In this document: positions 1 to 64,000 of the stretch, one piece after another | Position numbering within the stretch: position 1 is the stretch's first letter | How the letters are laid out: every line of letters starts with the position of its first letter | Origin: a phage | Sequence record: PZ386975.1 | Strand: one strand, 5' to 3' | Length of the DNA stretch: 64,000 nucleotides | Program-made: the position numbers and the translations under genes | The notes under the pieces: model-generated | Told to the model about the DNA's origin: nothing | The model's input: the letters and a program-made list of their open reading frames with translations, nothing else | Database searches by the model: none

Positions 1-29
1 CACTGGCAAAAGCAGCAGCAATCATTTCT

Positions 30-227
30 ATGACTGGAAAGCAGGTTGGTGTAGATGCTTCAGCAGTTGCACAAGTTCTTGCAAGCCAAATTGAACAGCA
101 GCCTTACATCCACGTAGGACGTGGAAAAGGTGGTAAGAAACAAGCACATCGACCAACTGGTGCAGCAGCTATTAAACGAGCAGCTAAGAAAGCTCGTAAC
201 CGTAAACGCAATAAGAAGGCTAAATAA
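30..227 (+). CDS. hypothetical protein with very basic K/R-rich C-terminus; reading frame is open to the window start, so probably 5'-truncated
   Basis: ORF in co-oriented block; no in-frame stop upstream to position 3. Confidence 0.4.
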   Translation: MTGKQVGVDASAVAQVLASQIEQQPYIHVGRGKGGKKQAHRPTGAAAIKRAAKKARNRKRNKKAK

Positions 228-229
228 TC

Positions 230-550
230 ATGAGCAAAGTTTATAACACTCGCAAATTACAGATTTTCGTACTGTGCCAGTTTATGGCTAAAGAATACAA
301 CTTCTACTATTGTGGCACAGGTTTTATTAGCGACGATGATGGTTCATACCTACCATTTAAAGAAGCTGTGAAGCTCTTTAATGAAGAGAAAAACTCTAAG
401 AAAGATATCGAAAAGGTCAAGCTAACCTATAGCAAGAAAGATAAGAAGATTATCTGCCTAGATAACTTTGTAAAAGTTACTGGAGAAGCAAAAGAGTTTA
501 TGGATGAGAGTGAGATTTCATTCACAAGCATCTTGAAAGTAGCTCAGTAA
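230..550 (+). CDS. hypothetical protein (106 aa)
   Basis: ORF in co-oriented early block, followed by stem-loop near 560-590. Confidence 0.5.
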   Translation: MSKVYNTRKLQIFVLCQFMAKEYNFYYCGTGFISDDDGSYLPFKEAVKLFNEEKNSKKDIEKVKLTYSKKDKKIICLDNFVKVTGEAKEFMDESEISFTSILKVAQ

Positions 551-601
551 ACAGATACTATAAGGGAACCTTTACAGTTCCCTTTTTATTTTGGAGATAA
601 A

Positions 602-1117
602 ATGTATCTGTCAAACCTGAAACGTTCGGCTGCAATGTCAGTTCTAAGACTCAGCTTTGAGGAACGTCAAGAGTTCATTGACTCCCACCAATACGACCCT
701 TCTAACTCGAATCACATGGTTCTTTGGAATCGTGATAACTTCCGTGAAAGAGCACTTGTCCGTTATTACCCACACTACACAATAGATAACCTGTATGAAT
801 GGTGTGTTGTGAAGAACACTATTGCAACACTGAACAATCTTTGCAGGTATACAGGTAAGCAAGCATTTACATTAGGTCACCACAAACCTGTTACAAAGGG
901 TGGTGAGCATCACTGTGCAAACTGGTTTATCCAGACTAAACTTGATAACCAGAAGCAAGGAGATAGCCTTCTAAGCATCCCTAAGATGACCTATGAAGAG
1001 CAAGAGAAATATATCAAAAATAATATGCCAGATGTGCTTGACAACAACTATACAGATTTGGCAATATCTCTCCTGTTGAAGTTCGAGACAGTTTATAGGG
1101 CAACTTACAATGGCTAA
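602..1117 (+). CDS. putative HNH-type endonuclease-like protein
   Basis: motif LGHHKPVTKGGEHHCANW resembles the HH..GG..N core of HNH nucleases; RBS-like GGAG upstream. Confidence 0.45.
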   Translation: MYLSNLKRSAAMSVLRLSFEERQEFIDSHQYDPSNSNHMVLWNRDNFRERALVRYYPHYTIDNLYEWCVVKNTIATLNNLCRYTGKQAFTLGHHKPVTKGGEHHCANWFIQTKLDNQKQGDSLLSIPKMTYEEQEKYIKNNMPDVLDNNYTDLAISLLLKFETVYRATYNG

Positions 1118-1388
1118 AGAGAAGTGGGAGCTTTTACCATTAATCAGTGAAGGCGGTAATGGTTGTGAAATGTACATGATACGTGGTCATGTTCCAGAAC
1201 CAATTGCACTTGAGATGGTAAACAACTTTACAGATGGCTCTTACAAAGACTTAGAGGAGCCAACTATAAAGCAGCAATGGGTAAAGCCTGTACCAGATAG
1301 CACAGGTAACTGTAGTGTACTTTATCACGTTGTAGACCCTGCAAAATGCAAATCTGCAATGGCAGTAACAAACGTAACTTTTGATTGA
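1110..1388 (+). CDS. hypothetical protein (92 aa)
   Basis: ORF overlapping neighbours by a few nt (translational coupling pattern). Confidence 0.45.
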   Translation: MAKEKWELLPLISEGGNGCEMYMIRGHVPEPIALEMVNNFTDGSYKDLEEPTIKQQWVKPVPDSTGNCSVLYHVVDPAKCKSAMAVTNVTFD

Positions 1389-1399
1389 GAGGGAAAACT

Positions 1400-2281
1400 A
1401 TGAAAACTGTTATTGAAGCCGTCGTCACCGCACAAGAGAAATTCTTCCACACAGAAAAATTTAATATCATTCAATTCCCATCTGGAGAAATTGGTGGAAA
1501 CTTCTCTGAAGATTTTGTTAAGTTTACTGAGCGTAATGCTGGTAAGATTGATAATGTTATACTTACTGTACAGGGATATGACAAAGACACACTGTTTGCA
1601 TTAGCTTTGGCTAAAGATGCCGTTGACAGTCTTGTTCCCCAGAAATCAGCGATGAAAACCGTTGTTTTCGGGTTCTTACCAAATGCTCGATATGACCGCC
1701 ACATGTTCAAAGGTGATGCAGCAGCACTGAAAGTCTTTGCCAACCTCGTTAATGCAATGGGTTTTGATGCAGTATGTGCTCTTGACCCTCACAGTAATGT
1801 TGCAGAAAACTTATTTAAGTGCTTTCAGAGCATGAAGCAAAAAGATGTTGCAGCACACTTTGCAAGTGACCCACGCATTGATTTCTTGGTAGCCCCAGAT
1901 GCAGGTGCAGCTAAGAAGACTGAAAATACCGCTAAAGAAGTGGATAAACCGTATATCACAATGTCTAAGGTACGTAACCTTAAGACTGGTGAAATTACTG
2001 GTATGCGAATCCTTGATGATGTTGATTTGACAGATAAAACTGTCATGATTCTGGATGATATTTGTGATGGAGGCCGAACCTTCGTAGAGGCAGCGAAACA
2101 CCTACGCGAAGCAGGTGCAAAACGTGTGGAACTATATGTAACACATGGAATTTTCTCTAAAGGTGTTGAAAACTTGCTTGACAACGGAATCGACCATATC
2201 TACACTACAAACACTTTAGGTGAAGCTAAAGACCGTGGATTAACACATTATGGTCAAGTTACTGTAGCAAACATTGATTGA
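1400..2281 (+). CDS. ribose-phosphate pyrophosphokinase (Prs/PRPP-synthetase) family protein; candidate ADP-ribose pyrophosphokinase of a NAD+ reconstitution pathway
   Basis: C-terminal PRPP-binding loop VMILDDICDGGRTFVEAAKHLREAGAKRVELYVTHGIFS matches the Prs signature; start moved to ATG 1400 with GAGGGA RBS; terminator hairpin 2291-2307. Confidence 0.8.
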   Translation: MKTVIEAVVTAQEKFFHTEKFNIIQFPSGEIGGNFSEDFVKFTERNAGKIDNVILTVQGYDKDTLFALALAKDAVDSLVPQKSAMKTVVFGFLPNARYDRHMFKGDAAALKVFANLVNAMGFDAVCALDPHSNVAENLFKCFQSMKQKDVAAHFASDPRIDFLVAPDAGAAKKTENTAKEVDKPYITMSKVRNLKTGEITGMRILDDVDLTDKTVMILDDICDGGRTFVEAAKHLREAGAKRVELYVTHGIFSKGVENLLDNGIDHIYTTNTLGEAKDRGLTHYGQVTVANID

Positions 2282-2327
2282 AACTTTATAGGGGGCTTCA
2301 AAGCCCCATTTTGAGAGAGATTAAAAG

Positions 2328-4109
2328 ATGACTAAATCACTTTATGCAGTACCAGCAGGTTTAAATGCGGACGCTTACAAGTCTGGCCATATATACCAGT
2401 ACCCCAGTGCAACAGAGTACTTGATGTTCAACCTGACACCACGTAGCGACAAATGGTTTAACAGCCCTTTGGCAATTGACGGTGTAGTGGCTTTTGGTAT
2501 TCAACGTTTTGTTAAAGATTACTTGATAGACCACTGGAATGCCACTTTCTTTGAACGTGATAAAAAAGAAGCAATTGACGAAATCTTAGAAGTCATGAAT
2601 GGTGTTCTGGGTAAAGATGCTATCGGTCGGGAGCATTGGGAAGCACTTCACGACTTAGGTTATCTACCAGTTGGAGTATACGCTGTAGAAGAAGGCACAG
2701 TTGTCCCTATGCGTGTTCCGATGATTGTTTTCCAGAACACTGTTTCAGGTTTCCATTGGGTAGCAGGTTATCTAGAAGATGCTTTCTCTGCTGAGATTTG
2801 GAAGGCTTGTACCATTGCAACTATTGCATTGCACTACAAACGTATCTGTAAGAAGTGGGCTGACCTTACTTGTGATAACGACTTACATTTACCTTATCAG
2901 TGCCATGACTTTGCTATGCGTGGTATGTCCGGCTTTACTGATGACGCATTTAACGCTGTAGGCCACTTAACCAGCTTTAAAGGGACTGATAGCTTCCCTG
3001 CTGTATATACAGCTAAACGCATCTACGGACAGTCTTACCCAGTCTCTGATATTGGTGGTTCTGTACCAGCCACTGAACACTCTGTAATGTGTGCAAACAT
3101 TGCTTGGGAAGGTGGTAATGAATTGATTGAAGAAGAAAGACGCTTTAAAGGTGAATTACAAACCTTCCGTCGCTTCTTAACAGAAACTTATCCAACTGGT
3201 ATTGCAAGTGTTGTTTCAGATACTTATAACTTCTGGAGAACTGTGTCAGAAATCTTACCAGCACTCCGTAAAGAAATTATGGAACGTGATGGTAAACTGG
3301 TGATTCGTCCTGACTCTGGAGACCCTGTACATATTGTCACAGGCTATAAAGCAATCCACTTAGAGTGTGCTAAGAAGGCTTATTACGAGCACCTGAGCAA
3401 GCTGGAAGCTAGTGACACAATGCTGAATGCTGTTCTGAACATGAAGCTTGAAAACATCAACTATGGTATTGCTGGATGGCTACTGTCAGAAGGCTACGAA
3501 ATGGTTGTTGACAGAGAAGACTTTGAAGTTGCGGATACAGTATTGCTAAAGAACGCTTATATGGTTGGTTCTGCAAACGTTGTAACACGCCCTGTAGCAG
3601 AGATTGATGGAGCTATTAAGACACTGTACAACATCTTTGGAGGGACTATCAACTCTAAAGGGTTTAAGGTACTGGATGAGCACATCGGCCTTATCTATGG
3701 TGACTCTATCACACTGGAACGTGCAAACGAAATCCTGAAGCGCCTGTATGAAATGGGTTTTGCAAGCTCTAACGTAGTGTTTGGCGTAGGCTCTTACACT
3801 TACCAGTACATGACTCGTGACACCTTTGCATTTGCTGTCAAAGCAACTCTTGCAAGCATTGGTGGTAAAGAGGTTATGCTTGCAAAAGACCCTAAAACAG
3901 ATAGTGGTGTTAAGAAGTCTGCTTTTGGTGGTGTAGCACCTATGTGGGATGGTGATAAGTTGAAAGCTGTAGATGGCTATGGATTCCAGAGCTTTGCAGA
4001 TGCACTTGAACATCCAGCTTGTGCTTTACGTTTAGTCTTTAGTGACTCTGAGCAGTACGGTTACACATCTCTTGGTGATATTCGAAATAATATTGACAAG
4101 CAGCTTTAA
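2328..4109 (+). CDS. nicotinamide phosphoribosyltransferase (NAMPT/NadV) family protein, 593 aa; candidate NAD+-forming transferase
   Basis: MRGMSGF...SFKGTDSFPAV...SVPATEHSV aligns by eye to the NAMPT active-site region (GYRGVSS...NFKGTDT...SVPAAEHST); directly downstream of the Prs-like gene. Confidence 0.85.
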   Translation: MTKSLYAVPAGLNADAYKSGHIYQYPSATEYLMFNLTPRSDKWFNSPLAIDGVVAFGIQRFVKDYLIDHWNATFFERDKKEAIDEILEVMNGVLGKDAIGREHWEALHDLGYLPVGVYAVEEGTVVPMRVPMIVFQNTVSGFHWVAGYLEDAFSAEIWKACTIATIALHYKRICKKWADLTCDNDLHLPYQCHDFAMRGMSGFTDDAFNAVGHLTSFKGTDSFPAVYTAKRIYGQSYPVSDIGGSVPATEHSVMCANIAWEGGNELIEEERRFKGELQTFRRFLTETYPTGIASVVSDTYNFWRTVSEILPALRKEIMERDGKLVIRPDSGDPVHIVTGYKAIHLECAKKAYYEHLSKLEASDTMLNAVLNMKLENINYGIAGWLLSEGYEMVVDREDFEVADTVLLKNAYMVGSANVVTRPVAEIDGAIKTLYNIFGGTINSKGFKVLDEHIGLIYGDSITLERANEILKRLYEMGFASSNVVFGVGSYTYQYMTRDTFAFAVKATLASIGGKEVMLAKDPKTDSGVKKSAFGGVAPMWDGDKLKAVDGYGFQSFADALEHPACALRLVFSDSEQYGYTSLGDIRNNIDKQL

Positions 4110-4162
4110 AAGTATATGATAAGAGGCTCCTACGGGAGCCTTTTTAATTTCTGGAGAAAACT

Positions 4163-4498
4163 ATGAAAATCAAAGAGATGAACATCAACGTTGTCTTAGA
4201 AGAACGTTGGGAGAACATTAAGAAGCCTGAAGATGGTAAAAAGTTCCTTAACAAAATTTTAGTAGCAGCTAAAGAAGAACTGACTGGGAAGATTGCAGCA
4301 GCAATCACAATAAAGGTTTGTGTAAAAGGTCTTCCACAACATCACCAGTTTGCTCTTGACGAGTTTAAAGAAAGCTTCTACAATCCAAATAAACAGATGC
4401 TTGAAAGTAACTTTGCAGTATCTACAAGTATCGTTCATGACAGAAGCTTTATCCTTTACAAAAACATGAGAGGTGAGTCATGCAAGCATATTGGATAG
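4163..4498 (+). CDS. hypothetical protein (111 aa)
   Basis: ORF with RBS after rho-independent terminator 4123-4146. Confidence 0.5.
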   Translation: MKIKEMNINVVLEERWENIKKPEDGKKFLNKILVAAKEELTGKIAAAITIKVCVKGLPQHHQFALDEFKESFYNPNKQMLESNFAVSTSIVHDRSFILYKNMRGESCKHIG

Positions 4499-4656
4499 AA
4501 ATTTTACTGTCACTTGGTAGTGTAGCAGTATTTGTTTACCTTCTTTGCAAGTACTATGCAGAGCACAAGAAGTGTGATTACTGCAACGGGGAAGGGTATA
4601 CAAGAGCAGGCTGTTGCCCTATTTGTGGCGGTTCTGGTAAAATGTTTAATAAGTAA
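4480..4656 (+). CDS. small membrane protein (58 aa) with DnaJ-type zinc finger (two CxxCxGxG motifs)
   Basis: ATG 4480 after AGAGGTGAG; hydrophobic N-terminal helix then CDYCNGEG and CPICGGSG; below the 60-aa cutoff of the ORF track. Confidence 0.45.
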   Translation: MQAYWIEILLSLGSVAVFVYLLCKYYAEHKKCDYCNGEGYTRAGCCPICGGSGKMFNK

Positions 4657-4684
4657 TTTAACAGTAAACTAAGAGGAAAGTATT

Positions 4685-7051
4685 ATGCGCATGGTAAACG
4701 ACCACGCAGAAGTGATTAAGAGTTCAACTTCTTTGGAGACATCTCAAGCACAGATTACAATGACACCTGAAATGTTCAGCCTTTTAAGTTCAGGTGTATA
4801 CACATTTAAAGAAAGGGCAGTGATTCGTGAACTGTCATGTAACGCAGTAGATGCTCAAAAAGAAGCTGGAAAAGAGAACATCCCATTCCATGTGCATTTA
4901 CCTACTCGATTTGAGCCTTACTTTGAAGTCCGTGACTTTGGAACTGGTTTAACCCATGACAAAGTAATGAGTTTGTATCTGAACTATGGGGCTTCTACGA
5001 AGAATGACTCCAATGATTACATTGGTGCAATGGGTATCGGCTCAAAATCCCCATTTGCAATTGCTCAGTCATTCACAGTATCTAGCTATGTTGATGGTGT
5101 TGTTAATAAGTACTCTGTTTACCTTGAGAATGGTATCCCTCAAGTAACTAAGCTTACTACCAACCCAACAAATGAACCCAATGGTTTAGCTGTACGTGTA
5201 GCAGTTGCTGACCATCGTATTTCAAAGTTCTTTGAAGAGGCTGGTCACGTATACTCATACTTTGCTGTAAAACCAGAAAGTAACGTTGTATATGATGATG
5301 TATTAGCAGATATGAATGTCATTGCCCGTGAAGAGGGTGTTTATGATGCTATGATTCATAAGCAAAGCTGGCGTTCTAGTGGCAACAGGACAGAGTTTAA
5401 TGTGGTGATGGGTAATATTGCCTACCCAGTGAACATGGAAGCATTACTTGGTGATGATTTCTTCAAAGTCTTGCCAGAGTTTTTCCGTAGGAGCGTAGAC
5501 CTTGTAAACATCTACATGCCTATTGGTTCAGTGGCTATTGCAGCTTCTCGTGAAGCATTGCAGATGAATGACACGACAAAAAATGTTATCATTGAGGCTA
5601 CTAAAAAGATAACTGAAGCCATTACAAAGGATGTTATCAAGAAAGTTAACAGCCAACCTACACTCATGGATGCTGCACAGGCTTATGCTGAGTTACGTTT
5701 GAACTCACGAGAGATGTTTAATGCTGTGTGTCCAAAGCTAGAGTGGGGAGGCGTTAAGCTTGATTCTCTGGAAGAAGAATTACTAAACATTCGTCGTGGG
5801 ATTATCTACGCAGAAGACGGCTCAGTCATTTATGAACGTGACGGTAAAGGTAATATCAAGGTTGATAGGAACGGGAACAATATCCCTAAAGTGGATTATC
5901 TTTATAATCCAGTTGCTTATGTCAAGTTCAACTCTTTAGAGAGTAAGATTCGTGCAACAGCACTTTCCTACACTCAAGAGGCAAGTATGTTCAATATCTT
6001 TGGTGCAATGCGTAAAAGCCAAATTGAACAGTTTTTGTTCGTGATTAATGACCGTCGTAATAAAAATGGCACTGAGAAGACTGTAGGCCGCAATCAGATT
6101 CTGCGTGGTGCATGTCGAGACTACGCTAACGAGTCAAGCCTGTTCCACAGATACAATGGTATTGTGTTTGTATTCTCGACTGAAAAAGAGTTAGATGATT
6201 TAATCAATCTGCATAAACTTGATAAAAGTTTGTTAAAGATTGTGAAGATGTCTGATAAGGAACACCATTATCAGCGTAAAGAAGCTGTGAGGGGTGTTGT
6301 AAAACTCTGGAAAGCTGTTCCATCAGAAACTAAAGCTTCATACACAGAGGTGTCAGAAGACCTAGATACAATTGAAGAACCCCAGCTTTATATCAAGGCA
6401 GTAGGCGACACAGTTGATGGTGAATGTTTTTGCTCATCCCCAGAAGATGTAGCTAAAACAATTGCTAATGTTATAGGAAAAACAGTCTATGTTTTCCGAA
6501 AAGCAAATTGGAAAAAGATACCAGAAGACTGGATTGAAGTAGATGAGAAGCTATTGAATGACAGCTTAACTGATGTTCACTGGATTAATCATAACAGGTA
6601 TATGACACGTATCTATATGAATGGTGTCCTTGACCTTACAAGTAGTTGGATTATTGCCAGAAACTTTACGTTTAATAACAAGAAGATTTCTCGCGGGTAT
6701 TGCTATTCACGAGATACAAACAAAACCATCTTCTTAGAAGGTAATGAGAATGCTGTTGAGGCAATGTTTGGTAAGATTCAGTATGTGGCTGCACCGTTTG
6801 CATACACTTACACTATCAGTGTTCTTCAGGATTTGAAGTCATGCCTTGACAATGATACAAAACTGTACAAAAAGATTAAGAAAGCGGGTGACCGCATGGT
6901 TATCAAACTGACAAACTACCTTTCAAAAAGAAAACAAGAAAACTTCTTGCTTTCCCATTTAGATTGGAATAAAGTGTCACCCATCGAAGTGAGTAAGTTC
7001 TTAGGCTTTGATGTGAAGTGTGTTCCAGAAGGGACTACAATTTACGATTAA
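4685..7051 (+). CDS. rIIA: rIIA-like protein with N-terminal GHKL (Bergerat-fold) ATPase domain
   Basis: N-box ELSCNAVDA, G1 box VRDFGTGL, G2 box GAMGIGSKSPF; 788 aa; followed by candidate rIIB. Confidence 0.6.
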   Translation: MRMVNDHAEVIKSSTSLETSQAQITMTPEMFSLLSSGVYTFKERAVIRELSCNAVDAQKEAGKENIPFHVHLPTRFEPYFEVRDFGTGLTHDKVMSLYLNYGASTKNDSNDYIGAMGIGSKSPFAIAQSFTVSSYVDGVVNKYSVYLENGIPQVTKLTTNPTNEPNGLAVRVAVADHRISKFFEEAGHVYSYFAVKPESNVVYDDVLADMNVIAREEGVYDAMIHKQSWRSSGNRTEFNVVMGNIAYPVNMEALLGDDFFKVLPEFFRRSVDLVNIYMPIGSVAIAASREALQMNDTTKNVIIEATKKITEAITKDVIKKVNSQPTLMDAAQAYAELRLNSREMFNAVCPKLEWGGVKLDSLEEELLNIRRGIIYAEDGSVIYERDGKGNIKVDRNGNNIPKVDYLYNPVAYVKFNSLESKIRATALSYTQEASMFNIFGAMRKSQIEQFLFVINDRRNKNGTEKTVGRNQILRGACRDYANESSLFHRYNGIVFVFSTEKELDDLINLHKLDKSLLKIVKMSDKEHHYQRKEAVRGVVKLWKAVPSETKASYTEVSEDLDTIEEPQLYIKAVGDTVDGECFCSSPEDVAKTIANVIGKTVYVFRKANWKKIPEDWIEVDEKLLNDSLTDVHWINHNRYMTRIYMNGVLDLTSSWIIARNFTFNNKKISRGYCYSRDTNKTIFLEGNENAVEAMFGKIQYVAAPFAYTYTISVLQDLKSCLDNDTKLYKKIKKAGDRMVIKLTNYLSKRKQENFLLSHLDWNKVSPIEVSKFLGFDVKCVPEGTTIYD

Positions 7052-7130
7052 AGTGTTTGACAAGGGGCTTTGAAGCCCCTTAGAATAGCCTTACAAAATG
7101 ATTTATTAACTAACAAGAGAGAGTAATAAG

Positions 7131-8240
7131 ATGACTATTAAAACTAAAGCACAGATTGACGCAGAAATTTACAAACTGGTTAAAGAGGGTAAGCTGACTA
7201 AAACAGCTATTGCACAGAAATTTAACACCTCAACCCGTTCAGTCGGTCGTGCTGTAGAGCGTCATGAAGCAACCTTAAAAGGTAAGAAAAAGGTAGCTTC
7301 TAAACCAGCTACGAAGACTTTGAAGCAAGTTGCTAAATCAGTTAAAAAGAAAGCTGGAAAACCAGTTGAAAATGTTGTTAAAGAGACTGTACAAAAGGCT
7401 CCGGTAAATAAACTACACGAAGCTATGCAGAATGGTAACCAGATTGAGTATATGATTACTGGCGATTCTGTTATCATGACTTTCGGTGCAGATTCTGAAA
7501 TCGTTGAATCTACCCATCCGAACTACAAAGAAATCGTAATGGCTGTTGTATCCGGTGAGTATAAGAAAGCTTTCGAACTGATGAACATTCGTAAATCTAT
7601 CGAAAACTTCACTCAGGGTGCTATCACCATCAAAGGTGACAAGTTATTCTACGGTACTGTTGAGATGCGTTCTACTCTGGTTGACCGTATTCTTCACATG
7701 ATGAAGACTGGAGATAAAGGTTTTGAACGCCTTGTGATGTTCTTCGAAAAACTGATGGAAAACCCATCTAAAGACTCTGTAGAACAACTTTGGGGCTTTG
7801 TATCTCACCTTGATGTTGAAATTGATGAAGAAGGCTACATCATTGGTTGGAAGAAAGTCTCTACTCGTGAAGGCAAGCTGGTTGACTCCCACACCTACAA
7901 AGTACCTAATGATTTGGGTAACATTGTAGAAATGCCACGTTGGATGGTTGATAACAACCGTAACGTGACTTGCTCTCAAGGTCTTCATGTTGGTGCTTGG
8001 GACTATGTTCGTTGCTTCTCAGGTGATACAATCCTGAAGGTTCGTGTCCATCCACGAGATGTTGTATCTGTTCCAACTGATTACAACGATATGAAGATGC
8101 GTTCGTCTCGTTATGAAGTTGCAGCAATCGTTGATAATCAACGTAAAGTGCTGAAAGCATGGGATGGCAAGACTGAAGCTTTGCATGTCATCGTTGGCAC
8201 TGCTGGAGAACTTATCTCCCAACGTAAACGTGAAATCTAA
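7131..8240 (+). CDS. rIIB: putative rIIB-like protein (369 aa)
   Basis: size and position immediately after rIIA-like gene; no motif confirmed. Confidence 0.35.
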   Translation: MTIKTKAQIDAEIYKLVKEGKLTKTAIAQKFNTSTRSVGRAVERHEATLKGKKKVASKPATKTLKQVAKSVKKKAGKPVENVVKETVQKAPVNKLHEAMQNGNQIEYMITGDSVIMTFGADSEIVESTHPNYKEIVMAVVSGEYKKAFELMNIRKSIENFTQGAITIKGDKLFYGTVEMRSTLVDRILHMMKTGDKGFERLVMFFEKLMENPSKDSVEQLWGFVSHLDVEIDEEGYIIGWKKVSTREGKLVDSHTYKVPNDLGNIVEMPRWMVDNNRNVTCSQGLHVGAWDYVRCFSGDTILKVRVHPRDVVSVPTDYNDMKMRSSRYEVAAIVDNQRKVLKAWDGKTEALHVIVGTAGELISQRKREI

Positions 8241-8341
8241 TAAGTAATTTCTTAAAAGGCTGCTTCGGCGGCCTTTTTTTATTTGTATTTTGTGCAGAGT
8301 GCTGTATAATTGTTGTCACGATAAACTAAACAGGAGAACCA

Positions 8342-8890
8342 ATGAAGAAATTGATTCTAGGTTTGTGCTTAATGTTTACAGCACACTTATCTTATGCAGT
8401 TGACTGCCCAGAGCTATCAATTAGCCAAAAAGTAAACATGTTAAAAGCTTACCAGTATGGTGAGAATAACATGGGTAAAGGTTGGGGTATCACTCTAGCT
8501 GCTATAGCCTTACAAGAGTCAGAGTTAGGCCTGAATGTAGAGAATAAAAAGACACATGATTATGGTATCTTCCAGAATCACTTGAAGACTGTTGTAAAGC
8601 GTAACAAAATCAGTCCTAATGTGGCTAAAAAGAAACTCTTAAAAGACTTTGACTATGCTGCGAAGGAAACGCACAAAGAGCTTGAGTTTTGGACAAAGGT
8701 GCATGGTCAGCCAAAGTCAAAGAAGACTTTACAAAAAGTTTTAGCATCTTATAATGCTGGGTATTCGTACAAAATCCCTAAAGCTAAGAAATATTCTCAA
8801 GATGTCTATAACAACATGAAAGCGATTGCTCAATGTGAATTTGCAACAAACATTTCTAAGGTAAATCATGAAAAAATTAAGAAAGTCTGA
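8342..8890 (+). CDS. secreted lytic transglycosylase-like (SLT domain) protein with signal peptide
   Basis: N-terminal MKKLILGLCLMFTAHLSYA signal; SLT-like motifs ALQESELG, GIFQ, SYNAGYS. Confidence 0.55.
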   Translation: MKKLILGLCLMFTAHLSYAVDCPELSISQKVNMLKAYQYGENNMGKGWGITLAAIALQESELGLNVENKKTHDYGIFQNHLKTVVKRNKISPNVAKKKLLKDFDYAAKETHKELEFWTKVHGQPKSKKTLQKVLASYNAGYSYKIPKAKKYSQDVYNNMKAIAQCEFATNISKVNHEKIKKV

Positions 8891-9563
8891 TGAAGTATTG
8901 TGCCATGCTTATGACTTACATCCTCATGAGTTAGGTCTTGATTCCTGTGTATGGACTCCAGAACAGTGCAGGGATTTTGAAGACACAGCAAGAGAAGTTG
9001 TATGTTCACTTGAAGAGTTCCACACAACAGAGCCAATTGTGAATGTTGTAGATAAAGAGACTGGACAAGCTATAGGTGTAAGTCGTGACAGCTTATTCAT
9101 AGTCAATAAAGACCTTGTAGAAAAAGGTAACCTCATCTTAGCAGATATTGATGGTGTTCTTACAAATTTTAATCACGAAGATTGTTCAACGGAATTGACT
9201 GATGGTTCATTTTCACAGTACACTAATCTTCTTGACTCTGTAAGAGCAAAACCAACGTATGTTTTCAATATCATTGATGCAATTGCTAATCATGCTGCCG
9301 TTGGACTCTTGACAGCGAGAGGCGAATCTCAGAGAATACCTACTGAGATGTTTTTAAGGCATAACACAGAGCATGATTATATGCTTTTTATGCGTGGTTT
9401 TGGAACTAACTCTATAAGTGCAGAAAGTTTGAAAGTGAGGATGATTCAGTCTTGCATTCTGCCTTACTTTAATATAGTATGTTTTATAGAAGATACAGAG
9501 AAGAATGTGCAGAAGGTGAACAGAATCCTTCCACACATCAAAACCATGTTAGTTAAACATTGA
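8868..9563 (+). CDS. hypothetical protein (231 aa)
   Basis: ORF in co-oriented block. Confidence 0.5.
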   Translation: MKKLRKSDEVLCHAYDLHPHELGLDSCVWTPEQCRDFEDTAREVVCSLEEFHTTEPIVNVVDKETGQAIGVSRDSLFIVNKDLVEKGNLILADIDGVLTNFNHEDCSTELTDGSFSQYTNLLDSVRAKPTYVFNIIDAIANHAAVGLLTARGESQRIPTEMFLRHNTEHDYMLFMRGFGTNSISAESLKVRMIQSCILPYFNIVCFIEDTEKNVQKVNRILPHIKTMLVKH

Positions 9564-9573
9564 GAGAAAACTT

Positions 9574-10038
9574 ATGAACAATATCATTACGGTAGCACTG
9601 GACGTTACGGCAAACAAATCTGAAGTAGTTCGTAACATTATCAAGAGCAACTTTGAGGGTAAAATCTTCCGTGCTGTCAATGTAAAAGCAGACGGCAACA
9701 TCCGAGAGTATCGTGCTCTTTTGAATGTTAAGAAACACGTCAAAGGTTCTGGTTCAACGACTGCACACAAAGAAAACCTGATGACTATCTATGATATGGG
9801 GATGGCCTCAGAATTAGGTGCTGAAGGTATCGTTAAAGAAGGTGCTCCGTACCGCTCTTTCAATCTGGAAACTGCTCTTATGCTTTCCTTTACAAGTGGT
9901 TCTAAAACAACTACTTATCTCTTTACTGATGCTGCAACGGTATCTGCTATCAAGGATGGCACTGTCAAAGCTGGCGTAGTTGCTGCTGCAAAAGCTTCTT
10001 CGATGGCTGCGAATATCCTTGCTAAAGTCCTCAGTTAA
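9574..10038 (+). CDS. hypothetical protein (154 aa)
   Basis: ORF followed by terminator hairpin 10051-10072. Confidence 0.5.
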   Translation: MNNIITVALDVTANKSEVVRNIIKSNFEGKIFRAVNVKADGNIREYRALLNVKKHVKGSGSTTAHKENLMTIYDMGMASELGAEGIVKEGAPYRSFNLETALMLSFTSGSKTTTYLFTDAATVSAIKDGTVKAGVVAAAKASSMAANILAKVLS

Positions 10039-18925: not shown

Positions 18926-18949
18926 AGCCCCTTAAATGGGGCTTTTTTA
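18926..18949 (+). terminator. rho-independent terminator ending the plus-strand early block
   Basis: AGCCCCTTAAATGGGGCT followed by TTTTTT; another hairpin at 18894-18912. Confidence 0.6.
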
Positions 18950-20640
18950 CGTCTATCAAATTCCTTTCCAGAATCTTAAAACCCACCTAACAAGTCAGAA
19001 CTTTACCAATGATTCGATAGAATCTATCTCATACCTTAAAAAGCAATAACTCTATAGTCTACTCTATAGCCTTTTATCAAATCAACTTAAATATAAGCCC
19101 ATAACCCGAAAGGGAAGGGCAACCACTAAAACGCTCTATAAAGCTCTATAACAGCCTTATCAACCTAACTTAATGGATTGCATTAACCCACCTTAAAAAG
19201 CTCTTTACAGGGCTTTATAGAGACTTAAAAGAATCTTATAAGGTTATAAGCTTTATTATCTCGTTAGCTATCTTGTGAACTACTAAAAAGGGCTATGAGA
19301 TAGGACTCTATGAGGGGTAATTCATTACCTGAATCACTATCAAATCCTATTGTTATTGTCTTAAAAGTATGTTATATGGGTTTGAAAGTAGCTTAAAAGT
19401 TACGTAAATGCTAGCCCCCTTAACATTTTCTTAACAATTTCTTAACAAACCCTACATAGCTATGCTTGTTAGCCCCTTGTTAAATTTCTGTTAAGACCAC
19501 GTAAAAGCCTTGTAAGAGTCTTTGGCATAGCCTTAAAAGCCCCTGTAAAGCCCTATAAAGAGCTATCCATACAGTTGAGGGGTAAATACTAGGAAGAGGC
19601 TTAAAAGAGCCTATAAAGAGTTATAGAGAGCTTTTAAAAGGTATGTTTAAGGAATCACTAAGAAAGGAAAGGGAACGATAAGAGAAGAGAGTTGTGTTTG
19701 TAAACAACCACTGTGACCATGTTAACAGCTTGTTAAAAAGATTAAACACTTGTTAGAAGCTTGTTAATTATCTTAATTGGTATTGTTACCAATCCCTAAC
19801 AAAATAACTCTTCAAAATTAACTTGTTAGCTCTTGTTAGTCATCTGTTAAGACTCTGTAAAGCCCTATCAAGCCTTGTTAGAAAACTGTTACAGCCTTGT
19901 TAGTTCTGTTGAGAAACTGTTAAGACCTTTGAAGAATTGTTAAGAAGATGTGAGAATTGTTAAGAGATTGTTAAGGATATTTTAAAATTCTGCAAAGGGG
20001 ATGTTACAGGGATGTTAAGGGCTACCAAGCAGATATACATCTTCTACAGATATTTTTGAGTTCCTTCAAAGACCCTAAAAAAAATGACTTGACAGTCCTA
20101 TTTTATAAAAATTTTAAGATTCTGAATAATTACCTATACAGCCTTTTAAAAATACAGGTAATAACAGGCTTATAAGATACCTTGTTAGTACCGTGTTAGA
20201 CCTTGTGAGATAAGGTCTGTGAAGATATTCCTGTTAAGTTTGTTAAAACAGTCTATATAGAGGCTTAGTAATACCTAGTGAACACCTATAGAGAGTGTCA
20301 TAGCTGACATAGAGATTAAGAGGTGTATAGGAGCTTCTAAGAGGATGTAGAGAGATGGTTAAGGTGATTGTATAGGTTGTTAAGAAGGCTTGTTAGAAGA
20401 GTGTTTAGAAGGATTGTTAGAGGGCTTGTTAGAAGGGTTATACAGAGGGGCTATTAAGACCACTAGATAGTTACTAAGATACTATATAGTACTATATAAC
20501 TATATAGAGAGTAAGATTAAGAAGGTTGTTAAGAAGGGTAAATATTTTATTCACATATGATGGTGACCCAGAGGTTGGGACAACCGATAAAATTTTATAA
20601 AAATTAAAAAGCCCCCAATTAAGGAGGCTCTCAAGATATT
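18950..20640. repeat. 1.7-kb non-coding, AT-rich region with dense short repeats (YTGTTAR iterons at about 11-bp spacing; CTATAAAG/CTTTATAG motifs; ACTATATA repeats)
   Basis: no ORF of 60 aa or more on either strand; about 30 TGTTAR copies, densest at 19800-20030 and 20370-20450. Confidence 0.7.
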
Positions 20641-21264
20641 TTAAATCAGGCTTTCTAAAACTGTCTTCAGGGATGACTTAGTTGTCTGATAAAAATGAGT
20701 GAATCCGTTGTTATTATCGAATATCTGCATCATGACAGCATCCCCCTTGATTGGATACACTCGGATATCATAGTGAAACCCATTAAAGACAGCAGAACCA
20801 TTACAGAATACACTAAAATCACTTGCTGAGATATACTCTTCATGACCTGTGATTTTTATACAGACACCTTTACTTGGTCTCTTAGGGTTGATATCTTCCA
20901 TAATAGACATACTCTGCCCACCAAGAGATACCATCGTGACCACTTTACGGTTCTTCTGTTTAAAGTACATCTTAACTTTCTGCAAAGTGTCTTCATAGAA
21001 CGGATAAGACTTCTCTACAAATATTCCTTCAAGTGGCTCTTTACCATTTTCAACTTCTCTGGTATGTCGTACTGCAAAGATAATTTGTTGGAACCAGTCA
21101 AGATTTTCTTCGGAGAGTGCTTCCCGAATATCATTCCAGTCAAGGACTAGGTAGTTACCTTCAACTTCTTTTAAGTTATCTTTTTCCATATCTATCACAC
21201 CATTATCGTAAAACTTGATATTCTGGTACTGCGAATTTATTACTATTGTTCTTGATGAGGTCAT
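20641..21264 (-). CDS. hypothetical protein (207 aa)
   Basis: ORF in minus-strand block. Confidence 0.5.
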   Translation of the reverse strand: MTSSRTIVINSQYQNIKFYDNGVIDMEKDNLKEVEGNYLVLDWNDIREALSEENLDWFQQIIFAVRHTREVENGKEPLEGIFVEKSYPFYEDTLQKVKMYFKQKNRKVVTMVSLGGQSMSIMEDINPKRPSKGVCIKITGHEEYISASDFSVFCNGSAVFNGFHYDIRVYPIKGDAVMMQIFDNNNGFTHFYQTTKSSLKTVLESLI

Positions 21265-21667
21265 CCTCTGAAACTAAAAATGTAATACCACATAAGTGTC
21301 TGTAACGACTATCATACTCGAATATCTTAAACAGATATTTACCATCATGATAAACCTGTTGCACTTCACCTTCTGCAACAATCTCGCCTGTAATAAAATT
21401 TTTTAGTTTATACACATTACCAACTTTAGGTACTGTTTTCATCTCAGGCTCTTTTAGTGCTACACCTATTTTTGCATCACCGAGTAAATGAGAACTCTCA
21501 AAAGCTACGTGTTTCATATAAGCTTCTGAGCATTCCCAAATAAAACAATGTACAAGAACCTTAGCAGCATGTCTTGAGCAGTTCAACTTATCACAAATTT
21601 CTGTGTACATCTCATCTTTAGTAGAATTGTCAAGCATTGCTCTTTGCACTACTTCTTTAATTTTCAT
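21203..21667 (-). CDS. hypothetical protein (154 aa)
   Basis: ORF in minus-strand block. Confidence 0.5.
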   Translation of the reverse strand: MKIKEVVQRAMLDNSTKDEMYTEICDKLNCSRHAAKVLVHCFIWECSEAYMKHVAFESSHLLGDAKIGVALKEPEMKTVPKVGNVYKLKNFITGEIVAEGEVQQVYHDGKYLFKIFEYDSRYRHLCGITFLVSEDDLIKNNSNKFAVPEYQVLR

Positions 21668-22079
21668 AAGCTCTCCGAATAACCCTATTAAGCATCTCTA
21701 AAGTCAGCTTTCCAGATTCTAAATGTGGCATGATGAGTTTTAAAGCTTTTTCAACATCATTCACAACATCTATTATACCTTCTGCATAGGCTTCTACAAG
21801 GATATCTTTTACACCGATATAGCCTTCATTGATAATGATTTGCATATCAAAATCTTCTGATTGCTTGTTTAACTTACCTCTCCAATACCCATCAGCATTA
21901 AAAGATATCACTTCACACTCTTTAAAATCCATATCATCTGCATGGAATGGAGTAATTATTGTGCATTGGATTGGGTACTCTACACCAGTGGTGTCAACAT
22001 CAAAGACCTTCACAGAAGTAAGTGGTTTCTTTGTTTTAGAGCAGTAAACTACCAATCTTTTACCAATAAGCTCTTTCAT
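21657..22079 (-). CDS. hypothetical protein (140 aa)
   Basis: ORF in minus-strand block. Confidence 0.5.
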   Translation of the reverse strand: MKELIGKRLVVYCSKTKKPLTSVKVFDVDTTGVEYPIQCTIITPFHADDMDFKECEVISFNADGYWRGKLNKQSEDFDMQIIINEGYIGVKDILVEAYAEGIIDVVNDVEKALKLIMPHLESGKLTLEMLNRVIRRAYEN

Positions 22080-22131
22080 TTCGCTACCTTCTAAGTTTCT
22101 ACAAAGGGGCTATCAAGTAACCCCTAAGTTA

Positions 22132-22356
22132 TTACTCAGACTTTTCAGTCTTCTTATCGGACTTCTTACTAGTCTTCTTCTCAGCTTTCTGCTCAGGTTC
22201 CTTCTCAGAAGTTGCCTTGATAACCATATCAAGAAGCTCTGATAAGTCACTCTTCAGCAAAGTAACAGGCTGCTCATTGTAGAAGTTTTTGTCAAGATAA
22301 ACTTTGAACTCTTCTATAGAAGGAAATCCAAAAATTGGTACAGGTGTCTTAATCAT
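22132..22356 (-). CDS. hypothetical protein with Lys-rich C-terminus (74 aa)
   Basis: ORF in minus-strand block. Confidence 0.4.
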   Translation of the reverse strand: MIKTPVPIFGFPSIEEFKVYLDKNFYNEQPVTLLKSDLSELLDMVIKATSEKEPEQKAEKKTSKKSDKKTEKSE

Positions 22357-22432
22357 TACTTAGTTTCTCCATAGGCATCTTTCAAGATTGCCTTGTTAAT
22401 CATTTCAGCGATTGCAAAACGAACACATACAG

Positions 22433-22936
22433 CTATAATTGTAGGTTGCATTCTTTACTTACCTCTTCAAGTTTAACCTCAGAATCCTTAAGTCGTTTCT
22501 TATGAACTCTGAATCTTATTAGTGAGATGATAATACCAGCTAAAGGAACAGTATACAAGTACCAGATATCATGTAGCTTTGCAGTAATCTGTGTAATTGT
22601 CAAATCTTGAGCTATGCAGCTAATTACTGATACTGCCAGTAACATTGCTAAGAAGAAAGCCAGTATCATAACAATATTCAGACAACCTCTGGCATGGTAT
22701 TCATGCTTAATGCACTTATTCTTTTCGTCAACAACCCTGTTGTAGTCGTTTGTAAAGTCTCTGTAGAAAGCTTTCAAGTATTCTTGAGTGTAGCCTTCAA
22801 AGCAACCTGTACCATACCAATAATCACCACCAAAATGTGCTATGATACCGGTATCTCCATTTGGTTTGGTTACTCTCAAAGAGGTGTGATGACGAGTATC
22901 TTGATAGTCTATTTTGTATCTTTCTTCATAAATCAT
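22433..22936 (-). CDS. hypothetical membrane protein (167 aa)
   Basis: hydrophobic segments IVMILAFFLAMLLAVSVI and VPLAGIIISLI. Confidence 0.5.
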   Translation of the reverse strand: MIYEERYKIDYQDTRHHTSLRVTKPNGDTGIIAHFGGDYWYGTGCFEGYTQEYLKAFYRDFTNDYNRVVDEKNKCIKHEYHARGCLNIVMILAFFLAMLLAVSVISCIAQDLTITQITAKLHDIWYLYTVPLAGIIISLIRFRVHKKRLKDSEVKLEEVSKECNLQL

Positions 22937-23151
22937 TTTCCAATCCCTCTCAATCGTTTATTCCACTCAAGGTCAACAAGTCTTTGCAGGACTTTCCCTC
23001 TAGGTGTTACACCTTTTAAATCTGCATCGTAGCAACGGTAAAAGTCACCTTCAGCGTGTTTACCATAGCATTTTCTGATATTCTGACTCCTACGATATTG
23101 TTCTAATAGGGACAGTTTGTAGTAATCTTCAACTGTAGTTAGTTTTTTCAT
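22933..23151 (-). CDS. hypothetical protein (72 aa)
   Basis: ORF overlapping the downstream start. Confidence 0.4.
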   Translation of the reverse strand: MKKLTTVEDYYKLSLLEQYRRSQNIRKCYGKHAEGDFYRCYDADLKGVTPRGKVLQRLVDLEWNKRLRGIGK

Positions 23152-23223
23152 TTTTCACCACGCATCTTCTTAAGAAGCTAAAAAGGGAACTACCTCTCGA
23201 TAGCTCCCATTATAGTCAATATT

Positions 23224-23814
23224 TTATACTCGGCAAGAGTACTTCTTAGGCATTAATGCACTGCGTTTGCTACTTTCTTCACTCAATAGTGCGATAAAGT
23301 CATCACCTTTACCTTTCCACGGGCTGAATGAAGGGATATGCTCACGAATAGCCTCAATAACCGTCTTAAGTGCTGTATTTTTCATCCACCAATCAGAATC
23401 TGCTGATGCCACTACGTAGTATCCACCTTCATCAGTCAGAATTGGCTCTGAGATACATGGAGAAATCAAAGTTGTGATGATTGAACCATTGTTCATGTAG
23501 TATGTACGCTTAATAACCTTTTCAAGAAGCTTGTGTAGGTCACCAAACAGTGTGACAAGCTCTTTATGGTCAATGTCTTTTTCGAGGCTTGCTCGATACT
23601 TCAATAGTGCAGCATCAACTTCTCTGTCATTGAATTTGAAGTATTGTACTTCATCAACAAGGCAAACACTGATATTGTTGACATTCATAGTCAACTTACA
23701 GACTTTTGCAGGAGAATTGATACTTGGTTGAAAAAGTGCAACACAACCTTCAATGTTCCCAAAATGTTGGACTAGTGTTACTTGTGGGGTAATATTCTGT
23801 TGCTCTTCGGACAT
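23224..23814 (-). CDS. hypothetical protein (196 aa)
   Basis: ORF in minus-strand block. Confidence 0.5.
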   Translation of the reverse strand: MSEEQQNITPQVTLVQHFGNIEGCVALFQPSINSPAKVCKLTMNVNNISVCLVDEVQYFKFNDREVDAALLKYRASLEKDIDHKELVTLFGDLHKLLEKVIKRTYYMNNGSIITTLISPCISEPILTDEGGYYVVASADSDWWMKNTALKTVIEAIREHIPSFSPWKGKGDDFIALLSEESSKRSALMPKKYSCRV

Positions 23815-24158
23815 TACAGTTTCCTCATTAAATACTTTTTAAGTTGTGTGTTAGGTTTCTCAAAAACCTCTATAGAAGATATCTTGACAGATTCACCACG
23901 CATACCTGTATGTTTGAATATATAGTACTCTAACATCCCTATATACTTCGCTGGTAAGTCATACTTGACATACACCGTTACAGAATCTTCAAATTCAACA
24001 ACCTTTGTACCATCTTTGTAGTTAAACTCTTTAGGGTGGTCGTAGTTGTCGATATCGTACATTAAAAAGAGTCTTTTCCGTTGCATGTCAAGCTTATTTG
24101 TTAAAGACTCTTTAATATCTGAGAAGTTTTTGTAAACTGTGACATGGAGCTTACTCAT
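23814..24158 (-). CDS. hypothetical protein (114 aa)
   Basis: ORF in minus-strand block. Confidence 0.5.
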   Translation of the reverse strand: MSKLHVTVYKNFSDIKESLTNKLDMQRKRLFLMYDIDNYDHPKEFNYKDGTKVVEFEDSVTVYVKYDLPAKYIGMLEYYIFKHTGMRGESVKISSIEVFEKPNTQLKKYLMRKL

Positions 24159-24444
24159 CGTTAAACTCTCTGACGAAGAAATAGTTGACTTTATTATTAC
24201 CTACCATAAGGTCAAAGCAGGTGTTCTCAAAAGGCTTGTTGTAGGCATCATATGAAGTGTACGTATCAGCTACTTGCTTAGTAGTGAGCTTTTTACTTGA
24301 TGGATTTAAGAGGCCACCATACAGTTTCTTGATAGCCTCTTCTACAACAGACCAGATGATTTCGTCAGTAATTTCTTCGTACAGGTCAAGTTCACGCTCT
24401 AGTGAGAAGTCACAAATAGGGAAAATAACCTGTACTTTACTCAT
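24151..24444 (-). CDS. hypothetical protein (97 aa)
   Basis: ORF in minus-strand block. Confidence 0.5.
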   Translation of the reverse strand: MSKVQVIFPICDFSLERELDLYEEITDEIIWSVVEEAIKKLYGGLLNPSSKKLTTKQVADTYTSYDAYNKPFENTCFDLMVGNNKVNYFFVREFNDE

Positions 24445-24839
24445 TAACGAATCACCTGTGAGACTTGAATTGCTTCAGTTACTGACAAGTCACCTACTTT
24501 CTCTTCTTTGATAAAGGTGAAGGTAAGTTCAACAGGCTCTCGCTCTTCTTGCTCAACTGGAACACCATTAAGCTCATCAAAGATTGATTGAGTTGTCCAG
24601 TCTTCTCCACCATCTGGATAATGGATTGCATAAAGAGGAAACTCTAAATTGTACCAAGCAAAAACAGGACAACCATCGGCATCATCTCGGCATCTGTGGA
24701 GATATGTGTTTGTACCTTCAAAATGCAAATGCAGATTGCCATTCTTCTCAAAGAGAAGAGCATCTTGCAGGTCTAATTCTTCATTTTCACTGTAACGACT
24801 GACATCAACTTTAACGTGGATATGACTGCTATTATTCAT
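24444..24839 (-). CDS. hypothetical protein (131 aa)
   Basis: ORF in minus-strand block. Confidence 0.5.
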   Translation of the reverse strand: MNNSSHIHVKVDVSRYSENEELDLQDALLFEKNGNLHLHFEGTNTYLHRCRDDADGCPVFAWYNLEFPLYAIHYPDGGEDWTTQSIFDELNGVPVEQEEREPVELTFTFIKEEKVGDLSVTEAIQVSQVIR

Positions 24840-25230
24840 AAAAACCTCTCTCTGCTTGTTCGATTTTTGCTCTTAAAGCTTCACAATGTTGTAAATGATA
24901 GTTAGCTTCTTGTTCATGTGTTGCTAACTGCCTTTCAAGAACAGTTTTATAATAACTTGCAAGTTGCTCTTTTGTCAATGGGTGCTCTGAAATAATATCA
25001 AGTCCACTCTCGCCAAGAGGGTTGAATTGTCCATGCTCATTGACATTGTAAGTCTCAAACTTGAACAGACCATTGTTCACAGACTCAATAGGTGACAGTT
25101 CAACAAGCTCTACAGTAAACCGTGTATACACCTTGTCACCTCTTGAAACTACATTGTTTCCGACAATGCGTACAAGCGAGCCATTACGAGTGTACTTAAA
25201 AGTCCCAAAGTCACTAGCCCAAAGCTTCAT
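24832..25230 (-). CDS. hypothetical protein (132 aa)
   Basis: ORF in minus-strand block. Confidence 0.5.
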   Translation of the reverse strand: MKLWASDFGTFKYTRNGSLVRIVGNNVVSRGDKVYTRFTVELVELSPIESVNNGLFKFETYNVNEHGQFNPLGESGLDIISEHPLTKEQLASYYKTVLERQLATHEQEANYHLQHCEALRAKIEQAERGFYE

Positions 25231-25254
25231 AGTTTTCTCCTTAGAAAATAAAAA

Positions 25255-25270
25255 GGCTCCCGAAGGAGCC
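25255..25270 (-). terminator. stem-loop GGCTCCCGAAGGAGCC between lysozyme and the next gene
   Basis: GC hairpin with adjacent A-run on plus strand (T-run on minus). Confidence 0.45.
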
Positions 25271-25280
25271 TATGAAGATA

Positions 25281-25745
25281 TTACTTTGGGTATACACTGT
25301 CAAGATAAATGTCAGCTTCCATTCTACGTCTGTTTTTCAGTCCGTTTGAAGTGACTTTCTTACCTTCGACTGTAACCTTGTTCCACCACTGCATAGCTTC
25401 TGCACAACCTACCTTATTACCAGCGTTGTGGCGCTTGATAAATGTGGAATCCTGCATAGCTGTGATACCGATGTTGTATGTTTCACTTACAAGTGCATCA
25501 AACTCGTTCTGAGAAGTTGGAACCTTGATGGCTTTATTCACTGCTGCAACGAATTTCTCAACATCTGCAAGAAGATACTGTTCAGCTTGTTCAGCGGTAA
25601 TCTTCATACCCATCTTAACAGGCTTCCCACCAATACGGATTGTCCCATACCCAATTGTGGGGATTCCAGCAGAATCTTCGTAAGCCTCCAGCTTAAGACC
25701 TTCAAAGAACTTAATAGCTTCTAAACCTTTTCTTGAGAGTTGCAT
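25281..25745 (-). CDS. GH24 phage lysozyme (T4 e-like endolysin)
   Basis: FEGLKLEAYEDSAGIPTIGYG matches the T4 lysozyme catalytic region ([21 protein letters not shown]). Confidence 0.85.
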   Translation of the reverse strand: MQLSRKGLEAIKFFEGLKLEAYEDSAGIPTIGYGTIRIGGKPVKMGMKITAEQAEQYLLADVEKFVAAVNKAIKVPTSQNEFDALVSETYNIGITAMQDSTFIKRHNAGNKVGCAEAMQWWNKVTVEGKKVTSNGLKNRRRMEADIYLDSVYPK

Positions 25746-26377
25746 TATGCCTCCCCTGCTGGGTTAACTGTAACTGTTGCTGCATTAGATGTTACAGAGC
25801 CACCTGCACCAGTAACTACACAGGTGTAGCTTCCTGCATCAGCAGTGGTTGCACCTTCTTTGGTGTAAGTTGCAGTAGTTGCATCGAGGATGTCTTCCTC
25901 ACCTTTCTTCCACTGGTAACCTGTCGCACCTGTTGCCGCAACATTCAGCGTTAAGGTCTCACCTTCATTAATTTCTTGATTGGTTGGCTGTTGAGTGATT
26001 GCTGGTGGCTTGATAGCATCCTTCAACTTAGCATTCAGCATTGAGAATGGTTTAACTCTTGCCAGCCATTCACAATAAACTGTATCAACGTCTTTACCAT
26101 TGATAATTGCATATTGTAAGTCCATGAAGAAGTCAGAAGTTCTCATTTGAGCACCAATGCTGTAAAGCAACTCATCACTAAATGGAACTTTGTAGTCTGG
26201 TTTGTAGTCAAACTCATCGACTTCTGCAATATCAGCTTCAGGCCAATATGAACTATAGGTAAGTGGTAAAATAACCTCTTGATATGTTCTAAAATCATAT
26301 CTCTTACCAGCCTTTACATTTGCAATGAAACCCTTCACAAACTCTTTGAAGTCTGGGTAAGTCTTTGCTTTAATCAT
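25745..26377 (-). CDS. hypothetical protein with C-terminal Ig-like domain
   Basis: C-terminal ...GYQWKKGEE...AGSYTCVVTG... Ig-like signature; N-terminus paralogous to 26374..26745. Confidence 0.55.
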   Translation of the reverse strand: MIKAKTYPDFKEFVKGFIANVKAGKRYDFRTYQEVILPLTYSSYWPEADIAEVDEFDYKPDYKVPFSDELLYSIGAQMRTSDFFMDLQYAIINGKDVDTVYCEWLARVKPFSMLNAKLKDAIKPPAITQQPTNQEINEGETLTLNVAATGATGYQWKKGEEDILDATTATYTKEGATTADAGSYTCVVTGAGGSVTSNAATVTVNPAGEA

Positions 26378-26745
26378 TTCTTTTTAGCCTCTAAATGTGC
26401 GTTTAGTCTAAAATAGCCTTTGTGATGCGGAGATACATCACCAACAACAATACCTTTAACCTTATAACCTTTACCAATTACATACTGGATATCCATAAGG
26501 AATCTTCCAAGACCAACAATATGGAACATTGGATATAATAGATTCTCAGAGTCTGGAATATTGATTTCGGGTTTGTAGGTGCGTTGTTCGGTTATTGGTG
26601 TAATATCTTCTTCAGGCCATTTACTGAGTCTCCATGTCAAAGGTGTTGGGATAACATCATTAAGGTTGTATCTTTCACCATTTTGCACGGAATTGATATA
26701 GGATTGTAGGAAGCAATAAAAGTCTTTTGCACTCTTAGCTTTCAT
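26374..26745 (-). CDS. hypothetical protein, paralog of the N-terminal domain of 25745..26377
   Basis: shared N-terminal pattern (MxKAKxxxDF...YxxxxG.RY...WPEEDI...YKPE...LLY...MDIQY). Confidence 0.5.
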   Translation of the reverse strand: MKAKSAKDFYCFLQSYINSVQNGERYNLNDVIPTPLTWRLSKWPEEDITPITEQRTYKPEINIPDSENLLYPMFHIVGLGRFLMDIQYVIGKGYKVKGIVVGDVSPHHKGYFRLNAHLEAKKK

Positions 26746-26792
26746 TAAATATCCTTATAAATAGTTAAAGGGGCATCAGCCCCTATTCACAC

Positions 26793-27383
26793 TTAAGCTT
26801 TGGTCTTAAGTAGGTTCTTAAGTTTTTTAAGATTCATACTCTCATCAAACTTAAAACCAAATCCATTGACATAATCAATGAACTCGGATTTCTTACTGAG
26901 TGACAATGCGTAACTCATATCAAAGTTCTTACTTGTTTCTGCGTCTGGACTAGAGTTCACATCAAATGAAATTTCTGTAGGCTCTTGCTTACTTTTTCTC
27001 ATATTATCAACCAACAAACATGTATAGTTTGCTGGATAGAAATTTACACTGCCGTCGACGTAGCTGTACTTATTATTATGAATAAGGTTGGAAAATACCT
27101 TAAGGAATGTTTCTGAGTCGTGGCAAACAAGTTTGAATTGGCTGCTCTCTCCAAGCGCAACTAATGAGTACGGACTTTCACTATCAAAGTCATAATTTGG
27201 ATTCGATGCCGTCACTGTTACACGCATCAAGTTATTAGCAATAGTCTTCTGTTTAAAAGAATTTTGAACATAGTGAAGACCTCTATCACACTGATTGACT
27301 AGCTCTTTAAGTAGGTCATTTGCATATGGTGAATTAATTGATACAGAGCCATCACTATTGTAATTAAAACTTACTGTTAACAT
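26793..27383 (-). CDS. hypothetical protein (196 aa)
   Basis: ORF in minus-strand block; hairpin 26769-26784 downstream. Confidence 0.5.
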   Translation of the reverse strand: MLTVSFNYNSDGSVSINSPYANDLLKELVNQCDRGLHYVQNSFKQKTIANNLMRVTVTASNPNYDFDSESPYSLVALGESSQFKLVCHDSETFLKVFSNLIHNNKYSYVDGSVNFYPANYTCLLVDNMRKSKQEPTEISFDVNSSPDAETSKNFDMSYALSLSKKSEFIDYVNGFGFKFDESMNLKKLKNLLKTKA

Positions 27384-27610
27384 TTTTCAGTTCTCCTGCG
27401 ATTTATGATTTTGCTGCAATAGAGAAACGAAGTAAACTCACTGGAAGAAACCACTAAGTGTTGTTCACTAGATTGAGCCATTGCCCTGAAATACATTCCA
27501 GTCAAAGCATCATAGTGACTATTCTTTCCAATTGAGGTTATATAGCCATGACTCTTTGCAGTTTGATATAAATCTATAATATCTGCGATTTCTAATTGGG
27601 AACTACACAT
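27377..27610 (-). CDS. hypothetical protein (77 aa)
   Basis: ORF in minus-strand block. Confidence 0.4.
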   Translation of the reverse strand: MCSSQLEIADIIDLYQTAKSHGYITSIGKNSHYDALTGMYFRAMAQSSEQHLVVSSSEFTSFLYCSKIINRRRTEKC

Positions 27611-27774
27611 AGATAATCCTCTTGTCTTCTGTAATTTTGAAAGAACAGGTACAGACCAATTTCAGAGGATGAATAGTAGATTAATTCTACCCTTTTTGAT
27701 TCCTTACAGTGATTGGTATTCTTACCTTTCTTCGGTTTATTTGATTTTCTCATTAAGTCTCCTTTGTAGAACAA
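27592..27774 (-). CDS. hypothetical small basic protein (60 aa)
   Basis: first ORF after the divergent promoter region; weak. Confidence 0.3.
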   Translation of the reverse strand: MFYKGDLMRKSNKPKKGKNTNHCKESKRVELIYYSSSEIGLYLFFQNYRRQEDYLCVVPN

Positions 27775-28002
27775 GGCAGACCTACAGCTTTAAGTAAGAT
27801 GGTACAGTAATCCATACAACAAGTCAAGAACTATTGCAAGTTAAAAAAGTCGTTGACAAAGTACTTGACAAGGTGTAGGCTTATAAATACTTAGAAGATA
27901 ACTTAAAAGGTTCCTCTAAAAAGGCTATTTAAACAGATATCTTTCTGGATATCTATCTTTTATCTTAAAAGCCTTTTAAGAGGTCTTATAAGAGGCATAC
28001 CA
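27775..28002. promoter_or_regulatory. divergent intergenic control region with two TTGACA hexamers (27852, 27864)
   Basis: lies between the starts of the minus block (27774) and plus block (28003); -10 spacing not optimal. Confidence 0.4.
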
Positions 28003-28374
28003 ATGAAAAACAGAACAAACAAAGGCCAGTTTAAAAAAGGCCAGTCTGGAAACCCATCTGGAAGACCAAAAGGCTCTCGTAACAAAAGCTCACTCGTAAA
28101 AGCTCAACTGACCATTGATAATTCTGCTGAGTTTGCTGCAAAGCTGTTTGAGGCGATTGTTACAAGGGATGCTGCTAAGCTTGCAGAGTTCGGGTTAAAC
28201 ACAGACGATGTAACCATCAAGAGTATGATTGAGGTCGGTAAAACTATCATGACTCACTCAGCAGGTGAGATGAAAGCAATTGCAGCAGACACTAAGAAGA
28301 CTCCTGATAATGGTGGTCAAACCCAGACAGATAACAAACCAACGTTCTCTGCTGTAGCGACTCTCAAAAAATAA
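28003..28374 (+). CDS. hypothetical protein with basic N-terminus (GNPSGRPKGSRNK motif), possibly nucleic-acid binding
   Basis: ORF with Lys/Arg-rich N-terminal region. Confidence 0.5.
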   Translation: MKNRTNKGQFKKGQSGNPSGRPKGSRNKSSLVKAQLTIDNSAEFAAKLFEAIVTRDAAKLAEFGLNTDDVTIKSMIEVGKTIMTHSAGEMKAIAADTKKTPDNGGQTQTDNKPTFSAVATLKK

Positions 28375-28455
28375 TTTTAAAAGGTGTTGACAGACTCTAC
28401 AAAGTTGCTCTAAAGTCTGTCACATCAAACAACAAATGAGAGAAGAGAGTAAAAT

Positions 28456-29871
28456 ATGAGCGAATTATTCAAACATGCGCACCTTCATGCAGGTCGAACT
28501 GAAAATGGTGCTGTAAACCATACTTCATCAATGTCTGCTCTTGTAGACTTTTACAAAGCTGCTGGTTCTAGCCGTAGCAATGTAGAAATCTTACCAGACT
28601 TGTTCTACAAAGCTTTGCATGAGGATGTTGATGTTGCAGTTCGTATTTTACTGCATATGCGAGATGTACGAGAAGGTATGGGTGAGCGTAAAGCTTTCCG
28701 AACTGTTTTACTTCAAGCGATTGAAGATAAGATTTTAGAGCCTACACAGGTTCTTCGCATTATGGATAAGATTGCAGAACTTGGTCGTTTTGATGACTTC
28801 AAAATCTTCGTAGGTACTCGTTTTGAGACAGATGCCTTCAAACATTTAGAAGCAGCATTACTAGACCCTGCAACAGCAGGTTTAGCAGCTAAGTGGTTGC
28901 CACGAGTAAAACCACGCCACAAACATTTTGTAAAACGTTTCTGTAAGTTTGCAAACTTAAGCGAGAAAGAGTACCGCACACTGTTATCTGCACTGTCTGA
29001 TACGGTTGAGCAAAAAATCTCTGCTAATGAGTTTGGTAAGATTGACTACAGCAAGATTCCTTCACTCGCTGCTGCACGTTACCAAAAACTCTTTAACCGT
29101 AAAGATGGAGAACGTTACAAAGCTTACATCGAATCACTCTCAAAGGGTGAGGCTAAGATTAACGCTGGTGCTGTTTACCCATACGATGTGATTAAGTCTA
29201 TCAAGCATGGTAATGCAGATGTTGCCAATGAGCAGTGGAAAGCACTACCAAACTGGATGGCAGAAGGTGAGAACATTCTGTGTATGACCGATGTTTCAAG
29301 CTCAATGTCTTGGGTGAATCTTGGTTCAATCACTGCCCTTGATATTGGTGTATCACTTGCCTTGTATGTAGCAGAACGCAATACTGGTTGTTTTAAGAAT
29401 GAGTTAATGGTTTACTCAACAAACCCTCACTTCATCGAACTGAGTGGTGATTTACGAAACCGTCATCGTCAGGTGATGCGTCATGTTGAATATGGCTCAA
29501 CTAACTTACAAGCAGCTTTTGACCGTATTCTTGAGATAGGTAAAAGAAACAACTTGACTCAGAAAGATATGCCAAGTAAGCTTATCATCTTCTCCGATAT
29601 GGAGTTCAATCAGGTTGATGGTGCTAACGGTCGTACAAACTTTGAAGCAATTCAGAGTAAGTACAAAAAAGCTGGATATGAGATGCCACAACTGGTATTC
29701 TGGTACTTAGCAAACCGTAATGGCACTTGCGAAGTATCTGTTAAGGATAACGGTGTAGCAATGGTATCTGGTTTCTCTCCAGCCACTTTAAAAGCTCTGC
29801 TTGGTGGTGAGAAGTTTGACCCAATCAGCGTAATGCTCAAAGCAGTAATGATTGACCGTTATATCTGGTAA
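28456..29871 (+). CDS. vWA-domain protein with helical N-terminal region (Ro60/TROVE-vWA-like architecture)
   Basis: MIDAS-like DxSxS motif (CMTDVSSSMS) at about aa 275; 471 aa; upstream of the tRNA/structured-RNA cluster. Confidence 0.5.
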   Translation: MSELFKHAHLHAGRTENGAVNHTSSMSALVDFYKAAGSSRSNVEILPDLFYKALHEDVDVAVRILLHMRDVREGMGERKAFRTVLLQAIEDKILEPTQVLRIMDKIAELGRFDDFKIFVGTRFETDAFKHLEAALLDPATAGLAAKWLPRVKPRHKHFVKRFCKFANLSEKEYRTLLSALSDTVEQKISANEFGKIDYSKIPSLAAARYQKLFNRKDGERYKAYIESLSKGEAKINAGAVYPYDVIKSIKHGNADVANEQWKALPNWMAEGENILCMTDVSSSMSWVNLGSITALDIGVSLALYVAERNTGCFKNELMVYSTNPHFIELSGDLRNRHRQVMRHVEYGSTNLQAAFDRILEIGKRNNLTQKDMPSKLIIFSDMEFNQVDGANGRTNFEAIQSKYKKAGYEMPQLVFWYLANRNGTCEVSVKDNGVAMVSGFSPATLKALLGGEKFDPISVMLKAVMIDRYIW

Positions 29872-29888
29872 AAAGTTTTAAAAAGGGT

Positions 29889-29917
29889 ATTGACAATGTG
29901 TTTGATACCCTTTAATA
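29889..29917 (+). promoter_or_regulatory. near-consensus sigma70-like promoter (TTGACA-17-TAATAT) embedded in a palindrome AAAGGGTAT..ATACCCTTT
   Basis: -35 at 29889-29894, -10 at 29912-29917; second candidate with TTGACA at 29981. Confidence 0.5.
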
Positions 29918-30036
29918 TGTTCTACATAGAAACGAAATGAGAGCTTTTCTAAGATACTGAAAAATATTTTAAAAAAGTTCTTGACAACCACTAAAAAATA
30001 ATGTTAAAGTGGTTACATAGAGTTTGAAAAGTTTAT

Positions 30037-30113
30037 CTCTGTTTAGCTCAGCTTGGTAGAGCGTTCCGTTTGGGGCGGTAAGGCCGGAGGTTCAAGTCCT
30101 CCAACAGAGACCA
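30037..30113 (+). tRNA. tRNA-Pro (anticodon UGG)
   Basis: acceptor CTCTGTT/AACAGAG, T-arm GGAGGTTCAAGTCCTCC, encoded CCA. Confidence 0.6.
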
Positions 30114-30130
30114 AATTTAAAGGGGTTACT

Positions 30131-30487
30131 ATGAGATTTTTAAAAGAATGTCCAGTTCATGGTTTAACTGAACATAGCATTCATAAGAATGGTAACGCCG
30201 GTAATAGAGTAAATTGTCTAAAATGTTGTGCATTAAGGACAAAACTTAGAGAGGATGCCAATAGGGAGAAAGCATACAAGTTTTATGGCGATAGTTGCAA
30301 AATTTGTGGCTATAATAAATGTAAAAATGCTTTAGAATGGCATCACCTTAACCCAAACGAAAAAGAGAATACACCATCAAAAATTATGGGTGCATCTTGG
30401 GAAAAGGTTAAAAAAGAACTTGATAAATGTGTTTTGCTCTGTGCTAATTGCCACAGAGAGGTTCATAGTGGAATTACAACGGTTTAA
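30131..30487 (+). CDS. HNH endonuclease
   Basis: Cys-rich Zn motifs (CLKCC, CKICG) and WHHLNPNEK...CANCHREVH HNH core; start moved to ATG 30131 because the track ORF overlaps tRNA-Pro. Confidence 0.75.
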   Translation: MRFLKECPVHGLTEHSIHKNGNAGNRVNCLKCCALRTKLREDANREKAYKFYGDSCKICGYNKCKNALEWHHLNPNEKENTPSKIMGASWEKVKKELDKCVLLCANCHREVHSGITTV

Positions 30488-30488
30488 T

Positions 30489-30563
30489 GTCGTAGAAGGC
30501 AAATGGTTAGCCACCTGACCTTCAATCAGTTGCTCGCAGGTTCGAATCCTGTCTACGACACCA
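30489..30563 (+). tRNA. tRNA, anticodon uncertain (loop CCTTCAA, possibly UUC/Glu)
   Basis: acceptor GTCGTAG/CTACGAC, T-arm GCAGGTTCGAATCCTGT, CCA. Confidence 0.45.
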
Positions 30564-30567
30564 GTTT

Positions 30568-30646
30568 TGACAGAAGACCAATTACAGCAAACTTAATCTT
30601 ATTCATCTGAAGGTAAATCGGACAAAGAAGAGATTTGGTCTGGTCA
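30568..30646 (+). ncRNA. structured RNA element Y1: conserved bulged helix (outer 4 bp TGAC/GTCA, internal loop AGA opposite G, inner AGACCAA/TTGGTCT)
   Basis: inverted repeat with covarying outer helix; shares motif CAGAAGACC..TACAGCAA with three paralogs. Confidence 0.4.
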
Positions 30647-30655
30647 TTAAGAATT

Positions 30656-30731
30656 GCGGGTATAGAGAAAGGGCGTCTCACATGTCTCATTAGCATGGTA
30701 TCGGCAGGTTCGACTCCTGCACCCGCCTCCA
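30656..30731 (+). tRNA. tRNA with anticodon CAU (Met or Ile2)
   Basis: anticodon stem CATGT/GCATG with loop CTCATTA; T-arm GCAGGTTCGACTCCTGC; acceptor has one mismatch. Confidence 0.45.
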
Positions 30732-30734
30732 ATT

Positions 30735-30800
30735 TTGCAGAAGACCGTATTCAGCAACAAACTACTTTTTGCGGATAAAAGAAAAAACACGGTCTGGCAA
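30735..30800 (+). ncRNA. structured RNA element Y2 (outer TTGC/GCAA, inner AGACCGT/ACGGTCT)
   Basis: same bulged-helix architecture as Y1 with compensatory changes. Confidence 0.4.
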
Positions 30801-30808
30801 TGTATTAA

Positions 30809-30885
30809 GGTTAGGAAGCACATAAGGTATGTGCGGTCGCCTGTTAAGCGAATGGCACAGGGTTCGAATCCCTGACTAACCGCCA
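30809..30885 (+). tRNA. tRNA-Asn (GUU)
   Basis: anticodon loop CTGTTAA, T-arm CAGGGTTCGAATCCCTG, G73, CCA. Confidence 0.55.
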
Positions 30886-30954
30886 AATTTAGGAGAGAAG
30901 CGATTGCTCACCGATTTGTAAGGTGCAAGTCCTTAGCCTGAATAGAAATTAAAT

Positions 30955-31042
30955 GTGTCGTTATCCCGTAGATGGTAGCGGTGGGGACTGTAAATCCCTT
31001 GTCATTGAGACTCGGTAGGTTCGACTCCTACACGGCACACCA
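30955..31042 (+). tRNA. tRNA-Tyr (GUA), long variable arm
   Basis: anticodon arm GGGGACTGTAAATCCCT; 88 nt; acceptor GTGTCGT/ACGGCAC. Confidence 0.6.
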
Positions 31043-31047
31043 ATAAA

Positions 31048-31125
31048 GGTTATGTAGTTTAATTTGGTTAAAATACTCCCCTGTCACGGGAGATGATGAG
31101 GGTTCAAATCCCTTCGTAACCGCCA
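31048..31125 (+). tRNA. tRNA-Asp (GUC)
   Basis: anticodon stem CTCCC/GGGAG with loop CTGTCAC; CCA. Confidence 0.6.
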
Positions 31126-31151
31126 ATTTTGAGAGGGCTATTTAGCCCCTC

Positions 31152-31186
31152 CCTTAAAGGGTTCTTACGAGTATCCTTTAAAGGAG
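31152..31186 (+). repeat. conserved palindromic hairpin CCTTAAAGGGTTCTTACGAGTATCCTTTAAAGG
   Basis: related copies at 34182-34208 and 32003-32030. Confidence 0.5.
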
Positions 31187-31265
31187 CAGAAGACCAAATA
31201 CAGCAAGAACGTATGAAAATTTCAAGCCAATTTAATTTTGAAAAATTTAAAACTTGGTCTGGCTC
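31184..31265 (+). ncRNA. structured RNA element Y3 (outer GAGC/GCTC, inner AGACCAA/TTGGTCT)
   Basis: same bulged-helix architecture. Confidence 0.4.
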
Positions 31266-31272
31266 AACAAAT

Positions 31273-31409
31273 TTACAGAAGACCGTTTACAGCAAAACTT
31301 AAACAATCTATTTCTCGGTAAAGAAAAGGCGAAGGTTCGATTCCTTCACTCGGCAGATGTCGAGTTGGTGTAATGGTAGCACTTAAGATGATAAACAACG
31401 GTCTGGTAA
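31273..31409 (+). ncRNA. structured RNA element Y4 (outer TTAC/GTAA, inner AGACCGTT/AACGGTCT) enclosing a circularly permuted tRNA-like module; Y-RNA/YrlA-like candidate
   Basis: T-arm GAAGGTTCGATTCCTTC (31331-31347), then 3' acceptor strand ACTCGGC, 5-nt linker, 5' acceptor strand GTCGAGT and D-arm TGGTGTAATGGTAGCAC. Confidence 0.45.
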
Positions 31410-31553
31410 TTATCTTTGTAGATAAGTTATTAAGCTTACCTGTGAGTATGCGACCACAAAGGGTGAAAGGGTAAATTCTAGATTTAAACCCAAAAAGGCA
31501 CATCGCTACAGACCTTAAGCAAGTCTGGGTAGCTTATCTACAAAGATAATTTA
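31405..31553 (+). repeat. 19-bp perfect inverted repeat TAATTATCTTTGTAGATAAG / CTTATCTACAAAGATAATT flanking about 108 nt
   Basis: arms at about 31405-31425 and 31534-31553, between Y4 and tRNA-Lys. Confidence 0.55.
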
Positions 31554-31555
31554 AT

Positions 31556-31631
31556 GGAAGTGTAGCAGAATGGTGATGCGGCAGACTTTTAATCTGACAG
31601 GCGATGGGTTCGAATCCCTCCACTTCTACCA
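31556..31631 (+). tRNA. tRNA-Lys (UUU)
   Basis: anticodon loop CTTTTAA; acceptor GGAAGTG/CACTTCT; paralog of tRNA at 32785. Confidence 0.5.
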
Positions 31632-31635
31632 AAAT

Positions 31636-31712
31636 GGTTCAGTCGCAGATAAGGTAATTCAAGGGTCTCATAAGACCTATGAATGTGGGTTCGATTCCCA
31701 TCTGAACCTCCA
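31636..31712 (+). tRNA. tRNA with anticodon CAU (Met or Ile2)
   Basis: acceptor GGTTCAG/CTGAACC, loop CTCATAA, T-arm GTGGGTTCGATTCCCAT. Confidence 0.5.
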
Positions 31713-31714
31713 AT

Positions 31715-31789
31715 TGTGGGTTAGCATAAATGGTAATGCAAACGGCTGATAACCGTTAGAAGAGGGTTCGATACCCTCACCTACAACCA
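31715..31789 (+). tRNA. tRNA-Ile (GAU)
   Basis: D-stem GCAT/ATGC, anticodon stem AACGG/CCGTT with loop CTGATAA. Confidence 0.6.
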
Positions 31790-31804
31790 ATTTCAATAAA
31801 GTTG

Positions 31805-31833
31805 TTGACATTGAGATGTGACTACTTTATAGT
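31805..31833 (+). promoter_or_regulatory. sigma70-like promoter TTGACA-17-TATAGT inside the tRNA cluster
   Basis: -35 at 31805-31810, -10 at 31828-31833. Confidence 0.5.
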
Positions 31834-32036
31834 AACCTTAGTTTTCGTTGCGTAGCGTCTATTTTGCAAATTTAAAATAAATGCAAACGACAATGTTTTT
31901 CTGGCAGTAGCTTGATAGGCTAAACACCAGTGAGGTCTTCCAATCCCTCATCAAAGAATTTGGCGTACTAGCCCACGGTATGATTAATAAAGTGGGCATC
32001 TTTAAGGGCTTTCTAAGAGAGTCTTTAAAGATTAAT

Positions 32037-32113
32037 GCACCCTTAGTTCAATTGGATAGAGCAACGGTCTTCTAAATCGTTAGTTACAGGTTCGAATCCT
32101 GTAGGGTGTACCA
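32037..32113 (+). tRNA. tRNA-Arg (UCU)
   Basis: anticodon loop CTTCTAA, T-arm ACAGGTTCGAATCCTGT. Confidence 0.6.
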
Positions 32114-32256
32114 ATTTAGTTAGCAGAATACTTAGACGACCTAAGCGGGTCTTCCTGTAGGGAGGTGGTCTGTATCTCATGTTTTCCAGAACATGTAAAT
32201 AATCTGAGAAGGGGCTTTACAGTGTTGAGATAATACGGTAAGCTTCGAATTATAGT

Positions 32257-32339
32257 ATGGGACGATGTTAAGACTCTAAGGCATGAGCAACGGATTCCAA
32301 CACCGTTTCAAAGGGGTTCAACTCCTCCGTCCCATGCCA
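32257..32339 (+). tRNA. atypical tRNA (83 nt, enlarged D region), anticodon possibly CCA (Trp)
   Basis: acceptor ATGGGAC/GTCCCAT perfect; anticodon region AACGG-ATTCCAACA-CCGTT. Confidence 0.4.
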
Positions 32340-32352
32340 AAGTCTTATTAGG

Positions 32353-32442
32353 GGTAGGTAGCGGCTAATGGTAGCCAAACTGTCTTGAAAACAGTTGCCA
32401 CTGTAGAGATACGGTGAGGGTTCGACTCCTTTACTTACCGCC
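32353..32442 (+). tRNA. tRNA-Ser (UGA), long variable arm
   Basis: anticodon stem ACTGT/ACAGT with loop CTTGAAA; 90 nt. Confidence 0.55.
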
Positions 32443-32698
32443 TAATAAGATTTTAAAGCCAAGCTTCATTCGGATGTTGCTTTGGTATCCCTCGTGTATT
32501 GTCGTACACACAGATAAAGCACCTAGTAGGTGTCACGGAGAAGAGATAATATCAAGCTCTCCAAAGGTTCTAGTCACCGGATTAAACAAGACTATGCAAA
32601 GACCTTTTTAGGTCTTTTTAGAGGGCTTCTAAGGTTATTACAGCTTGTTGTGGAACCTTGTTGCTTAGGTTCTTAGAAGTTCTCTAAAAAGATTTAAT

Positions 32699-32777
32699 GG
32701 GAGATTGACGGCAACTTGGTAGACCTATCTCGCTTAGAACGAGATGCTTGAGGGTTCGAATCCCTTGTCTCCTACCA
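32699..32777 (+). tRNA. tRNA with anticodon UAG (Leu-type) but short variable arm
   Basis: anticodon stem TCTCG/CGAGA with loop CTTAGAA; T-arm GAGGGTTCGAATCCCTT. Confidence 0.45.
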
Positions 32778-32784
32778 AATTAAT

Positions 32785-32860
32785 GCAGGTGTAGCAAAAT
32801 GGTTATGCGGCTGACTCTTAATCAGTAAGACGATGGGTTCAATTCCCTCCACCTGTACCA
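32785..32860 (+). tRNA. tRNA-Lys (CUU)
   Basis: anticodon loop CTCTTAA; paralog of 31556. Confidence 0.5.
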
Positions 32861-32866
32861 GACATT

Positions 32867-32943
32867 GGGGATGTAGTTTACATGGTTAAAACATAAGTTT
32901 TGCAAACTTAAGTACAGGGTTCAATTCCCTGCTTCTCCACCAA
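32867..32943 (+). tRNA. tRNA-Ala (UGC)
   Basis: D-stem GTTT/AAAC, anticodon stem TAAGT/ACTTA with loop TTTGCAA. Confidence 0.55.
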
Positions 32944-32949
32944 TTAGTG

Positions 32950-33023
32950 CATCCATAGTTTAAACGGGAAAATTACAGTCTTCCAAACTGAGGTTGAGGG
33001 TTCGATTCCCTCTGGATGCTCCA
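32950..33023 (+). tRNA. tRNA-Gly (UCC)
   Basis: acceptor GCATCCA/TGGATGC perfect; loop CTTCCAA. Confidence 0.55.
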
Positions 33024-33029
33024 AACAAT

Positions 33030-33106
33030 GCTGCTTTCGTATAATTGGCTATTACACATCCCTTGTAAGGATGGAAATGCAGGTTCGAGTCCTGTGAGCA
33101 GCACCA
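33030..33106 (+). tRNA. tRNA-Thr (UGU)
   Basis: anticodon stem CATCC/GGATG with loop CTTGTAA. Confidence 0.6.
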
Positions 33107-33109
33107 ATT

Positions 33110-33170
33110 CAGAGGTCAAGTGAAAGACCGCTGGTGTCAACTGAAGACCGTAACAAATTCCACGGAGTTG
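33110..33170 (+). ncRNA. fifth, more divergent stem-loop element containing the GAAGACCGT motif
   Basis: outer inverted repeat AGAGGTC/GACCTCT enclosing ..CTGAAGACCGTAACAAA.. Confidence 0.3.
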
Positions 33171-33201
33171 AGTTAGCGGCACAACTTCAGACCTCTTTCA
33201 T

Positions 33202-33276
33202 ACTCGCTTAGTTTATATGGTAAAACACCACCCTTACAAGATGAAGAAAAAGGTTCAAGTTCTTTAGTGAGTACCA
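33202..33276 (+). tRNA. tRNA, anticodon uncertain (loop CTTACAA, possibly UAC/Val)
   Basis: acceptor ACTCGCT/AGTGAGT, D-stem GTTT/AAAC; weak anticodon stem. Confidence 0.4.
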
Positions 33277-33277
33277 T

Positions 33278-33355
33278 GTTCCAGTATCCCAATTGGCAGA
33301 GGATGCAAGCTCAAACCTTGTACTAGTGACGGTTCGAATCCGTCTTGGAACACCA
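33278..33355 (+). tRNA. tRNA with anticodon CAA (Leu-type) but short variable arm
   Basis: anticodon stem GCAAG/CTTGT with loop CTCAAAC; T-arm GACGGTTCGAATCCGTC. Confidence 0.45.
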
Positions 33356-33374
33356 ATTTTAAGAGGCTATTTAG

Positions 33375-33932
33375 ATGAGATACTTAAAGTATGCTTCATG
33401 GATTTTCTTAGCTTTGTTAGAGCCATTTGCAGCAATCTTAGCAGTTATCTTAGCACCTTTTGTAGTTCCATTCTACAGTGAGAAGAAAGGACACTTACCT
33501 TTCGGGTTCAGATGGATGGAGACATATGACAACCCAATTGATGGTGATGAAGGTCACGTTAAAAGATGGGCTAATATTAGATGGATTGGTAAGCTGGGTG
33601 TCTACATGCAGAGAGTTGGATGGCTCTGGAGAAACAAAGCTTATAATTTCTCTTACCATGTATTAGGAAGAGATGTAAAAGATGTTACTAAGTGGAAAGG
33701 TAATATCAACGTAAGTTCTGACCCTGAAGATAATCAGACTGGTTATCTCCTAATGTGGAACAGTAATGCTTGGGGATTATTCGCTTTTATTCCGTCAATT
33801 AAAATCTTTGGTAAACAGTTTTACTGGAGAATTTATGTTGGATGGAAACTAAAAAGTGTTGTCCCAGAAGAAAGAGCATTCTCAAGGGAAAGAGTTATGT
33901 TGGCATTCTTTATTCATCCGCTGAGAAAGTAA
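33375..33932 (+). CDS. hypothetical integral membrane protein (185 aa) embedded in the tRNA cluster
   Basis: RBS AAGAGG; N-terminal hydrophobic helices; Trp-rich. Confidence 0.55.
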   Translation: MRYLKYASWIFLALLEPFAAILAVILAPFVVPFYSEKKGHLPFGFRWMETYDNPIDGDEGHVKRWANIRWIGKLGVYMQRVGWLWRNKAYNFSYHVLGRDVKDVTKWKGNINVSSDPEDNQTGYLLMWNSNAWGLFAFIPSIKIFGKQFYWRIYVGWKLKSVVPEERAFSRERVMLAFFIHPLRK

Positions 33933-33940
33933 AGATTTAA

Positions 33941-34016
33941 AGGGGATTAGTTTACAAGGTTAAAACCTCGGTCTTTGAAATCGAAGAAGTTGGTTCAATT
34001 CCAACATCCCCCGCCA
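33941..34016 (+). tRNA. tRNA-Gln (UUG)
   Basis: anticodon loop CTTTGAA; weak 1-72 pair. Confidence 0.55.
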
Positions 34017-34018
34017 AT

Positions 34019-34096
34019 GCTCCATTACTCCAATTGGCAGAGAGGCCAGACTTAAAATCTGTGTTATGTATCGGTTCGAATCCGATATGGAGTACC
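34019..34096 (+). tRNA. tRNA with anticodon UAA (Leu-type) but short variable arm
   Basis: anticodon loop CTTAAAA; T-arm ATCGGTTCGAATCCGAT. Confidence 0.45.
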
Positions 34097-34101
34097 AATT
34101 T

Positions 34102-34177
34102 TAGCGGTATAGCATAACTGGCAATGCAACAGTCTCTGAAGCTGTCCTATTAAGGTTCAAATCCTTATGCCGCTGCC
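34102..34177 (+). tRNA. tRNA-Gln (CUG)
   Basis: D-stem GCAT/ATGC, anticodon stem ACAGT/GCTGT with loop CTCTGAA. Confidence 0.55.
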
Positions 34178-34209
34178 ACTTCTAAGGATTCTTACGAGAG
34201 TCCTTAAAT

Positions 34210-34285
34210 GTGGCCTTATCATAAATGGTAATGACCCATGCTGTGAACATGGTCTATACGGGTTCGACTCCCGTAGGTCACCCCA
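34210..34285 (+). tRNA. tRNA-His (GUG)
   Basis: anticodon stem CCATG/CATGG with loop CTGTGAA; discriminator C73. Confidence 0.6.
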
Positions 34286-34291
34286 ATTTAT

Positions 34292-34367
34292 AGTCCAAGT
34301 AGCTTATATGGTTAAAGCGCGTGTCTGAAAAACATGAGAAGAGGGTTCAAATCCCACTGGACTACCA
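34292..34367 (+). tRNA. tRNA-Phe (GAA)
   Basis: D-stem GCTT/AAGC, anticodon loop CTGAAAA; acceptor boundaries approximate. Confidence 0.5.
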
Positions 34368-34383
34368 ATTTCAAAGGTGCTTA

Positions 34384-35118
34384 ATGAAAGAGATGACAGA
34401 ACAAGGTAAGGAGATTTTTAATCTCTTAAAAACCGGTAAAGGGTTTTCTAACCCACTTATTACTGGTGCAGCAGTTCTCGGTGGAACCGTAGCTGCCTCT
34501 ACATCACTTGTAAGCTCCATTAGCTCTGTAACAGACCCTACAATGAAGGAGAAGCTTGTTGCTGCTGGACTTACAACAGTCCTTCTAAACAGCTTTACAA
34601 CAAGCCTGACAAGCACTACAGCAACTACTAAGACCCTAACAGACTATGGTCAAAAGTCTATTGATGAGTTTTCATCACGTATGCAGGTAGCAAAGGGGTA
34701 TTCCAATGTTATGGGTGCAGCAGGAGAACAAGTTGGTTGTACACCATTCAGTGGTATTATGGGTGTTGCTACAGAGTATGGTCAAAAAGCTATTGACATG
34801 ATGAACAGTACACTAGATAGTGTTAACGGTGTGTTAAGTGACTTACAAGACGCTATTGATAAGGGTCTTGCTACTGTTTCTGATTTAGCTAATCAGGCTG
34901 TTAGTAAGATTAATGAAGGTATCTCAAAGATTACAGCTTATGCAGATGAAGTTGTGCAGATGATTGAAGAAGAAGCTGCCCTTATTGCAGAGTACCTTAA
35001 AACGAATATCAATGGGTTCTTAGCAGGTATCTTACCAGACTGGTTTGATGATGCTTGTAAAACTGGTGTAATCGACACTATTGCAACACCAGAAATGAAG
35101 AACGCATTACAGAAATAA
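34384..35118 (+). CDS. hypothetical Ser/Thr/Ala-rich protein (244 aa)
   Basis: start moved to ATG 34384 (RBS AGGTG) because the track ORF start overlaps tRNA-Phe. Confidence 0.5.
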   Translation: MKEMTEQGKEIFNLLKTGKGFSNPLITGAAVLGGTVAASTSLVSSISSVTDPTMKEKLVAAGLTTVLLNSFTTSLTSTTATTKTLTDYGQKSIDEFSSRMQVAKGYSNVMGAAGEQVGCTPFSGIMGVATEYGQKAIDMMNSTLDSVNGVLSDLQDAIDKGLATVSDLANQAVSKINEGISKITAYADEVVQMIEEEAALIAEYLKTNINGFLAGILPDWFDDACKTGVIDTIATPEMKNALQK

Positions 35119-35119
35119 T

Positions 35120-35212
35120 GGAAGATTAACCCTAAAAGGTAAGGGAGCAGTTTGCTAAACTGCCAGTAGCTGAGAAATCGGTGTACCAGTTCAAGTCTGG
35201 TATCTTCCTCCA
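35120..35212 (+). tRNA. tRNA-Ser (GCU), long variable arm
   Basis: acceptor GGAAGAT/ATCTTCC, anticodon stem GCAGT/ACTGC with loop TTGCTAA; 93 nt. Confidence 0.6.
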
Positions 35213-35216
35213 ATTT

Positions 35217-35292
35217 GAATCCGTGACAGAAATGGATATGTGCCTGTCTGCAAAACAGGTTTATAAGGGTTCAAGTCCCTTCGGATTCTCCA
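35217..35292 (+). tRNA. tRNA-Cys (GCA)
   Basis: acceptor GAATCCG/CGGATTC perfect, anticodon stem CCTGT/ACAGG with loop CTGCAAA, U73, CCA. Confidence 0.65.
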
Positions 35293-35514
35293 AGTTATTT
35301 TACTCTCTCTCAATTAAAATAATAATAATGCCCTGCTATAAGTATTCTTCCTTTCGCTACCGAAGAGTATTTTTAGACAGGGCTTTTTTACAGAGTTATA
35401 CTTTATAGGAAGACTTATACAGTATGTCTCTGACGTACATTGTGGTTTCTCCTTGACGGTCTCTGTGCCGTCTTTTTTAAGGGGAAACAAGATTTATTAT
35501 TTGGAGAAAACATA

Positions 35515-35715
35515 ATGAGCGAGAACGTTTATAAAGAACTTTATGAAGCTAACAAGAAGTTAGAGTTTATGCAGAATACTATCATGGCAATTGCAGATAG
35601 ATTATCTGTAGCAACAGGTATTGATATTAAAGAAGCATCTATGGATGCACTTCTTGATGCTGTTGATGCAAAGTTCGAAGTTAAGAAAGAAGAGACTGCT
35701 ACAGACTCTGAATAA
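35515..35715 (+). CDS. hypothetical small acidic protein (66 aa) immediately upstream of terminase
   Basis: ATG 35515 with RBS TGGAGAAAA; longer track ORF start lacks an RBS. Confidence 0.4.
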   Translation: MSENVYKELYEANKKLEFMQNTIMAIADRLSVATGIDIKEASMDALLDAVDAKFEVKKEETATDSE

Positions 35716-35736
35716 TTCTATTTGCGGAGGCGCTTA

Positions 35737-37338
35737 ATGGACTTAAATGCTGTTAAGCAGAAGCGAGTGGAAGATGTTAGGAAAGTCCTAGCTGGAGAGT
35801 TGGGGCTTTCTGATGAAGTAAAAGAAATTATCAAATCATTCGGTAAAGACCCCTCTAAATTCCTTCCAACTCAAATTCTGACTTTATTAAGATACACACC
35901 AGACCAAGTTCGCCTTATCTTTAAATTGATGACTGATAAGAACTATGTAGCTCCTCAGCCGGGTTCTCAAGAGGTCTTTTTAAACACTAATGCTGACTTG
36001 GTTCTCTATGGTGGTGCTGCTGGTGCTGGTAAGACTGCTGCATTGTTAATGGACTCTCTAAGATTTATTGAAGACCCTAACTATAATGCTGTGTATTTCC
36101 GTCGAAACACAACACAGTTACAAGGTGGTTTATGGCCTGCTGCAAAGAAACTATTTGGTAAGTTTGGTGGGATTCCTCACGAGCAGAAAATGACTATCAC
36201 ATTCCCTTCTGGGGCAACTATCAAGTTTACCTACCTAGAACTTGAAAAGCACGCTGAAGGTCATCAGGGTATTGAATACTCAGCTATTTACTTTGACGAA
36301 GGTACACACTTCTCTGCTTCACAGATTTCATACCTACAAACACGTCTTCGTTCTGGTGCTGAAGGTGATTCATACATGAAAATTTCCATGAACCCAGACA
36401 GAGACCACTTTATTTATGATTGGGTAGAACCATTCTTAGATGAAGAAGGTTATCCAGACCCTGAAAAGTGTGGTCGTATTCGTTGGTATGTAATGAATGA
36501 TGGTGTGATGGTTTCTGATTGGGAGAGAGACAAGATTCTTGAAATGTTCCCTCTTGAGATTCCTCAAACATACACCTTCATCTCTGGTACGATTGATGAT
36601 AACCCAATTCTTGACTTCTTAGAACCTAAGTACCGTGGTAAGTTGGAAAACAACACCCCTGTAAACGTTGCAAGGCTTCGCTTCGGTAACTGGAAAGCTC
36701 GTGCAGAAGGTTCAAACTATTGGCAAAGACAATGGTGTGAGATTGTTGATTCACTCCCAGAGGATGTATTTGATGTTAGAGCATGGGACTTAGCAGCAAC
36801 TTTACCATCTGAAATTAACCCTAATCCAGACTGGACAGCAGGTGTTAAGATGGGTAAATCTAAAAAAGACGGTTGCTATTATATCATTGATGTAGTAAGA
36901 TTTAGAGATAGACCCTCTGGAGTCGAAACACAAATTAATTTGACTGCTGAAAGTGACGGTAAGCGAACTGGTATTTTTATCCCTCAAGACCCAGGCGCTG
37001 CTGGTAAATCCTACGCAACATCCCTCATCAGGAAACTTGCCGAGAAAGGCTATCGTGCAAGAGCTAAACCAACAAATAAAGATAAAGTTACCCGATTTGC
37101 GGGGTTTTCTGCTGCTTCTGAAGCTGGACTTGTAAAAGTTTTGAGAGGTAGTTGGAACGAAGCTTATTTCCAAGAGCTTGAAGGTTTTTGTGGTGATGGC
37201 AAAACTAAAGATGACCAAGTGGATGCTACCAGTGATGCTTTCAACAGTCTTAACGAAGTTAAATTATTCAAGCCACCATCAATGGGTGCTCACACAGACT
37301 TAGTGAGAGGAAACCCATATGAGGGGCTTAGACGTTGA
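35737..37338 (+). CDS. terL: terminase large subunit
   Basis: Walker A VLYGGAAGAGKTAAL, Walker B-like IYFDEGTH; ATG 35737 with RBS GCGGAGG (track start is TTG). Confidence 0.85.
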   Translation: MDLNAVKQKRVEDVRKVLAGELGLSDEVKEIIKSFGKDPSKFLPTQILTLLRYTPDQVRLIFKLMTDKNYVAPQPGSQEVFLNTNADLVLYGGAAGAGKTAALLMDSLRFIEDPNYNAVYFRRNTTQLQGGLWPAAKKLFGKFGGIPHEQKMTITFPSGATIKFTYLELEKHAEGHQGIEYSAIYFDEGTHFSASQISYLQTRLRSGAEGDSYMKISMNPDRDHFIYDWVEPFLDEEGYPDPEKCGRIRWYVMNDGVMVSDWERDKILEMFPLEIPQTYTFISGTIDDNPILDFLEPKYRGKLENNTPVNVARLRFGNWKARAEGSNYWQRQWCEIVDSLPEDVFDVRAWDLAATLPSEINPNPDWTAGVKMGKSKKDGCYYIIDVVRFRDRPSGVETQINLTAESDGKRTGIFIPQDPGAAGKSYATSLIRKLAEKGYRARAKPTNKDKVTRFAGFSAASEAGLVKVLRGSWNEAYFQELEGFCGDGKTKDDQVDATSDAFNSLNEVKLFKPPSMGAHTDLVRGNPYEGLRR

Positions 37339-37354
37339 TAGCTAGGTGAGAAGA

Positions 37355-38821
37355 ATGGCAGATATTACAGAAACACAAGAAAGCTTACCACCATTTAGAA
37401 TGGGTGAAGTAGGTTCTTTGGGTCTGAAGGTTAAGAATGGAAGAATCTATGAAGAACCTCGTCAGGCACTAAGGTTCCCTGAAAGTATTAAAACTTTCCA
37501 ATTAATGATGCGTGACCCTGCTGTAGCAGCATCTGTAAATATTATTAAGATGTTTGTCAGAAAAGTCAACTGGAGATTCGTACCTCCAAAGGGAAAAGAG
37601 CAAGACCCTAAAATGCTTGAAAGAGCAGACTTCTTTAATTCTTTAATGGATGACATGGAGCATGATTGGGCAGATTTTATTAACTCTGTAATGTCATTCT
37701 GCACTTATGGGTTCTGTGTTAACGAGAAAGTTTATAAGAAGCGTCAGGGTAAAAAAGGAAAGTACCAATCAAAATTTGATGATGGTCTAATTGGATGGGC
37801 TAAATTACCAATCAGAAACCAGTCAACACTTGATAAGTGGTATTTTGACGAAGACTTTAGAAAAGTTACTGGTGTTAGACAGAATCTGAGAAATGTTTCA
37901 CATATTGCTGGAGCAATTAATCTTGGGGAAAGACCACTAACAAGAAAACTCCCACGAGCTAAATTCATGCTGTTTAAGTATGACGATGAGTATGGTAACC
38001 CAGAAGGTCGTTCACCATTACTTAACGCTTATGTACCGTGGAAGTATAAAGTTCAGATTGAAGAGTACGAAGCTGTTGGTGTTTCAAGAGACTTGGTAGG
38101 TATGCCAAAGATTGGTTTGCCACCAGATTATCTGGATGAAAATGCAGAACCTGAAAAGAAAGCTTTCGTACAATACTGCAAAACTGTTGTTAATGATATG
38201 ATTGCAAATGACAGAGCAGGTTTAATCTGGCCTAGATATATCGACCCAGATACTAAAGAGGATATTTTTGAGTTCTCATTAGTTTCTAGACAGGGTGCTA
38301 AAGCATACGACACAGGTTCTATTATTGATAGATATTCCAAGCAGATTATGATGGCATTTATGTCAGATGTTCTTGCTATGGGTCAGTCAAAATACGGTTC
38401 ATTCTCTCTTGCAGATTCTAAGACAAGCTTACTAGCAATGTCAGTAGATATTCTGCTGAAGCAAATTAAGAACGTAATTAACCGTGATTTAGTTGCACAG
38501 ACTTATGCTCTTAATATGTGGGACGATGAAGAACATGTACAAATCACATATGATGATATCGAAACTCCAGACCTTGAAGCAATTGGTTCTTATATCCAGA
38601 AGACTGTTGCAGTAGGTGCTTTGGAAGTTGACAAAGAGCTATCTAACAAGCTTAGAGAGCATATTGGTCTTCCTCCTGCTGATGAGTCTCAGCCAGTATC
38701 TGAAAAGCTTTCTCCAAACAGTCAAAGCCGTTCAGGAGATGGTTATAAGACCGCTGGAGAAGGTACTGCAAAGACACCTTCAGCGAAAGACCCAAGCACA
38801 GCAAATAAGGCAAATAAATAA
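37355..38821 (+). CDS. portal protein
   Basis: about 490 aa directly after terminase; ATG 37355 with RBS AGGTGAG (track start is GTG). Confidence 0.7.
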   Translation: MADITETQESLPPFRMGEVGSLGLKVKNGRIYEEPRQALRFPESIKTFQLMMRDPAVAASVNIIKMFVRKVNWRFVPPKGKEQDPKMLERADFFNSLMDDMEHDWADFINSVMSFCTYGFCVNEKVYKKRQGKKGKYQSKFDDGLIGWAKLPIRNQSTLDKWYFDEDFRKVTGVRQNLRNVSHIAGAINLGERPLTRKLPRAKFMLFKYDDEYGNPEGRSPLLNAYVPWKYKVQIEEYEAVGVSRDLVGMPKIGLPPDYLDENAEPEKKAFVQYCKTVVNDMIANDRAGLIWPRYIDPDTKEDIFEFSLVSRQGAKAYDTGSIIDRYSKQIMMAFMSDVLAMGQSKYGSFSLADSKTSLLAMSVDILLKQIKNVINRDLVAQTYALNMWDDEEHVQITYDDIETPDLEAIGSYIQKTVAVGALEVDKELSNKLREHIGLPPADESQPVSEKLSPNSQSRSGDGYKTAGEGTAKTPSAKDPSTANKANK

Positions 38822-39321
38822 TGGCTGAAGTTATCTCTATTTCAAATGCTACACGAGTGCATTCATATAGGGGTGTTCTTATTATCACTGACAAATTATC
38901 TGTAGAGGCTGGCTCAAGGGTCAGCCTTTCAGGTTATGTAAGTGATGGTGGAACCTCTGATGTTTTCACTATTTGCAGGTTACTTGATGCTCCAATGAGT
39001 GGAAAACCGTTTATTTCAGGAAATTGTAGTGAAATTGTTAAAATTCCATTTGACAGTTCATGCCTTTTGGGTGTAAAGTTATATAACTGCGAGAATAAAC
39101 GTATCAATGTTAATAGCATTGAAGCCGCTTTCATTACCCTCGACACTGCATTTCAATCTCCAATGACAGTTAATAAAGAAACAAACAGACTTGAATACAT
39201 TTTTTCACAAAATGATTACAAAGTACTTGTCAAAGGTAAAGTATATGATATGATTGTAAATGTGGTAGATGAATCTGGTAACCATTCAACAGTCCTTAAA
39301 CAAAAAGTAAGGTTTAATTAA
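38821..39321 (+). CDS. hypothetical head-morphogenesis-region protein (166 aa)
   Basis: start overlaps the portal stop. Confidence 0.5.
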   Translation: MAEVISISNATRVHSYRGVLIITDKLSVEAGSRVSLSGYVSDGGTSDVFTICRLLDAPMSGKPFISGNCSEIVKIPFDSSCLLGVKLYNCENKRINVNSIEAAFITLDTAFQSPMTVNKETNRLEYIFSQNDYKVLVKGKVYDMIVNVVDESGNHSTVLKQKVRFN

Positions 39322-39653
39322 TGGGAACATTAACTATTGATGGTAAGAATAAAATCCTCGCCACGCTAACCCCAACGACTATTATTTTACACAATGTAGA
39401 CCCAACGGCAGACCCTACAGCAAATAAGGTTACTCAGCCAGTGGCTATTTATTTTTCTGAACCGGATAATGGCTTAATTGCCTCAGAAGACACAGTTAAC
39501 ATTACTGTTCCAGCTTCTGCAACGGTCTCACACTATAGCTTGTGGGATGCTAACGATAAATGCGTGGCAACTGGTGCTCTTAGCAAACCTCAATTCTTTG
39601 CTGAAGAAGGTATCTATGTTATCTCTTCAGTTTCTGTAGATTTAAACAAATAG
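39321..39653 (+). CDS. hypothetical protein (110 aa)
   Basis: start overlaps the upstream stop. Confidence 0.5.
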   Translation: MGTLTIDGKNKILATLTPTTIILHNVDPTADPTANKVTQPVAIYFSEPDNGLIASEDTVNITVPASATVSHYSLWDANDKCVATGALSKPQFFAEEGIYVISSVSVDLNK

Positions 39654-39664
39654 GGTGAGTAAAA

Positions 39665-41011
39665 ATGAGTTCGAATATCTTCAGACTTGCTGATAGATTA
39701 TTCAACCAACCTTTACTAGCCACTGAATCATTAGCTCACTCAGCAGCAACTTATGTGAATAACAGATTGCTGGGTGATGTCCAAGCAGCAGTAAACTTTG
39801 ATAAACCCAAAGGTGAAGCAAGAAGTCTTTTAAAAGTGAAAGATGACATTGCTATTATCCCTATTATGGGTGGTTTAACCCATCGTATGACATTCATTGA
39901 TGCAATGTGTACAGGGGGATTAAGCTCTTATGAAGGTTTGCGTAGAGGCTTTGACGAAGCTTTAGCAGATGAGTCAATTAAGACTATTGTTCTGCATATT
40001 GATTCTGGTGGTGGTGAAGCTTCAGGTTGCTTTGAATTAGCACGTCACATTATGGCTTCAAGAGGCCAAAAGAAAATTATTGCCTATGTAGATGAGTTCG
40101 CTTGTTCCGCTGCATATGCTCTTGCATCTTCTGCTGAAGAAATTATTGCATCACCAGATGCAGATGTTGGTTCTATTGGTGTAATCATGGTTCATCAGGA
40201 ATTAACTAAGGCATTTGAAAAGAATGGCGTAACAATTAACGTCATCAAAGCTGGTGAGTTTAAAGGTATGGGTTCACCATTCCAAGCACTCTCAGAAGAA
40301 AGCAAAGAAAGACTTCAAAAGAGAATTAATGATACCTACGCAACCTTTACAGGTTTTGTAGCCGAATCTCGTAATCTCTCTGAAGAAGCTGTAAAGAATA
40401 CTGAGGCGAATGTTTATTCTGCTCAGGAAGCTCTTGAACTTGGTTTAATTAACTCAATCATGTCTCAAGATGATTTCTTAAATTACTTACAAGGTTCTGA
40501 AGAGGCTCCTGTAAGTTTAAACGTTAACAATTCAGGTGAAGAAATGACTGAACAAGAAAAGCAAGAACTAGAAGCTTTGCGTCTTCAGGTTGCTCAAATG
40601 AAAGCTAAAGAACAGGAAGCTGCTTTGTCAGATTTGACTAATAAGATTTCTGCTTCTGCTGAAGCTTTTGGGTTTGATGCAAAAGAAGCTGCAACGACTA
40701 TTTTAGGTGCTGGTCTTGATAACCCTCTGAGTGTTCTGTTTATGAATGCTATGGAAGGTGCTAACCAGAAACTTAATGAAACTATCGCGTCCCATGCTTC
40801 TGCAATGGAAGAAAAAGAATCAGAAATTACCAAGCTGAAAGAAACTGCTGGTGCTGTTCTTGAACATTCCAACGCTATGGAAGAAGTGGGTAATGACGGC
40901 GAAGCTGATTTGGTTGAAGAAGAAAAAGAACCAGCTAAAAATGCTTCCGAAGACACCGCTGAACAACGCAAACTGGCTCTCCAGAATGCTCTAAAATCTC
41001 TTATCAAATAA
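39665..41011 (+). CDS. prohead protease (S49/ClpP-like) fused to C-terminal coiled-coil scaffold-like domain
   Basis: IVLHIDSGGGEASGCFE...YVDEFACSAAYALA...GSIGV S49-type motifs; C-terminal E/K/A-rich helices. Confidence 0.7.
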   Translation: MSSNIFRLADRLFNQPLLATESLAHSAATYVNNRLLGDVQAAVNFDKPKGEARSLLKVKDDIAIIPIMGGLTHRMTFIDAMCTGGLSSYEGLRRGFDEALADESIKTIVLHIDSGGGEASGCFELARHIMASRGQKKIIAYVDEFACSAAYALASSAEEIIASPDADVGSIGVIMVHQELTKAFEKNGVTINVIKAGEFKGMGSPFQALSEESKERLQKRINDTYATFTGFVAESRNLSEEAVKNTEANVYSAQEALELGLINSIMSQDDFLNYLQGSEEAPVSLNVNNSGEEMTEQEKQELEALRLQVAQMKAKEQEAALSDLTNKISASAEAFGFDAKEAATTILGAGLDNPLSVLFMNAMEGANQKLNETIASHASAMEEKESEITKLKETAGAVLEHSNAMEEVGNDGEADLVEEEKEPAKNASEDTAEQRKLALQNALKSLIK

Positions 41012-41022
41012 GGAACACAACA

Positions 41023-41400
41023 ATGGCATATCAAGGTTTTACTAAGTTAGGTAACAGAGAACCTCTGAATGATATCATTCTTTGGGAACAGATTACCCCA
41101 ACAGGCCACTCTCGTAAAGAGTACACCCCACAGGAATCTACAGAATATCGTGTGGGAGAGGTTCTGAAAGAAGACGGTACTAAGGTACAAGCTGGAGAAG
41201 AAGCTCAGGCTGATTCTGTATGTATCGTTAACTTTTATGCAGACCTACAACTGTCTTATCATGGTCAGTTGAAAGTTGTTGGTATCCACCGTGATGCAGA
41301 ACTGAAAGACATGCTTACTCTTGAATCAAGCGTTGACGCTGCCGCAGTCAAGAAAGCTCTGGCTGCTAAAGGTATTGATTTCGTACCAACTGGCCTGTAA
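41023..41400 (+). CDS. putative head decoration protein
   Basis: 125-aa ORF between protease and major capsid genes. Confidence 0.4.
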   Translation: MAYQGFTKLGNREPLNDIILWEQITPTGHSRKEYTPQESTEYRVGEVLKEDGTKVQAGEEAQADSVCIVNFYADLQLSYHGQLKVVGIHRDAELKDMLTLESSVDAAAVKKALAAKGIDFVPTGL

Positions 41401-41433
41401 TAACAATAATAAGACATTCTGGAGAATTTTACA

Positions 41434-42537
41434 ATGTTGACTAATTCTGAAAAAAGCAGATTTTTCCTTGCTGACCTGACTGGTGAAGTCCAGTCTATCC
41501 CAAATACTTATGGGTATATTTCCAACTTAGGTCTGTTCCGTTCAGCACCAATCACCCAAACTACTTTCCTTATGGACTTGACTGATTGGGATGTTAGCTT
41601 GCTTGATGCGGTAGACCGTGATAGCCGTAAAGCAGAGACTAGCGCACCTGAGCGTGTTCGTCAAATCAGCTTCCCAATGATGTACTTCAAAGAAGTTGAA
41701 AGCATTACTCCTGATGAAATTCAGGGTGTACGTCAGCCAGGCACTGCAAACGAGCTTACTACTGAAGCTGTAGTTCGTGCTAAGAAGCTGATGAAGATTC
41801 GTACCAAGTTCGATATTACTCGTGAGTTCCTGTTCATGCAAGCTCTGAAGGGTAAAGTTGTTGATGCTCGTGGTACTCTGTACGCTGACCTGTACAAGCA
41901 GTTCGACGTTGAGAAGAAGACTATTTACTTTGACCTTGACAATCCTAATGCTGATATCGACGCTTCTATTGAAGAACTGCGTATGCACATGGAAGACGAA
42001 GCTAAGACTGGCACTGTAATCAACGGTGAAGAAATTCACGTAGTTGTTGACCGTGTATTCTTCAGCAAACTGACTAAGCATCCTAAGATTCGTGACGCTT
42101 ATCTTGCACAGCAGACTCCGCTGGCTTGGCAACAGATTACTGGTTCTCTGAGAACTGGTGGTACTGACGGCGTTCAGGCTCATATGAACACCTTCTACTA
42201 CGGTGGTGTTAAGTTTGTCCAGTACAACGGTAAGTTCAAAGACAAGCGTGGTAAGGTTCACACTCTGGTGAGCATTGATAGTGTAGCAGCAACTGTTGGT
42301 GTTGGTCATGCCTTCCCTAACGTATCTATGCTGGGCGAAGCTAACAACATCTTCGAAGTGGCATATGGCCCATGTCCTAAGATGGGTTACGCAAATACAC
42401 TTGGTCAGGAACTGTACGTATTCGAATACGAAAAAGACCGCGACGAAGGTATTGACTTTGAAGCTCACTCTTACATGCTGCCATACTGTACTCGTCCTCA
42501 GTTGCTGGTAGATGTTCGTGCTGACGCCAAAGACTAA
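41434..42537 (+). CDS. major capsid protein (lambda E-like family)
   Basis: 367 aa after protease/scaffold; high-GC-third-position codon usage typical of highly expressed genes. Confidence 0.7.
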   Translation: MLTNSEKSRFFLADLTGEVQSIPNTYGYISNLGLFRSAPITQTTFLMDLTDWDVSLLDAVDRDSRKAETSAPERVRQISFPMMYFKEVESITPDEIQGVRQPGTANELTTEAVVRAKKLMKIRTKFDITREFLFMQALKGKVVDARGTLYADLYKQFDVEKKTIYFDLDNPNADIDASIEELRMHMEDEAKTGTVINGEEIHVVVDRVFFSKLTKHPKIRDAYLAQQTPLAWQQITGSLRTGGTDGVQAHMNTFYYGGVKFVQYNGKFKDKRGKVHTLVSIDSVAATVGVGHAFPNVSMLGEANNIFEVAYGPCPKMGYANTLGQELYVFEYEKDRDEGIDFEAHSYMLPYCTRPQLLVDVRADAKD

Positions 42538-42558
42538 TATTCTTAAGGAGGGTTATGA

Positions 42559-43008
42559 ATGTGTTATACAGGCGACCCAGCCAATAACCCTCTTGATAGA
42601 GTAAGAATCCTCTGCACAGACACTAATAATGATGAAATTCTTATTGAGCAGTCTGTGCTAGAGTGGTTCTATCTAGAATCTGGAAAGGATGAAAAGAAAG
42701 CAGCCATCAAAGCTCTTAAATATTTACTCTTTCAAGTAGCCAAGATGGGAGATGAGAAGGTTGGTGGTGTTTATTTACGTAACTCTTCCAGATTCAAGTC
42801 TCTGAAAGCTGTTTATGACGACCTTGTTAAAAGCTCTGTTTCCGGACTACCCTATGCAGGTGGTATTAATCAGTGTGACATTGACATGCGTCGTCAAAAT
42901 CCTTGCTCTGTCAAGAAATACACAGAATATGGTGATGCTGCCAGATACGAAGGCAGAGATTACTGCAACCGTGTTAATGGCGTATTTATTATCGAGCGAG
43001 ATGAATAA
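42559..43008 (+). CDS. head-tail connector/completion protein, hypothetical (149 aa)
   Basis: position between capsid and tail genes. Confidence 0.45.
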   Translation: MCYTGDPANNPLDRVRILCTDTNNDEILIEQSVLEWFYLESGKDEKKAAIKALKYLLFQVAKMGDEKVGGVYLRNSSRFKSLKAVYDDLVKSSVSGLPYAGGINQCDIDMRRQNPCSVKKYTEYGDAARYEGRDYCNRVNGVFIIERDE

Positions 43009-43490
43009 TGGTTAAAAGGGTTATTCACCCCGCTAGAGCAAAATTAGTCGGGGCTATGAAGAACTTGCAAACGGCTAATGCTCAAGTTGGGTATTTCCAA
43101 GAACAAGGTCAACATAGCTCTGGTTTTTCTTATCCTGCTTTAATGTATTTGCAAGAAGTTATTGGGGTTCCTTCAGCTTCTGGTAAAGTATATCGTAGGT
43201 TGTTTGAAATCACTATGATGCTAAACAAACAGACCTTGTTAGAGCAGACTAAGAAGAATCTATATAAGCAACTTAGCAGTCTCAACACAGACCCTTCAAA
43301 TACCTTAGAAGCATTTGCAAAGAATGCTCAAAAGGCAATTAAAAGGGGTTTTGGTAATTCTGCTATCCTCCCTCCTAACGCACCTTCCACAGTCAAGAAA
43401 AAAGGCTTTAACGCACCTCTTGTTGAGACAGGTGACTTAAGAGATAATCTTGCTTATAAAATTTCTACTAAGAAGGGTATTAAAAAATGA
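43008..43490 (+). CDS. head-tail joining protein, hypothetical (160 aa)
   Basis: position; overlapping start/stop. Confidence 0.45.
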   Translation: MVKRVIHPARAKLVGAMKNLQTANAQVGYFQEQGQHSSGFSYPALMYLQEVIGVPSASGKVYRRLFEITMMLNKQTLLEQTKKNLYKQLSSLNTDPSNTLEAFAKNAQKAIKRGFGNSAILPPNAPSTVKKKGFNAPLVETGDLRDNLAYKISTKKGIKK

Positions 43491-43888
43491 GACTCTTAAA
43501 CAGACACAGCTTTGTAGTAAAGCGTAAAGTCTCTGAAGACGGTTATTATAATGATGATGGTGATTGGGTAGCTTCACAAGATATTGTAGAGGTTAACTGT
43601 AAAGGTAATATCCAGCCATATATCAAAGGTTCTGTAAAGAATGGTACACAGATTGCTTTACCGGAAGGTATCAGACTTACCGATACAAGAATCCTGTATA
43701 CTACCTATAAACTTAGAACTTCAGATGATGTAGAGTGGAATGAGTCTGATATTGTTATGATTGACGGTCATGAGTATGAAGTATTTATGACTATGGATTG
43801 GTCACAGCAATTAGCCCATACGTCCCATTATGAATATATCATTATTAGAAGGGATAAAATGAATGCAGTTAGAAACAGCAGAACTTGA
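43487..43888 (+). CDS. head-tail joining protein, hypothetical (133 aa)
   Basis: position; overlapping start/stop. Confidence 0.45.
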   Translation: MRLLNRHSFVVKRKVSEDGYYNDDGDWVASQDIVEVNCKGNIQPYIKGSVKNGTQIALPEGIRLTDTRILYTTYKLRTSDDVEWNESDIVMIDGHEYEVFMTMDWSQQLAHTSHYEYIIIRRDKMNAVRNSRT

Positions 43889-44462
43889 AAAAGGTCTAGT
43901 TAGAACCTTAGTGGATGTTATTGGTCACAGATTAGCTCGTGATAAAAATAATAGGCCAAACGTAATTAGAGCTTACCCTTCTGATAACTCAAATGACAAA
44001 GGTTTAAAACCTGACCAGCCATTTATTACCGTATATTGTCAAGATGCTGCAACACCTTATGGTTGGGTTCTTGATAAGTTTGTTGAGGATGATGTAGTTT
44101 GCTACAGAATTGCTTTTCAGATTCCTGTATTGATTACGGTGAATGGTAAAGGTGCTCACAGTATTATGCTTGAGCTTAAACAACGATTAGAGATGAGTTC
44201 AGTCAGGGATTTAATCCTTGAAGAAACAGGAGCTACAGTACTGGACACTGGAGCTATCCCGAATGACTATACTTATCTCAATACAGATTTCGAAAATTCT
44301 GCGCCTCTTGTTGTAACTCTTGTAAAAAACTCAGTCCTGAAAGATGAACGTGGAAGTATTATTGAGCGTGTCATCGTTGATGGTGAGTTGGTTTATGAAG
44401 AAGGACAAGAGCCACCAGAATATACTATCCATCTAGATGTAGACTCCAAAGGGGTAAAATAA
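43863..44462 (+). CDS. tail completion protein, hypothetical (199 aa)
   Basis: position. Confidence 0.45.
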   Translation: MQLETAELEKGLVRTLVDVIGHRLARDKNNRPNVIRAYPSDNSNDKGLKPDQPFITVYCQDAATPYGWVLDKFVEDDVVCYRIAFQIPVLITVNGKGAHSIMLELKQRLEMSSVRDLILEETGATVLDTGAIPNDYTYLNTDFENSAPLVVTLVKNSVLKDERGSIIERVIVDGELVYEEGQEPPEYTIHLDVDSKGVK

Positions 44463-45815
44463 ATGTGGAATCCAATTGTTAATGTAGATATTACATTGAA
44501 CACCGCAGGAACTACAAGAGAAGGTTTTGGTTTGCCACTATTCTTAGCTTCAACAGATAACTTTGAAGAAAGAGTACGTGGTTACACTTCCTTAACTGAA
44601 GTTGCTGAAGATTTCGATGAGAATACTGCTGCATATAAGGCTGCTAAACAACTTTGGAGTCAGACTCCTAAAGTAACTCAGCTTTATATCGGTAGACGCG
44701 CTATGCAGTACACTGTATCAATTCCTGATGCCGTTACCGAAAGTACAGACTACTCAATTACTGTAGCTGCTGGCGGTGGAATTTCTCAACCATTCCAGTA
44801 TACAGCACAAAGCTCAGACACTGCTGAGGTAGTGTTACAACAGTTTAAAACACAGATTGAAGCTGACCCAACAATCAAAGATAAGGTTTCTGTGAACGTA
44901 ACTGGTAGTGCTGGTTCTGCCACAATGATTATTACCAAAGCTGGTGATAATGACTTTGTGAAAGTAACAACCACAGCACAGACTGTATATATTGCAAGTA
45001 CAACTGCCGATACAGCAGCAACTGCTCTGGCAGCTATCGAAGCTTATTCTACCGACTGGTATTTCATTGCAGCAGAAGACAGAACCCAACAGTTTGTCTT
45101 AGCAATGGCTTCTGAGATTCAGGCTCGCAAGAAAATCTTCTTTACAGCTAACTCTGATGTAACAGCTCTACAAGGGACAGAATTAGCCAGTGCAAATGAT
45201 GTTCCAGCACAGCTTGCTAAGAATATGTACACTCGTACAGTTTGCTTGTGGCATCACGCAGCAGCAGAAGATTACCCAGAGATGGCATACATTGCTTATG
45301 GTGCTCCATATGATGCAGGTTCAATTGCTTGGGGTAATGCTCAGCTAACTGGTGTAGCAGCTTCTCTACAACCATCTAATCAGAGACCTCTGACAAGTAT
45401 TCAGAAGTCTGCTTTAGATGCACGTCACTGTAACTTTATTGACCTTGATGGTGGTGTTCCAGTGGTTCGTAGAGGGATTACTTCTGGTGGGGAATGGATT
45501 GATATCGTCCGTGGTGTTGACTGGTTAGAATCAGACCTGAAAACTTCTCTGAGAGACTTGCTAATTAATCAGAAGGGTGGTAAGATTACTTATGATGATA
45601 CTGGTATTACCCGTATTCGTCAAGTCATTGAAACCTCTCTGCAAAGAGCAGTCAACAGAAACTTCCTGTCATCTTACACAGTTAATGTTCCTAAAGCCTC
45701 TCAAGTTGCTTTGGCAGACAAGAAAGCACGTATCCTGAAAGACGTTACCTTCGCAGGTATCTTAGCAGGGGCTATCTTGGATGTTGACTTGAAAGGTACA
45801 GTGGCTTACGAATAA
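44463..45815 (+). CDS. putative tail sheath protein
   Basis: 450 aa immediately before a 148-aa tube-like gene and the chaperone-TMP set. Confidence 0.5.
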   Translation: MWNPIVNVDITLNTAGTTREGFGLPLFLASTDNFEERVRGYTSLTEVAEDFDENTAAYKAAKQLWSQTPKVTQLYIGRRAMQYTVSIPDAVTESTDYSITVAAGGGISQPFQYTAQSSDTAEVVLQQFKTQIEADPTIKDKVSVNVTGSAGSATMIITKAGDNDFVKVTTTAQTVYIASTTADTAATALAAIEAYSTDWYFIAAEDRTQQFVLAMASEIQARKKIFFTANSDVTALQGTELASANDVPAQLAKNMYTRTVCLWHHAAAEDYPEMAYIAYGAPYDAGSIAWGNAQLTGVAASLQPSNQRPLTSIQKSALDARHCNFIDLDGGVPVVRRGITSGGEWIDIVRGVDWLESDLKTSLRDLLINQKGGKITYDDTGITRIRQVIETSLQRAVNRNFLSSYTVNVPKASQVALADKKARILKDVTFAGILAGAILDVDLKGTVAYE

Positions 45816-45830
45816 TAGAGGTAAATTGGA

Positions 45831-46277
45831 ATGGCTATGTATCAGCAATATTCCCCTAAAGACGTTGTATGTAGCTGGAACGGCATTGCTATTGAAGGCT
45901 TTGCTCCAGACTCATTCTTGCGTCTACAGAGAACATCACCACTTGTAACACCAGTTGTTGGTGCAGGTGGTCAAGTTGCTCTGACAAGAAATGCAGACAA
46001 GACAGGTACTATTGAGATTGAGTTAATGCAGACTTCTCTCTCTAACCAGATGCTTTCTGCAATTCAAGCTAAACAAGACAATATGGAACTTGAAGAAGAT
46101 ATCTCTTCTAACTTCGTAATCTACGACCCATCAGGCTCTGTTCTGGCAACTGGTATTAACGCTTGGTTGCAGGAGTTACCACAGATTGAACTTGGTCGTG
46201 ACCAGAACTCTAAAACTTGGATTTTTGGTTGTGAGAAGTTAGACTACACTTCTACAATTCCAGCGTCAAGTGTTTAA
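45831..46277 (+). CDS. putative tail tube protein
   Basis: 148 aa, followed by strong terminator 46289-46322. Confidence 0.5.
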   Translation: MAMYQQYSPKDVVCSWNGIAIEGFAPDSFLRLQRTSPLVTPVVGAGGQVALTRNADKTGTIEIELMQTSLSNQMLSAIQAKQDNMELEEDISSNFVIYDPSGSVLATGINAWLQELPQIELGRDQNSKTWIFGCEKLDYTSTIPASSV

Positions 46278-46288
46278 TAAATCCTATA

Positions 46289-46322
46289 AGGGGGAGACTT
46301 TAAAAGGTCTTCCCCTTTTTTT
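46289..46322 (+). terminator. rho-independent terminator after the sheath/tube genes
   Basis: AAGGGGGAGACTTTAAAAGGTCTTCCCCTT followed by TTTTTTTG. Confidence 0.7.
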
Positions 46323-46351
46323 GTTTCTTTTAAAAGTATTAAGGAATCACA

Positions 46352-64000: not shown

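Follow-up and report, generated by a model that had tools for sequence, protein, structure and literature searches.

The closest described system to the locus analysed here is the operon bas63_0079 plus bas63_0080 of phage Bas63 (Escherichia phage JohannRWettstein). NAD+ reconstitution pathway 1 (NARP1), composed of Adps and Namat, was discovered and genetically tested in this operon (10.1101/2024.02.11.579819). NAD+ is restored in cells infected by Bas63, and Bas63 lacking genes 79-80 is sensitised to SIR2-HerA, giving about 20-fold fewer plaques (10.1101/2024.02.11.579819). Single deletion of g79 or g80 lowers plating on Sir2-HerA cells by 1e4-1e6, and this is rescued by complementation (10.1101/2024.10.10.617714).

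The two enzymatic reactions have been followed in vitro for homologues only (SpbetaL1, DyoEdafos and Paenibacillus foliorum). For the Bas63 protein, which "did not purify well", SpbetaL1 homologues were substituted (10.1101/2024.02.11.579819). Our literature search found no report of a purified or in-vitro-assayed Adps or Namat of the Felixounavirus type. SpbetaL1 Adps converts ADPR and ATP to ADPR-PP in vitro, and its authors conclude that it is not a Prs (10.1101/2024.02.11.579819).

Two further pathways are related. NARP1-AP of Vibrio phage Gary, and likewise of Cody, has the same Adps and Namat core as our locus with a Macro phosphatase, Adpp, between them (Adps-Adpp-Namat). NARP2 of Vibrio phage KVP40 pairs a NAMPT/NadV with an NMNAT, the place that the Prs-like Adps takes in our locus.

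The gene pair and its Bas63 counterpart

The window, a 64,000-nucleotide stretch of a phage genome (PZ386975.1), is of the Felixounavirus (Felix O1-like) genome type and matches 258 phage records, the best at 96% nucleotide identity. An earlier note on this DNA had described a Prs-like gene upstream of a NAMPT-like gene. Both open reading frames are present at the positions in Table 1, on one strand, with 46 nt from the adps stop codon to the start of the directly adjoining Namat homologue. The program-made list of open reading frames opens adps at TTG 1385, upstream of ATG 1400; the ATG that gives the 293-residue protein follows GAGAGGGA. The profile searches that the note had proposed recovered both families. 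Adps matches TIGR01251 ribP_PPkin (E=1e-40) and phrog_619 (E=3e-99), while Namat matches NF006629 (E=1.5e-139), phrog_448 (E=8e-202) and Pfam NAPRTase (E=1e-34). The Prs-like and NAMPT-like assignments far exceed chance.

Table 1. Positions of genes, protein segments and predicted signals in the window
Feature	Position	Strand	Description
Terminator-like hairpin	562-584	+	8-bp stem followed by a T-run; also in ECOH1 and Bas63, there with a G-U change
Bas63 gp77 homologue	602-1117	+	171 aa, HNH-like; 91% identical to bas63_0077
Bas63 gp78 homologue	1110-1388	+	92 aa; phrog_4726 (unknown function)
adps	1400-2281	+	Prs-family, 293 aa; predicted ADP-ribose pyrophosphate synthetase, NARP1 enzyme one
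Intergenic GC hairpin	2292-2312	+	6-bp stem at 2292-2307, GGGGCT-TCAA-AGCCCC, then A+TTTT
namat	2328-4109	+	NAMPT-family, 593 aa; predicted nicotinamide ADP-ribose transferase, NARP1 enzyme two
SCL (selectivity-clamp loop) codons	2451-2456	+	K42-W43; K42 aligns with SpbetaL1 R40
Inserted alpha/beta subdomain of Namat	3345-3608	+	aa ~340-427, ~77 aa; lineage-specific
SCH (selectivity-clamp helix) codons	3789-3821	+	G488-S-Y-T-Y-Q-Y-M-T-R-D498, the Namat signature motif GSYTYQYMTRD
Sigma-70-like promoter match	4093-4120	+	TTGACA-16-TATGAT, 11/12, strong
Intrinsic-terminator-like hairpin	4121-4144	+	10-bp stem with 5 GC pairs, 4-nt loop, T-run; ends the namat transcript
Adpp-like Macro-domain gene	11598-12383		7.5 kb and 15 genes downstream of the operon, unlinked

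The locus and the Bas63 operon are alike in genus, gene order and flanking genes, and they have the intergenic hairpin and the terminator in common. They differ past the namat terminator, where Bas63 has an extra 345-bp open reading frame (bas63_0081) that the window lacks. The protein products have equal lengths in the two phages. Adps is identical to Bas63 gp79 at 288 of 293 residues (98%) and Namat to gp80 at 578 of 593 (97%). None of the substitutions, 5 in Adps and 15 in Namat, falls on a mapped catalytic or clamp residue.

Adps keeps the catalytic Lys/Arg of the family, its K190 and R192 aligning with the flexible-loop residues K194 and R196 of human PRPS1. From what is established for Prs enzymes, we take K194 of human PRPS1 to be equivalent to K197 of B. 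subtilis Prs and K162 of SpbetaL1 Adps, the catalytic lysine. One passage in the Methods of the NARP1 study also bears on the equivalence of SpbetaL1 K162 and B. subtilis K197 (10.1101/2024.02.11.579819). The only Prs model that the protein passes is the broad TIGR01251 (139.6 bits against a cut-off of 113); it stays under the cut-off of every other equivalog or subfamily model, the best scores being 114 bits (cut-off 296) and 102 bits (cut-off 297). Bas63 Adps was one of the query sequences used to define the Adps clade, and a Namat homologue adjoins adps in 97% of that clade (10.1101/2024.02.11.579819). By these comparisons, the Adps of the window would belong to the phage Adps clade and not with cellular Prs. 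Two Adps alleles that differ in their N-terminal domain circulate among otherwise near-identical phages.

Namat core, selectivity clamp and inserted subdomain

Among solved structures, sequence and fold both point to a Namat as the nearest to the window protein, ahead of NadV and NAMPT. Structure prediction, another step the earlier note had suggested, gave an AF2 model with a confidence (pLDDT) of 92.3. The closest structures are those of SpbetaL1 Namat, 9w5w and 9w5x (E=7e-127 by sequence; TM 0.95 on the target by fold), with 37-38% identity between model and crystal in the Foldseek structural alignment. The SpbetaL1 and window systems have two genes each and agree in catalytic core, SCH motif class and overall fold. 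In the alignment, D15, Y17, F195, R198, D221 and A248/H251 of the window protein correspond to D13, Y15, F189, R192, D215 and A242/His of SpbetaL1 Namat, and R327, D329, G458-D459 and G488-S489 to R306, D308, G360-D361 and G390-S391. These catalytic-core positions show no variation across 31 homologues.

The NAMPT fold and the nicotinamide and ribose-phosphate catalytic residues are also common to the NAMPT/NadV of NARP2, human NAMPT and H. ducreyi NadV. What separates Namat from them is the phosphoribosyl donor, ADPR-PP for NARP1 Namat but PRPP for NAMPT, and the aromatic clamp on the adenine, which the window Namat has and Nampt lacks. The consensus GS-X-Phi1-X-Phi2-X-Phi3-TRD is found in Namat and not in Nampt (NAR 2026 Namat structure paper), and GSYTYQYMTRD of the window protein fits it. 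Within this helix, the alignment pairs Y490 and Y494 with F392 and Y396 of SpbetaL1 Namat, which stack on adenine. The second half of the clamp is the SCL, which stacks on adenine either with an Arg in position 3 or with the residue that follows a Lys or Tyr (NAR 2026). SpbetaL1 Namat uses Arg40, whereas the window protein has K42-W43 at that position. Bas63 Namat is the cited example of the Lys type, with the next residue stacking on adenine (NAR 2026), and its SCL segment differs from that of the window solely at residue 22 (V in Bas63, I in the window). K42-W43 is predicted to fill the adenine-stacking position of the SCL, as in Bas63 Namat.

The length of 593 aa given in the earlier note is correct, and it exceeds that of SpbetaL1 Namat (491 aa) by 102 aa. 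The surplus consists of 4 aa in the beta1-beta2 loop, 15 aa at 258-272, mainly the subdomain (about 77 aa, at 344-427 in the alignment) and some residues at the two termini; SpbetaL1 Namat lacks both the 15-aa insertion and the subdomain. The subdomain is modelled confidently, and our search found no recognisable structural relative of it. Within the phage collection it is confined to Ounavirinae-type phage records, and it goes unmentioned in the Namat structure paper (NAR 2026). This Ounavirinae-specific element may serve in regulation or in the docking of a partner. Docking predicts that the insertion co-varies with the N-domain allele of Adps. There was no sign of this, since ECOH1 pairs an insertion 100% identical to that of the window with the other Adps allele.

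Transcription signals and flanking genes

The earlier note had given each gene its own terminator. This holds for namat, which has a strong site at its 3' end (Table 1). Behind adps there stands no more than a GC hairpin with TTTT, which leaves the earlier statement partly right. That hairpin fell under the threshold of the terminator scan and was not called; the 61-nt intergenic segment folds at -14.2 kcal/mol (z=-2.1), and the hairpin is kept in Bas63 and ECOH1. Its possible roles are weak termination, attenuation or RNA stabilisation. The sigma-70-like promoter match lies within the 3' end of namat, touching the terminator hairpin, and is also kept in Bas63 and ECOH1. If active, it probably serves the downstream genes.

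Upstream, the transcription unit of adps and namat likely has its 5' limit at the hairpin that precedes the gp77 homologue. The terminator scan found no terminator between the gp77 homologue and adps, and this gene is probably co-transcribed with the pair. It matches phrog_3500 and, weakly, an HNH family; in Bas63, gp77 counters retron Ec67 (PhageMaP 2024). The gp78 homologue has an 8-nt overlap with it and stops 11 nt short of adps.

Pfam and PHROG searches of the six flanking open reading frames (30-1388 and 4163-4656) returned DUFs and one weak HNH match only, with no Macro/Adpp, RyR-domain RyDEP, Nudix or NMNAT beside the pair. The examined stretches of the Bas63 record likewise carry no annotated NMNAT or Nudix gene. 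An Rfam scan returned tRNAs alone; in the neighbourhood of the operon it called no regulatory RNA. Farther away, the open reading frame at 16507-17073 is Bas63 gp107-like; the likeness to Tpt1 proposed from PhageMaP had no sequence-level PDB or Pfam support.

Probable NAD+ reconstitution, its alternatives and the unlinked Macro gene

We regard it as very probable that the gene pair is the NARP1 operon of a Felixounavirus, with Adps and Namat rebuilding NAD+. A defence NADase of the SIR2, TIR, DSR or SEFIR type would split NAD+ into ADP-ribose and nicotinamide (step 1). Adps, a diverged pyrophosphokinase of the Prs family, would transfer pyrophosphate from ATP to the free ribose of ADP-ribose, forming ADPR-PP (step 2). 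Namat, which belongs to the NAMPT family of transferases and has a selectivity clamp that binds adenine, would then let nicotinamide displace the pyrophosphate of ADPR-PP, yielding NAD+ directly (step 3). The phage would replicate despite NAD+-depleting immunity. Because the proteins are 97-98% identical to those of Bas63, we infer that the operon shares the Bas63-type chemistry and anti-defence phenotype. The two-enzyme anti-defence module that the earlier note had proposed, making NAD+ from ADP-ribose and nicotinamide, matches the demonstrated role of the orthologous Bas63 operon.

A canonical salvage route, in which a true Prs makes PRPP from ribose-5-phosphate, a true NAMPT makes NMN and host NadR/PncC carries this on to NAD+, would agree with the GenBank annotation of the pair (ribose-phosphate pyrophosphokinase and nicotinamide phosphoribosyltransferase) and with the score of Namat on NCBIfam NF006629, 465.7 bits where 405 is the cut-off. 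Given PRPP without ADPR-PP in vitro, SpbetaL1 Namat also produces NMN (10.1101/2024.02.11.579819; NAR 2026), so some canonical side activity is possible. As the main function, however, this route is extremely improbable. The effect of Bas63 on SIR2-HerA is retained when the host lacks both pncC and nadR, and ADPR-PP (m/z 720.010) was detected in vivo, where it was seen only with wild-type Bas63 plus the defence system (10.1101/2024.02.11.579819). The ADPR-PP formed by SpbetaL1 Adps, the distance of the window Adps below all Prs equivalog cut-offs and the adenine-clamp motif that Nampt lacks argue in the same direction. A pair making PRPP and NMN only, the outcome that the earlier note named as contrary to its reading, has already been tested and rejected in published work on this operon family.

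The pair might instead supply more NAD+ for phage metabolism in any host, with the anti-defence effect incidental. The operon does lie among genes of nucleotide metabolism, with nrdA, nrdB, nrdD and nrdG upstream of it, and in PhageMaP retron Ec86 and hhe, for which a link to NAD+ is not established, were also countered, though less strongly (10.1101/2024.10.10.617714). Such a housekeeping role is very improbable given that ADPR-PP was not seen in Bas63-infected cells without a defence system (10.1101/2024.02.11.579819), which fits a pathway fed by ADPR from NAD+ cleavage. Moreover, the pyrophosphokinase genes fall in nonessential genome segments (PhageMaP, 10.1101/2024.10.10.617714), and the strong phenotype shows on Sir2-HerA cells.

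With NARP1 as the preferred reading, the Macro-domain gene raises a further question of range. In NARP1-AP the Macro gene is inside the operon; in the window the only one found lies outside it (Table 1). Its product is 29% identical to Cody gp176 (E=8e-15) and has an extra ~105 aa at the C-terminus. The authors of NARP1-AP require a Macro-domain gene within two genes of NARP1, and since their criterion looks only that far, Felixounaviruses score as plain NARP1. These phages could run a dispersed NARP1-AP, the candidate Macro protein dephosphorylating ADPR-1''-phosphate to ADPR in trans, a proposal that we hold to be possible yet doubtful. The idea of a Macro family specific to NARP1 was dropped, since members turned up in 2851 phage records, those of T4-like phages that lack NARP1 among them. 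As a separate observation, a homologue of the window Macro protein holds the Adpp position inside the Thalassavirus NARP1 operon.

The NARP1 identity of the pair is correct and already known, from Osterman et al. 2024, PhageMaP 2024 and NAR 2026. Because the near-identical Bas63 operon was published in 2024, the window adds only another member to NARP1, a phage-specific pathway of two previously unknown reactions that makes NAD+-depleting defences ineffective as a class, among them SIR2-HerA, type I Thoeris and DSR. Through the unlinked Adpp-like Macro gene, NARP1 could counter more kinds of defence: a dispersed NARP1-AP, if true, would let a two-gene NARP1 also defeat NAD+ depletion of the aRES type (RES phosphorylase).

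Identity of the gene pair

Both reading frames lie where the earlier note placed them, on the plus strand (ORF list), and the Prs and NAMPT families it named for them are left in no doubt by profile searches. The adps protein matches the ribose-phosphate diphosphokinase profile TIGR01251 (E=1e-40), as well as Pfam Pribosyltran, Pfam Pribosyl_synth and phrog_619 (E=3e-99). The namat protein matches NF006629 (E=1.5e-139), phrog_448 (E=8e-202), Pfam NAPRTase and Pfam NAMPT_N. A megablast search with window 1300-4200 matched 258 phage records. Almost all belong to Felixounavirus (Felix O1-like, Ounavirinae), with Escherichia, Salmonella, Shigella and Citrobacter as source hosts and a top nucleotide identity of 96%. 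Among them is Bas63 (Escherichia phage JohannRWettstein), where the window pair has its collinear counterparts in bas63_0079 and bas63_0080. The alignments are gapless, with 288 of 293 residues identical between Adps and gp79 (98%) and 578 of 593 between Namat and gp80 (97%). Three records carry other host names: GU169904 (Staphylococcus phage SA1) has the NARP1 region at 95% nucleotide identity, MG065668 (Campylobacter phage A126) an Adps match at 79% amino acid identity, and MG065662 (Campylobacter phage A142) only a distant match to the Macro protein described below (31% amino acid identity). Holding Felixounavirus-like sequence under Staphylococcus or Campylobacter names, all three are probably chimeric or contaminated.

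The study that named NAD+ reconstitution pathway 1 (NARP1) began with exactly this two-gene operon of Bas63 (Osterman et al., 10.1101/2024.02.11.579819). On SIR2-HerA cells, phage deleted for genes 79-80 formed about 20-fold fewer plaques and NAD+ did not recover; the phenotype was seen also in a pncC nadR double-deletion host. ADPR-pyrophosphate (ADPR-PP) was detected by untargeted mass spectrometry only when wild-type phage infected defence-carrying cells. Since the Bas63 protein "did not purify well", enzymology was done on the homologous SpbetaL1 operon. There, Adps makes ADPR-PP from ADPR and ATP; in vitro assays led the authors to conclude that the enzyme is not a Prs. Namat forms NAD+ from ADPR-PP and nicotinamide, favouring ADPR-PP over PRPP. 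In the same study 859 of about 20,000 phage genomes carry NARP1, and Namat adjoins 97% of Adps-clade genes (10.1101/2024.02.11.579819). Independently, PhageMaP showed that losing either g79 or g80 alone costs Bas63 a factor of 1e4-1e6 in plating on Sir2-HerA, a defect rescued by complementation (10.1101/2024.10.10.617714). SpbetaL1 Namat has since been solved with nicotinamide and with NAD+ (NAR 2026, PMC12774641). From this work the authors defined an adenine "selectivity clamp" with two parts. One is the beta1-beta2 loop (SCL), which varies; the other is a helix motif (SCH, GS-X-Phi-X-Phi-X-Phi-TRD), which is conserved and lacking in Nampt.

We aligned window Namat to the SpbetaL1 structure 9w5x, numbered as in PMC12774641. 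All catalytic-core residues are in place (SpbetaL1 equivalents in brackets): D15 and Y17 (D13', Y15'), F195 and R198 (F189, R192), D221 (D215), A248 and H251 (A242, the catalytic His), R327 and D329 (R306, D308), and G458-D459-S460 (G360-D361-A362). The SCH reads G488-S-Y-T-Y-Q-Y-M-T-R-D498, with aromatic residues at both stacking positions. The SCL, K42-W43, is of the type with Lys followed by the stacking residue, which PMC12774641 illustrates with Bas63 Namat. An alignment of 31 diverse homologues shows no variation at the core, SCH and SCL positions tested. Structure prediction, proposed earlier as a check, gave a confident AlphaFold2 model of Namat (pLDDT 92.3, pTM 0.91). In the PDB it is closest to the Namat crystal structures (TM 0.95 on target), with H. 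ducreyi NadV and mammalian NAMPT ranking behind. In Adps, the flexible-loop residues K190 and R192 are kept, aligning with K194 and R196 of human PRPS1. The Adps scores fall far short of all curated Prs equivalog cut-offs (102 vs 297 bits in one case), which fits a diverged subfamily.

On the core residues, SCH, SCL, fold and Adps features, the pair is therefore filed as NARP1. The alternative that the annotations suggest, a true Prs and a true NAMPT feeding host NMN salvage, is extremely improbable, contradicted by the Bas63 genetics and metabolomics (10.1101/2024.02.11.579819) and by the Namat clamp signature (PMC12774641). A housekeeping role, in which the pair simply boosts NAD+, is also very improbable. 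Against it stand the lack of ADPR-PP in infected cells without a defence system (10.1101/2024.02.11.579819), the placement of the pyrophosphokinase genes in nonessential genome segments (PhageMaP, 10.1101/2024.10.10.617714) and the strong phenotype on Sir2-HerA cells. The NAD+ reconstitution proposed from the window was thus the correct reading, given the near-identical Bas63 operon and the clamp signature, although of a system already described. From the 97-98% identity, we infer that the enzymatic steps and phenotype of the window operon would be those of NARP1.

Namat insertion and Adps alleles

The excess of about 100 residues noticed earlier in Namat amounts to 102 over the 491-aa SpbetaL1 protein. 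The largest share, about 77 residues, falls at aa 344-427; another 15 are at aa 258-272 and 4 in the SCL, and the two termini add a few each. The insertion at aa 344-427 lies between the RPDSGDP strand and a helix starting at about E424. Among Namat homologues the loop after this strand is a hot spot for insertions, with lengths from 20 to 103 residues. It holds at least two unrelated types of long insert, the second found for example in homologues P0090, P0097 and P0113 ("...DTPHG...NRYDKQYY..."). In the Namat model the insertion is a compact alpha/beta unit (pLDDT 93-96) with strands at 342-344, 392-395, 401-406 and 419-422 and helices at 345-358, 363-370, 379-387 and 407-413. Modelled alone it also folds (pLDDT 85, pTM 0.75). 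A tblastn search found it in 254 phage records, every one Ounavirinae-type, with identity of 88-100% in about 212 of them and below 60% in 42. For the below-60% records listed, among them Shigella phages Sf13 and Sf14, Citrobacter phage Mordin and Escherichia phage phiSUSP1, the figure is 43-52%. The text of PMC12774641 does not mention the insertion: "insertion", "extra" and "longer" appear nowhere, and the sole "inserted" concerns cloning.

The Adps of Felixounaviruses falls into two allele classes. Window adps and that of phage ECOH1, which has the other allele, are 61-64% identical in nucleotides over 1401-1700 and at least 90% from 1901 on. The proteins share 81% of residues, with nearly all changes before aa 170. 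The namat insertion segment of the two phages is 100% identical. The allele common to the window and Bas63 is the minority one, with about 54 records at least 90% identical vs about 200 at 60-90%. The pattern suggests mosaic recombination or a diversifying N-domain.

Operon boundaries and neighbouring genes

Features of the window around and beyond the gene pair
Feature	Position	Strand	Remarks
Sigma-70-like promoter match, weaker	533-561	+	TTGAAA-17-TACTAT; abuts 562-584 hairpin
Nearest upstream terminator-like site	562-584	+	
gp77 homologue	602-1117	+	91% identical to Bas63 gp77
adps	1400-2281	+	293 aa from ATG; GAGAGGGA precedes that ATG
Allele-variable part of Adps	1400-1900		5' part of adps, N-terminal domain
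Intergenic GC stem, 6 bp	2292-2297 pairing 2302-2307		Between adps and namat; followed by A+TTTT
namat	2328-4109	+	593 aa
Large Namat insertion	3345-3608	+	Namat aa 340-427
Sigma-70-like promoter match	4093-4120	+	11/12; TTGACA-16-TATGAT; abuts 4121-4144 hairpin
Strong terminator-like hairpin	4121-4144	+	Follows namat (scan)
rIIA homologue	4685-7051	+	
rIIB homologue	7131-8240	+	
Macro-domain protein gene	11598-12383	+	261 aa; orthologue of bas63_0095 "putative phosphatase"
DUF2828/DUF7788/VWA-like protein gene	28456-29871	+	Bas63 gp130 orthologue
tRNA cluster	30037-35292	+	24 tRNAs (ARAGORN)

The mechanical ORF list sets the adps start at an upstream TTG, 1385. The earlier note gave each gene its own terminator, which is half right: namat is followed by a strong terminator-like hairpin, but the gap between the genes holds only the weak GC stem. 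This stem is conserved in Bas63 and ECOH1, has modest stability (z=-2.1) and lies under the terminator-scan threshold, so the published one-operon description stands. Between the nearest upstream terminator-like site and adps lie two genes (602-1117 and 1110-1388), the second with hardly any gap to adps, and the transcription unit may be gp77-gp78-adps-namat. At both 533-584 and 4093-4144 the predicted promoter ends exactly where the hairpin starts, as also in Bas63 and ECOH1. Judged from sequence, a transcript begun at either promoter would lack the 5' arm of the hairpin.

Pfam and PHROG scans of the ORFs flanking the pair found no Macro, RyR, Nudix or NMNAT domain, and the system is therefore a core two-gene NARP1. 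It differs from NARP1-AP, which has a Macro phosphatase inside the operon (10.64898/2026.01.28.702374), and from the RyDEP-containing variant (10.64898/2026.05.28.727677). PhageMaP (10.1101/2024.10.10.617714) reported that Bas63 gp77, described as GIY-YIG, counters retron Ec67, that rIIA and rIIB act in counter-defence against QatABCD, and that the Bas63 versions of rIIA, rIIB and gp130 counter QatABCD and ppl. As it carries their homologues, the window has, in addition to NARP1, several genes that experiments implicate in counter-defence. The gp77 homologue itself gave a weak HNH-endonuclease match alone (phrog_2214, E=7e-6), with an HH...N...H-type motif.

Bas63 has an extra 345-bp ORF between the namat terminator and the next gene (bas63_0081, hypothetical protein; 5863-6207 of Bas63 sequence piece L001), which the window (about 4150-4160) and ECOH1 lack. 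Phage Tribble, whose match is likewise split in two and spans about 350 extra bases, probably also carries a bas63_0081-like ORF. In the tRNA cluster, Rfam found one additional tRNA missed by ARAGORN (30489-30560, 55 bits), probably tRNA-Glu from its position in Bas63. Between it and tRNA-Pro lies an HNH-endonuclease-like ORF (about 30131-30487, EWHHLNP...CANCHREVH; region 30113-30655), where Bas63 has just 7 nt.

A Macro-domain gene outside the operon

The window has a Macro gene 15 genes from namat. Its product matches Pfam PF01661 (E=1e-7, above cut-off) and phrog_335 "phosphatase", and its PDB sequence matches include TARG1/OARD1 and, weakly, the yeast ADPR-1''-phosphatase Poa1p. The first 155 aa align end to end with gp176 of Vibrio phage Cody (29% identity, E=8e-15), a Macro protein encoded between adps and namat in the NARP1-AP layout; the extra C-terminal ~105 aa matched no family. 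The product could, speculatively, be an ADPR-1''-phosphate phosphatase feeding NARP1, and an enzyme of this kind acting in trans would be biochemically sufficient to do so. Since the Macro family is found in 2851 phage records, some of them from T4-like phages that lack NARP1, the link is speculative. The aRES paper counted Macro genes only if within two genes of NARP1 (10.64898/2026.01.28.702374), a limit under which Felixounaviruses would not count as NARP1-AP. The window operon is essentially the founding, already known NARP1 example, and the remaining interest lies in the Namat subdomain, the Adps N-domain dimorphism and this unlinked Adpp-like Macro gene.

Follow-up and report, generated by a model that had tools for sequence, protein, structure and literature searches.

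The 1.7-kb noncoding region at positions 18950 to 20640 is very likely the concatemer junction of an Ounavirinae phage, composed of a direct terminal repeat (DTR) of about 615 bp and the adjoining unique noncoding DNA, with TGTTA motifs that would most likely serve as a platform for terminase assembly. The region lies in a 64,000-nucleotide stretch of PZ386975.1 (here called the window), which comes from a Felix O1-like myovirus of the Ounavirinae. The DTR is a known kind of element, and the repeat architecture that it carries is undescribed.

RESULTS

A noncoding region between two convergent terminators

A sequence-only reading of the window had described the region as noncoding and had placed it between the 3' ends of convergent gene blocks, and both points hold. 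No open reading frame (ORF) of 60 codons or more is present, and the longest encode 37, 42, and 39 amino acids. The plus-strand block ends at 18887, the minus-strand block ends at 20641, and a terminator-like hairpin follows each, such that positions 18950 to 20605 lie between two convergent terminators. In GenBank, the region is annotated only as spurious small ORFs or as an unlabeled "repeat_region." We recognize the following features:

18926-18943, plus strand: intrinsic-terminator-like hairpin that closes the early-gene block, conserved in 11 related phages
18950-19411, no strand: unique noncoding segment, to the inside of the right-end DTR copy in the virion
19412 or 19414 to 20026 or 20028, no strand: DTR, aligned to the annotated DTRs of Pr103Blw and UAB_69
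19420-19448, minus strand: TGTTAA triple, spaced at exactly 11 bp, that reads outward and starts 8 nt inside the left DTR end
19466-19495, plus strand: TGTTA triple with 11-bp spacing, in the opposite orientation to the preceding triple
19719-20017, plus strand: main TGTTA array of 17 exact cores (20 with TGTAA/TGTGA variants), R = 0.89 to 0.91
20023-20039, no strand: TACCAAGCAGATATACA, invariant in 11 phages and spanning the right DTR boundary; presumed right cleavage site
20029-20605, no strand: unique noncoding segment, to the inside of the left-end DTR copy
20607-20632, minus strand: intrinsic-terminator-like hairpin that closes the minus-strand block

Phased TGTTA arrays

About 30 copies of YTGTTAR had been claimed, and we counted 28, with 23 on the plus strand and 5 on the minus strand. 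The entire window contains 92 matches, and at the density found outside the region, only about 1.7 would be expected inside it. For the 5-mer core TGTTA/TAACA, we counted 39 occurrences in the region where about 5 would be expected. The other repeat families that had been named are present and enriched, but they are small: CTATAAAG occurs three times, CTTTATAG once, and ACTATATA three times, the last being all of the copies in the window.

Spacing at roughly one helical turn had also been proposed, and both autocorrelation and a phase fit of the TGTTA positions indicate that it is stronger than claimed. Over the whole 1,656 bp, base autocorrelation peaks at lags of 10 to 12, 20 to 22, and 31 to 32 (z of about 7 relative to windows of the same size), and the overall periodicity of the region is about 10.6 bp. 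Moreover, the TGTTA positions between 19460 and 20020 fit one period of 10.45 bp with a resultant (R) of 0.85, whereas the random null reaches about 0.6 at its 99th percentile. The TGTTA cores of the DTR are phase-locked at 10.45 bp across 560 bp. In the main array, all but one unit point in the plus direction, and steps of 9 to 11 bp give a net period of 10.40 bp. Finally, the sequence at 19418 to 19457, which holds the left-boundary triple, is one arm of an inverted repeat that pairs with 19948 to 19985.

A direct terminal repeat located by homology

A replication origin, a packaging site, a partition site, and a small-RNA locus had all been put forward as roles for the region, and only the packaging site found support. 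Alignment to homologues and the published work on a related phage (PMC4837284) indicate that the region holds a DTR. The Pr103Blw record carries an annotated terminal repeat, with the same 581 bp at each end of the record, and the UAB_69 record carries an annotated "DTR" feature of 618 bp. Together with the sampled records named below, these two anchored the boundaries; the UAB_Phi87 record (JN225449.1) opens elsewhere. UAB_Phi87, which is Felix O1-like, was found to have a 608-bp DTR by Bal31 digestion and run-off sequencing (PMC4837284), and the 581-bp DTR of Pr103Blw was found by PhageTerm (PMC8303462). Alignment places the boundaries here to within 2 nt in either direction (left at 19412 or 19414, right at 20026 or 20028), and if the PZ386975.1 phage follows its homologues, its ends would lie there. 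The DTR is present once in the window because assembly collapses both end copies. Since the region contains the DTR, it contains both cleavage sites of the concatemer junction.

In homologues, the same sequence at both physical ends and fixed, nonpermuted ends are each found. The region is matched by 257 phage records, nearly all of Felixounavirus, and the 254 places found come from 228 records, such that 26 of these have two copies of the DTR. The evidence for the same sequence at both ends comes from the Pr103Blw record, the two-copy records, and the UAB_Phi87 experiment (PMC4837284). The ends are fixed across independent records, and among 11 phages, the sequences at the two boundaries show little or no variation. 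In a sample of 60 GenBank records, at least 8 open or close no more than 2 nt from the DTR boundaries (Ro111lw, pEP20, SeKF_63, ECP2307, H12, GE_vB_B1, MET-P1-301, and Pr103Blw). Many GenBank records of relatives are opened at arbitrary points.

The DTRs of the Felixounavirus phages UAB_Phi87, Pr103Blw, and UAB_69 are the same element as the one described here: they are 84 to 89% identical to it, share its boundary sequences, and lie between the same two convergent gene blocks. Reports of those DTRs give only the existence and length of the repeat. In the searchable Felix O1-like literature, we found no description of the phased TGTTA arrays, the left inverted triple, the invariant right block, or the flanking repeat families, and the repeats listed in the Felix O1 genome paper are all at least 24 bp long and lie elsewhere.

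Cores are conserved and spacers vary

Loss of the repeats from related phages had been named as evidence against a function. Instead, the array layout is found in four genera, the Erwinia phage phiEa21-4 among them, which favors function. The noncoding region is 77 to 80% identical to that of the Mooglevirus/Suspvirus group, whereas the flanking coding DNA aligns at 65 to 77% and the adjoining 207-amino-acid protein is just 50% or so identical to its counterpart there. Identity is 0.805 at TGTTA cores versus 0.679 elsewhere (permutation P = 0.005), such that cores are kept and spacers vary. Indels among relatives are units of 11 or 22 bp, and relatives have one or two additional 11-bp units at the 19466-to-19495 triple. 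The left-boundary TGTTAA triple is kept in all 11 aligned phages and is recognizable in phiEa21-4. At the right boundary, the invariant sequence is a 17-mer that crosses the DTR end, and its AAGCAGATATACA portion is retained in phiEa21-4. For phiEa21-4, we predict a repeat of about 444 bp at approximately L010:17027-17470, bounded on the left by TTAGCCAC... and on the right by ...CTAAGCAGATATACA.

A scan of IMG/VR for TGTTAA-N5-TGTTAA-N5-TGTTAA returned diverse contigs among the matches listed, and among those matches a density of 22 to 26 cores per 600 bp was confined to Ounavirinae contigs. Similar modules occur on two other IMG/VR contigs, neither of which matched a cultured phage.

The flanking segments and two alternative roles

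Of the DTR and the two unique segments, the segment at 18950 to 19411 is the least conserved (identity of 0.60 to the Mooglevirus/Suspvirus group); it carries CTCTATA, CTATAAAG, and CTTAAAAG units as well as a conserved hairpin at 19097 to 19120. The segment at 20029 to 20605 carries clusters of TGTTAG at 20182 to 20246 and at 20377 to 20432 (12-bp steps), TATAGAG units, a triple of ACTATATA at 20481 to 20510, and invariant blocks at 20098 to 20116 and 20164 to 20206. The junction account does not explain the CTATAAAG/CTTAAAAG, TATAGAG, and ACTATATA repeats or the two invariant blocks.

One alternative is that the region encodes small noncoding RNAs or is regulatory, acting as a promoter or operator, and we consider this highly improbable. 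The hairpin at 19097 to 19120 shows a compensatory change in SUSP2, CTTAAAAG and CTGTAAAG occur too within promoter-like blocks upstream of early genes, and similar inverted TGTTAA modules lie upstream of genes in two unrelated IMG/VR contigs. An Rfam scan of 18000 to 21500, however, gave nothing above noise, the best matches scoring 25 and 21 bits against gathering thresholds of 55 and 36, both at the edges of the region. Promoter-like sites were not in excess (11 found versus 10.9 ± 3.4 in shuffled sequence). The only notable features in the promoter and terminator scan were the two flanking terminators, which face the region and close the transcription unit on either side. Moreover, conservation with indels of whole 11-bp or 22-bp units is by motif rather than by structure.

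A second alternative is a replication origin, comprising all of the region or only some of it (the left-end flank, for instance), with iterons bound by a phage initiator, as in plasmids or lambda. The likeness to iteron origins is that both have direct repeats at helical spacing in noncoding DNA; in addition, the left-end flank has invariant blocks that include the A+T-rich CTATTTTATAAAAATTTTA at 20098 to 20116, and by our reading of PMC3185647, the replication origin of these phages is not known. We nonetheless think an origin very unlikely here. The repeats are far more numerous and extend over far more DNA (1.6 kb) than iteron origins need, and the region differs from such origins in that it has no adjacent initiator gene, no cluster of DnaA boxes, and no A+T-rich unwinding element and in that it sits at the physical ends. 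Neighboring ORFs match only families of unknown function, and no Rep-like domain was found among 25 of the 41 families matched by 65 ORFs. A single DnaA-box-like 9-mer is present, with one mismatch, and no 60-bp window in the region reaches 80% A+T. GC skew, which had been suggested as a check for an origin or terminus signature, merely follows the direction of transcription; because both GC skew and AT skew follow gene orientation, they are silent on an origin or terminus. Finally, the arrays coincide with the physical ends, and thus a conserved noncoding region is already explained.

Resemblance to ArcA sites

The TGTTA arrays resemble the sites of phosphorylated ArcA (ArcA-P) in Escherichia coli (icdA, astC, and others), which also have TGTTA cores in direct orientation, 11-bp pairs, and multiple repeats. 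The arrays could be sites for a host response regulator of the OmpR/PhoB family, for which phosphorylated ArcA is the best fit. We regard that as unlikely. Were it so, the host protein would coat or bend the DTR, alone or as an accessory like IHF at lambda cos, and could make end processing, end protection, end-to-end pairing, or local transcription responsive to cellular redox state. No match to the IHF core consensus was found in the region.

With a matrix built from 115 in vivo E. coli ArcA boxes, the region had 21 matches of at least 10 bits, compared to 1.8 ± 1.4 in dinucleotide shuffles, and 7 matches of at least 15 bits, compared to 0.11. Match density was 12.7 per kb in the region and 0.82 per kb in the remaining window, and in phiEa21-4, 19 of the 25 matches in 45 kb fell within its 1.44-kb gap. 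Within this matrix-based resemblance, scores equal or exceed those of chromosomal sites, and the left-boundary triple at 19420 to 19448 scored 22.7 and 22.5 bits, above the best of the 115 training sites (21.5). The direct repeats lie 11 bp center to center as in ArcA-P sites, and half-site pairs peak sharply at that spacing (20 pairs, versus 6 or fewer at any other). High-scoring sites were present in all 12 phages examined, with hosts in Escherichia, Salmonella, Shigella, Citrobacter, and Erwinia, all Enterobacterales. An OmpR-type winged helix was not found in the phage itself, a weak negative given that the search covered 65 ORFs at an E value of <5e-4 and 25 of 41 matched families.

The arrays nevertheless depart from ArcA-P sites in several ways. 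Chromosomal sites have 2 to 5 repeats, A+T-rich spacers, and a place at promoters, whereas here the repeats number in the tens, the spacers are mixed, and the location is a genome end without promoter context. Runs of up to about 15 units are locked to 10.45 bp over 560 bp, and the phase fit at 11.0 bp gives an R of only 0.23. Almost half of the units are CTTGTTAG or CTGTTAAG, which have G/C-rich spacers and score only 10 to 14 bits. Moreover, ordinary laboratory culture of these phages is assumed to be aerobic, with little ArcA phosphorylated, and as the phages propagate there, ArcA-P is not essential. Comparable terminal arrays occur in T7, but their motif differs and no ArcA-like match is found there, which suggests phage-specific readers. 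A literature search found no link between ArcA and these phages. A marine relative has other repeats and no TGTTA in the 540 bp of noncoding region on its contig; because only 540 bp is seen, it does not separate a host reader from a phage reader.

We find it quite unlikely that the DTR is a super-array for ArcA-P, or for a sister OmpR/PhoB regulator, that senses the anaerobic state of the gut and tunes end processing, protection, or recombination. We note that conservation spans phages of Escherichia, Salmonella, Citrobacter, Shigella, and Erwinia.

Terminase genes

If the arrays are read by a phage protein, two genes of the window are pertinent:

28003-28371 or 28374, plus strand: DUF5681 protein of 123 amino acids (PF18932, E = 2e-14), first gene of the late plus-strand block
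35722-37338, plus strand: large terminase, TerL (phrog_979 "terminase large subunit," E = 8e-234)

The large terminase is predicted to be the enzyme that must cut both DTR boundaries, and the literature places it in a clade of DTR-making enzymes (PMC4837284). The small terminase was reported missing in the Felix O1 genome paper, and we propose the DUF5681 protein as a candidate for it and for the reader of the repeats. Its basic N terminus, FKKGQSGNPxGRPKGSRNK, is nearly invariant among homologues. The candidate link to terminase comes from gene neighborhood, and distant phages share mainly the first 40 or so residues. Among 10 unrelated IMG/VR contigs, 9 have a large-terminase ORF immediately 3' of the DUF5681 ORF, and in the marine relative, the DUF5681 gene lies 1.9 kb upstream of TerL. 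Here, the gene is 7.3 kb upstream of TerL; the two are not adjacent but share a strand and a block. A structure model of the DUF5681 protein has three helices at low confidence (pLDDT of 67, pTM of 0.37), and no sequence match was found in the PDB.

DISCUSSION

How the junction is recognized and cut may be as follows. Terminase would cut concatemers at two conserved boundaries, ...GTAAATGC/TAGCCCCCTTAACA... and ...TGTTAAGGGCTACCAA/GCAGATATACA..., and the repeat between the cuts would be duplicated so as to be present at both ends of every virion DNA. The dense TGTTA units form pairs and triples that are locally spaced at 11 bp with a net period of 10.45 bp, which keeps them on the same side of the DNA for more than 500 bp. 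We infer that the motifs are binding sites for a packaging protein, a platform on which a multimeric recognition protein would position the large terminase. The reader would most likely be the phage small terminase, for which we propose the DUF5681 protein. The cut sites may be marked by the outward triple at the left boundary and by the inward array that ends at the right boundary.

Comparable junctions are found in other phages. T7 concatemers are cut at two fixed sites, and the repeat is duplicated in the process. Like the junction described here, that of T7 has a short exact terminal repeat (160 bp) in noncoding DNA, and the T7 record, from which we read the arrays directly, shows 13 copies of the 7-bp CCTAAAG in one orientation inside and on either side of the repeat. 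The T7 motif differs, however, its units are 12 to 13 bp apart and not locked to the helical repeat, and there is no inverted module at the boundary. The repeat here is also four times longer. Moreover, the T7 junction is flanked by the phage RNA polymerase promoters phiOL and phiOR, whereas an RNA polymerase gene is absent from Felix O1-like phages (PMC3185647).

The arrays can also be compared to those of phages with other kinds of ends. In the R sites of lambda cosB, with IHF, and in pacL and pacR of SPP1, short boxes are spaced at about one helical turn beside the cleavage site, and an oligomeric small terminase reads the boxes and bends or wraps the DNA. Those systems use a handful of boxes and make cohesive ends or headful cuts, whereas here there are exact terminal repeats and about 40 putative boxes.

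As a phage for Salmonella typing and biocontrol, Felix O1 is a classic, and its relatives rank with the most frequently isolated coliphages. Ends fixed at conserved sequences give a straightforward convention by which these genomes can be oriented and annotated, the correct termini for rebooting or cell-free synthesis, and a defined packaging signal for building transducing particles. Should the resemblance to ArcA sites prove to stem from genuine binding, host physiology and phage genome maturation would be linked in a new way. Ultimately, a phase-locked array of about 40 motifs and a concrete candidate for the small terminase raise, in a form that can now be tested, the question of how a myovirus with a short exact DTR recognizes and cuts its concatemers.

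RESULTS

Gene layout and inferred genome ends

In a sequence search, positions 18900-20660 found matches in 257 phage records, with identities of 80-92%. Almost every one of these records is a Felixounavirus or a phage that infects Escherichia, Salmonella, Shigella, or Citrobacter. Felix O1 has four transcription units (PMC3185647), and the gene order of the window agrees with that scheme. The gene-free region lies at the convergent junction equivalent to Felix O1 genes 23/24.

Gene layout around the region
ending at 18.9 kb, + strand: first block
18926-18943, + strand: terminator-like hairpin facing the region
20632-20607, - strand: terminator-like hairpin facing the region
20.6-27.8 kb, - strand: second block
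+ strand: third block, with 24 tRNA genes, the large terminase gene (terL), and structural genes
28003-28374, + strand: DUF5681 gene, first of the late block
30037-35292, + strand: the 24 tRNA genes, between the DUF5681 gene and terL
after the structural genes, - strand: fourth block

The sequence-only reading had described 18950-20640 as gene free and set between convergent blocks. Indeed, no ORF of 60 codons or more is present (the longest encode 37, 42, and 39 aa), and the terminator-like hairpins at both sides face inward. That reading had also proposed a packaging site, and here homology agrees, as the region contains a direct terminal repeat (DTR) with both genome-end boundaries. Widening the query brought up records with an end that falls within the region. 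The first 581 bp of Pr103Blw are annotated as a "short direct terminal repeat region," with an identical copy at both record ends, and a 618-bp "DTR" is annotated at the same place in UAB_69. When aligned to the window, the left boundary (GTAAATGC/TA/GCCCCCTTAACA) falls at 19412 by UAB_69 and 19414 by Pr103Blw, and the right boundary (GGGCTACC/AA/GCAGATATAC) falls at 20026 or 20028. The repeat alone as the query was found at 254 places in 228 records, and thus 26 records carry two copies. Moreover, in a 60-record sample, Ro111lw, pEP20, SeKF_63, ECP2307, H12, GE_vB_B1, MET-P1-301, and Pr103Blw start or end at most 2 nt from the boundaries. The DTR of UAB_Phi87 is 608 bp, with ends determined by Bal31 digestion and run-off sequencing (PMC4837284), and that of Pr103Blw was put at 581 bp by PhageTerm (PMC8303462). 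It is already known that these phages carry a terminal repeat of some 600 bp here, experimentally in one relative and by annotation in a few records. Because homologous DTR annotations and record ends fall at these positions, the region divides into three parts.

Parts of the region
18950-19411: unique DNA adjoining the right-end repeat copy
about 19412-20028: the terminal repeat itself, single copy
20029-20605: unique DNA adjoining the left-end repeat copy

The repeat is present once in the window because assemblies merge the two end copies. We infer from the ends of relatives that the region represents the genome ends of the window phage. Both flanking transcription units read toward the genome ends and stop at terminators short of them.

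TGTTA arrays

The reported enrichment of YTGTTAR held on counting: 28 of the 92 copies in the window lie in the region (23 on the + strand and 5 on the - strand), where about 1.7 are expected from the rest of the window, and the bare core TGTTA/TAACA occurs 39 times versus about 5 expected. The smaller repeat families are also real (CTATAAAG three times, CTTTATAG once, and ACTATATA three times). Spacing near the helical turn is pervasive, with autocorrelation peaks at lags of 10-12, 20-22, and 31-32 over the whole region, and base autocorrelation of the 1,656 bp reaches a z of about 7 relative to equal-size windows.

TGTTA arrays within the repeat
19420-19448, - strand: three TGTTAA units at exact 11-bp spacing, 8 nt inside the left end
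19466-19495, + strand: three units, 17 nt beyond the left triple
19719-20017, + strand except one unit: main array of 17 exact TGTTA cores, or 20 with TGTAA/TGTGA variants

The main array advances in steps of 9, 10, or 11 bp, or in double steps, and stops 9-11 nt short of the right boundary. Inverted symmetry links the left end of the repeat (TAGCCCCCTTAACA) with its right end (TGTTAAGGGCTA). A 38-nt inverted repeat of 79% pairs 19420-19457 with 19948-19985, and its 22-nt core is at 91%. The + strand cores within the repeat keep a single period of 10.45 bp over 560 bp (R = 0.85; random positions reach about 0.6 at the 99th percentile), whereas R falls to 0.23 for a period of 11.0 bp. Local pairs are spaced by 11 bp, but occasional 9-10-bp steps hold the whole set to one helical face. 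In the left-end flank, TGTTAG clusters run in 12-bp steps. CTCTATA, CTATAAAG, CTTAAAAG, and CTGTAAAG occur in the right-end flank and mid-repeat, and TATAGAG, the reverse complement of CTCTATA, lies mostly in the left-end flank beside the ACTATATA triple.

Repeats such as these fit an iteron-type replication origin, as had been suggested, but no initiator gene was found nearby, a single 9-mer resembles a DnaA box and does so imperfectly, no part of the region is strongly A+T rich, and GC skew, one of the checks suggested for an origin or terminus, gave no independent signal. As for an RNA or regulatory locus, the region gave no Rfam matches and no excess of promoter-like sites.

Several other sequence elements were seen. 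A 23-bp palindromic mini-insertion, AATTGGTATTGTTACCAATCCCT, lies at 19774-19796 (DNA hairpin of -4.7 kcal/mol; z = -5.3). Phages have between 0 and 3 copies of it, in at least 5 different noncoding places and once inverted; those outside the window correspond to 19119, 19274, 19658 (inverted), and 19823. In this it resembles a very small mobile element. Another short palindrome, GATTCGATAGAATCTATC, is found at 19008-19036, in SUSP2 (L009:4210-4235), and in Mordin (L008:5832-5854); its presence and place differ among phages, and the SUSP2 copy lies within the loop of the + block terminator. A conserved hairpin with a GAAA loop, GCCCATAACCCGAAAGGGAAGGGC, lies at 19097-19120, and its SUSP2 counterpart has one compensatory change in the outer stem (GCCA...TGGC). 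Repeated intergenic blocks upstream of small early genes (15615-15715, 16120-16222, 16405-16512, 17930-18034, and 18545-18644) share with the terminal region the words CTTAAAAG and CTGTAAAG. Each runs from a promoter-like TTGACA/TTTACA-N17-TAAATT/TAAAGT through a G/C hairpin to a conserved leader with GGAGAT and ATG, and the blocks correspond to direct repeats of 57 bp and 39 bp that the Felix O1 paper lists. Finally, GATC has no site in the 64-kb window, where a Markov estimate predicts about 213 and dinucleotide shuffles contain 176 ± 14, and is likewise absent from all related Ounavirinae stretches examined (L003, Mordin [L008], SUSP2 [L009], phiEa21-4 [L010, 45 kb], L012, and L013). ATGCAT, CAGCTG, and GGTACC are also absent from the window, with 10-15 expected each. 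This pattern suggests that, across the subfamily, targets of Dam/MutH/SeqA or of GATC-cutting restriction enzymes are under strong negative selection.

Conservation of the arrays

The region was aligned from 11 phages of three lineages.

Phages in the alignment
Felixounavirus: the window phage, Andreotti, finno, Pr103Blw, UAB_69, and Felix O1
Mooglevirus: Mordin, Silverhawkium, and SFPB
Suspvirus and an unclassified relative: SUSP2 and pEC-M719-6WT.1

Over the region, the window is 91-93% identical to the Felixounavirus group and 77-80% identical to the other groups. Flanking coding DNA is at 65-77% where alignable, with parts that do not align, and the Mooglevirus/Suspvirus versions of the 207-aa protein adjoining the region match it at about 50% identity. 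Against the distant group, TGTTA cores are 0.805 identical and other region positions 0.679 (permutation P = 0.005). Spacers between cores vary freely, and their length changes come as whole 11-bp or 22-bp units. A 17-nt block across the right boundary, TACCAAGCAGATATACA, is invariant in the 11 phages, as is TAGCCCCCTT at the left boundary, and a phase lock of 10.2-10.5 bp is found in 11 of 11. A gap of 1.4 kb also marks the equivalent convergent junction of Erwinia phage phiEa21-4 (Kolesnikvirus), a far more distant phage. As in the window, TTAGCCAC is followed by a TTAACA triple facing outward and AAGCAGATATACA stands at the right; TGTTAAG arrays lie on the + strand, and the right-end flank carries another unit, CTTCTAAG. 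Loss of the repeats in relatives had been set among the refuting observations, and their retention across four genera favors function.

Blocks of 19-28 nt other than TGTTA are also invariant in 11 of 11 phages (20098-20116, 20164-20206, 20483-20510, and 19224-19243; e.g., CTATTTTATAAAAATTTTA and ACAGGCTTATAAGATACCTTGTTA) and could be part of the packaging signal, an ejection/replication element, or a promoter not of the sigma-70 type.

TGTTAA triple modules also occur in unrelated IMG/VR contigs among the matches listed, and thus the motif is not unique to this subfamily. Two such contigs, from uncultivated phages (L148:7380-7540, of 169 kb, and L150:10860-10975), share the module of the window, in which three TTAACA at 11 bp are followed by a gap and three TGTTAA. 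The L148 module ends in TGTTAAGGGCTGCC, nearly the right-boundary sequence of the window; the gap that holds it measures 650 bp and lies upstream of a sigma-factor-like gene. No cultured phage matched either contig.

Resemblance to ArcA sites

Phosphorylated ArcA of E. coli binds TGTTA direct repeats 11 bp apart, mostly 2-5 per chromosomal site (PMC3798270, PMC4173790), and the repeats of the region resemble these sites in motif and spacing. With an 18-bp matrix built from 115 published in vivo ArcA boxes, the region gave 21 matches of at least 10 bits versus 51 in the other 62 kb (shuffles, 1.8 ± 1.4) and 7 of at least 15 bits versus 4 (shuffles, 0.11). The left-boundary triple holds the top two scores, 22.7 and 22.5 bits, above the training-site maximum of 21.5, and the spacing of half-site pairs has a sharp optimum of 11 bp (20 pairs versus at most 6 at other spacings). 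Comparable matches are found in 12 of 12 phages, including phiEa21-4; a scan of the T7 junction gave none. The arrays, however, are very long with a net period of 10.45 bp, and many CTTGTTAG and CTGTTAAG units with G/C-rich spacers score modestly. Moreover, ordinary laboratory culture, presumably aerobic with little phosphorylated ArcA, serves to isolate and propagate Felix O1-like phages. These points weigh against ArcA as the main reader of the arrays, and we think a role for it there improbable.

A small terminase candidate

Of the two terminase subunits, the Felix O1 genome paper identified the large one and no small one. A Pfam scan of 65 window ORFs assigned the 123-aa product of the first late gene to DUF5681 (PF18932; E = 2e-14), with an N terminus, FKKGQSGNPxGRPKGSRNK, that is nearly invariant in homologs. 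In 26 of 27 unrelated IMG/VR contigs, a DUF5681-like ORF of about 110 aa is directly followed by an ORF of at least 300 aa, usually overlapping and usually of 380-450 aa, and 9 of the 10 downstream ORFs tested were large terminases (Terminase_3 or T7 type). In a marine relative, a DUF5681-like gene lies 1.9 kb upstream of terL. The near-invariant N terminus and the terL neighborhood make the protein a reasonable small terminase candidate. The candidacy is weakened, however, because the gene lies 7.3 kb from terL in the window, similarity to distant examples is mostly in the first 40 or so residues, the structure model is weak (pLDDT of 67), and PDB and NCBIfam searches gave no match.

We note that gene order is retained in the marine relative (Tara Oceans contigs L217/L218): a - strand lysis block is followed on the + strand by a small gene, the DUF5681-like gene, and, across a gap, terL and the genes of a Mu-type portal and a protease. 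At the contig end, 540 bp of noncoding DNA has GATC and other repeats (CCTTGCTTTT and, twice, GTGAGAAAATTGCCAAATCTCGTA), and TGTTA arrays are absent from it.

DISCUSSION

T7 terminase cuts the concatemer at two fixed sites, and the intervening DNA is duplicated. A short exact terminal repeat implies the same here: terminase would cleave concatemers at the two repeat boundaries, and the DNA between the cuts would be duplicated to leave the repeat at both ends. A concatemer junction with short repeat arrays is a kind of element already known from T7. The T7 record shows a similar overall plan, with 13 CCTAAAG units that all point the same way, within the 160-bp repeat as well as to its left and right. 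The T7 units, however, are 12-13 bp apart and of a different motif. The T7 units CCTAAAG, CATAAAG, and CTTAAAG and the CTATAAAG, CTGTAAAG, and CTTAAAAG family at 19130-19630 all end in TAAAG, which may be coincidence.

In the searchable literature, we found no description of TGTTA arrays locked in phase, boundaries that mirror each other, and conserved blocks at the cut sites, of DTR architecture conserved across four genera, of the quantitative match to ArcA boxes, or of the DUF5681 protein as a small terminase candidate. Motifs held to one helical face over hundreds of base pairs, selected cores with drifting spacers, and mirror arrays abutting both cut sites are as expected of a protein platform. 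Most likely, a multimeric protein binds the TGTTA platform and wraps or loops the DNA, which would place the nuclease. We take this to be the probable recognition step of packaging in these phages.

What the first reader, a model, noticed from the sequence alone, without database searches (positions are those of the whole stretch)
28456..29871. Ro60-like (helical domain plus vWA/MIDAS) protein gene directly upstream of the tRNA and structured-RNA cluster
The 471-aa protein has a largely helical N-terminal two-thirds followed by a vWA-type region with a DxSxS MIDAS motif (DVSSSMS). That architecture resembles Ro60/Rsr (TROVE plus vWA), which binds Y RNAs. The gene lies 0.7 kb upstream of four Y-RNA-like elements, a linkage typical of rsr and Y-RNA loci.
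Basis: partly seen in the sequence, partly recalled or inferred. Interest (0 to 1): 0.7.

Follow-up and report, generated by a model that had tools for sequence, protein, structure and literature searches.

The report
Phage Ro60-like protein with partner RNAs
This Felix O1-type phage gene encodes a ring-shaped Ro60-like RNA-binding protein whose near-identical twin is already reported to block a bacterial defence. The four small RNAs beside it belong to a widespread partner-RNA family I could not find described, and that family closely resembles the 'Class I' RNAs of social amoebae.

Summary

The protein side is already known. The ORF is 98% identical to Bas63 gp130, published as a Ro60-like protein that counters the Ppl defence.

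What appears new is the RNA side. The four elements (30568-30646, 30735-30800, 31184-31265, 31273-31409) share a terminal helix followed by single-stranded UACAGCAA. The same module sits beside distant DUF2828 genes in 42 of 68 phage loci, on the gene's strand. A covariance model built only from those distant loci returns three of the window's elements as its top three hits.

Long copies, including element 4, carry a YrlA-like permuted tRNA domain. Short copies match Dictyostelium Class I RNAs in start, helix, motif, end and size.

Most likely the protein and these RNAs form a Ro60/Y-RNA-type particle used in counter-defence or RNA-decay control. Binding has not been tested.

The parts
28387..28416 (+). 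sigma-70-like promoter candidate (TTGACA-18-TAAAGT) 40 nt upstream of the ORF
   Evidence: Consensus scan, 10 of 12 matches; sequence read. Consensus match only. The total number of such sites in the region is not above the shuffle expectation.
28456..29871 (+). Gene for a 471-aa Ro60-like protein (DUF2828 + DUF7788; PHROG 850); ortholog of Bas63 gp130
   Evidence: ORF. Pfam DUF7788 1.9e-43 and DUF2828 1e-29. PHROG 850 'RNA-binding protein' 2e-183. 98% identical to bas63_0130. Model pLDDT 86.7, pTM 0.87. Ro60 is the top structural match.
28456..29250 (+). N-terminal alpha-helical repeat (TROVE-like) domain, residues about 1-265
29263..29871 (+). C-terminal vWA domain with MIDAS (D279-x-S281-x-S283 at 29290-29304, plus T349 and D381)
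29890..30010 (+). Two sigma-70-like promoter candidates (29890-29918 and 29981-30010) at the head of the tRNA / small-RNA array
   Evidence: Consensus scan, 10 of 12 matches each. Consensus matches only.
30568..30646 (+). Element 1, short ACAGCAA-module RNA, lying between the Rfam-only tRNA (30489-30560) and tRNA-Met
   Evidence: Motif. Fold: 4-bp outer helix, AGA bulge, 7-bp helix, G bulge. Model R1, built from distant phages only, scores it 29.5 bits, E 1e-4. Conserved across Felixounavirus genomes.
30735..30800 (+). Element 2, short ACAGCAA-module RNA (motif variant UUCAGCAA), lying between tRNA-Met and tRNA-Asn
   Evidence: R1 30.3 bits, E 6e-5, the best hit in the window. The outer helix covaries between relatives: UUGC/GCAA versus UUAC/GUAA.
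31184..31265 (+). Element 3, short ACAGCAA-module RNA
   Evidence: R1 24.0 bits, E 2e-3.
31273..31409 (+). Element 4, long ACAGCAA-module RNA with a permuted tRNA-like insert: T-arm 31331-31347, acceptor-like hairpin 31348-31365, D-arm-like 31367-31383
   Evidence: RNAalifold on 11 long elements from this and distant phages predicts the closing stem, T-arm and hairpin, with 16 of 19 pairs showing compensatory changes. The hairpin covaries among Felixounavirus relatives. Equivalent elements in other loci hit Rfam YrlA below threshold: 38.2 bits, E 7e-7 in a 561-nt local search and E 7.4e-5 in the 60.7-kb search.
30037..35292 (+). Co-directional tRNA array (25 tRNAs) in which elements 1-4 are embedded; context rather than part of the particle
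   Evidence: ARAGORN and Rfam. Elements 1 and 2 are 4-9 nt from the neighbouring tRNA ends.

Best explanation
The ORF encodes a divergent Ro60-type ring protein: a helical-repeat TROVE-like domain closed by a vWA/MIDAS domain. It belongs to the DUF2828/DUF7788 family.

The four small RNAs downstream are most likely its dedicated partners, the counterpart of Y RNAs. I infer that they are transcribed with the tRNA array from host-type promoters and cut out by the tRNA-processing enzymes, since elements 1 and 2 lie only 4-9 nt from tRNA ends. I also infer that the protein binds them through their shared module: a terminal helix beginning AG and ending CU-G, followed directly by single-stranded (U)UACAGCAA.

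Three short RNAs would be minimal ligands. The long one adds a YrlA-like tRNA mimic that could dock a tRNA-binding or RNA-degrading host enzyme.

For output, the near-identical Bas63 gp130 is reported to neutralise the Ppl defence protein (ATPase + PHP phosphoesterase). Thermus phage Ro60 with its Y-like RNAs is reported to damp host PNPase. So the particle most likely shields RNA from, or diverts, a host nuclease during infection.

Shown here: the gene, the fold, the MIDAS site, the RNA family, its structure, and the gene-RNA linkage. Inferred: co-transcription and processing, physical binding, and the biochemical target.
For: **Fold**
- Model pLDDT 86.7.
- MIDAS residues are invariant.

**Experimental precedent**
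- The ORF is 98% identical to Bas63 gp130, which counters Ppl and was noted as Ro60-like (PMC11482910).
- The phiLo Ro60 binds phage Yrl RNAs and attenuates PNPase (PMC12135203).

**RNA family**
- The four elements share one architecture, and their helices covary.
- In 68 loci encoding homologs of under 70% identity (39-47% for the IMG/VR loci; about 34-46% for the three GenBank phages), stem + NCAGCAA elements pile up within 500 nt of the gene on its strand: 18 upstream and 33 downstream, against 0 and 0 on the other strand. 42 of 68 loci have one, against 4 on the other strand.
- Features that the search descriptor did not require are nonetheless conserved: U before the motif in 51 of 57 elements and G after the helix in 49 of 57.
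- The 7-bp helix shows compensatory changes at 7 of 7 pairs.
- Model R1, built without any Felixounavirus sequence, returns elements 2, 1 and 3 as the top three hits in the 64-kb window.

**Reverse test**
- Starting from the RNA pattern alone in IMG/VR, 29 of 51 stem-forming matches have a DUF2828 gene in the held flank. 30 of 31 element-gene pairs are on the same strand.
- Only 2 of 29 non-stem matches, and 0 of 14 matches to an off-register control pattern, have the gene.

**Long elements and neighbours**
- Long elements carry a covarying T-arm and hairpin, and hit YrlA below threshold.
- No protein-coding neighbour is conserved, so the RNA is the only constant companion.
- In Listeria phage CKA15 the homolog was matched to Rsr by HHpred, and highly transcribed non-coding regions lie upstream (PMC12282133). 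Three elements sit directly upstream of the homologous gene in a 97%-identical phage.
Against: - No binding or expression data exist for this phage.
- In the Bas63 study, gp130 alone, expressed from a plasmid or from the T7 genome without the phage RNAs, rescued T7 on Ppl. The RNAs are therefore not needed for that phenotype, unless host RNAs substitute for them.
- 26 of 68 loci had no element under the strict descriptor.
- In Vibrio phage phi-ST2 the strict (7-bp) scan found no element beside the gene (listed among the loci without one); the looser 6-bp scan found one weak candidate immediately upstream. The tRNA array there lies about 5.5 kb away.
- The Rfam YrlA and Class I models do not reach their gathering scores on any window element.
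- The Pfam TROVE model does not hit, and HMM-to-PDB sequence similarity to Ro60 is not significant (E 0.14).
- The promoter candidates are consensus matches only.
Confidence: 0.65

Rival explanations
1. Protein-only anti-defence factor. The vWA/MIDAS face binds and inhibits the Ppl protein, or another host protein, directly. The neighbouring RNAs have a separate job and are not ligands.
For: gp130 alone restores T7 plaquing on Ppl, with no Felixounavirus RNAs present (PMC11482910). MIDAS sites are classic protein-ligand sites, as in the midasin and integrin hits. The role of MIDAS in Ro60 is stated to be unclear.
Against: This does not explain why the same RNA module accompanies the gene, on the same strand, across Enterobacteria, Campylobacter, Listeria and Mycobacterium phages and dozens of uncultured phages. 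It also does not explain the retention of the whole Ro60 ring.
Confidence: 0.2
2. RNA repair and quality-control platform. The particle presents damaged phage or host tRNAs to a ligase such as RtcB, or to trimming enzymes, as proposed for the rsr-yrlBA-rtcBA operons. This would protect the phage tRNA set against anticodon nucleases.
For: The gene abuts a 25-tRNA array. In Listeria phage the homolog lies 1.2 kb upstream of an annotated 'tRNA splicing ligase' (RtcB-like) gene and next to tRNAs. ROT/TROVE proteins in phages are discussed as RNA-repair platforms (PMC7824862). tRNAs lie within 4 kb, on the same strand, in about 17 of 60 other loci.
Against: No ligase or kinase gene is a conserved neighbour in 68 loci. 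Most loci have no tRNA within 4 kb. No ligase gene was seen among the ORFs examined around this locus; the rest of the window was not searched for one. The only measured phenotype is counter-defence against a PHP/ATPase protein.
Confidence: 0.12
3. The elements are not functional RNAs. They are decayed tRNA fragments, processing spacers or transcription signals of the tRNA array that merely happen to lie near the gene.
For: They sit between tRNAs. Individual RNAfold z-scores are modest, -1.4 to -2.8. Element 4 contains tRNA-derived arms.
Against: The same module occurs next to the gene in loci with no tRNA nearby. The helix covaries while the heptamer is invariant. Independent model R1 finds them specifically. 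Chance occurrences of the motif lack both the stem and the gene.
Confidence: 0.03

Closest known systems
Bas63 (Escherichia phage JohannRWettstein, MZ501086) gp130
   Same: 98% identical and the same length. It occupies the same position directly upstream of tRNA-Pro, with the same four elements downstream. It has been published as structurally Ro60-like and as a counter of the Ppl defence, transferable to T7 (PMC11482910).
   Different: That study guessed that 'some tRNA genes are possibly Y RNAs'. It did not identify elements 1-4. In the Bas63 record the area of elements 3 and 4 is annotated as two small minus-strand hypothetical CDSs.
Ro60/Rsr with Y RNAs (Xenopus 1yvp, D. radiodurans 2nvo; S. 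Typhimurium rsr-yrlBA)
   Same: A helical-repeat ring plus vWA/MIDAS. Partner RNA genes are adjacent and co-directional. There is one long RNA with a T-arm, stem-loop and D-arm tRNA mimic, plus shorter RNAs lacking it, as with YrlA and YrlB (PMC4201824).
   Different: No Pfam TROVE hit; the protein belongs to a different sequence family, DUF2828/DUF7788. It is 471 aa against about 500-540. The protein-proximal RNA motif is a helix followed by single-stranded UACAGCAA, not the GNCGAAG / bulged-helix site. The Rfam YrlA model does not reach threshold.
Thermus phage phiLo Ro60 with Yrl1 and Yrl2 (9l5y, 9kop)
   Different: phiLo Ro60 is an annotated TROVE protein, and its RNAs use the CGAA motif. 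Sequence identity to the window protein is about 14-16%.
Dictyostelium Class I RNAs (Rfam RF01414)
   Same: Size 42-65 nt. They start (A)AG, have a 6-7-bp terminal helix whose sequence covaries, carry CCUUACAGCAA immediately 3' of the 5' strand, have a variable A-rich interior, and end CUG(U) with the C paired to the 5' G (PMC7919456; sequences; joint alignment). All six RF01414 hits obtained (13.0-24.7 bits) fall exactly on ACAGCAA elements on the correct strand.
   Different: Class I RNAs are eukaryotic, dispersed Pol III-type genes with a DUSE promoter, and are reported as unique to Dictyostelia. Their known direct binder is the RRM protein CIBP/Rnp1A. All phage hits are below the gathering score of 41.5. 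Whether Dictyostelium has a DUF2828 protein could not be tested.
Listeria phage CKA15_055 and its upstream abundant non-coding RNAs (Pecentumvirus)
   Same: A homolog of the window protein at about 29% identity. HHpred's best match was Rsr. The authors suggested that the highly transcribed upstream non-coding regions are Y RNAs (PMC12282133). Three ACAGCAA elements lie directly upstream of the gene in a 97%-identical phage.
   Different: The one highly transcribed region whose coordinates the paper gives (26,236-26,727) maps about 0.7-1.1 kb further upstream than the three elements, so expression of the elements themselves is not established. CKA15_055 was detected in virions.

Membership tests
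Ro60 / Rsr (TROVE + vWA) protein family | Sequence match to the TROVE domain model (Pfam PF05731) | tested here: not met
   hmmscan against Pfam-A at E up to 1 lists only DUF7788, DUF2828 and a weak VWA_2. A profile search against PDB sequences reaches Ro60 only at E 0.14, and only in the MIDAS segment.
Ro60 / Rsr (TROVE + vWA) protein family | Three-dimensional architecture: helical-repeat ring closed by a C-terminal vWA domain | tested here: met
Ro60 / Rsr (TROVE + vWA) protein family | MIDAS motif (DxSxS ... T ... D) in the vWA domain | tested here: met
   D279, S281, S283, T349 and D381 are invariant in 42 sequences.
Ro60 / Rsr (TROVE + vWA) protein family | Adjacent, co-directional partner RNA genes (Y RNAs) | tested here: met
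   Four elements lie 0.7-1.5 kb downstream on the same strand. The linkage is general for the family in both directions.
Ro60 / Rsr (TROVE + vWA) protein family | Direct binding of the protein to the Y RNA stem, and of misfolded RNA ends in the central cavity | not testable with these tools
   Needs RIP/CLIP, gel-shift or a structure of the complex.
DUF2828 / DUF7788 (PHROG 850 'RNA-binding protein') | Scores above the curated cut-offs of PF11443 and PF25043 | tested here: met
   DUF7788 scores 148.8 bits (cut-off 27.1) and DUF2828 104.1 bits (cut-off 29). PHROG 850 covers residues 1-471 at 2e-183.
YrlA-type bacterial Y RNA (Rfam RF02553) | Score at or above the gathering threshold (69 bits) | tested here: not met
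   No YrlA hit falls on elements 1-4. The only window hit (19.6 bits) lies over the tandem tRNA-His/Phe. Homologous long elements in other phages reach 38.2, 35.8 and 26.7 bits.
YrlA-type bacterial Y RNA (Rfam RF02553) | Closing stem that encloses a permuted tRNA-like domain (T-arm, then stem-loop, then D-arm) | tested here: met
   Element 4 has a T-arm at 31331-31347, a hairpin at 31348-31365 and a D-like arm at 31367-31383. This is supported by covariation across 11 long elements.
YrlA-type bacterial Y RNA (Rfam RF02553) | GNCGAA(N)G Ro-binding motif near the 5' end | tested here: not met
   The conserved sequence next to the 5' strand is (U)UACAGCAA in all four elements and in 57 elements from other phages.
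Dictyostelium Class I RNA (Rfam RF01414) | Score at or above the gathering threshold (41.5 bits) | tested here: not met
   Window elements score 21.4, 19.7 and 13.0 bits. Elements in other phages score 24.7, 22.7 and 22.6.
Dictyostelium Class I RNA (Rfam RF01414) | Terminal 6-bp covarying stem, the 11-nt CCUUACAGCAA next to the 5' strand, AAG start, CUGU end, about 60 nt long | tested here: met
   The phage consensus is aAa-AGGaUgC-UU-ACAGCAA...GcAuCCU-G-a/u, with a short class of 47-64 nt. Elements 1 and 4 carry UUACAGCAA (9 of 11), element 3 AUACAGCAA (8 of 11) and element 2 UUCAGCAA. Giant-virus-type MAG copies carry the exact 11-mer and a CUGU end. The resemblance is shown; common descent is not.
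Dictyostelium Class I RNA (Rfam RF01414) | Dictyostelid genomic context (DUSE promoter, Pol III terminator) and CIBP/Rnp1A binding | not testable with these tools
   These features are specific to eukaryotes and do not apply to a phage. No Dictyostelium genome or proteome can be reached with the tools.

The most novel reading that the evidence does not exclude
DUF2828/DUF7788 proteins and 'ACAGCAA-module' RNAs form a distinct, ancient Ro60-like particle that runs parallel to canonical Ro60/Y RNA. It would span tailed phages of many hosts, giant-virus-type MAGs and eukaryotes.

On this reading, the Class I RNAs of Dictyostelium, thought to be unique to dictyostelids and without a known mechanism, are its eukaryotic members. 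A DUF2828-type protein would then be a missing Class I RNA partner. One candidate is the uncharacterised pull-down protein DDB_G0281243.
Probability: 0.25. Interest if true: 0.85.

Novelty: new variant of a known kind. Interest (0 to 1): 0.6.

Why it matters
**Protein side: known.** Ro60-like phage proteins have been described, and this protein's 98%-identical twin has a measured anti-defence phenotype.

**RNA side: apparently new.** Earlier work on the Felix O1 and Listeria phages could only guess that 'some tRNAs' or 'abundant transcripts' were the Y RNAs. The analysis here adds three things:
- the actual candidate ligands, with base-level coordinates;
- a defined recognition module: a helix beginning AG and ending CU-G, followed by single-stranded UACAGCAA;
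- evidence that the module travels with the gene across very distant phages.

This makes the Bas63 gp130 / Ppl system testable. One can ask whether the particle, rather than the bare protein, is the physiological inhibitor, and what the tRNA-mimic RNA recruits.

**If the Dictyostelium resemblance reflects shared ancestry or a shared protein partner.** It would give a biochemical handle on Class I RNAs, an abundant RNA class whose mechanism has been open for two decades. It would also mean Ro60-type particles come in at least two ancient RNA-recognition flavours.

Tried and rejected
1. **Sequence route to Ro60.** phmmer and a 42-sequence profile against all PDB sequences gave nothing significant (E 0.08 to uridine kinase; E 0.14 to the Ro60 MIDAS segment). 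Only structure comparison shows the relationship.
2. **NCBIfam.** No meaningful hit.
3. **Existing Rfam families for the elements.** None reaches a gathering score.
4. **Exact Felixounavirus motif (AGACC...CAGCAA) in distant loci.** Not conserved. The descriptor had to be generalised to stem + NCAGCAA.
5. **A conserved protein partner in the neighbourhood.** Clustering 755 neighbouring ORFs from 68 loci gave no family present in more than 14 loci, and nothing related to RNA metabolism.
6. **tRNA adjacency as the real linkage.** Rejected. Only about 17 of 60 loci have tRNAs within 4 kb.
7. **First reverse scan.** It used the wrong spacing (N5). All 14 matches were stem-less, probably chance, with no DUF2828 gene nearby. 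I kept it as a negative control.
8. **Does Dictyostelium encode a DUF2828 protein, and is DDB_G0281243 one?**
   - The afdb50 fold library was unavailable.
   - The Avesson 2011 paper is not held.
   - The supplements and text of the Class I papers give no domain information.
   - A search seeded with a 593-aa giant-virus-type homolog returned only unnamed metagenome proteins.
9. **Giant-virus-type DUF2828 loci.** No element within 6 kb, so adjacency does not hold in that clade.
10. **Literature.** Searches for DUF2828, PF11443 and ACAGCAA together with Ro60 found no description of this RNA family.
Full report
**What is in the window.** The window is a Felix O1-type myovirus (Felixounavirus). 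The 3-kb region around the finding is 96-97% identical to Salmonella phage Meda, Escherichia phage JH2 and about 240 other records. ORF 28456-29871 (+, 471 aa) is real. A TTGACA-18-TAAAGT promoter-like site precedes it at 28387-28416. Two further promoter-like sites follow it (29890-29918 and 29981-30010), and then a co-directional array of 24 ARAGORN tRNAs plus one tRNA found only by Rfam (30037-35292).

**The protein by sequence.** It is a DUF2828 + DUF7788 protein: Pfam 1e-29 and 1.9e-43, with VWA_2 only weak and no TROVE hit. It also belongs to PHROG 850, 'RNA-binding protein' (2e-183). Homologs occur in 710 phage records, including Vibrio, Campylobacter, Listeria, Staphylococcus, Enterococcus, Bacillus and Mycobacterium phages. 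They are variously annotated 'RNA-binding protein', 'Ro-like RNA binding protein', 'vWFA protein', 'putative ribonucleoprotein' or 'DUF2828'. Sequence searches against PDB do not reach Ro60 at a significant level.

**The protein by structure.** I built an AlphaFold2 model from a 42-sequence alignment (A1). It is confident: pLDDT 86.7, pTM 0.87. It is helical from residue 28 to 263 and then forms an alpha/beta vWA fold.
- Foldseek's ten best PDB hits are all full-length Ro60: Xenopus, human and Thermus phage phiLo (E about 1e-8, TM 0.52-0.63). After them come only isolated vWA domains.
- The MIDAS residues D279, S281, S283, T349 and D381 are invariant, as are several basic and acidic motifs in the helical domain.

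**What is already published.** The ORF is 98% identical to Bas63 gp130 (MZ501086), which has the same position and the same downstream elements. The PhageMaP preprint (PMC11482910) reports four things about gp130:
- it is structurally similar to Ro60;
- it lies upstream of the tRNAs, so 'some tRNA genes are possibly Y RNAs';
- deleting it cripples Bas63 on a host carrying the Ppl defence (ATPase + PHP domain);
- gp130 alone, moved to a plasmid or into T7, rescues T7 on Ppl.

Canonical TROVE-type Ro60 proteins with YrlA-type RNAs were reported in 22 phages (PMC4201824). Thermus phage phiLo Ro60 has been solved and shown to bind two adjacent CGAA-motif Yrl RNAs and to attenuate PNPase (PMC12135203). 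For the Listeria phage CKA15 homolog, HHpred pointed to Rsr, and abundant upstream non-coding transcripts were suggested to be Y RNAs (PMC12282133). The claim 'a Ro60-like gene next to a tRNA cluster' is therefore not new.

**The four elements.** The exact motif AGAAGACC-N5-CAGCAA occurs at 30572, 30739, 31188 and 31277, all on the + strand. At up to 2 mismatches there are 5 matches in the window, and none of 100 shuffles reaches that number. All four fold the same way:
- a 4-bp outer helix that covaries between copies (UGAC/GUCA, UUGC/GCAA, GAGC/GCUC, UUAC/GUAA);
- a 5' AGA bulge;
- a 7-bp helix AGACCNN/NNGGUCU, where NN covaries;
- a single bulged G on the 3' side;
- single-stranded (U)UACAGCAA immediately after the 5' strand.

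Elements 1-3 span 66-82 nt. Element 4 (137 nt) contains a T-arm (GAAGG-UUCGAUU-CCUUC), then a hairpin, then a D-arm-like stem-loop. This is the permuted order that defines YrlA Y RNAs. Among Felixounavirus relatives the module is conserved while the interiors drift. The outer helix of element 2 and the hairpin of element 4 show compensatory changes. Elements 1 and 2 lie 4-9 nt from the ends of the flanking tRNAs, which suggests release by the tRNA-processing machinery. That step is inferred.

**Is the gene-RNA linkage general?** Yes.
- By eye, the same module sits right after the Ro-like gene of Mycobacterium phage Miley16 (three copies, one with a T-arm and D-arm insert) and right before the gene of Campylobacter phage F365 (two copies). 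Three copies lie directly upstream of the Listeria Pecentumvirus gene.
- Systematically, I scanned 68 loci encoding homologs of under 70% identity (39-47% for the IMG/VR loci; the three GenBank phages are about 34-46%). The descriptor required a stem of at least 7 bp, a gap of at most 3 nt, then [ACU]CAGCAA. It finds 18 elements in the 500 nt upstream and 33 in the 500 nt downstream of the gene on the gene's strand, against 0 and 0 on the opposite strand. 42 of 68 loci have at least one nearby, against 4 on the other strand.
- Features the descriptor did not require are strongly conserved: U before the heptamer in 51 of 57, an AG start, and G after the helix in 49 of 57.
- The 7-bp helix has compensatory changes at all seven pairs. 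Pairing itself was part of the selection, so only the covariation counts as evidence.
- Covariance model R1, built from 26 short elements with no Felixounavirus sequence, returns elements 2, 1 and 3 as its top three hits in the whole 64-kb window on both strands: 30.3, 29.5 and 24.0 bits, E 6e-5 to 2e-3.
- In the reverse direction, I scanned IMG/VR for AAAGG-N4-TTACAGCAA-N20-50-CCTG. Of the 80 loci returned, 51 form the stem. Of those 51, 29 have a DUF2828 gene in the held flank, usually 80-800 nt away, and 30 of 31 element-gene pairs are on the same strand. Only 2 of 29 stem-less matches, and 0 of 14 matches to an off-register control pattern, have the gene.
- No protein-coding neighbour is conserved, and most loci have no tRNA within 4 kb.

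The RNA module is thus the gene's only constant companion.

**Relation to known RNA families.** No Rfam 15 family reaches its gathering score on these elements.
- Long elements from other phages hit YrlA below threshold: 38.2 bits, E 7e-7 in a local search. The match rests on the T-arm, stem and D-arm, while the closing region does not fit. RNAalifold on 11 long elements supports the closing stem, T-arm and hairpin, with 16 of 19 pairs showing compensatory changes.
- Short elements are hit, again below threshold, by the Dictyostelium Class I RNA model. All six RF01414 hits in my searches coincide exactly with ACAGCAA elements on the correct strand.

The published description of Class I RNAs matches the phage consensus aAa-AGGaUgC-UU-ACAGCAA...GcAuCCU-G-a/u point by point. 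Class I RNAs are 42-65 nt long, start AAG, have a 6-bp covarying terminal stem, carry CCUUACAGCAA next to the 5' strand, have a variable interior, and end CUGU with the C paired to the 5' G (PMC7919456). Real Class I sequences align column for column with the phage elements over the 5' half. Contigs binned as giant-virus MAGs carry tandem arrays with the exact 11-mer and a CUGU end (R1 35.8 and 31.1 bits). One of them encodes a 593-aa DUF2828/DUF7788 protein 5 kb away.

Class I RNAs were reported to be unique to dictyostelids. A DdR-21 pull-down recovered CIBP/Rnp1A, GuaB, NdkC and an uncharacterised protein, DDB_G0281243. I could not determine whether Dictyostelium has a DUF2828 protein or what DDB_G0281243 is. 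The resemblance is demonstrated. Homology, or a shared protein partner, remains a hypothesis.

**Mechanism.** The best-supported reading is a Ro60/Y-RNA-type particle. The ring protein binds the helix-plus-UACAGCAA module of three minimal RNAs and one RNA bearing a tRNA mimic. The complex then interferes with a host nuclease or defence activity.
- Support: the Ppl counter phenotype of gp130 and the PNPase attenuation by phiLo Ro60.
- From my own knowledge: PHP-domain proteins include the E. coli 5'-3' exoribonuclease RNase AM, so an RNA-directed activity for Ppl is conceivable. The Bas63 authors proposed DNA degradation.
- Main counter-evidence: gp130 alone suffices in T7. I keep a protein-only inhibitor as the chief rival.
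- Second rival: an RNA-repair platform. This is suggested by the annotated 'tRNA splicing ligase' (RtcB-like) gene 1.2 kb downstream in Listeria phages and by the tRNA context, but it lacks conserved neighbours.

**Verdict.** The protein identification is already known. The identification of its likely RNA partners as a distinct, widely conserved family, and that family's likeness to Dictyostelium Class I RNAs, appears to be new (no description found). This makes the system a new variant of a known kind.

Noticed in passing
window 30568-31409; L044 3795-3844; L080 5536-5588; L025 3951-3986: The Rfam model for Dictyostelium Class I RNAs (RF01414) hits the short ACAGCAA elements, and only them, at 13-25 bits. 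The elements share the Class I start (AAG), terminal helix, UUACAGCAA motif, CUG(U) end and size. Class I RNAs are published as unique to dictyostelids.
   Followed up: partly
L128 5691-6031; L129 3809-4046; L130 9275-9326 and 3001-4782: IMG/VR contigs binned as giant-virus MAGs carry tandem arrays of short elements with the exact CCUUACAGCAA 11-mer and a CUGU end. L130 also encodes a 593-aa eukaryote-style DUF2828/DUF7788 protein. Three related giant-virus-type loci (L187-L189) have no element within 6 kb.
   Followed up: partly
window 31413-31555: Directly after element 4 lies a 143-nt stretch that folds into a multibranch structure closed by a 19-bp helix (-43.1 kcal/mol, z -5.0, 0 of 200 shuffles as stable). 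It has no ACAGCAA motif and no Rfam match. It may be another structured RNA in the array.
   Followed up: no
window 32257-32335: A tRNA-like sequence with an 8-bp acceptor-type helix and a GGGGUUCAACUCC T-arm-like hairpin, ending ...CCCAUGCCA. Neither ARAGORN nor the Rfam tRNA model calls it. It may be a degenerate tRNA or another tRNA mimic.
   Followed up: no
window 31732-32036: Weak sub-threshold hits to permuted tmRNA (RF04321, 32.5 bits, E 1e-3) and tmRNA (16 bits), lying behind the best promoter-like site of the region (31805-31833, 11 of 12 matches). Significance unknown.
   Followed up: no
window 30489-30560: A tRNA found by Rfam (55.4 bits) but missed by ARAGORN. Close relatives annotate it as tRNA-Glu.
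   Followed up: partly
window 30131-30487: An HNH endonuclease ORF sits between tRNA-Pro and the next tRNA. Many close relatives match the region in two pieces covering only 86% of the query, and several of them annotate no HNH gene there, which would fit absence of this insert. It looks like a mobile homing-endonuclease insertion. I did not check which part of the query is uncovered.
   Followed up: partly
L085 16749-17023 (Bas63 bas63_0137 and bas63_0138); window 31129-31503: The small 'hypothetical protein' CDSs annotated on the minus strand in Bas63, and the equivalent small ORFs here, overlap elements 3 and 4. They are probably spurious calls over non-coding RNA genes.
   Followed up: partly
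L086 (Listeria phage vB_Liva_VAfA18) 2372-3013, 3620-3885, 6700-8019: In Pecentumvirus the gene is preceded by three ACAGCAA elements. Further upstream is a roughly 640-nt non-coding region corresponding to the highly transcribed CKA15 region 26,236-26,727. An annotated 'tRNA splicing ligase' (RtcB-like) gene and a NADAR gene lie downstream. The CKA15 homolog was detected in purified virions.
   Followed up: partly
L080 7710-8199; L076 6919-6994: One uncultured phage locus with a DUF2828 gene also carries a tmRNA gene (87 bits). Another carries a tRNA with a CUA (amber suppressor-type) anticodon.
   Followed up: no
L076 6328-6428; L079 6191-6315: Some long elements enclose a tRNA-like insert in the normal order (D-arm before T-arm) rather than the permuted YrlA order. 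The closing module seems able to host different cargo domains.
   Followed up: no
window 28003-28374: The gene immediately upstream encodes a 123-aa DUF5681 protein (Pfam 2e-14) of unknown function. I did not examine whether it is linked to the Ro60-like gene outside Felixounavirus.
   Followed up: no

What the first reader, a model, noticed from the sequence alone, without database searches (positions are those of the whole stretch)
30037..35292. Large tRNA cluster (about 26 genes) with unusual members, interrupted by an HNH endonuclease, a membrane protein and internal promoters
About 26 tRNAs cover most amino acids and most encode CCA. Three tRNAs with leucine-type anticodons (UAG 32699, CAA 33278, UAA 34019) appear to have short variable arms, unlike bacterial type-II tRNA-Leu. 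One tRNA (32257) is 83 nt with an enlarged D region and possible CCA anticodon, and two tRNAs carry CAU. An HNH endonuclease gene starts 18 nt after tRNA-Pro and ends 1 nt before the next tRNA, a homing-endonuclease-like insertion.
Basis: seen in the sequence. Interest (0 to 1): 0.55.

Follow-up and report, generated by a model that had tools for sequence, protein, structure and literature searches.

The report
Phage tRNA island hiding Y-like RNAs
This is the well-known transfer-RNA gene cluster of a Felix O1-type phage, with odd tRNAs and a mobile nuclease gene as reported, but its spacers also hold four unannotated small RNA genes that look like partners of the Ro60-like protein encoded just upstream.

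Summary
The window is a Felixounavirus, 95-97% identical to phages Meda and nataliec. Positions 30037-35292 hold 26 tRNA genes: 24 by ARAGORN, a tRNA-Glu found only by Rfam, and an atypical 83-nt tRNA-Trp. Together they cover all 20 amino acids, and 25 encode CCA.

- **tRNA-Leu:** all three have 5-7 nt variable loops (type I). This recurs in T5-like and KVP40-like phages, so it is not unique here.
- **HNH gene:** it is sporadic (1 of 30 related loci) and travels with a divergent tRNA-Glu allele, as expected for a free-standing homing endonuclease.
four spacers (30568-30646, 30735-30800, 31184-31265, 31273-31409) are paralogous structured RNAs. They share a covarying bulged closing helix and a single-stranded U-N-CAGCAA motif. 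The longest holds a circularly permuted tRNA-like module (T arm, closed acceptor hairpin, D arm), the layout of bacterial Y RNA YrlA.
- **Partner protein:** the units lie 0.7-1.5 kb downstream of a DUF2828 protein whose predicted fold matches Ro60.
- **Distribution:** similar tandem units flank DUF2828 genes in Listeria, Staphylococcus, Enterococcus, Rhizobium, Campylobacter, Aeromonas and Mycobacterium phages.

Binding and function are inferred, not shown.

The parts
28456..29871 (+). Ro60-like protein gene (DUF2828 + DUF7788 / vWA), proposed protein partner of the Y-like RNAs
   Evidence: Pfam PF11443, PF25043 and weak VWA_2. AlphaFold2 model has pLDDT 88.8. The top 12 Foldseek PDB hits are all Ro60 or Rsr, aligned over the full length. 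phmmer finds no PDB homologue by sequence.
29890..29918 (+). sigma-70-like promoter (TTGACA-17-TAATAT) upstream of the cluster
   Evidence: part of the repeat family D11
29981..30010 (+). sigma-70-like promoter (TTGACA-18-TAAAGT, with TG) upstream of tRNA-Pro
30037..30113 (+). tRNA-Pro(UGG)
30131..30487 (+). free-standing HNH endonuclease gene (118 aa)
   Evidence: Pfam HNH at 22.2 bits, cut-off 21.4. Present in 1 of 30 related loci. Felix O1 carries three HNH genes at other inter-tRNA sites.
30489..30563 (+). tRNA-Glu(UUC), HNH-linked variant allele with anticodon loop CCUUCAA (C33) and A73
   Evidence: Rfam 55.4 bits; missed by ARAGORN. Found only in genomes that carry this HNH gene. About 60% identical to the usual allele.
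30568..30646 (+). Y-like RNA unit U1 (short)
   Evidence: repeat families D7 and D14; fold; covariation; model R1 at 38.5 bits
30655..30731 (+). tRNA(CAU), U73
30735..30800 (+). Y-like RNA unit U2 (short)
   Evidence: model R1 at 43 bits. A compensatory G-C to A-U change in the outer helix separates the window from nataliec.
30809..30885 (+). tRNA-Asn(GUU)
30955..31042 (+). tRNA-Tyr(GUA), long variable arm
31048..31125 (+). tRNA-Asp(GUC)
31184..31265 (+). Y-like RNA unit U3 (short)
31273..31409 (+). Y-like RNA unit U4, YrlA-type. Components: closing helix, UACAGCAA, V hairpin 31308-31329, T arm 31331-31347, closed acceptor hairpin 31348-31365, D arm 31367-31383.
   Evidence: MFE fold, z = -2.2. 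RNAalifold on 10 orthologues gives three different acceptor-hairpin stems, all paired. Present in 253 phage records, almost always unannotated. No Rfam YrlA hit at E<=10.
31406..31554 (+). conserved structured spacer closed by a 24-bp stem, function unknown
   Evidence: z = -5.95; 94.6-100% identical in 21 loci
31556..31631 (+). tRNA-Lys(UUU)
31636..31712 (+). tRNA(CAU), U73, G30.A40 mismatch in this allele
31715..31789 (+). tRNA-Ile(GAU)
31805..31833 (+). internal sigma-70-like promoter (TTGACA-17-TATAGT, 11 of 12 matches)
   Evidence: the surrounding spacer is 90.7-99.6% conserved
32037..32113 (+). tRNA-Arg(UCU)
   Evidence: present in only some relatives
32257..32339 (+). atypical tRNA-Trp(CCA): 8-bp acceptor stem, 4-bp T stem, about 9-nt connector before a 3-bp D stem, anticodon loop UUCCAAC (CUCCAAA in most relatives), G73
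   Evidence: Conserved in 24 loci. Compensatory changes in the anticodon stem, T stem and D helix. Not called by ARAGORN or Rfam.
32353..32442 (+). tRNA-Ser(UGA), long arm, 3' end CCU rather than CCA
32699..32777 (+). type-I tRNA-Leu(UAG), 5-nt variable loop, A73
32785..32860 (+). tRNA-Lys(CUU)
32867..32942 (+). tRNA-Ala(UGC)
32949..33023 (+). tRNA-Gly(UCC)
33030..33106 (+). tRNA-Thr(UGU)
33105..33201 (+). conserved long hairpin spacer containing CUGAAGACCGUAAC, possibly a degenerate relative of the U units
   Evidence: z = -3.6; 93.9-100% identical in 28 loci
33202..33276 (+). tRNA-Val(UAC)
33278..33355 (+). type-I tRNA-Leu(CAA), short variable loop, A73, D loop AAUUGGCAGA
33375..33932 (+). 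conserved DUF7338 membrane-type protein gene
   Evidence: Pfam E = 2e-61
33941..34016 (+). tRNA-Gln(UUG)
34019..34097 (+). type-I tRNA-Leu(UAA), 6-7 nt variable loop, A73
34103..34178 (+). tRNA-Gln(CUG)
34210..34285 (+). tRNA-His(GUG)
34292..34367 (+). tRNA-Phe(GAA)
34384..35118 (+). conserved DUF7217 protein gene
   Evidence: Pfam E = 1e-87
35120..35212 (+). tRNA-Ser(GCU), long arm
35217..35292 (+). tRNA-Cys(GCA)
35455..35480 (+). terminator-like hairpin plus T run after the cluster

Best explanation
The region is the RNA-gene island of a Felix O1-type myovirus. It appears to be transcribed rightward from sigma-70-like promoters at about 29890, 29981 and 31805, and to end at a terminator near 35455.

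**tRNA genes.** It encodes 26 tRNAs that cover all 20 amino acids.
- Three tRNA-Leu lack the long variable arm but keep the E. coli-type Leu D loop and A73. They are most likely charged by host LeuRS.
- One tRNA-Trp has an expanded connector before the D stem.

**HNH cassette.** A free-standing HNH homing endonuclease sits between tRNA-Pro and tRNA-Glu. It has brought with it a divergent tRNA-Glu allele, presumably one that resists cleavage.

**Y-like RNA genes.** Four spacers in the first third of the island are genes for small structured RNAs (U1-U4).
- Each unit is closed by a 4-bp outer helix, an AGA x G internal loop and a 7-bp inner helix (AGACCNN / NNGGUCU), followed by single-stranded U-N-CAGCAA.
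- U4 additionally carries a circularly permuted tRNA-like module: V hairpin, T arm, closed acceptor hairpin, D arm.

**Inferred steps.**
- The units are released from the polycistronic precursor by the tRNA-processing enzymes that cut the flanking tRNAs.
- The conserved helix and ACAGCAA motif is bound by the Ro60-like DUF2828 protein encoded immediately upstream, giving a phage Ro/Y-RNA-type particle.
- The variable RNA modules, including the tRNA mimic, direct this particle to tRNA- or RNA-metabolising partners. This would act in tRNA/RNA quality control or as a counter to host defence; the orthologous protein of phage Bas63 counters the Ppl system.

**What is shown and what is not.** Shown here: the sequences, folds, covariation, protein fold and gene linkage. 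Not shown: expression, binding and function.
For: - **tRNAs:**
- **Type-I Leu in every relative:**
- **HNH sporadic, with a divergent tRNA-Glu allele:**
- **U1-U4 are repeats:** the word CAGAAGACC occurs 5 times against 0.45 expected, and GAAGACC-N30-60-GGTCTGG occurs 3 times against 0 expected.
- **Same closing fold in all four units:**
- **Covariation of the closing helix:** among 42 distinct versions from 31 genomes, five variable base pairs covary and stay paired in 41-42 of 42 versions (99.5% of cells). No shuffle out of 500 reaches the observed covariation score, and sliding the register collapses it.
- **U4 structure:** T and D arms are invariant or nearly so, and the acceptor hairpin has three different stems, all paired.
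- **Protein fold:** Ro60-like.
- **Co-occurrence:** U4 is found in 253 phage records, about the same as the roughly 250 records that hold a close orthologue of the protein.
- **Distant phages:** in 14 distant DUF2828 loci, 37 helix+CAGCAA units lie on the gene strand against 6 on the other strand. Of these, 29 of 37 lie within 700 nt of the gene ends, which make up 11% of the sequence (p = 4e-21). Ten of the 14 loci are positive.
- **tRNA-like modules elsewhere:** long members in these phages fold into T / acceptor-hairpin / D modules. Several score below threshold against Rfam YrlA, at 37.9, 47.8 and 35.7 bits.
- **Literature:** Bas63 gp130 is Ro60-like and counters Ppl; its authors only speculate that Y RNAs hide among the tRNAs (PMC11482910). 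The YrlA layout and its linkage to Ro60 are described in PMC4201824. A Thermus phage Ro60 binds two phage-encoded Y-like RNAs (PMC12135203).
Against: - There is no expression or binding data for any of these RNAs.
- U4 gets no Rfam YrlA hit even at E<=10, and the YrlA/Ro60 5' motif GNCGAAN0-1G is absent.
- The single-sequence fold z-scores of U1-U3 are weak, -1.3 to -1.9.
- The cross-phage scan required a 7-bp helix, so pairing inside that helix is circular. Only position, strand, the eighth pair and the inner modules are independent.
- Three DUF2828 phages (V09, Aeh1, GAP32) and one truncated IMG/VR locus (L033) gave no unit next to the gene with the strict pattern.
- A motif-first scan of IMG/VR returned mostly chance matches.
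- E. coli LeuRS failed to charge a Streptomyces type-I tRNA-Leu in vitro (PMC6614811), so charging of the phage Leu tRNAs is not assured.
Confidence: 0.72

Rival explanations
1. The U1-U4 repeats are processing or insulator hairpins of the tRNA operon, such as RNase III or RNase E entry sites or spacers that help precursor folding. On this view they have no specific link to the upstream Ro60-like protein.
For: The units sit exactly between tRNAs. The island contains other long hairpins that look like processing sites. No binding data exist.
Against: A conserved single-stranded ACAGCAA and a conserved internal loop are not needed for a simple processing stem. U4 holds a complete T / acceptor-hairpin / D module. 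In phages where the DUF2828 gene is not inside a tRNA cluster (Staphylococcus S-CoN_Ph9, mycobacteriophage Nicholas, IMG/VR locus L031), the units follow the protein gene, not the tRNAs.
Confidence: 0.15
2. The repeats act at the DNA level, as operator or iteron sites for a DNA-binding protein, or as recombination or homing targets that shuffle tRNA cassettes.
For: tRNA content and HNH positions vary between relatives. The repeats have invariant cores.
Against: Stem sequences change while pairing is kept, including G-U pairs, which only make sense in RNA. The units are strongly biased to the gene strand, 37 to 6. The T and D arms follow tRNA consensus.
Confidence: 0.04
3. The three short-arm Leu-anticodon tRNAs and/or the 83-nt Trp-like RNA are not decoding tRNAs. 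They would instead be decoys or baits for host tRNA-targeting nucleases or modification enzymes, or uncharged regulatory tRNA-like RNAs.
For: E. coli LeuRS did not charge a Streptomyces type-I tRNA-Leu (PMC6614811). The Trp-like RNA is not recognised by ARAGORN or by the Rfam tRNA model and has a non-canonical core. Phage tRNAs are known to evolve around anticodon nucleases (PMC10264068).
Against: All four keep CCA, the correct discriminator (A73 for Leu, G73 for Trp), canonical anticodon loops and compensatory stem changes. The Leu D loop AAUUGGCAGA and A14 reproduce the E. coli tRNA-Leu identity set listed in PMC6614811. Without the tRNA-Glu at 30489 and the Trp RNA at 32257 the set would cover only 18 amino acids; with them it covers all 20. 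Type-I Leu tRNAs are kept in three unrelated phage lineages.
Confidence: 0.2
4. U4 is a circularly permuted true tRNA gene. Its two halves would be joined through a circular intermediate, as in some algae, to give a functional tRNA.
For: The 3' half (T arm plus acceptor 3' strand) precedes the 5' half (acceptor 5' strand plus D arm).
Against: No CCA or recognisable anticodon arm is present. The position of the anticodon stem is taken by the conserved bulged helix that is shared with the tRNA-less units U1-U3. The acceptor hairpin loop is only 4-8 nt long. The layout equals YrlA.
Confidence: 0.03

Closest known systems
tRNA gene cluster of Salmonella phage Felix O1 and other Felixounavirus genomes (NC_005282, nataliec, Meda)
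   Same: Same locus, order and sequence at 94-97% identity. Same three 78-79 nt tRNA-Leu, the same conserved ORFs (DUF7338, DUF7217), and the same upstream DUF2828 gene, annotated 'RNA-binding protein'.
   Different: HNH genes sit at other inter-tRNA sites in Felix O1. This window has the rarer Pro/Glu insertion with the variant tRNA-Glu. tRNA-Arg(UCU) is present or absent depending on the genome. The Trp-like RNA and U1-U4 are unannotated in the records examined.
Bacterial Y RNAs YrlA and YrlB with Rsr (Ro60) of Salmonella Typhimurium and about 250 other bacteria and 22 phages (Chen et al. 2014, PMC4201824; Rfam RF02553)
   Same: Small RNAs lie on the same strand within a few kb of a Ro60-fold gene. 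There are several paralogues per locus that share only the terminal protein-binding stem. One of them has a V / T / closed-acceptor / D tRNA mimic in which the T and D arms are conserved and the acceptor hairpin covaries.
   Different: The protein is DUF2828, not a Pfam TROVE family member, and is recognisable as Ro60 only by fold. The conserved motif is a bulged AGACC helix plus ACAGCAA instead of GNCGAAN0-1G. There is no RF02553 hit for U4, and only sub-threshold hits for relatives in other phages. The genes are embedded in a tRNA operon.
Thermus phage phiLo Ro60 with Yrl1 and Yrl2 (PMC12135203; PDB 9KOP, 9L5Y)
   Same: A phage-encoded Ro60-fold protein with two adjacent phage-encoded Y-like RNAs. 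It is the best Foldseek hit of the window protein, at E = 1.5e-8.
   Different: The phiLo RNAs carry the CGAA motif and lie upstream of the gene. Their binding and a PNPase complex were shown experimentally, whereas nothing has been tested for the Felix O1 group.
Free-standing homing endonucleases in phage tRNA clusters (for example T4 SegB, from my own knowledge; HNH genes in the Felix O1 cluster)
   Same: A small nuclease ORF is wedged between tRNA genes. Its distribution among near-identical genomes is sporadic, and the flanking sequence is divergent on one side.
   Different: SegB is a GIY-YIG enzyme. Cleavage specificity and homing of this HNH protein are untested.
Type-I (short variable loop) tRNA-Leu of Streptomyces coelicolor and of mitochondria (PMC6614811)
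   Same: Leu anticodon with a 5-nt variable loop, coexisting in one cell with type-II tRNA-Leu.
   Different: The phage tRNAs keep A73 and the E. coli-type D loop. The host LeuRS is of the E. coli type, which failed on the Streptomyces type-I tRNA. The same trait recurs in T5-like and KVP40-like phages, but not in T2.

Membership tests
YrlA (Rfam RF02553, bacterial tRNA-mimic Y RNA) | Encoded within about 4 kb of a Ro60 orthologue, on the same strand | tested here: met
   U1-U4 start 0.7-1.4 kb downstream of the DUF2828 gene, on the same strand. The protein is Ro60-like by fold only.
YrlA (Rfam RF02553, bacterial tRNA-mimic Y RNA) | Internal module in the order V, T arm, closed acceptor stem-loop, D arm, with T and D conserved and the acceptor stem variable | tested here: met
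   U4: RNAalifold on 10 orthologues gives three alternative acceptor stems, all paired. U1-U3 lack the module, as YrlB does.
YrlA (Rfam RF02553, bacterial tRNA-mimic Y RNA) | 5' motif GNCGAAN0-1G (putative Ro60 contact) | tested here: not met
   The 5' strand is (R)CAGAAGACC followed by U-N-CAGCAA. There is only a loose resemblance (CAGAAG against CGAAG).
YrlA (Rfam RF02553, bacterial tRNA-mimic Y RNA) | Score at or above the Rfam gathering threshold (69 bits) | tested here: not met
   No hit on U4 at E<=10. Relatives in Nicholas and PEF1 reach 37.9 and 47.8 bits.
YrlA (Rfam RF02553, bacterial tRNA-mimic Y RNA) | Physical association with the Ro60 protein; tRNA-type modifications | not testable with these tools
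   Requires RIP, EMSA and modification mapping.
Ro60 / TROVE protein family | HEAT-repeat ring plus C-terminal vWA domain | tested here: met
   AlphaFold2 model (pLDDT 88.8, pTM 0.89) aligns over its full length to 12 Ro60 structures, TM 0.45-0.65, E from 1.5e-8 to 2.3e-6.
Ro60 / TROVE protein family | Sequence membership (Pfam TROVE, or detectable similarity to solved Ro60 structures) | tested here: not met
   Pfam gives DUF2828, DUF7788 and VWA_2 only. phmmer against the PDB finds no Ro60.
Free-standing HNH homing endonuclease | HNH catalytic motif | tested here: met
   PF01844 at 22.2 bits against a cut-off of 21.4; the best-scoring stretch (residues 94-113) did not pass the E-value limit on its own, so the match is marginal; CxxC ... 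CANCH motifs are visible in the translation.
Free-standing HNH homing endonuclease | Sporadic presence at a precise intergenic site among close relatives | tested here: met
   1 of 30 related loci. Only 3 of the 25 best-matching phage records listed cover 100% of the region; most of the others cover 90-92%. The tRNA-Pro flank is identical and the tRNA-Glu flank is replaced.
Free-standing HNH homing endonuclease | Cleaves the endonuclease-less allele and is preferentially inherited | not testable with these tools
   Needs cleavage and co-infection assays.
Type-I tRNA-Leu | Leu anticodon with a variable loop of about 5 nt and no extra arm | tested here: met
   ARAGORN structures; lengths of 77-79 nt in all relatives.
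Type-I tRNA-Leu | E. coli LeuRS identity set: A73, A14, the G18G19 position in the D loop, A15-U48 | tested here: met
   All three have A73. The D loop is A14 A15 Y U G18 G19 Y A G A after a 3-bp stem, as in E. coli tRNA-Leu. The identity set is the one listed in PMC6614811. U48 was read by eye only.
Type-I tRNA-Leu | Leucylated in the host | not testable with these tools
   E. coli LeuRS failed on a Streptomyces type-I tRNA-Leu, so this needs an experiment.

The most novel reading that the evidence does not exclude
DUF2828 proteins and the helix+ACAGCAA RNAs would form a previously undescribed, pan-phage branch of the Ro60/Y-RNA system. It would be found from Felix O1-like coliphages to Listeria, Staphylococcus, Enterococcus, Bacillus, Rhizobium, Campylobacter, Aeromonas and Mycobacterium phages. 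It is typically placed in or beside the phage's tRNA island, and its tRNA-mimic member lets the particle guard, repair or masquerade as tRNA against host tRNA- or nucleic-acid-targeting defences. This would explain why the Bas63 orthologue counters Ppl.
Probability: 0.3. Interest if true: 0.8.

Novelty: new variant of a known kind. Interest (0 to 1): 0.6.

Why it matters
- **The tRNA cluster itself is ordinary.** It is already annotated in hundreds of Felix O1-like genomes.
- **The Y-like RNAs turn a speculation into a test.** The PhageMaP authors speculated that the Ro60-like anti-defence protein of these phages has Y-RNA partners hidden among the tRNAs. This work gives exact candidate genes, a conserved binding motif to mutate, and a phylogenetically broad family to compare.
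- **Wider reach if confirmed.** It would extend Ro60/Y-RNA biology to a second, sequence-unrecognisable protein family that is common in phages, and it would link that family to tRNA islands and to defence evasion.
- **The type-I tRNA-Leu genes raise a separate question.** Can an E. coli-type LeuRS, reported not to charge a type-I tRNA-Leu, charge these? If so, what selects for loss of the long arm in several phage lineages?

Tried and rejected
- **Rfam on the spacers:** a search of 29500-36000 at E<=1 and of U4 alone at E<=10 gave no named family for U1-U4. It returned only weak tmRNA, permuted-tmRNA and miRNA matches, which I regard as noise from tRNA-like arms.
- **Sequence search of the protein:** phmmer of the DUF2828 protein against PDB sequences found nothing relevant. 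Only the fold search worked.
- **Motif-first scan of IMG/VR:** the pattern AAGACNNNTTACAGCAA returned 80 loci, mostly chance matches. It became informative only after the helix was also required: 5 of 8 helix-closed matches lie next to DUF2828, against 0 of 72 others, and 3 of those 5 are Felixounavirus.
- **Shuffle control:** block-shuffling underestimates the background of the helix+CAGCAA pattern in real coding sequence. The window has 14 stray matches outside the island. I therefore relied on strand and position enrichment instead.
- **U4 as a permuted true tRNA gene:** rejected, because it has no CCA and no anticodon arm.
- **Promoters:** the total count of promoter-like matches is not above chance (13 against 12.0 expected). 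Only the three perfect -35 sites in spacers are worth noting.
- **Literature:** searches for DUF2828, Felix O1 with Y RNA, Ro-like phage ncRNA and phage type-I tRNA-Leu found no description of these RNAs or of the Leu feature. Two Wolin-laboratory reviews could not be read, so prior description cannot be excluded.

Full report
**Identity of the window**

The 5.3-kb region is 94-97% identical to Felixounavirus genomes such as Salmonella phage Meda and Escherichia phages nataliec and VpaE1. It matches 351 phage records in all. It lies between a 471-aa DUF2828/DUF7788/vWA gene (28456-29871) and the large terminase gene (35722-37338). The locus is therefore the long-known tRNA cluster of Felix O1-like phages.

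**Check of the observation**

- ARAGORN tRNAs, all on the + strand.
- Rfam's tRNA model adds 30489-30560 at 55.4 bits.
It is nevertheless present at 85-99% identity in 24 related loci.
- An RNAalifold consensus of ten versions of that candidate shows compensatory changes in the anticodon stem (AACGG/CCGUU to GUAAG/CUUAC), in the T stem (G-C to U-A) and in a 3-bp D helix (CUC/GAG to CAC/GUG).
- Most relatives have the anticodon loop CUCCAAA, and the discriminator is G. I recognise both as tRNA-Trp features from my own knowledge of the E. coli sequence.
- The acceptor stem has 8 bp and the T stem 4 bp, and about 9 nt separate the acceptor stem from the D helix. The candidate is therefore a conserved but non-canonical tRNA-Trp.
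- With it and the tRNA-Glu, the set has 26 genes and covers all 20 amino acids. 25 of the 26 encode CCA.
- The three Leu-anticodon tRNAs are 78-79 nt with 5-7 nt variable loops, while Tyr and both Ser keep long arms.
- The two CAU tRNAs, the HNH spacing (18 nt after tRNA-Pro, 1 nt before the next tRNA) and the membrane-type ORF are all as described.

**The short-arm tRNA-Leu**

All three have A73, a 3-bp D stem and a D loop of the form A14 A15 Y U G18 G19 Y A G A. This is the arrangement listed as the E. coli LeuRS recognition set: A73, A14, A15-U48 and the position of G18G19 (PMC6614811). Orthologues show compensatory anticodon-stem changes.

The trait is not special to this window. Every Ounavirinae locus examined has 77-79 nt Leu tRNAs. 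A KVP40-like Vibrio phage and a T5-like phage each have two 77-nt Leu tRNAs. T2 has an 87-nt type-II gene.

The one experimental paper found on a bacterial type-I tRNA-Leu reports that E. coli LeuRS could not charge the Streptomyces type-I species. Charging of the phage species is therefore likely from its identity elements, but it is not proven.

**The HNH gene**

- The 118-aa ORF passes the Pfam HNH cut-off only marginally.
- It is found in only 1 of 30 related loci fetched. Among the 25 best-matching phage records listed, only Meda, nataliec and DE7 cover the whole region.
- Felix O1 itself has three HNH genes at other inter-tRNA positions.
- Upstream of the insertion, tRNA-Pro is identical to that of genomes without the HNH gene.
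- Downstream, the usual tRNA-Glu (anticodon loop CUUUCAA, G73) is replaced by an allele about 60% identical, with loop CCUUCAA (C33) and A73. This allele occurs only in genomes that carry this HNH gene.
- This is the signature of a free-standing homing endonuclease cassette with a linked, presumably cleavage-resistant target allele. Cleavage itself is untested.

The spacers between tRNA-Glu and tRNA-Lys are not mere promoters. The repeat finder reports two repeat families, (R)CAGAAGACC-NNN-U-N-CAGCAA and AAAAC-N-GGTCTGG. The 9-mer CAGAAGACC occurs five times in the window against 0.45 expected, and four of those copies are here. Together the repeats bound four units:

| Unit | Coordinates |
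|---|---|
| U1 | 30568-30646 |
| U2 | 30735-30800 |
| U3 | 31184-31265 |
| U4 | 31273-31409 |

Each unit folds with the same closure: a 4-bp outer helix, an AGA x G internal loop, and a 7-bp inner helix AGACCNN/NNGGUCU.

All four units are present in every Felixounavirus, Suspvirus and Mooglevirus locus examined. Among 42 distinct versions of the two ends:
- The three variable outer pairs and the two variable inner pairs form standard pairs in 41-42 of 42 versions (99.5% of cells) and covary. Pair types include UA/GC, UA/AU/GC/GU, AU/GC/GU, GC/AU and UA/AU.
- No shuffle out of 500 reaches the observed covariation score.
- Sliding the register cuts pairing from 86% to 24-49%.
- The nucleotides U19 and C21-A26 (CAGCAA) after the helix are invariant.

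**U4 is a tRNA mimic of the YrlA type**

Inside its closure U4 has these parts, in order:
- a hairpin (V);
- a perfect T arm, GAAGG-UUCGAUU-CCUUC;
- a hairpin in which an acceptor 3' strand pairs with an acceptor 5' strand across a 4-nt loop (ACUCGGC-AGAU-GUCGAGU);
- a D arm, GGUGU-AAUGGUA-GCACU.

Across genera the T and D arms are invariant or nearly so. The acceptor hairpin takes three different sequences, all paired: ACUCGGC/GUCGAGU, ACACG/CGUGU and ACCCUUC/GAAGGGU.

This is exactly the description of bacterial YrlA: T and D stem-loops nearly invariant, an intervening stem-loop conserved only in structure, an optional V hairpin, and genes within 4 kb of Ro60 on the same strand (PMC4201824). 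Rfam's YrlA model nevertheless finds nothing in U4, and the YrlA 5' motif GNCGAAN0-1G is replaced by the AGACC helix plus ACAGCAA. U4 works like a YrlA but fails two membership criteria, so I class it as a variant.

**The upstream protein**

- Pfam sees only DUF2828, DUF7788 and a weak vWA domain.
- Sequence search of the PDB finds nothing.
- An AlphaFold2 model built on 52 homologues (pLDDT 88.8, pTM 0.89) gives Ro60 structures as its top 12 Foldseek hits. These are Thermus phage phiLo, Xenopus, human and Deinococcus Rsr, aligned over the full length with TM 0.45-0.65.
- This confirms the statement in the PhageMaP preprint that Bas63 gp130 resembles Ro60. The same work shows that gp130 counters the Ppl defence, and it only speculates that some annotated tRNAs might be Y RNAs (PMC11482910).
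- U4 occurs in 253 phage records, the same set size as the close orthologues of the protein, and it is almost never annotated.

**Generality across phages**

DUF2828 homologues (28-46% identity) occur in many phage groups, often annotated 'Ro-like RNA binding protein' and often beside tRNA clusters or RNA ligases.

- **Covariance model.** A model of U4 finds weak full-length matches next to these genes, for example in mycobacteriophage Nicholas and IMG/VR locus L031.
- **Pattern scan.** I scanned for a 7-bp helix, then 2-4 nt, then CAGCAA, with the 3' strand within 150 nt. It finds tandem sets, usually three, directly flanking the gene on its own strand. Positive phages are Listeria P100, Staphylococcus S-CoN_Ph9, Enterococcus PEF1, Rhizobium RHph_I1_18, Campylobacter F370, Aeromonas LAh_8, Bacillus Chewbecca, Nicholas and two IMG/VR phages.
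- **Statistics.** Over 14 loci there are 37 units on the gene strand and 6 on the other. 29 of the 37 lie within 700 nt of the gene ends, which make up 11% of the sequence (p = 4e-21).
- **Check independent of the selection rule.** The eighth outward pair forms in 24 of 34 units against 38% expected. The next position pairs in only 6 of 34, which indicates a conserved helix end.
- **Family consensus.** A-R-G-A-C-N-C-U-U-ACAGCAA ... G-N-G-U-C-U-(U)-G.
- **tRNA-like members.** One or two members per phage fold into T / acceptor-hairpin / D modules. Some reach sub-threshold YrlA scores of 37.9, 47.8 and 35.7 bits against a gathering score of 69.
- **Negatives.** V09, Aeh1, GAP32 and one truncated IMG/VR locus (L033) were negative next to the gene with this strict pattern.

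**Mechanism**

Shown here: the sequences, folds, covariation, protein fold and linkage.

Inferred:
- The units are co-transcribed with the tRNAs from the promoters at about 29890, 29981 and 31805.
- They are released by RNase P and 3' processing of the flanking tRNAs; the gaps to the neighbouring tRNAs are 4-9 nt.
- The shared bulged helix and ACAGCAA is the binding site of the Ro60-like protein, as the shared stem is for Ro60 on Y RNAs.
- The variable modules, including the tRNA mimic, bring in other factors. By analogy, these would be PNPase in Deinococcus and in Thermus phage phiLo, or tRNA enzymes for YrlA.
- A role in tRNA/RNA surveillance or in blocking a host defence is plausible, given the Ppl phenotype and the recurrent neighbourhood of tRNAs, RNA ligases, tmRNA and ROOL-like RNA. 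This remains speculation.

**Novelty and verdict**

The tRNA cluster, its HNH insertions and the type-I tRNA-Leu genes are in public records, though the Leu feature seems undiscussed in the library searched. The Y-like RNAs of DUF2828 phages are absent from Rfam 15 and from the papers I could search, so I rate the whole as a new variant of a known kind (Ro60/Y RNA). Interest is moderate to fairly high because it makes a published speculation directly testable. It is limited by the absence of any expression or binding evidence.

Noticed in passing
window 31406-31554: A 149-nt spacer between U4 and tRNA-Lys folds into a multi-hairpin RNA closed by a 24-bp stem (z = -5.95). It is 94.6-100% identical in 21 related loci. 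Its function is unknown and it has no Rfam match.
   Followed up: partly
window 31150-31180, 31997-32032, 34182-34206: Three copies of a hairpin of the type UAAGGR-UUCUUACGAG-WRUCCUUUA with a conserved loop lie in spacers of the island. They may be processing or protein-binding sites.
   Followed up: no
window 32608-32695 and 33105-33201: Two long, strongly stable hairpins (z = -4.2 and -3.6) are conserved across three genera. The second contains CUGAAGACCGUAAC, which resembles the 5' end of the U units, and may be a degenerate fifth unit.
   Followed up: partly
window 30489-30563: The HNH-linked tRNA-Glu allele has C at position 33 (loop CCUUCAA) instead of the near-universal U33, and A73 instead of G73. 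ARAGORN does not call it.
   Followed up: partly
window 30655-30731 and 31636-31712: Both CAU-anticodon tRNAs have U73. The second has a G.A mismatch in the anticodon stem in this genome, whereas relatives have G-C there. Whether they are Met or lysidine-modified Ile tRNAs is unresolved.
   Followed up: no
window 31790-32036: A 247-nt spacer that is 90.7-99.6% conserved holds the best internal promoter match (31805-31833) and a structured leader. Rfam gives only weak tmRNA-like scores there (16-32 bits, below threshold).
   Followed up: partly
L049:1404-1754 (Enterococcus phage PEF1) and L044:3426-3977 (Listeria phage P100): The RNA islands beside DUF2828 genes in other phages also hold a tmRNA (149.7 bits) and a ROOL-like RNA (86 bits, below the 99.1 threshold). 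P100 tRNAs score on the + strand of the locus although the record annotates them on the other strand.
   Followed up: no
L037 (Aeromonas phage LAh_8) 4446-5957: Seven helix+CAGCAA units lie in the 1.5 kb upstream of the DUF2828 gene (an eighth lies at 989). Several overlap annotated small ORFs and the annotated start of the gene, which suggests mis-annotated coding sequences.
   Followed up: no
L039, L037, L047 (GAP32, LAh_8, Rhizobium phage): RNA ligase genes (Rnl1/Rnl2-type) lie directly upstream of, or within a few kb of, the DUF2828 gene. GAP32 also has a tRNA nucleotidyltransferase nearby, which hints at an RNA-repair context.
   Followed up: no

What the first reader, a model, noticed from the sequence alone, without database searches (positions are those of the whole stretch)
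30568..31409. Four paralogous structured-RNA elements with a covarying bulged helix interspersed among tRNA genes (Y-RNA-like)
Elements at 30568-30646, 30735-30800, 31184-31265 and 31273-31409 share the same design: a 4-bp outer helix that differs in each copy but keeps complementarity (TGAC/GTCA, TTGC/GCAA, GAGC/GCTC, TTAC/GTAA), a conserved asymmetric internal loop (AGA opposite G), an inner helix AGACC(A/G).., and a conserved 5' motif TACAGCAA(A)AC. Compensatory changes indicate selection for RNA structure rather than protein coding or a DNA site. A closed bulged helix formed by the 5' and 3' ends is the hallmark of Y RNAs.
Basis: seen in the sequence. Interest (0 to 1): 0.85.

Follow-up and report, generated by a model that had tools for sequence, protein, structure and literature searches.

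The report
Phage Y-like RNAs beside Ro-like protein
Four small structured RNAs tucked between the tRNA genes of a Felix O1-type phage belong to a widespread, so far unannotated family that always sits next to a phage version of the Ro60 ring protein, so they are very probably that protein's RNA partners (Y-RNA-like), which gives a concrete handle on what phage Ro proteins do.

Summary

The window is a Felixounavirus. The ORF just upstream (28456-29871; Pfam DUF2828 + vWA) models confidently, and its only strong structural matches are Ro60/Rsr proteins.

The RNA design recurs beside homologues of this protein in very different phages, including Yersinia, Vibrio, Listeria, Campylobacter and Mycobacterium phages and dozens of metagenomic contigs.
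- A covariance model trained only on distant contigs ranks the window's elements as its top hits.
- All 109 hits across 64 sources lie on the protein's strand and cluster around the gene.
- The inner helix is paired in 98.9% of cells, and all 7 pairs show compensatory changes.

Element 4 and many relatives carry a permuted tRNA-like module (T arm, acceptor-like hairpin, D arm), as in bacterial YrlA.

The elements fail the Rfam Y_RNA and YrlA models and lack the GNCGAA motif. I therefore file them as a new variant of Y-like RNA, not a member of those families. Protein binding and expression were not tested.

The parts
28387..28416 (+). sigma-70-like promoter of the Ro60-like gene (TTGACA-18-TAAAGT)
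   Evidence: Consensus scan, 10/12 matches. Consensus match only.
28456..29871 (+). Ro60-like ring protein gene (471 aa; Pfam DUF2828 + DUF7788/vWA), the presumed protein partner
   Evidence: Pfam hits. AF2 model with pLDDT 90.4 and pTM 0.90. Foldseek PDB top 10 are all Ro60/Rsr: 9KOP at E 8e-9, 2I91 with TM 0.65, and 2NVO. The MIDAS residues D279/S281/S283/T349/D381 are invariant in 71 homologues.
29890..30010 (+). two tandem sigma-70-like promoters (29890-29918, 29981-30010) ahead of tRNA-Pro, the likely start of the tRNA/Y-like RNA precursor
   Evidence: Consensus scan, 10/12 each. Co-transcription is inferred.
30489..30564 (+). tRNA (Rfam 55.4 bits; missed by ARAGORN; annotated tRNA-Glu in relatives), whose 3' end lies 4 nt before e1
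30568..30646 (+). Y-like RNA element 1 (79 nt): TGAC/GTCA outer helix, AGA/G loop, AGACCAA/TTGGTCT inner helix, TTACAGCAAAC motif, small interior hairpin
   Evidence: Top hit in the window for model R1, which was trained only on distant phages (27 bits, E 0.0018). Model R2 scores it 43.2 bits.
30655..30731 (+). tRNA-Met; its RNase P site would define the 3' end of e1, and its CCA lies 3 nt before e2
   Evidence: The processing is inferred.
30735..30800 (+). Y-like RNA element 2 (66 nt): TTGC/GCAA outer helix, AGA/G loop, AGACCGT/ACGGTCT inner helix, ATTCAGCAAC motif, A-rich interior
   Evidence: R1 scores it 25.6 bits, E 0.0037. Orthologues carry TTAC/GTAA, a compensatory change.
31184..31265 (+). 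Y-like RNA element 3 (82 nt): GAGC/GCTC outer helix, AGA/G loop, AGACCAA/TTGGTCT inner helix, ATACAGCAAG motif, interior hairpin
   Evidence: R1 scores it 16.5 bits, E 0.36, the third-best hit in the window. R2 scores it 31.4 bits. Orthologues carry GAGC/GTTC and GGGC/GCTC.
31273..31409 (+). Y-like RNA element 4 (137 nt): TTAC/GTAA outer helix, AGA/G loop, AGACCGTT/AACGGTCT inner helix, TTACAGCAAAAC motif, and a permuted tRNA-like module
   Evidence: R2 scores it 38.2 bits over the full length.
31331..31347 (+). T-arm-like hairpin of e4 (GAAGGTTCGATTCCTTC)
   Evidence: MFE fold. In 13 relatives, 4 of 5 pairs show compensatory changes.
31348..31365 (+). acceptor-stem-like 7-bp hairpin of e4 (ACTCGGC-AGAT-GTCGAGT)
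   Evidence: Orthologues carry ACACG..CGTGT and ACCCTTC..GAAGGGT, so the stem covaries.
31368..31382 (+). D-arm-like hairpin of e4 (GTGTAATGGTAGCAC)
   Evidence: The sequence is conserved across relatives.

Best explanation
The four elements are paralogous non-coding RNAs of a phage-specific Y-RNA-like family. They are the RNA partners of the Ro60-like ring protein encoded just upstream (28456-29871).

Shown:
- Each element closes its 5' and 3' ends into a two-part helix whose base pairs are maintained by compensatory change.
- A single-stranded (U)WCAGCAA motif directly follows the 5' strand of the inner helix.
- This helix-plus-motif module is the only part conserved across the family.
- The module co-occurs, on the same strand and within about 0-3 kb, with DUF2828-type Ro60 homologues in phages of Proteobacteria, Firmicutes, Actinobacteria and Campylobacter.

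Inferred:
- The elements are co-transcribed with the tRNAs from the strong promoters at 29890-30010.
- They are released by the tRNA-processing enzymes: RNase P at the next tRNA's 5' end, and RNase E/Z plus exonucleases after the previous tRNA's CCA.
- The Ro-like ring binds the helix/ACAGCAA module. The variable interiors act as adaptor or tether modules, as Y RNAs tether Ro60/Rsr to PNPase.
- e4 presents a tRNA mimic (T arm, 7-bp acceptor-like hairpin, D arm).

Speculative:
- The RNP works in tRNA/RNA surveillance or in countering host defence. The orthologous protein of phage Bas63, gp130, was reported to counter the ppl defence system.
For: - The anatomy is exact in all four copies and far beyond chance.
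- All four copies are conserved in every Ounavirinae genome examined. They show compensatory and G.U changes.
- Yersinia phage P778 (protein 53% identical) has three copies between its tRNAs. Its helix is GGACTGT/ACAGTCC, against AGACCGT/ACGGTCT in the window.
- Control for the motif scan: 128 of 163 distinct + strand 5' motifs have a perfect 7-bp partner, against 15 expected. On the - strand, 0 of 14 do.
- Model R1 was built only from 18 metagenomic elements, with no Ounavirinae sequence. It ranks e1, e2 and e3 as the top three hits in the 64-kb window.
- 109/109 hits and 27/27 hits are on the gene's strand. None lies inside the gene, and 42 of 63 upstream hits lie within 500 nt of it.
- Helix covariation: 98.9% of cells paired, 7/7 pairs with double changes, 0/500 shuffles reaching the observed value, slid controls 30-42%.
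- The family also occurs next to the homologous gene in Listeria phage P100 (three copies behind their own promoter), Campylobacter phage CP8 (two copies) and mycobacteriophage LilDestine (three copies, one tRNA-like).
- In many distant loci, a 40-nt minimal copy sits in the protein's own mRNA leader with its 3' strand abutting the Shine-Dalgarno. This is the classic layout of autogenous control by an RNA-binding protein.
- The protein has a Ro60 fold.
- The tRNA-like module has YrlA's permuted order. A family member, L072 1422-1528, aligns full-length to Rfam YrlA at 36.7 bits, E 5e-7.
- Literature: Y RNAs lie near Ro60 on the same strand, and one per species is tRNA-like (PMC4201824). Bas63 gp130 is Ro60-like, lies upstream of the tRNAs and counters ppl, and its Y RNAs were only guessed at (PMC11482910). 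The P100-like phage CKA15 has highly transcribed unannotated, apparently non-coding regions near its tRNA genes and upstream of its Ro-like gene (PMC12282133).
Against: - There is no expression or binding data for this phage.
- Rfam Y_RNA and YrlA give no hit on e1-e4, even at E<=10.
- The canonical Ro-binding motifs (GGUCCGA, GNCGAAN0-1G) are absent.
- The protein is not recognised by Pfam TROVE or by a PDB sequence-profile search; only the fold matches.
- The window's own Ro-like leader lacks the mini-motif.
- The seeds for R1 were picked by a scan that required perfect pairing, and alignment A6 is fitted to the model. Both inflate the pairing figures, although and the slid controls address this.
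- 15 of 64 loci gave no R1 hit. Some of them hold long variants found only by pattern.
- I could not confirm that the CKA15 high-expression regions coincide with the elements.
Confidence: 0.8

Rival explanations
1. The elements are structured spacers of the tRNA precursor. They would be processing or insulator hairpins that help RNase P/E/III cut the polycistronic transcript, or protect it, with no relation to the Ro-like protein.
For: e1 and e2 fill the inter-tRNA spacers almost exactly. P778 shows the same interleaving. Other structured non-tRNA stretches exist in the array, for example a 17-bp stem at 31411-31548.
Against: The same module occurs where no tRNA is adjacent, while the Ro-like gene is always adjacent.
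- LilDestine has three copies directly downstream of the gene, and no tRNA gene is annotated in the ~9.4-kb stretch examined.
- P100 has three copies behind their own promoter.
- There are many copies in mRNA leaders.
- Hits cluster on the gene rather than on tRNAs.
- T4's tRNA-cluster RNAs rnaC and rnaD do not match the model.
- A conserved single-stranded 7-mer shared by phages of four bacterial phyla is not expected of a spacer.
Confidence: 0.07
2. The elements are trans-acting base-pairing sRNAs. The exposed UACAGCAA would be a seed against a host or phage RNA, the terminal helix would only give stability, and linkage to the Ro-like gene would be incidental or reflect co-regulation.
For: The most conserved feature is a short motif with no conserved complement inside the element, so it is presumably single-stranded. 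It is presented at a fixed place next to a helix, and several paralogues share it.
Against: - The seed is identical in phages of E. coli, Listeria, Mycobacterium, Campylobacter and Vibrio. This would require a universally conserved target.
- The complement TTGCTGT is not enriched in the window (21 matches against 14.9 expected), and no + strand match falls within the tRNA array.
- This reading does not explain the minimal copy abutting the Shine-Dalgarno of the Ro-like gene.
- It does not explain the tRNA-like module.
Confidence: 0.08
3. The elements are decayed tRNA genes, or DNA-level repeats such as recombination or endonuclease target sites. They would have no RNA function of their own.
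For: They lie in a tRNA array. e4 has T- and D-arm-like sequences. An HNH endonuclease ORF is inserted nearby at 30053-30487.
Against: - e1-e3 have no tRNA features. ARAGORN and Rfam tRNA do not call any of the four elements.
- The G.U pairs and the strict strand bias (109/109) point to an RNA on the + strand.
- Compensatory changes preserve pairing, not sequence.
- Conservation extends across genera with 36-54% protein identity.
Confidence: 0.03

Closest known systems
YrlA (Y RNA-like A; Rfam RF02553) of Salmonella, Mycobacterium smegmatis and some phages, bound by Rsr/Ro60 (Chen et al. 2014, PMC4201824)
   Same: - It is encoded within a few kb of a Ro60 homologue on the same strand.
- The 5' and 3' ends pair into a closing stem interrupted by internal loops, and a conserved motif starts in or after the 5' strand.
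- Several paralogues occur per genome, of which one carries a permuted tRNA-like domain (T arm, then acceptor-like hairpin, then D arm).
- A relative of e4, L072, aligns end to end with the YrlA model (36.7 bits).
   Different: - e1-e4 do not reach the YrlA model even at E<=10.
- The conserved motif is (U)WCAGCAA after an AG-N5 helix, not GNCGAAN0-1G.
- The partner protein is the DUF2828 branch, not an annotated TROVE protein.
- The genes are embedded in a tRNA array.
Metazoan Y RNAs (RF00019) and Deinococcus radiodurans Yrn1/Yrn2
   Same: These are small RNAs whose termini form a bulged helix that is the Ro60 binding site. Their variable loop modules tether other proteins such as PNPase.
   Different: There is no sequence or model similarity. 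The internal loop is AGA/G, not a bulged C within GGUCCGA. No oligo-U/La-type 3' end is expected.
Thermus phage phiLo phiRo60 with Yrl1/Yrl2 (PMC12135203; PDB 9KOP, 9L5Y)
   Same: It is a phage-encoded Ro60 homologue with two adjacent Y-like RNAs. phiRo60 is the best structural match of the window's protein (E 8e-9). Binding to the RNAs and to host PNPase was shown there in vitro.
   Different: The phiLo RNAs were picked by a CGAA motif in a large bulge. The proteins are only ~15-16% identical. There is no tRNA-array context.
Bas63 gp130 (Felixounavirus; PhageMaP preprint, PMC11482910)
   Same: By position (directly upstream of the tRNA genes) and by fold, it is very probably the orthologue of ORF 28456-29871. 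It was reported to counter the ppl defence system, and the authors suspected Y RNA partners.
   Different: That paper guessed that some annotated tRNA genes might be Y RNAs. The elements described here are unannotated non-tRNA spacers. Orthology to Bas63 was not checked by sequence here.
Phage T4 rnaC/rnaD (species 1 and 2 stable RNAs in the tRNA cluster)
   Same: These are stable small RNAs of unknown function encoded inside a phage tRNA cluster and matured with the tRNAs.
   Different: Model R2 gives no hit on them, and no homologue of the protein was seen in the 10-kb T4 stretch retrieved around the tRNA cluster (the rest of the T4 genome was not searched). The resemblance is one of context only.

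Membership tests
Y RNA (functional class: Ro60-bound ncRNA) | Physically bound and stabilised by a Ro60 orthologue | not testable with these tools
   Needs RIP/CLIP or EMSA. Only genomic linkage and a leader mimic are available.
Y RNA (functional class: Ro60-bound ncRNA) | 5' and 3' termini pair into a stem interrupted by a bulge or internal loop | tested here: met
   All four MFE folds show it. Covariation supports the inner helix and the outer helix.
Y RNA (functional class: Ro60-bound ncRNA) | Encoded next to the Ro60 orthologue, on the same strand (the bacterial/phage rule of Chen et al. 2014) | tested here: met
   e1 starts 697 nt after the stop codon of the Ro60-fold ORF. In the wider family, 109/109 hits are on the same strand and cluster at the gene.
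Y RNA (functional class: Ro60-bound ncRNA) | Canonical Ro-binding sequence (GGUCCGA in animals; GNCGAAN0-1G in bacteria) | tested here: not met
   The 5' strands read (N)CAGAAGACC.... The nearest resemblance is C-AGAAG against CGAAG. The family-wide conserved motif is WCAGCAA.
Rfam Y_RNA RF00019 | Match to the covariance model | tested here: not met
   No hit at E<=10 in 29800-35600.
Rfam YrlA RF02553 | Score at or above the gathering threshold (69 bits) | tested here: not met
   No hit on e1-e4 at E<=10. Distant family members score 36.7 bits (L072) and 21.7 bits (LilDestine).
Rfam YrlA RF02553 | tRNA-like domain in the order T arm, acceptor-like hairpin, D arm, closed by a short stem | tested here: met
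   e4 only. Shown by the fold and by covariation of the T arm and acceptor hairpin in 13 relatives. e1-e3 lack this domain, as do YrlB-type RNAs.
tRNA (RF00005) | Cloverleaf recognised by ARAGORN or Rfam | tested here: not met
   Neither ARAGORN nor Rfam at gathering threshold calls any of the elements. e4 gets a partial 15.2-bit match to the T arm only. An artificial un-permuted construct of e4 is not called by ARAGORN.
Ro60/Rsr (TROVE + vWA) protein family, for ORF 28456-29871 | HEAT-repeat ring followed by a vWA domain (overall fold) | tested here: met
   The AF2 model has pLDDT 90.4. The ten best PDB matches, the only ones with E<1e-6, are Ro60/Rsr chains aligned over ~510-550 columns.
Ro60/Rsr (TROVE + vWA) protein family, for ORF 28456-29871 | MIDAS motif (DxSxS...T...D) in the vWA domain | tested here: met
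   D279, S281, S283, T349 and D381 are invariant in 71 homologues.
Ro60/Rsr (TROVE + vWA) protein family, for ORF 28456-29871 | Sequence-level match to the TROVE profile or to solved Ro60 sequences | tested here: not met
   Pfam gives DUF2828 + DUF7788 and no TROVE hit at E<=0.01. A profile search of PDB sequences finds no Ro60.

The most novel reading that the evidence does not exclude
DUF2828-type Ro-like proteins and 'ACAGCAA' RNAs form a distinct, phage-wide ribonucleoprotein system with its own recognition code (an AG-N5 helix plus single-stranded UACAGCAA).
- The protein would autoregulate through a leader mimic next to its Shine-Dalgarno.
- Modular RNA paralogues, including a tRNA mimic matured by the tRNA-processing machinery, would act as adaptors or decoys. 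They would protect the phage's tRNA supply or neutralise nuclease-type host defences such as ppl.
- The same code could then be used to look for the unknown RNA partners of the eukaryotic DUF2828 proteins. Eukaryotic membership is from memory of the Pfam family description and from plant papers that mention DUF2828; it was not tested here.
Probability: 0.3. Interest if true: 0.85.

Novelty: new variant of a known kind. Interest (0 to 1): 0.72.

Why it matters
- **Scale of the gap.** Ro60-like genes are common in large phages. This protein family has homologues in 710 GenBank phage records and more than 2800 proteins in the metagenome search. Their RNA partners and their function are essentially unknown.
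- **What the literature has.** Two recent papers (Bas63 and Listeria CKA15) could only speculate that Y RNAs exist nearby.
- **A searchable partner.** The RNA module defined here (helix plus ACAGCAA) gives those proteins concrete candidate ligands in Felix O1-type, KVP40-type, P100-type, CP8-type and cluster-L mycobacteriophages.
- **A candidate recognition element.** It can be tested directly by mutation and compensatory mutation.
- **A link to tRNA biology.** The RNAs are embedded in tRNA arrays, and one paralogue is a tRNA mimic.
- **A possible autoregulatory circuit.** A minimal copy of the module sits in the protein's own mRNA leader in many distant loci.
- **Annotation.** These loci are currently blank or mis-called as small ORFs in public records.

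Tried and rejected
- **MAFFT alignments.** Alignments of whole elements (A2, A3, A4) put the 3' strand of the Felix-type copies one column out of register or scattered it. I did not use them for pair counts. I built the model from the flush alignment A5 of distant copies only.
- **PDB sequence-profile search** with the protein alignment found no Ro60. Fold comparison was needed.
- **Rfam.** At gathering threshold and at E<=10 there is nothing on e1-e4 except chance-level Dicty_Class_I_RNA hits (E 1.9-7.5).
- **ARAGORN** on an artificial 'un-permuted' e4 construct called no tRNA, so I call the module tRNA-like only.
- **T4 rnaC/rnaD** as possible relatives gave no model hit.
- **Base-pairing target idea.** The complement TTGCTGT is not enriched.
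- **Leader mimic in this window.** It is absent. The leader instead has an 8-bp inverted repeat across the promoter.
- **CKA15 coordinates.** I tried to map the highly transcribed CKA15 regions onto the P100 elements, but the coordinates could not be matched with confidence.
- **Literature access.** The supplement of Chen et al. 2014 (its phage list) and two Wolin-lab reviews were not available. One literature search was too broad to be useful.
- **Aeromonas phage Ah1-type loci** gave no convincing element.
Full report
**1. What the window is**

The 4-kb stretch around the finding is 94-96% identical to Felix O1-like myoviruses: Salmonella phage Meda, Escherichia phages nataliec and JH2, and many 'Felixounavirus' records. 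The finding lies in the phage's tRNA array. ARAGORN finds 24 tRNAs, and Rfam adds one at 30489-30560.

**2. The observation**

Reading the sequence and a pattern scan confirm the four elements at exactly the stated coordinates.
- Outer 4-bp helices: TGAC/GTCA, TTGC/GCAA, GAGC/GCTC, TTAC/GTAA.
- Internal loop: AGA opposite G.
- Inner helix: AGACCAA/TTGGTCT or AGACCGT/ACGGTCT.
- Motif: (T/A)T(A/T)CAGCAA directly after the 5' strand of the inner helix.

The gapped pattern AGAAGACC...GGTCTGG is found 3 times where 0.01 is expected. The fourth copy is simply longer. Each element folds on its own into the same closing design.

e1 and e2 fill inter-tRNA spacers almost exactly, starting 3-4 nt after the upstream CCA and ending 8 nt before the next tRNA. 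e3 and e4 are adjacent, between tRNA-Asp and tRNA-Lys. No GenBank record I inspected annotates these elements.

**3. The neighbouring protein**

ORF 28456-29871 matches Pfam DUF2828 plus a vWA domain (DUF7788), and not TROVE. A profile search of PDB sequences finds no Ro60.

An AlphaFold2 model built on 71 homologues is confident (pLDDT 90.4, pTM 0.90). Its ten best PDB matches, the only ones below E 1e-6, are all Ro60 proteins aligned over nearly their full length:
- Thermus phage phiLo Ro60 (9KOP, 9L5Y);
- Xenopus and human Ro60 (2I91, 1YVP, 9NFA; TM up to 0.66);
- D. radiodurans Rsr (2NVO).

The MIDAS residues DxSxS...T...D are invariant in the family. The protein is therefore a divergent Ro60 homologue by fold.

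The family is large. It has homologues in 710 phage records: Felixounavirus, KVP40-like Vibrio phages, and Aeromonas, Campylobacter, Listeria, Enterococcus, Staphylococcus, Bacillus and Mycobacterium phages. Some are already annotated 'Ro-like RNA binding protein'. The metagenome protein search returned more than 2800 proteins.

**4. Relatives of the RNA elements**

- **Close relatives.** All four elements are present in Suspvirus and Mooglevirus genomes and in about 28 Felix-like IMG/VR contigs.
  - Changes keep the pairing. e2's outer helix is TTGC/GCAA in some genomes and TTAC/GTAA in others, which is a double change.
  - e3 has GAGC/GTTC and GGGC/GCTC.
  - Inner helices have AGGCC/GGTCT and AGACTGT/ACGGTCT.
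  - The G.U pairs make sense only for an RNA read from the + strand.
- **Yersinia phage P778** (protein 53% identical). Three copies sit between tRNAs with the helix GGACTGT/ACAGTCC (also GGATTC/GAATCC and GGACTC/GAGTCC) and the same TTACAGCAA / ATTCAGCAA motif.
- **Vibrio phage ValKK3.** It has a 257-nt version (GCAAT-A-AGACATT-GTACAGCAA...AATGTCT-GTGT-ATTGC) right after the last tRNA and before a terminator.

**5. A family-wide test**

Scanning 80 IMG/VR loci fetched through the protein showed a recurring design: A-AG-N5-(N)-WWCAGCAA ... N5'-CU-G.

- **Control for the scan.** Of 163 distinct + strand 5' motifs, 128 have a perfectly complementary 7-mer ending in CT within 330 nt. Shuffled downstream sequence gives 15.1. 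On the - strand, none of 14 motifs has a partner.
- **Model R1.** I built this covariance model from 18 short elements taken only from distant contigs (protein 36-48% identical), with only the 7-bp helix as structure.
- **R1 on the window.** In the whole 64-kb window, both strands, its three best hits are e1 (27 bits, E 0.0018), e2 (25.6 bits, E 0.0037) and e3 (16.5 bits, E 0.36).
- **R1 across loci.** Over 64 sources (0.79 Mb), all 109 hits with E<=1 are on the strand of the Ro-like gene, in 49 of the 64 sources. None lies inside the gene. 42 of 63 upstream hits are within 500 nt of it.
- **Pair counts.** On the resulting alignment (88 distinct rows), 98.9% of cells pair and all 7 pairs have compensatory changes (214 cells). 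0/500 shuffles reach the observed paired fraction, number of double-change cells or covariation score, and slid-partner controls give 30-42% pairing.
- **Caveats.** The alignment is fitted to the model, and the seeds were chosen for perfect pairing. The control and the blind recovery of the window's elements are the independent supports.
- **Outer helix.** A second helix outside the first, separated by a small loop, is present in 69% of 89 distinct elements, against 41% in a permuted control (0/200 permutations as high). The 3x1 AGA/G loop is specific to the Felix group.
- **Model R2.** Rebuilt from all hits, it finds all four window elements (31-43 bits) and no further copy.

**6. The same family in unrelated phages**

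R1 finds the following:
- three tandem copies in Listeria phage P100, behind their own TTGACA/TATCAT promoter and just upstream of the Ro-like gene gp165;
- two copies in Campylobacter phage CP8, between the last tRNA and the gene;
- three copies directly downstream of the 'Ro-like RNA binding protein' gene of mycobacteriophage LilDestine, with no tRNA gene annotated in the ~9.4-kb stretch examined.

The link is therefore to the protein, not to tRNA arrays as such.

**7. The tRNA-like module**

The interior of e4 folds into four parts:
- a V-like hairpin;
- a T arm (GAAGGTTCGATTCCTTC);
- a 7-bp acceptor-like hairpin;
- a D arm (GTGTAATGGTAGCAC).

This is the permuted order described for YrlA. 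Many family members have the same module. In 13 of them the T arm shows compensatory changes in 4 of 5 pairs, and the acceptor-like hairpin also covaries.

One member, L072 1422-1528, aligns end to end with Rfam YrlA at 36.7 bits (E 5e-7; gathering score 69). The LilDestine copy scores 21.7 bits. e4 itself gets no YrlA hit. An artificial un-permuted construct of e4 is not called a tRNA by ARAGORN.

Chen et al. [quoted passage not shown] The window shows the same pattern: e4 is tRNA-like and e1-e3 are not.

**8. A leader mimic**

In many distant loci, a 40-44-nt minimal copy lies in the 5' UTR of the Ro-like gene. Its layout is AAAG-AAUUU-N-AACAGCAA-~12 nt-AAAUU-CUG, and its 3' strand runs straight into the Shine-Dalgarno (AAGGAG). 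ValKK3 has the 5' half of this motif.

This is the usual layout for translational self-repression by an RNA-binding protein. It is indirect evidence that the helix plus ACAGCAA is what the protein recognises. The window's own leader lacks it.

**9. How it most likely works**

*Shown.* The elements are a conserved, strand-specific, covarying closing helix with an adjacent conserved single-stranded motif. They are genomically coupled to a protein with the Ro60 fold. The interiors are modular, and one is tRNA-like.

*Inferred.*
- Transcription starts from the two consensus promoters at 29890-30010 as part of the tRNA precursor.
- The RNAs are released by RNase P and by the tRNA 3'-end processing enzymes.
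- The ring protein binds the closing module.
- The interiors serve as tethers or gates, as in the Ro60-Y RNA-PNPase complexes.

*Speculative.* The RNP has a role in tRNA/RNA surveillance or in anti-defence. The Bas63 protein gp130 is Ro60-like, lies directly upstream of the tRNAs and counters the ppl system (PMC11482910). Orthology to the window's ORF is inferred from position and fold and was not checked by sequence.

In the P100-like phage CKA15, unannotated, apparently non-coding regions near the tRNA genes and upstream of the Ro-like gene are among the most highly transcribed parts of the genome, and the protein was found in virions (PMC12282133). I could not verify that those regions are the elements.

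**10. Rivals**

- **Structured spacers for precursor processing (0.07).** This fits the interleaving, but not the copies that have no tRNA neighbour, the leader copies, or the clustering on the gene.
- **Seed-pairing sRNAs (0.08).** This fits the exposed conserved 7-mer, but not its identity across phages of four bacterial phyla. Complementary sites are not enriched either.
- **Decayed tRNAs or DNA repeats (0.03).** This is contradicted by the G.U pairs, the strand bias and the compensatory changes.

**11. Comparison with what is known, and novelty**

In function and architecture these elements resemble bacterial and phage Y RNAs, that is YrlA and YrlB. By the curated definitions they are not members.
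- There is no Rfam Y_RNA or YrlA match.
- There is no GNCGAA or GGUCCGA motif.
- The partner protein is not recognised as TROVE at sequence level.

In the literature I could search, the existence of such RNAs in Felix-type and P100-type phages was only conjectured, and 'DUF2828' returns no relevant paper. I rate the finding a new variant of a known kind: a distinct Y-like RNA family with its own recognition module, tied to the DUF2828 branch of Ro60. This judgement is limited to the held library and Rfam 15.

Noticed in passing
window 31840-32036 (+), tag ORF 31883-31918: A highly structured RNA lies downstream of its own promoter (TTGACA at 31805, TATAGT at 31828) and just before tRNA-Arg; a 247-nt stretch (31790-32036) that includes it and the promoter folds with z -4.6. 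It contains an ssrA-like tag frame, GCA AAC GAC AAT GTT TTT CTG GCA GTA GCT TGA TAG = ANDNVFLAVA**. The frame is conserved across Ounavirinae genera with synonymous changes (GAC/GAT, TGA/TAA). Rfam gives only weak tmRNA hits (RF00023 E 0.0017; tmRNA_permuted 32.5 bits), and ARAGORN calls no tmRNA. It may be a phage tmRNA-like or two-piece tmRNA gene.
   Followed up: partly
window 31411-31548 (+): A 17-bp perfect closing stem (TTATCTTTGTAGATAAG / CTTATCTACAAAGATAA) encloses a ~105-nt interior, directly after e4 and before tRNA-Lys. There is no Rfam hit. It could be another ncRNA or an RNase III processing site.
   Followed up: no
L038 5950-5989, L039 5950-5990, L042/L044/L054/L059 ~5946-5989, L047 5946-5989, L049 1760-1799, L052 5949-5988, L055 3485-3525; L004 5963-5980: A minimal 40-44-nt copy of the helix+ACAGCAA module lies in the 5' UTR of the Ro-like gene, with its 3' strand abutting the Shine-Dalgarno. 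This suggests translational autoregulation. It is absent from the window's own leader.
   Followed up: partly
window 28389-28396 and 28414-28421: An 8-bp inverted repeat, GACAGACT...AGTCTGTC, spans the -35 to +1 region of the promoter of the Ro-like gene. It may be an operator or a leader hairpin.
   Followed up: no
window 30053-30487 (+): An ORF with a weak HNH endonuclease match is inserted between tRNA-Pro and the next tRNA. Many close relatives cover only ~89% of this 4-kb region, so it may be a mobile insertion into the tRNA array that those relatives lack; the position of the uncovered stretch was not checked.
   Followed up: no
window 30489-30560 (+): A tRNA is called by Rfam (55.4 bits) but missed by ARAGORN. 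Relatives annotate tRNA-Glu(TTC) at this position.
   Followed up: no
L088 (Listeria phage P100), L089 (Campylobacter phage CP8), L003 (Yersinia phage P778), L005 (Aeromonas phage Ah1): In unrelated phage lineages the Ro-like gene sits right next to, or within a few kb of, the phage's tRNA cluster. In the P100-like phage CKA15 the protein was detected in purified virions (PMC12282133).
   Followed up: partly
L088 2872-3530: In Listeria phage P100, a consensus promoter (TTGACACTATATGAAATCTATGGTATAGT) is followed by ~600 nt of unannotated sequence between tRNA-Pro and gp166. This may be the very highly transcribed 'CKA15_059-061' region of the related phage.
   Followed up: no
window 32114-32352 and 32443-32698 (+): Two further long non-tRNA gaps lie inside the tRNA array. 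The second contains a long hairpin, which Rfam hits only as chance miRNA-precursor matches at 32604-32703.
   Followed up: no
L003 8020-8150 and 8300-8390: The tRNA array of Yersinia phage P778 contains T-arm-bearing stretches (GGTTCGATTCCC) that ARAGORN does not call as tRNAs. They could be interrupted or tRNA-like genes.
   Followed up: no
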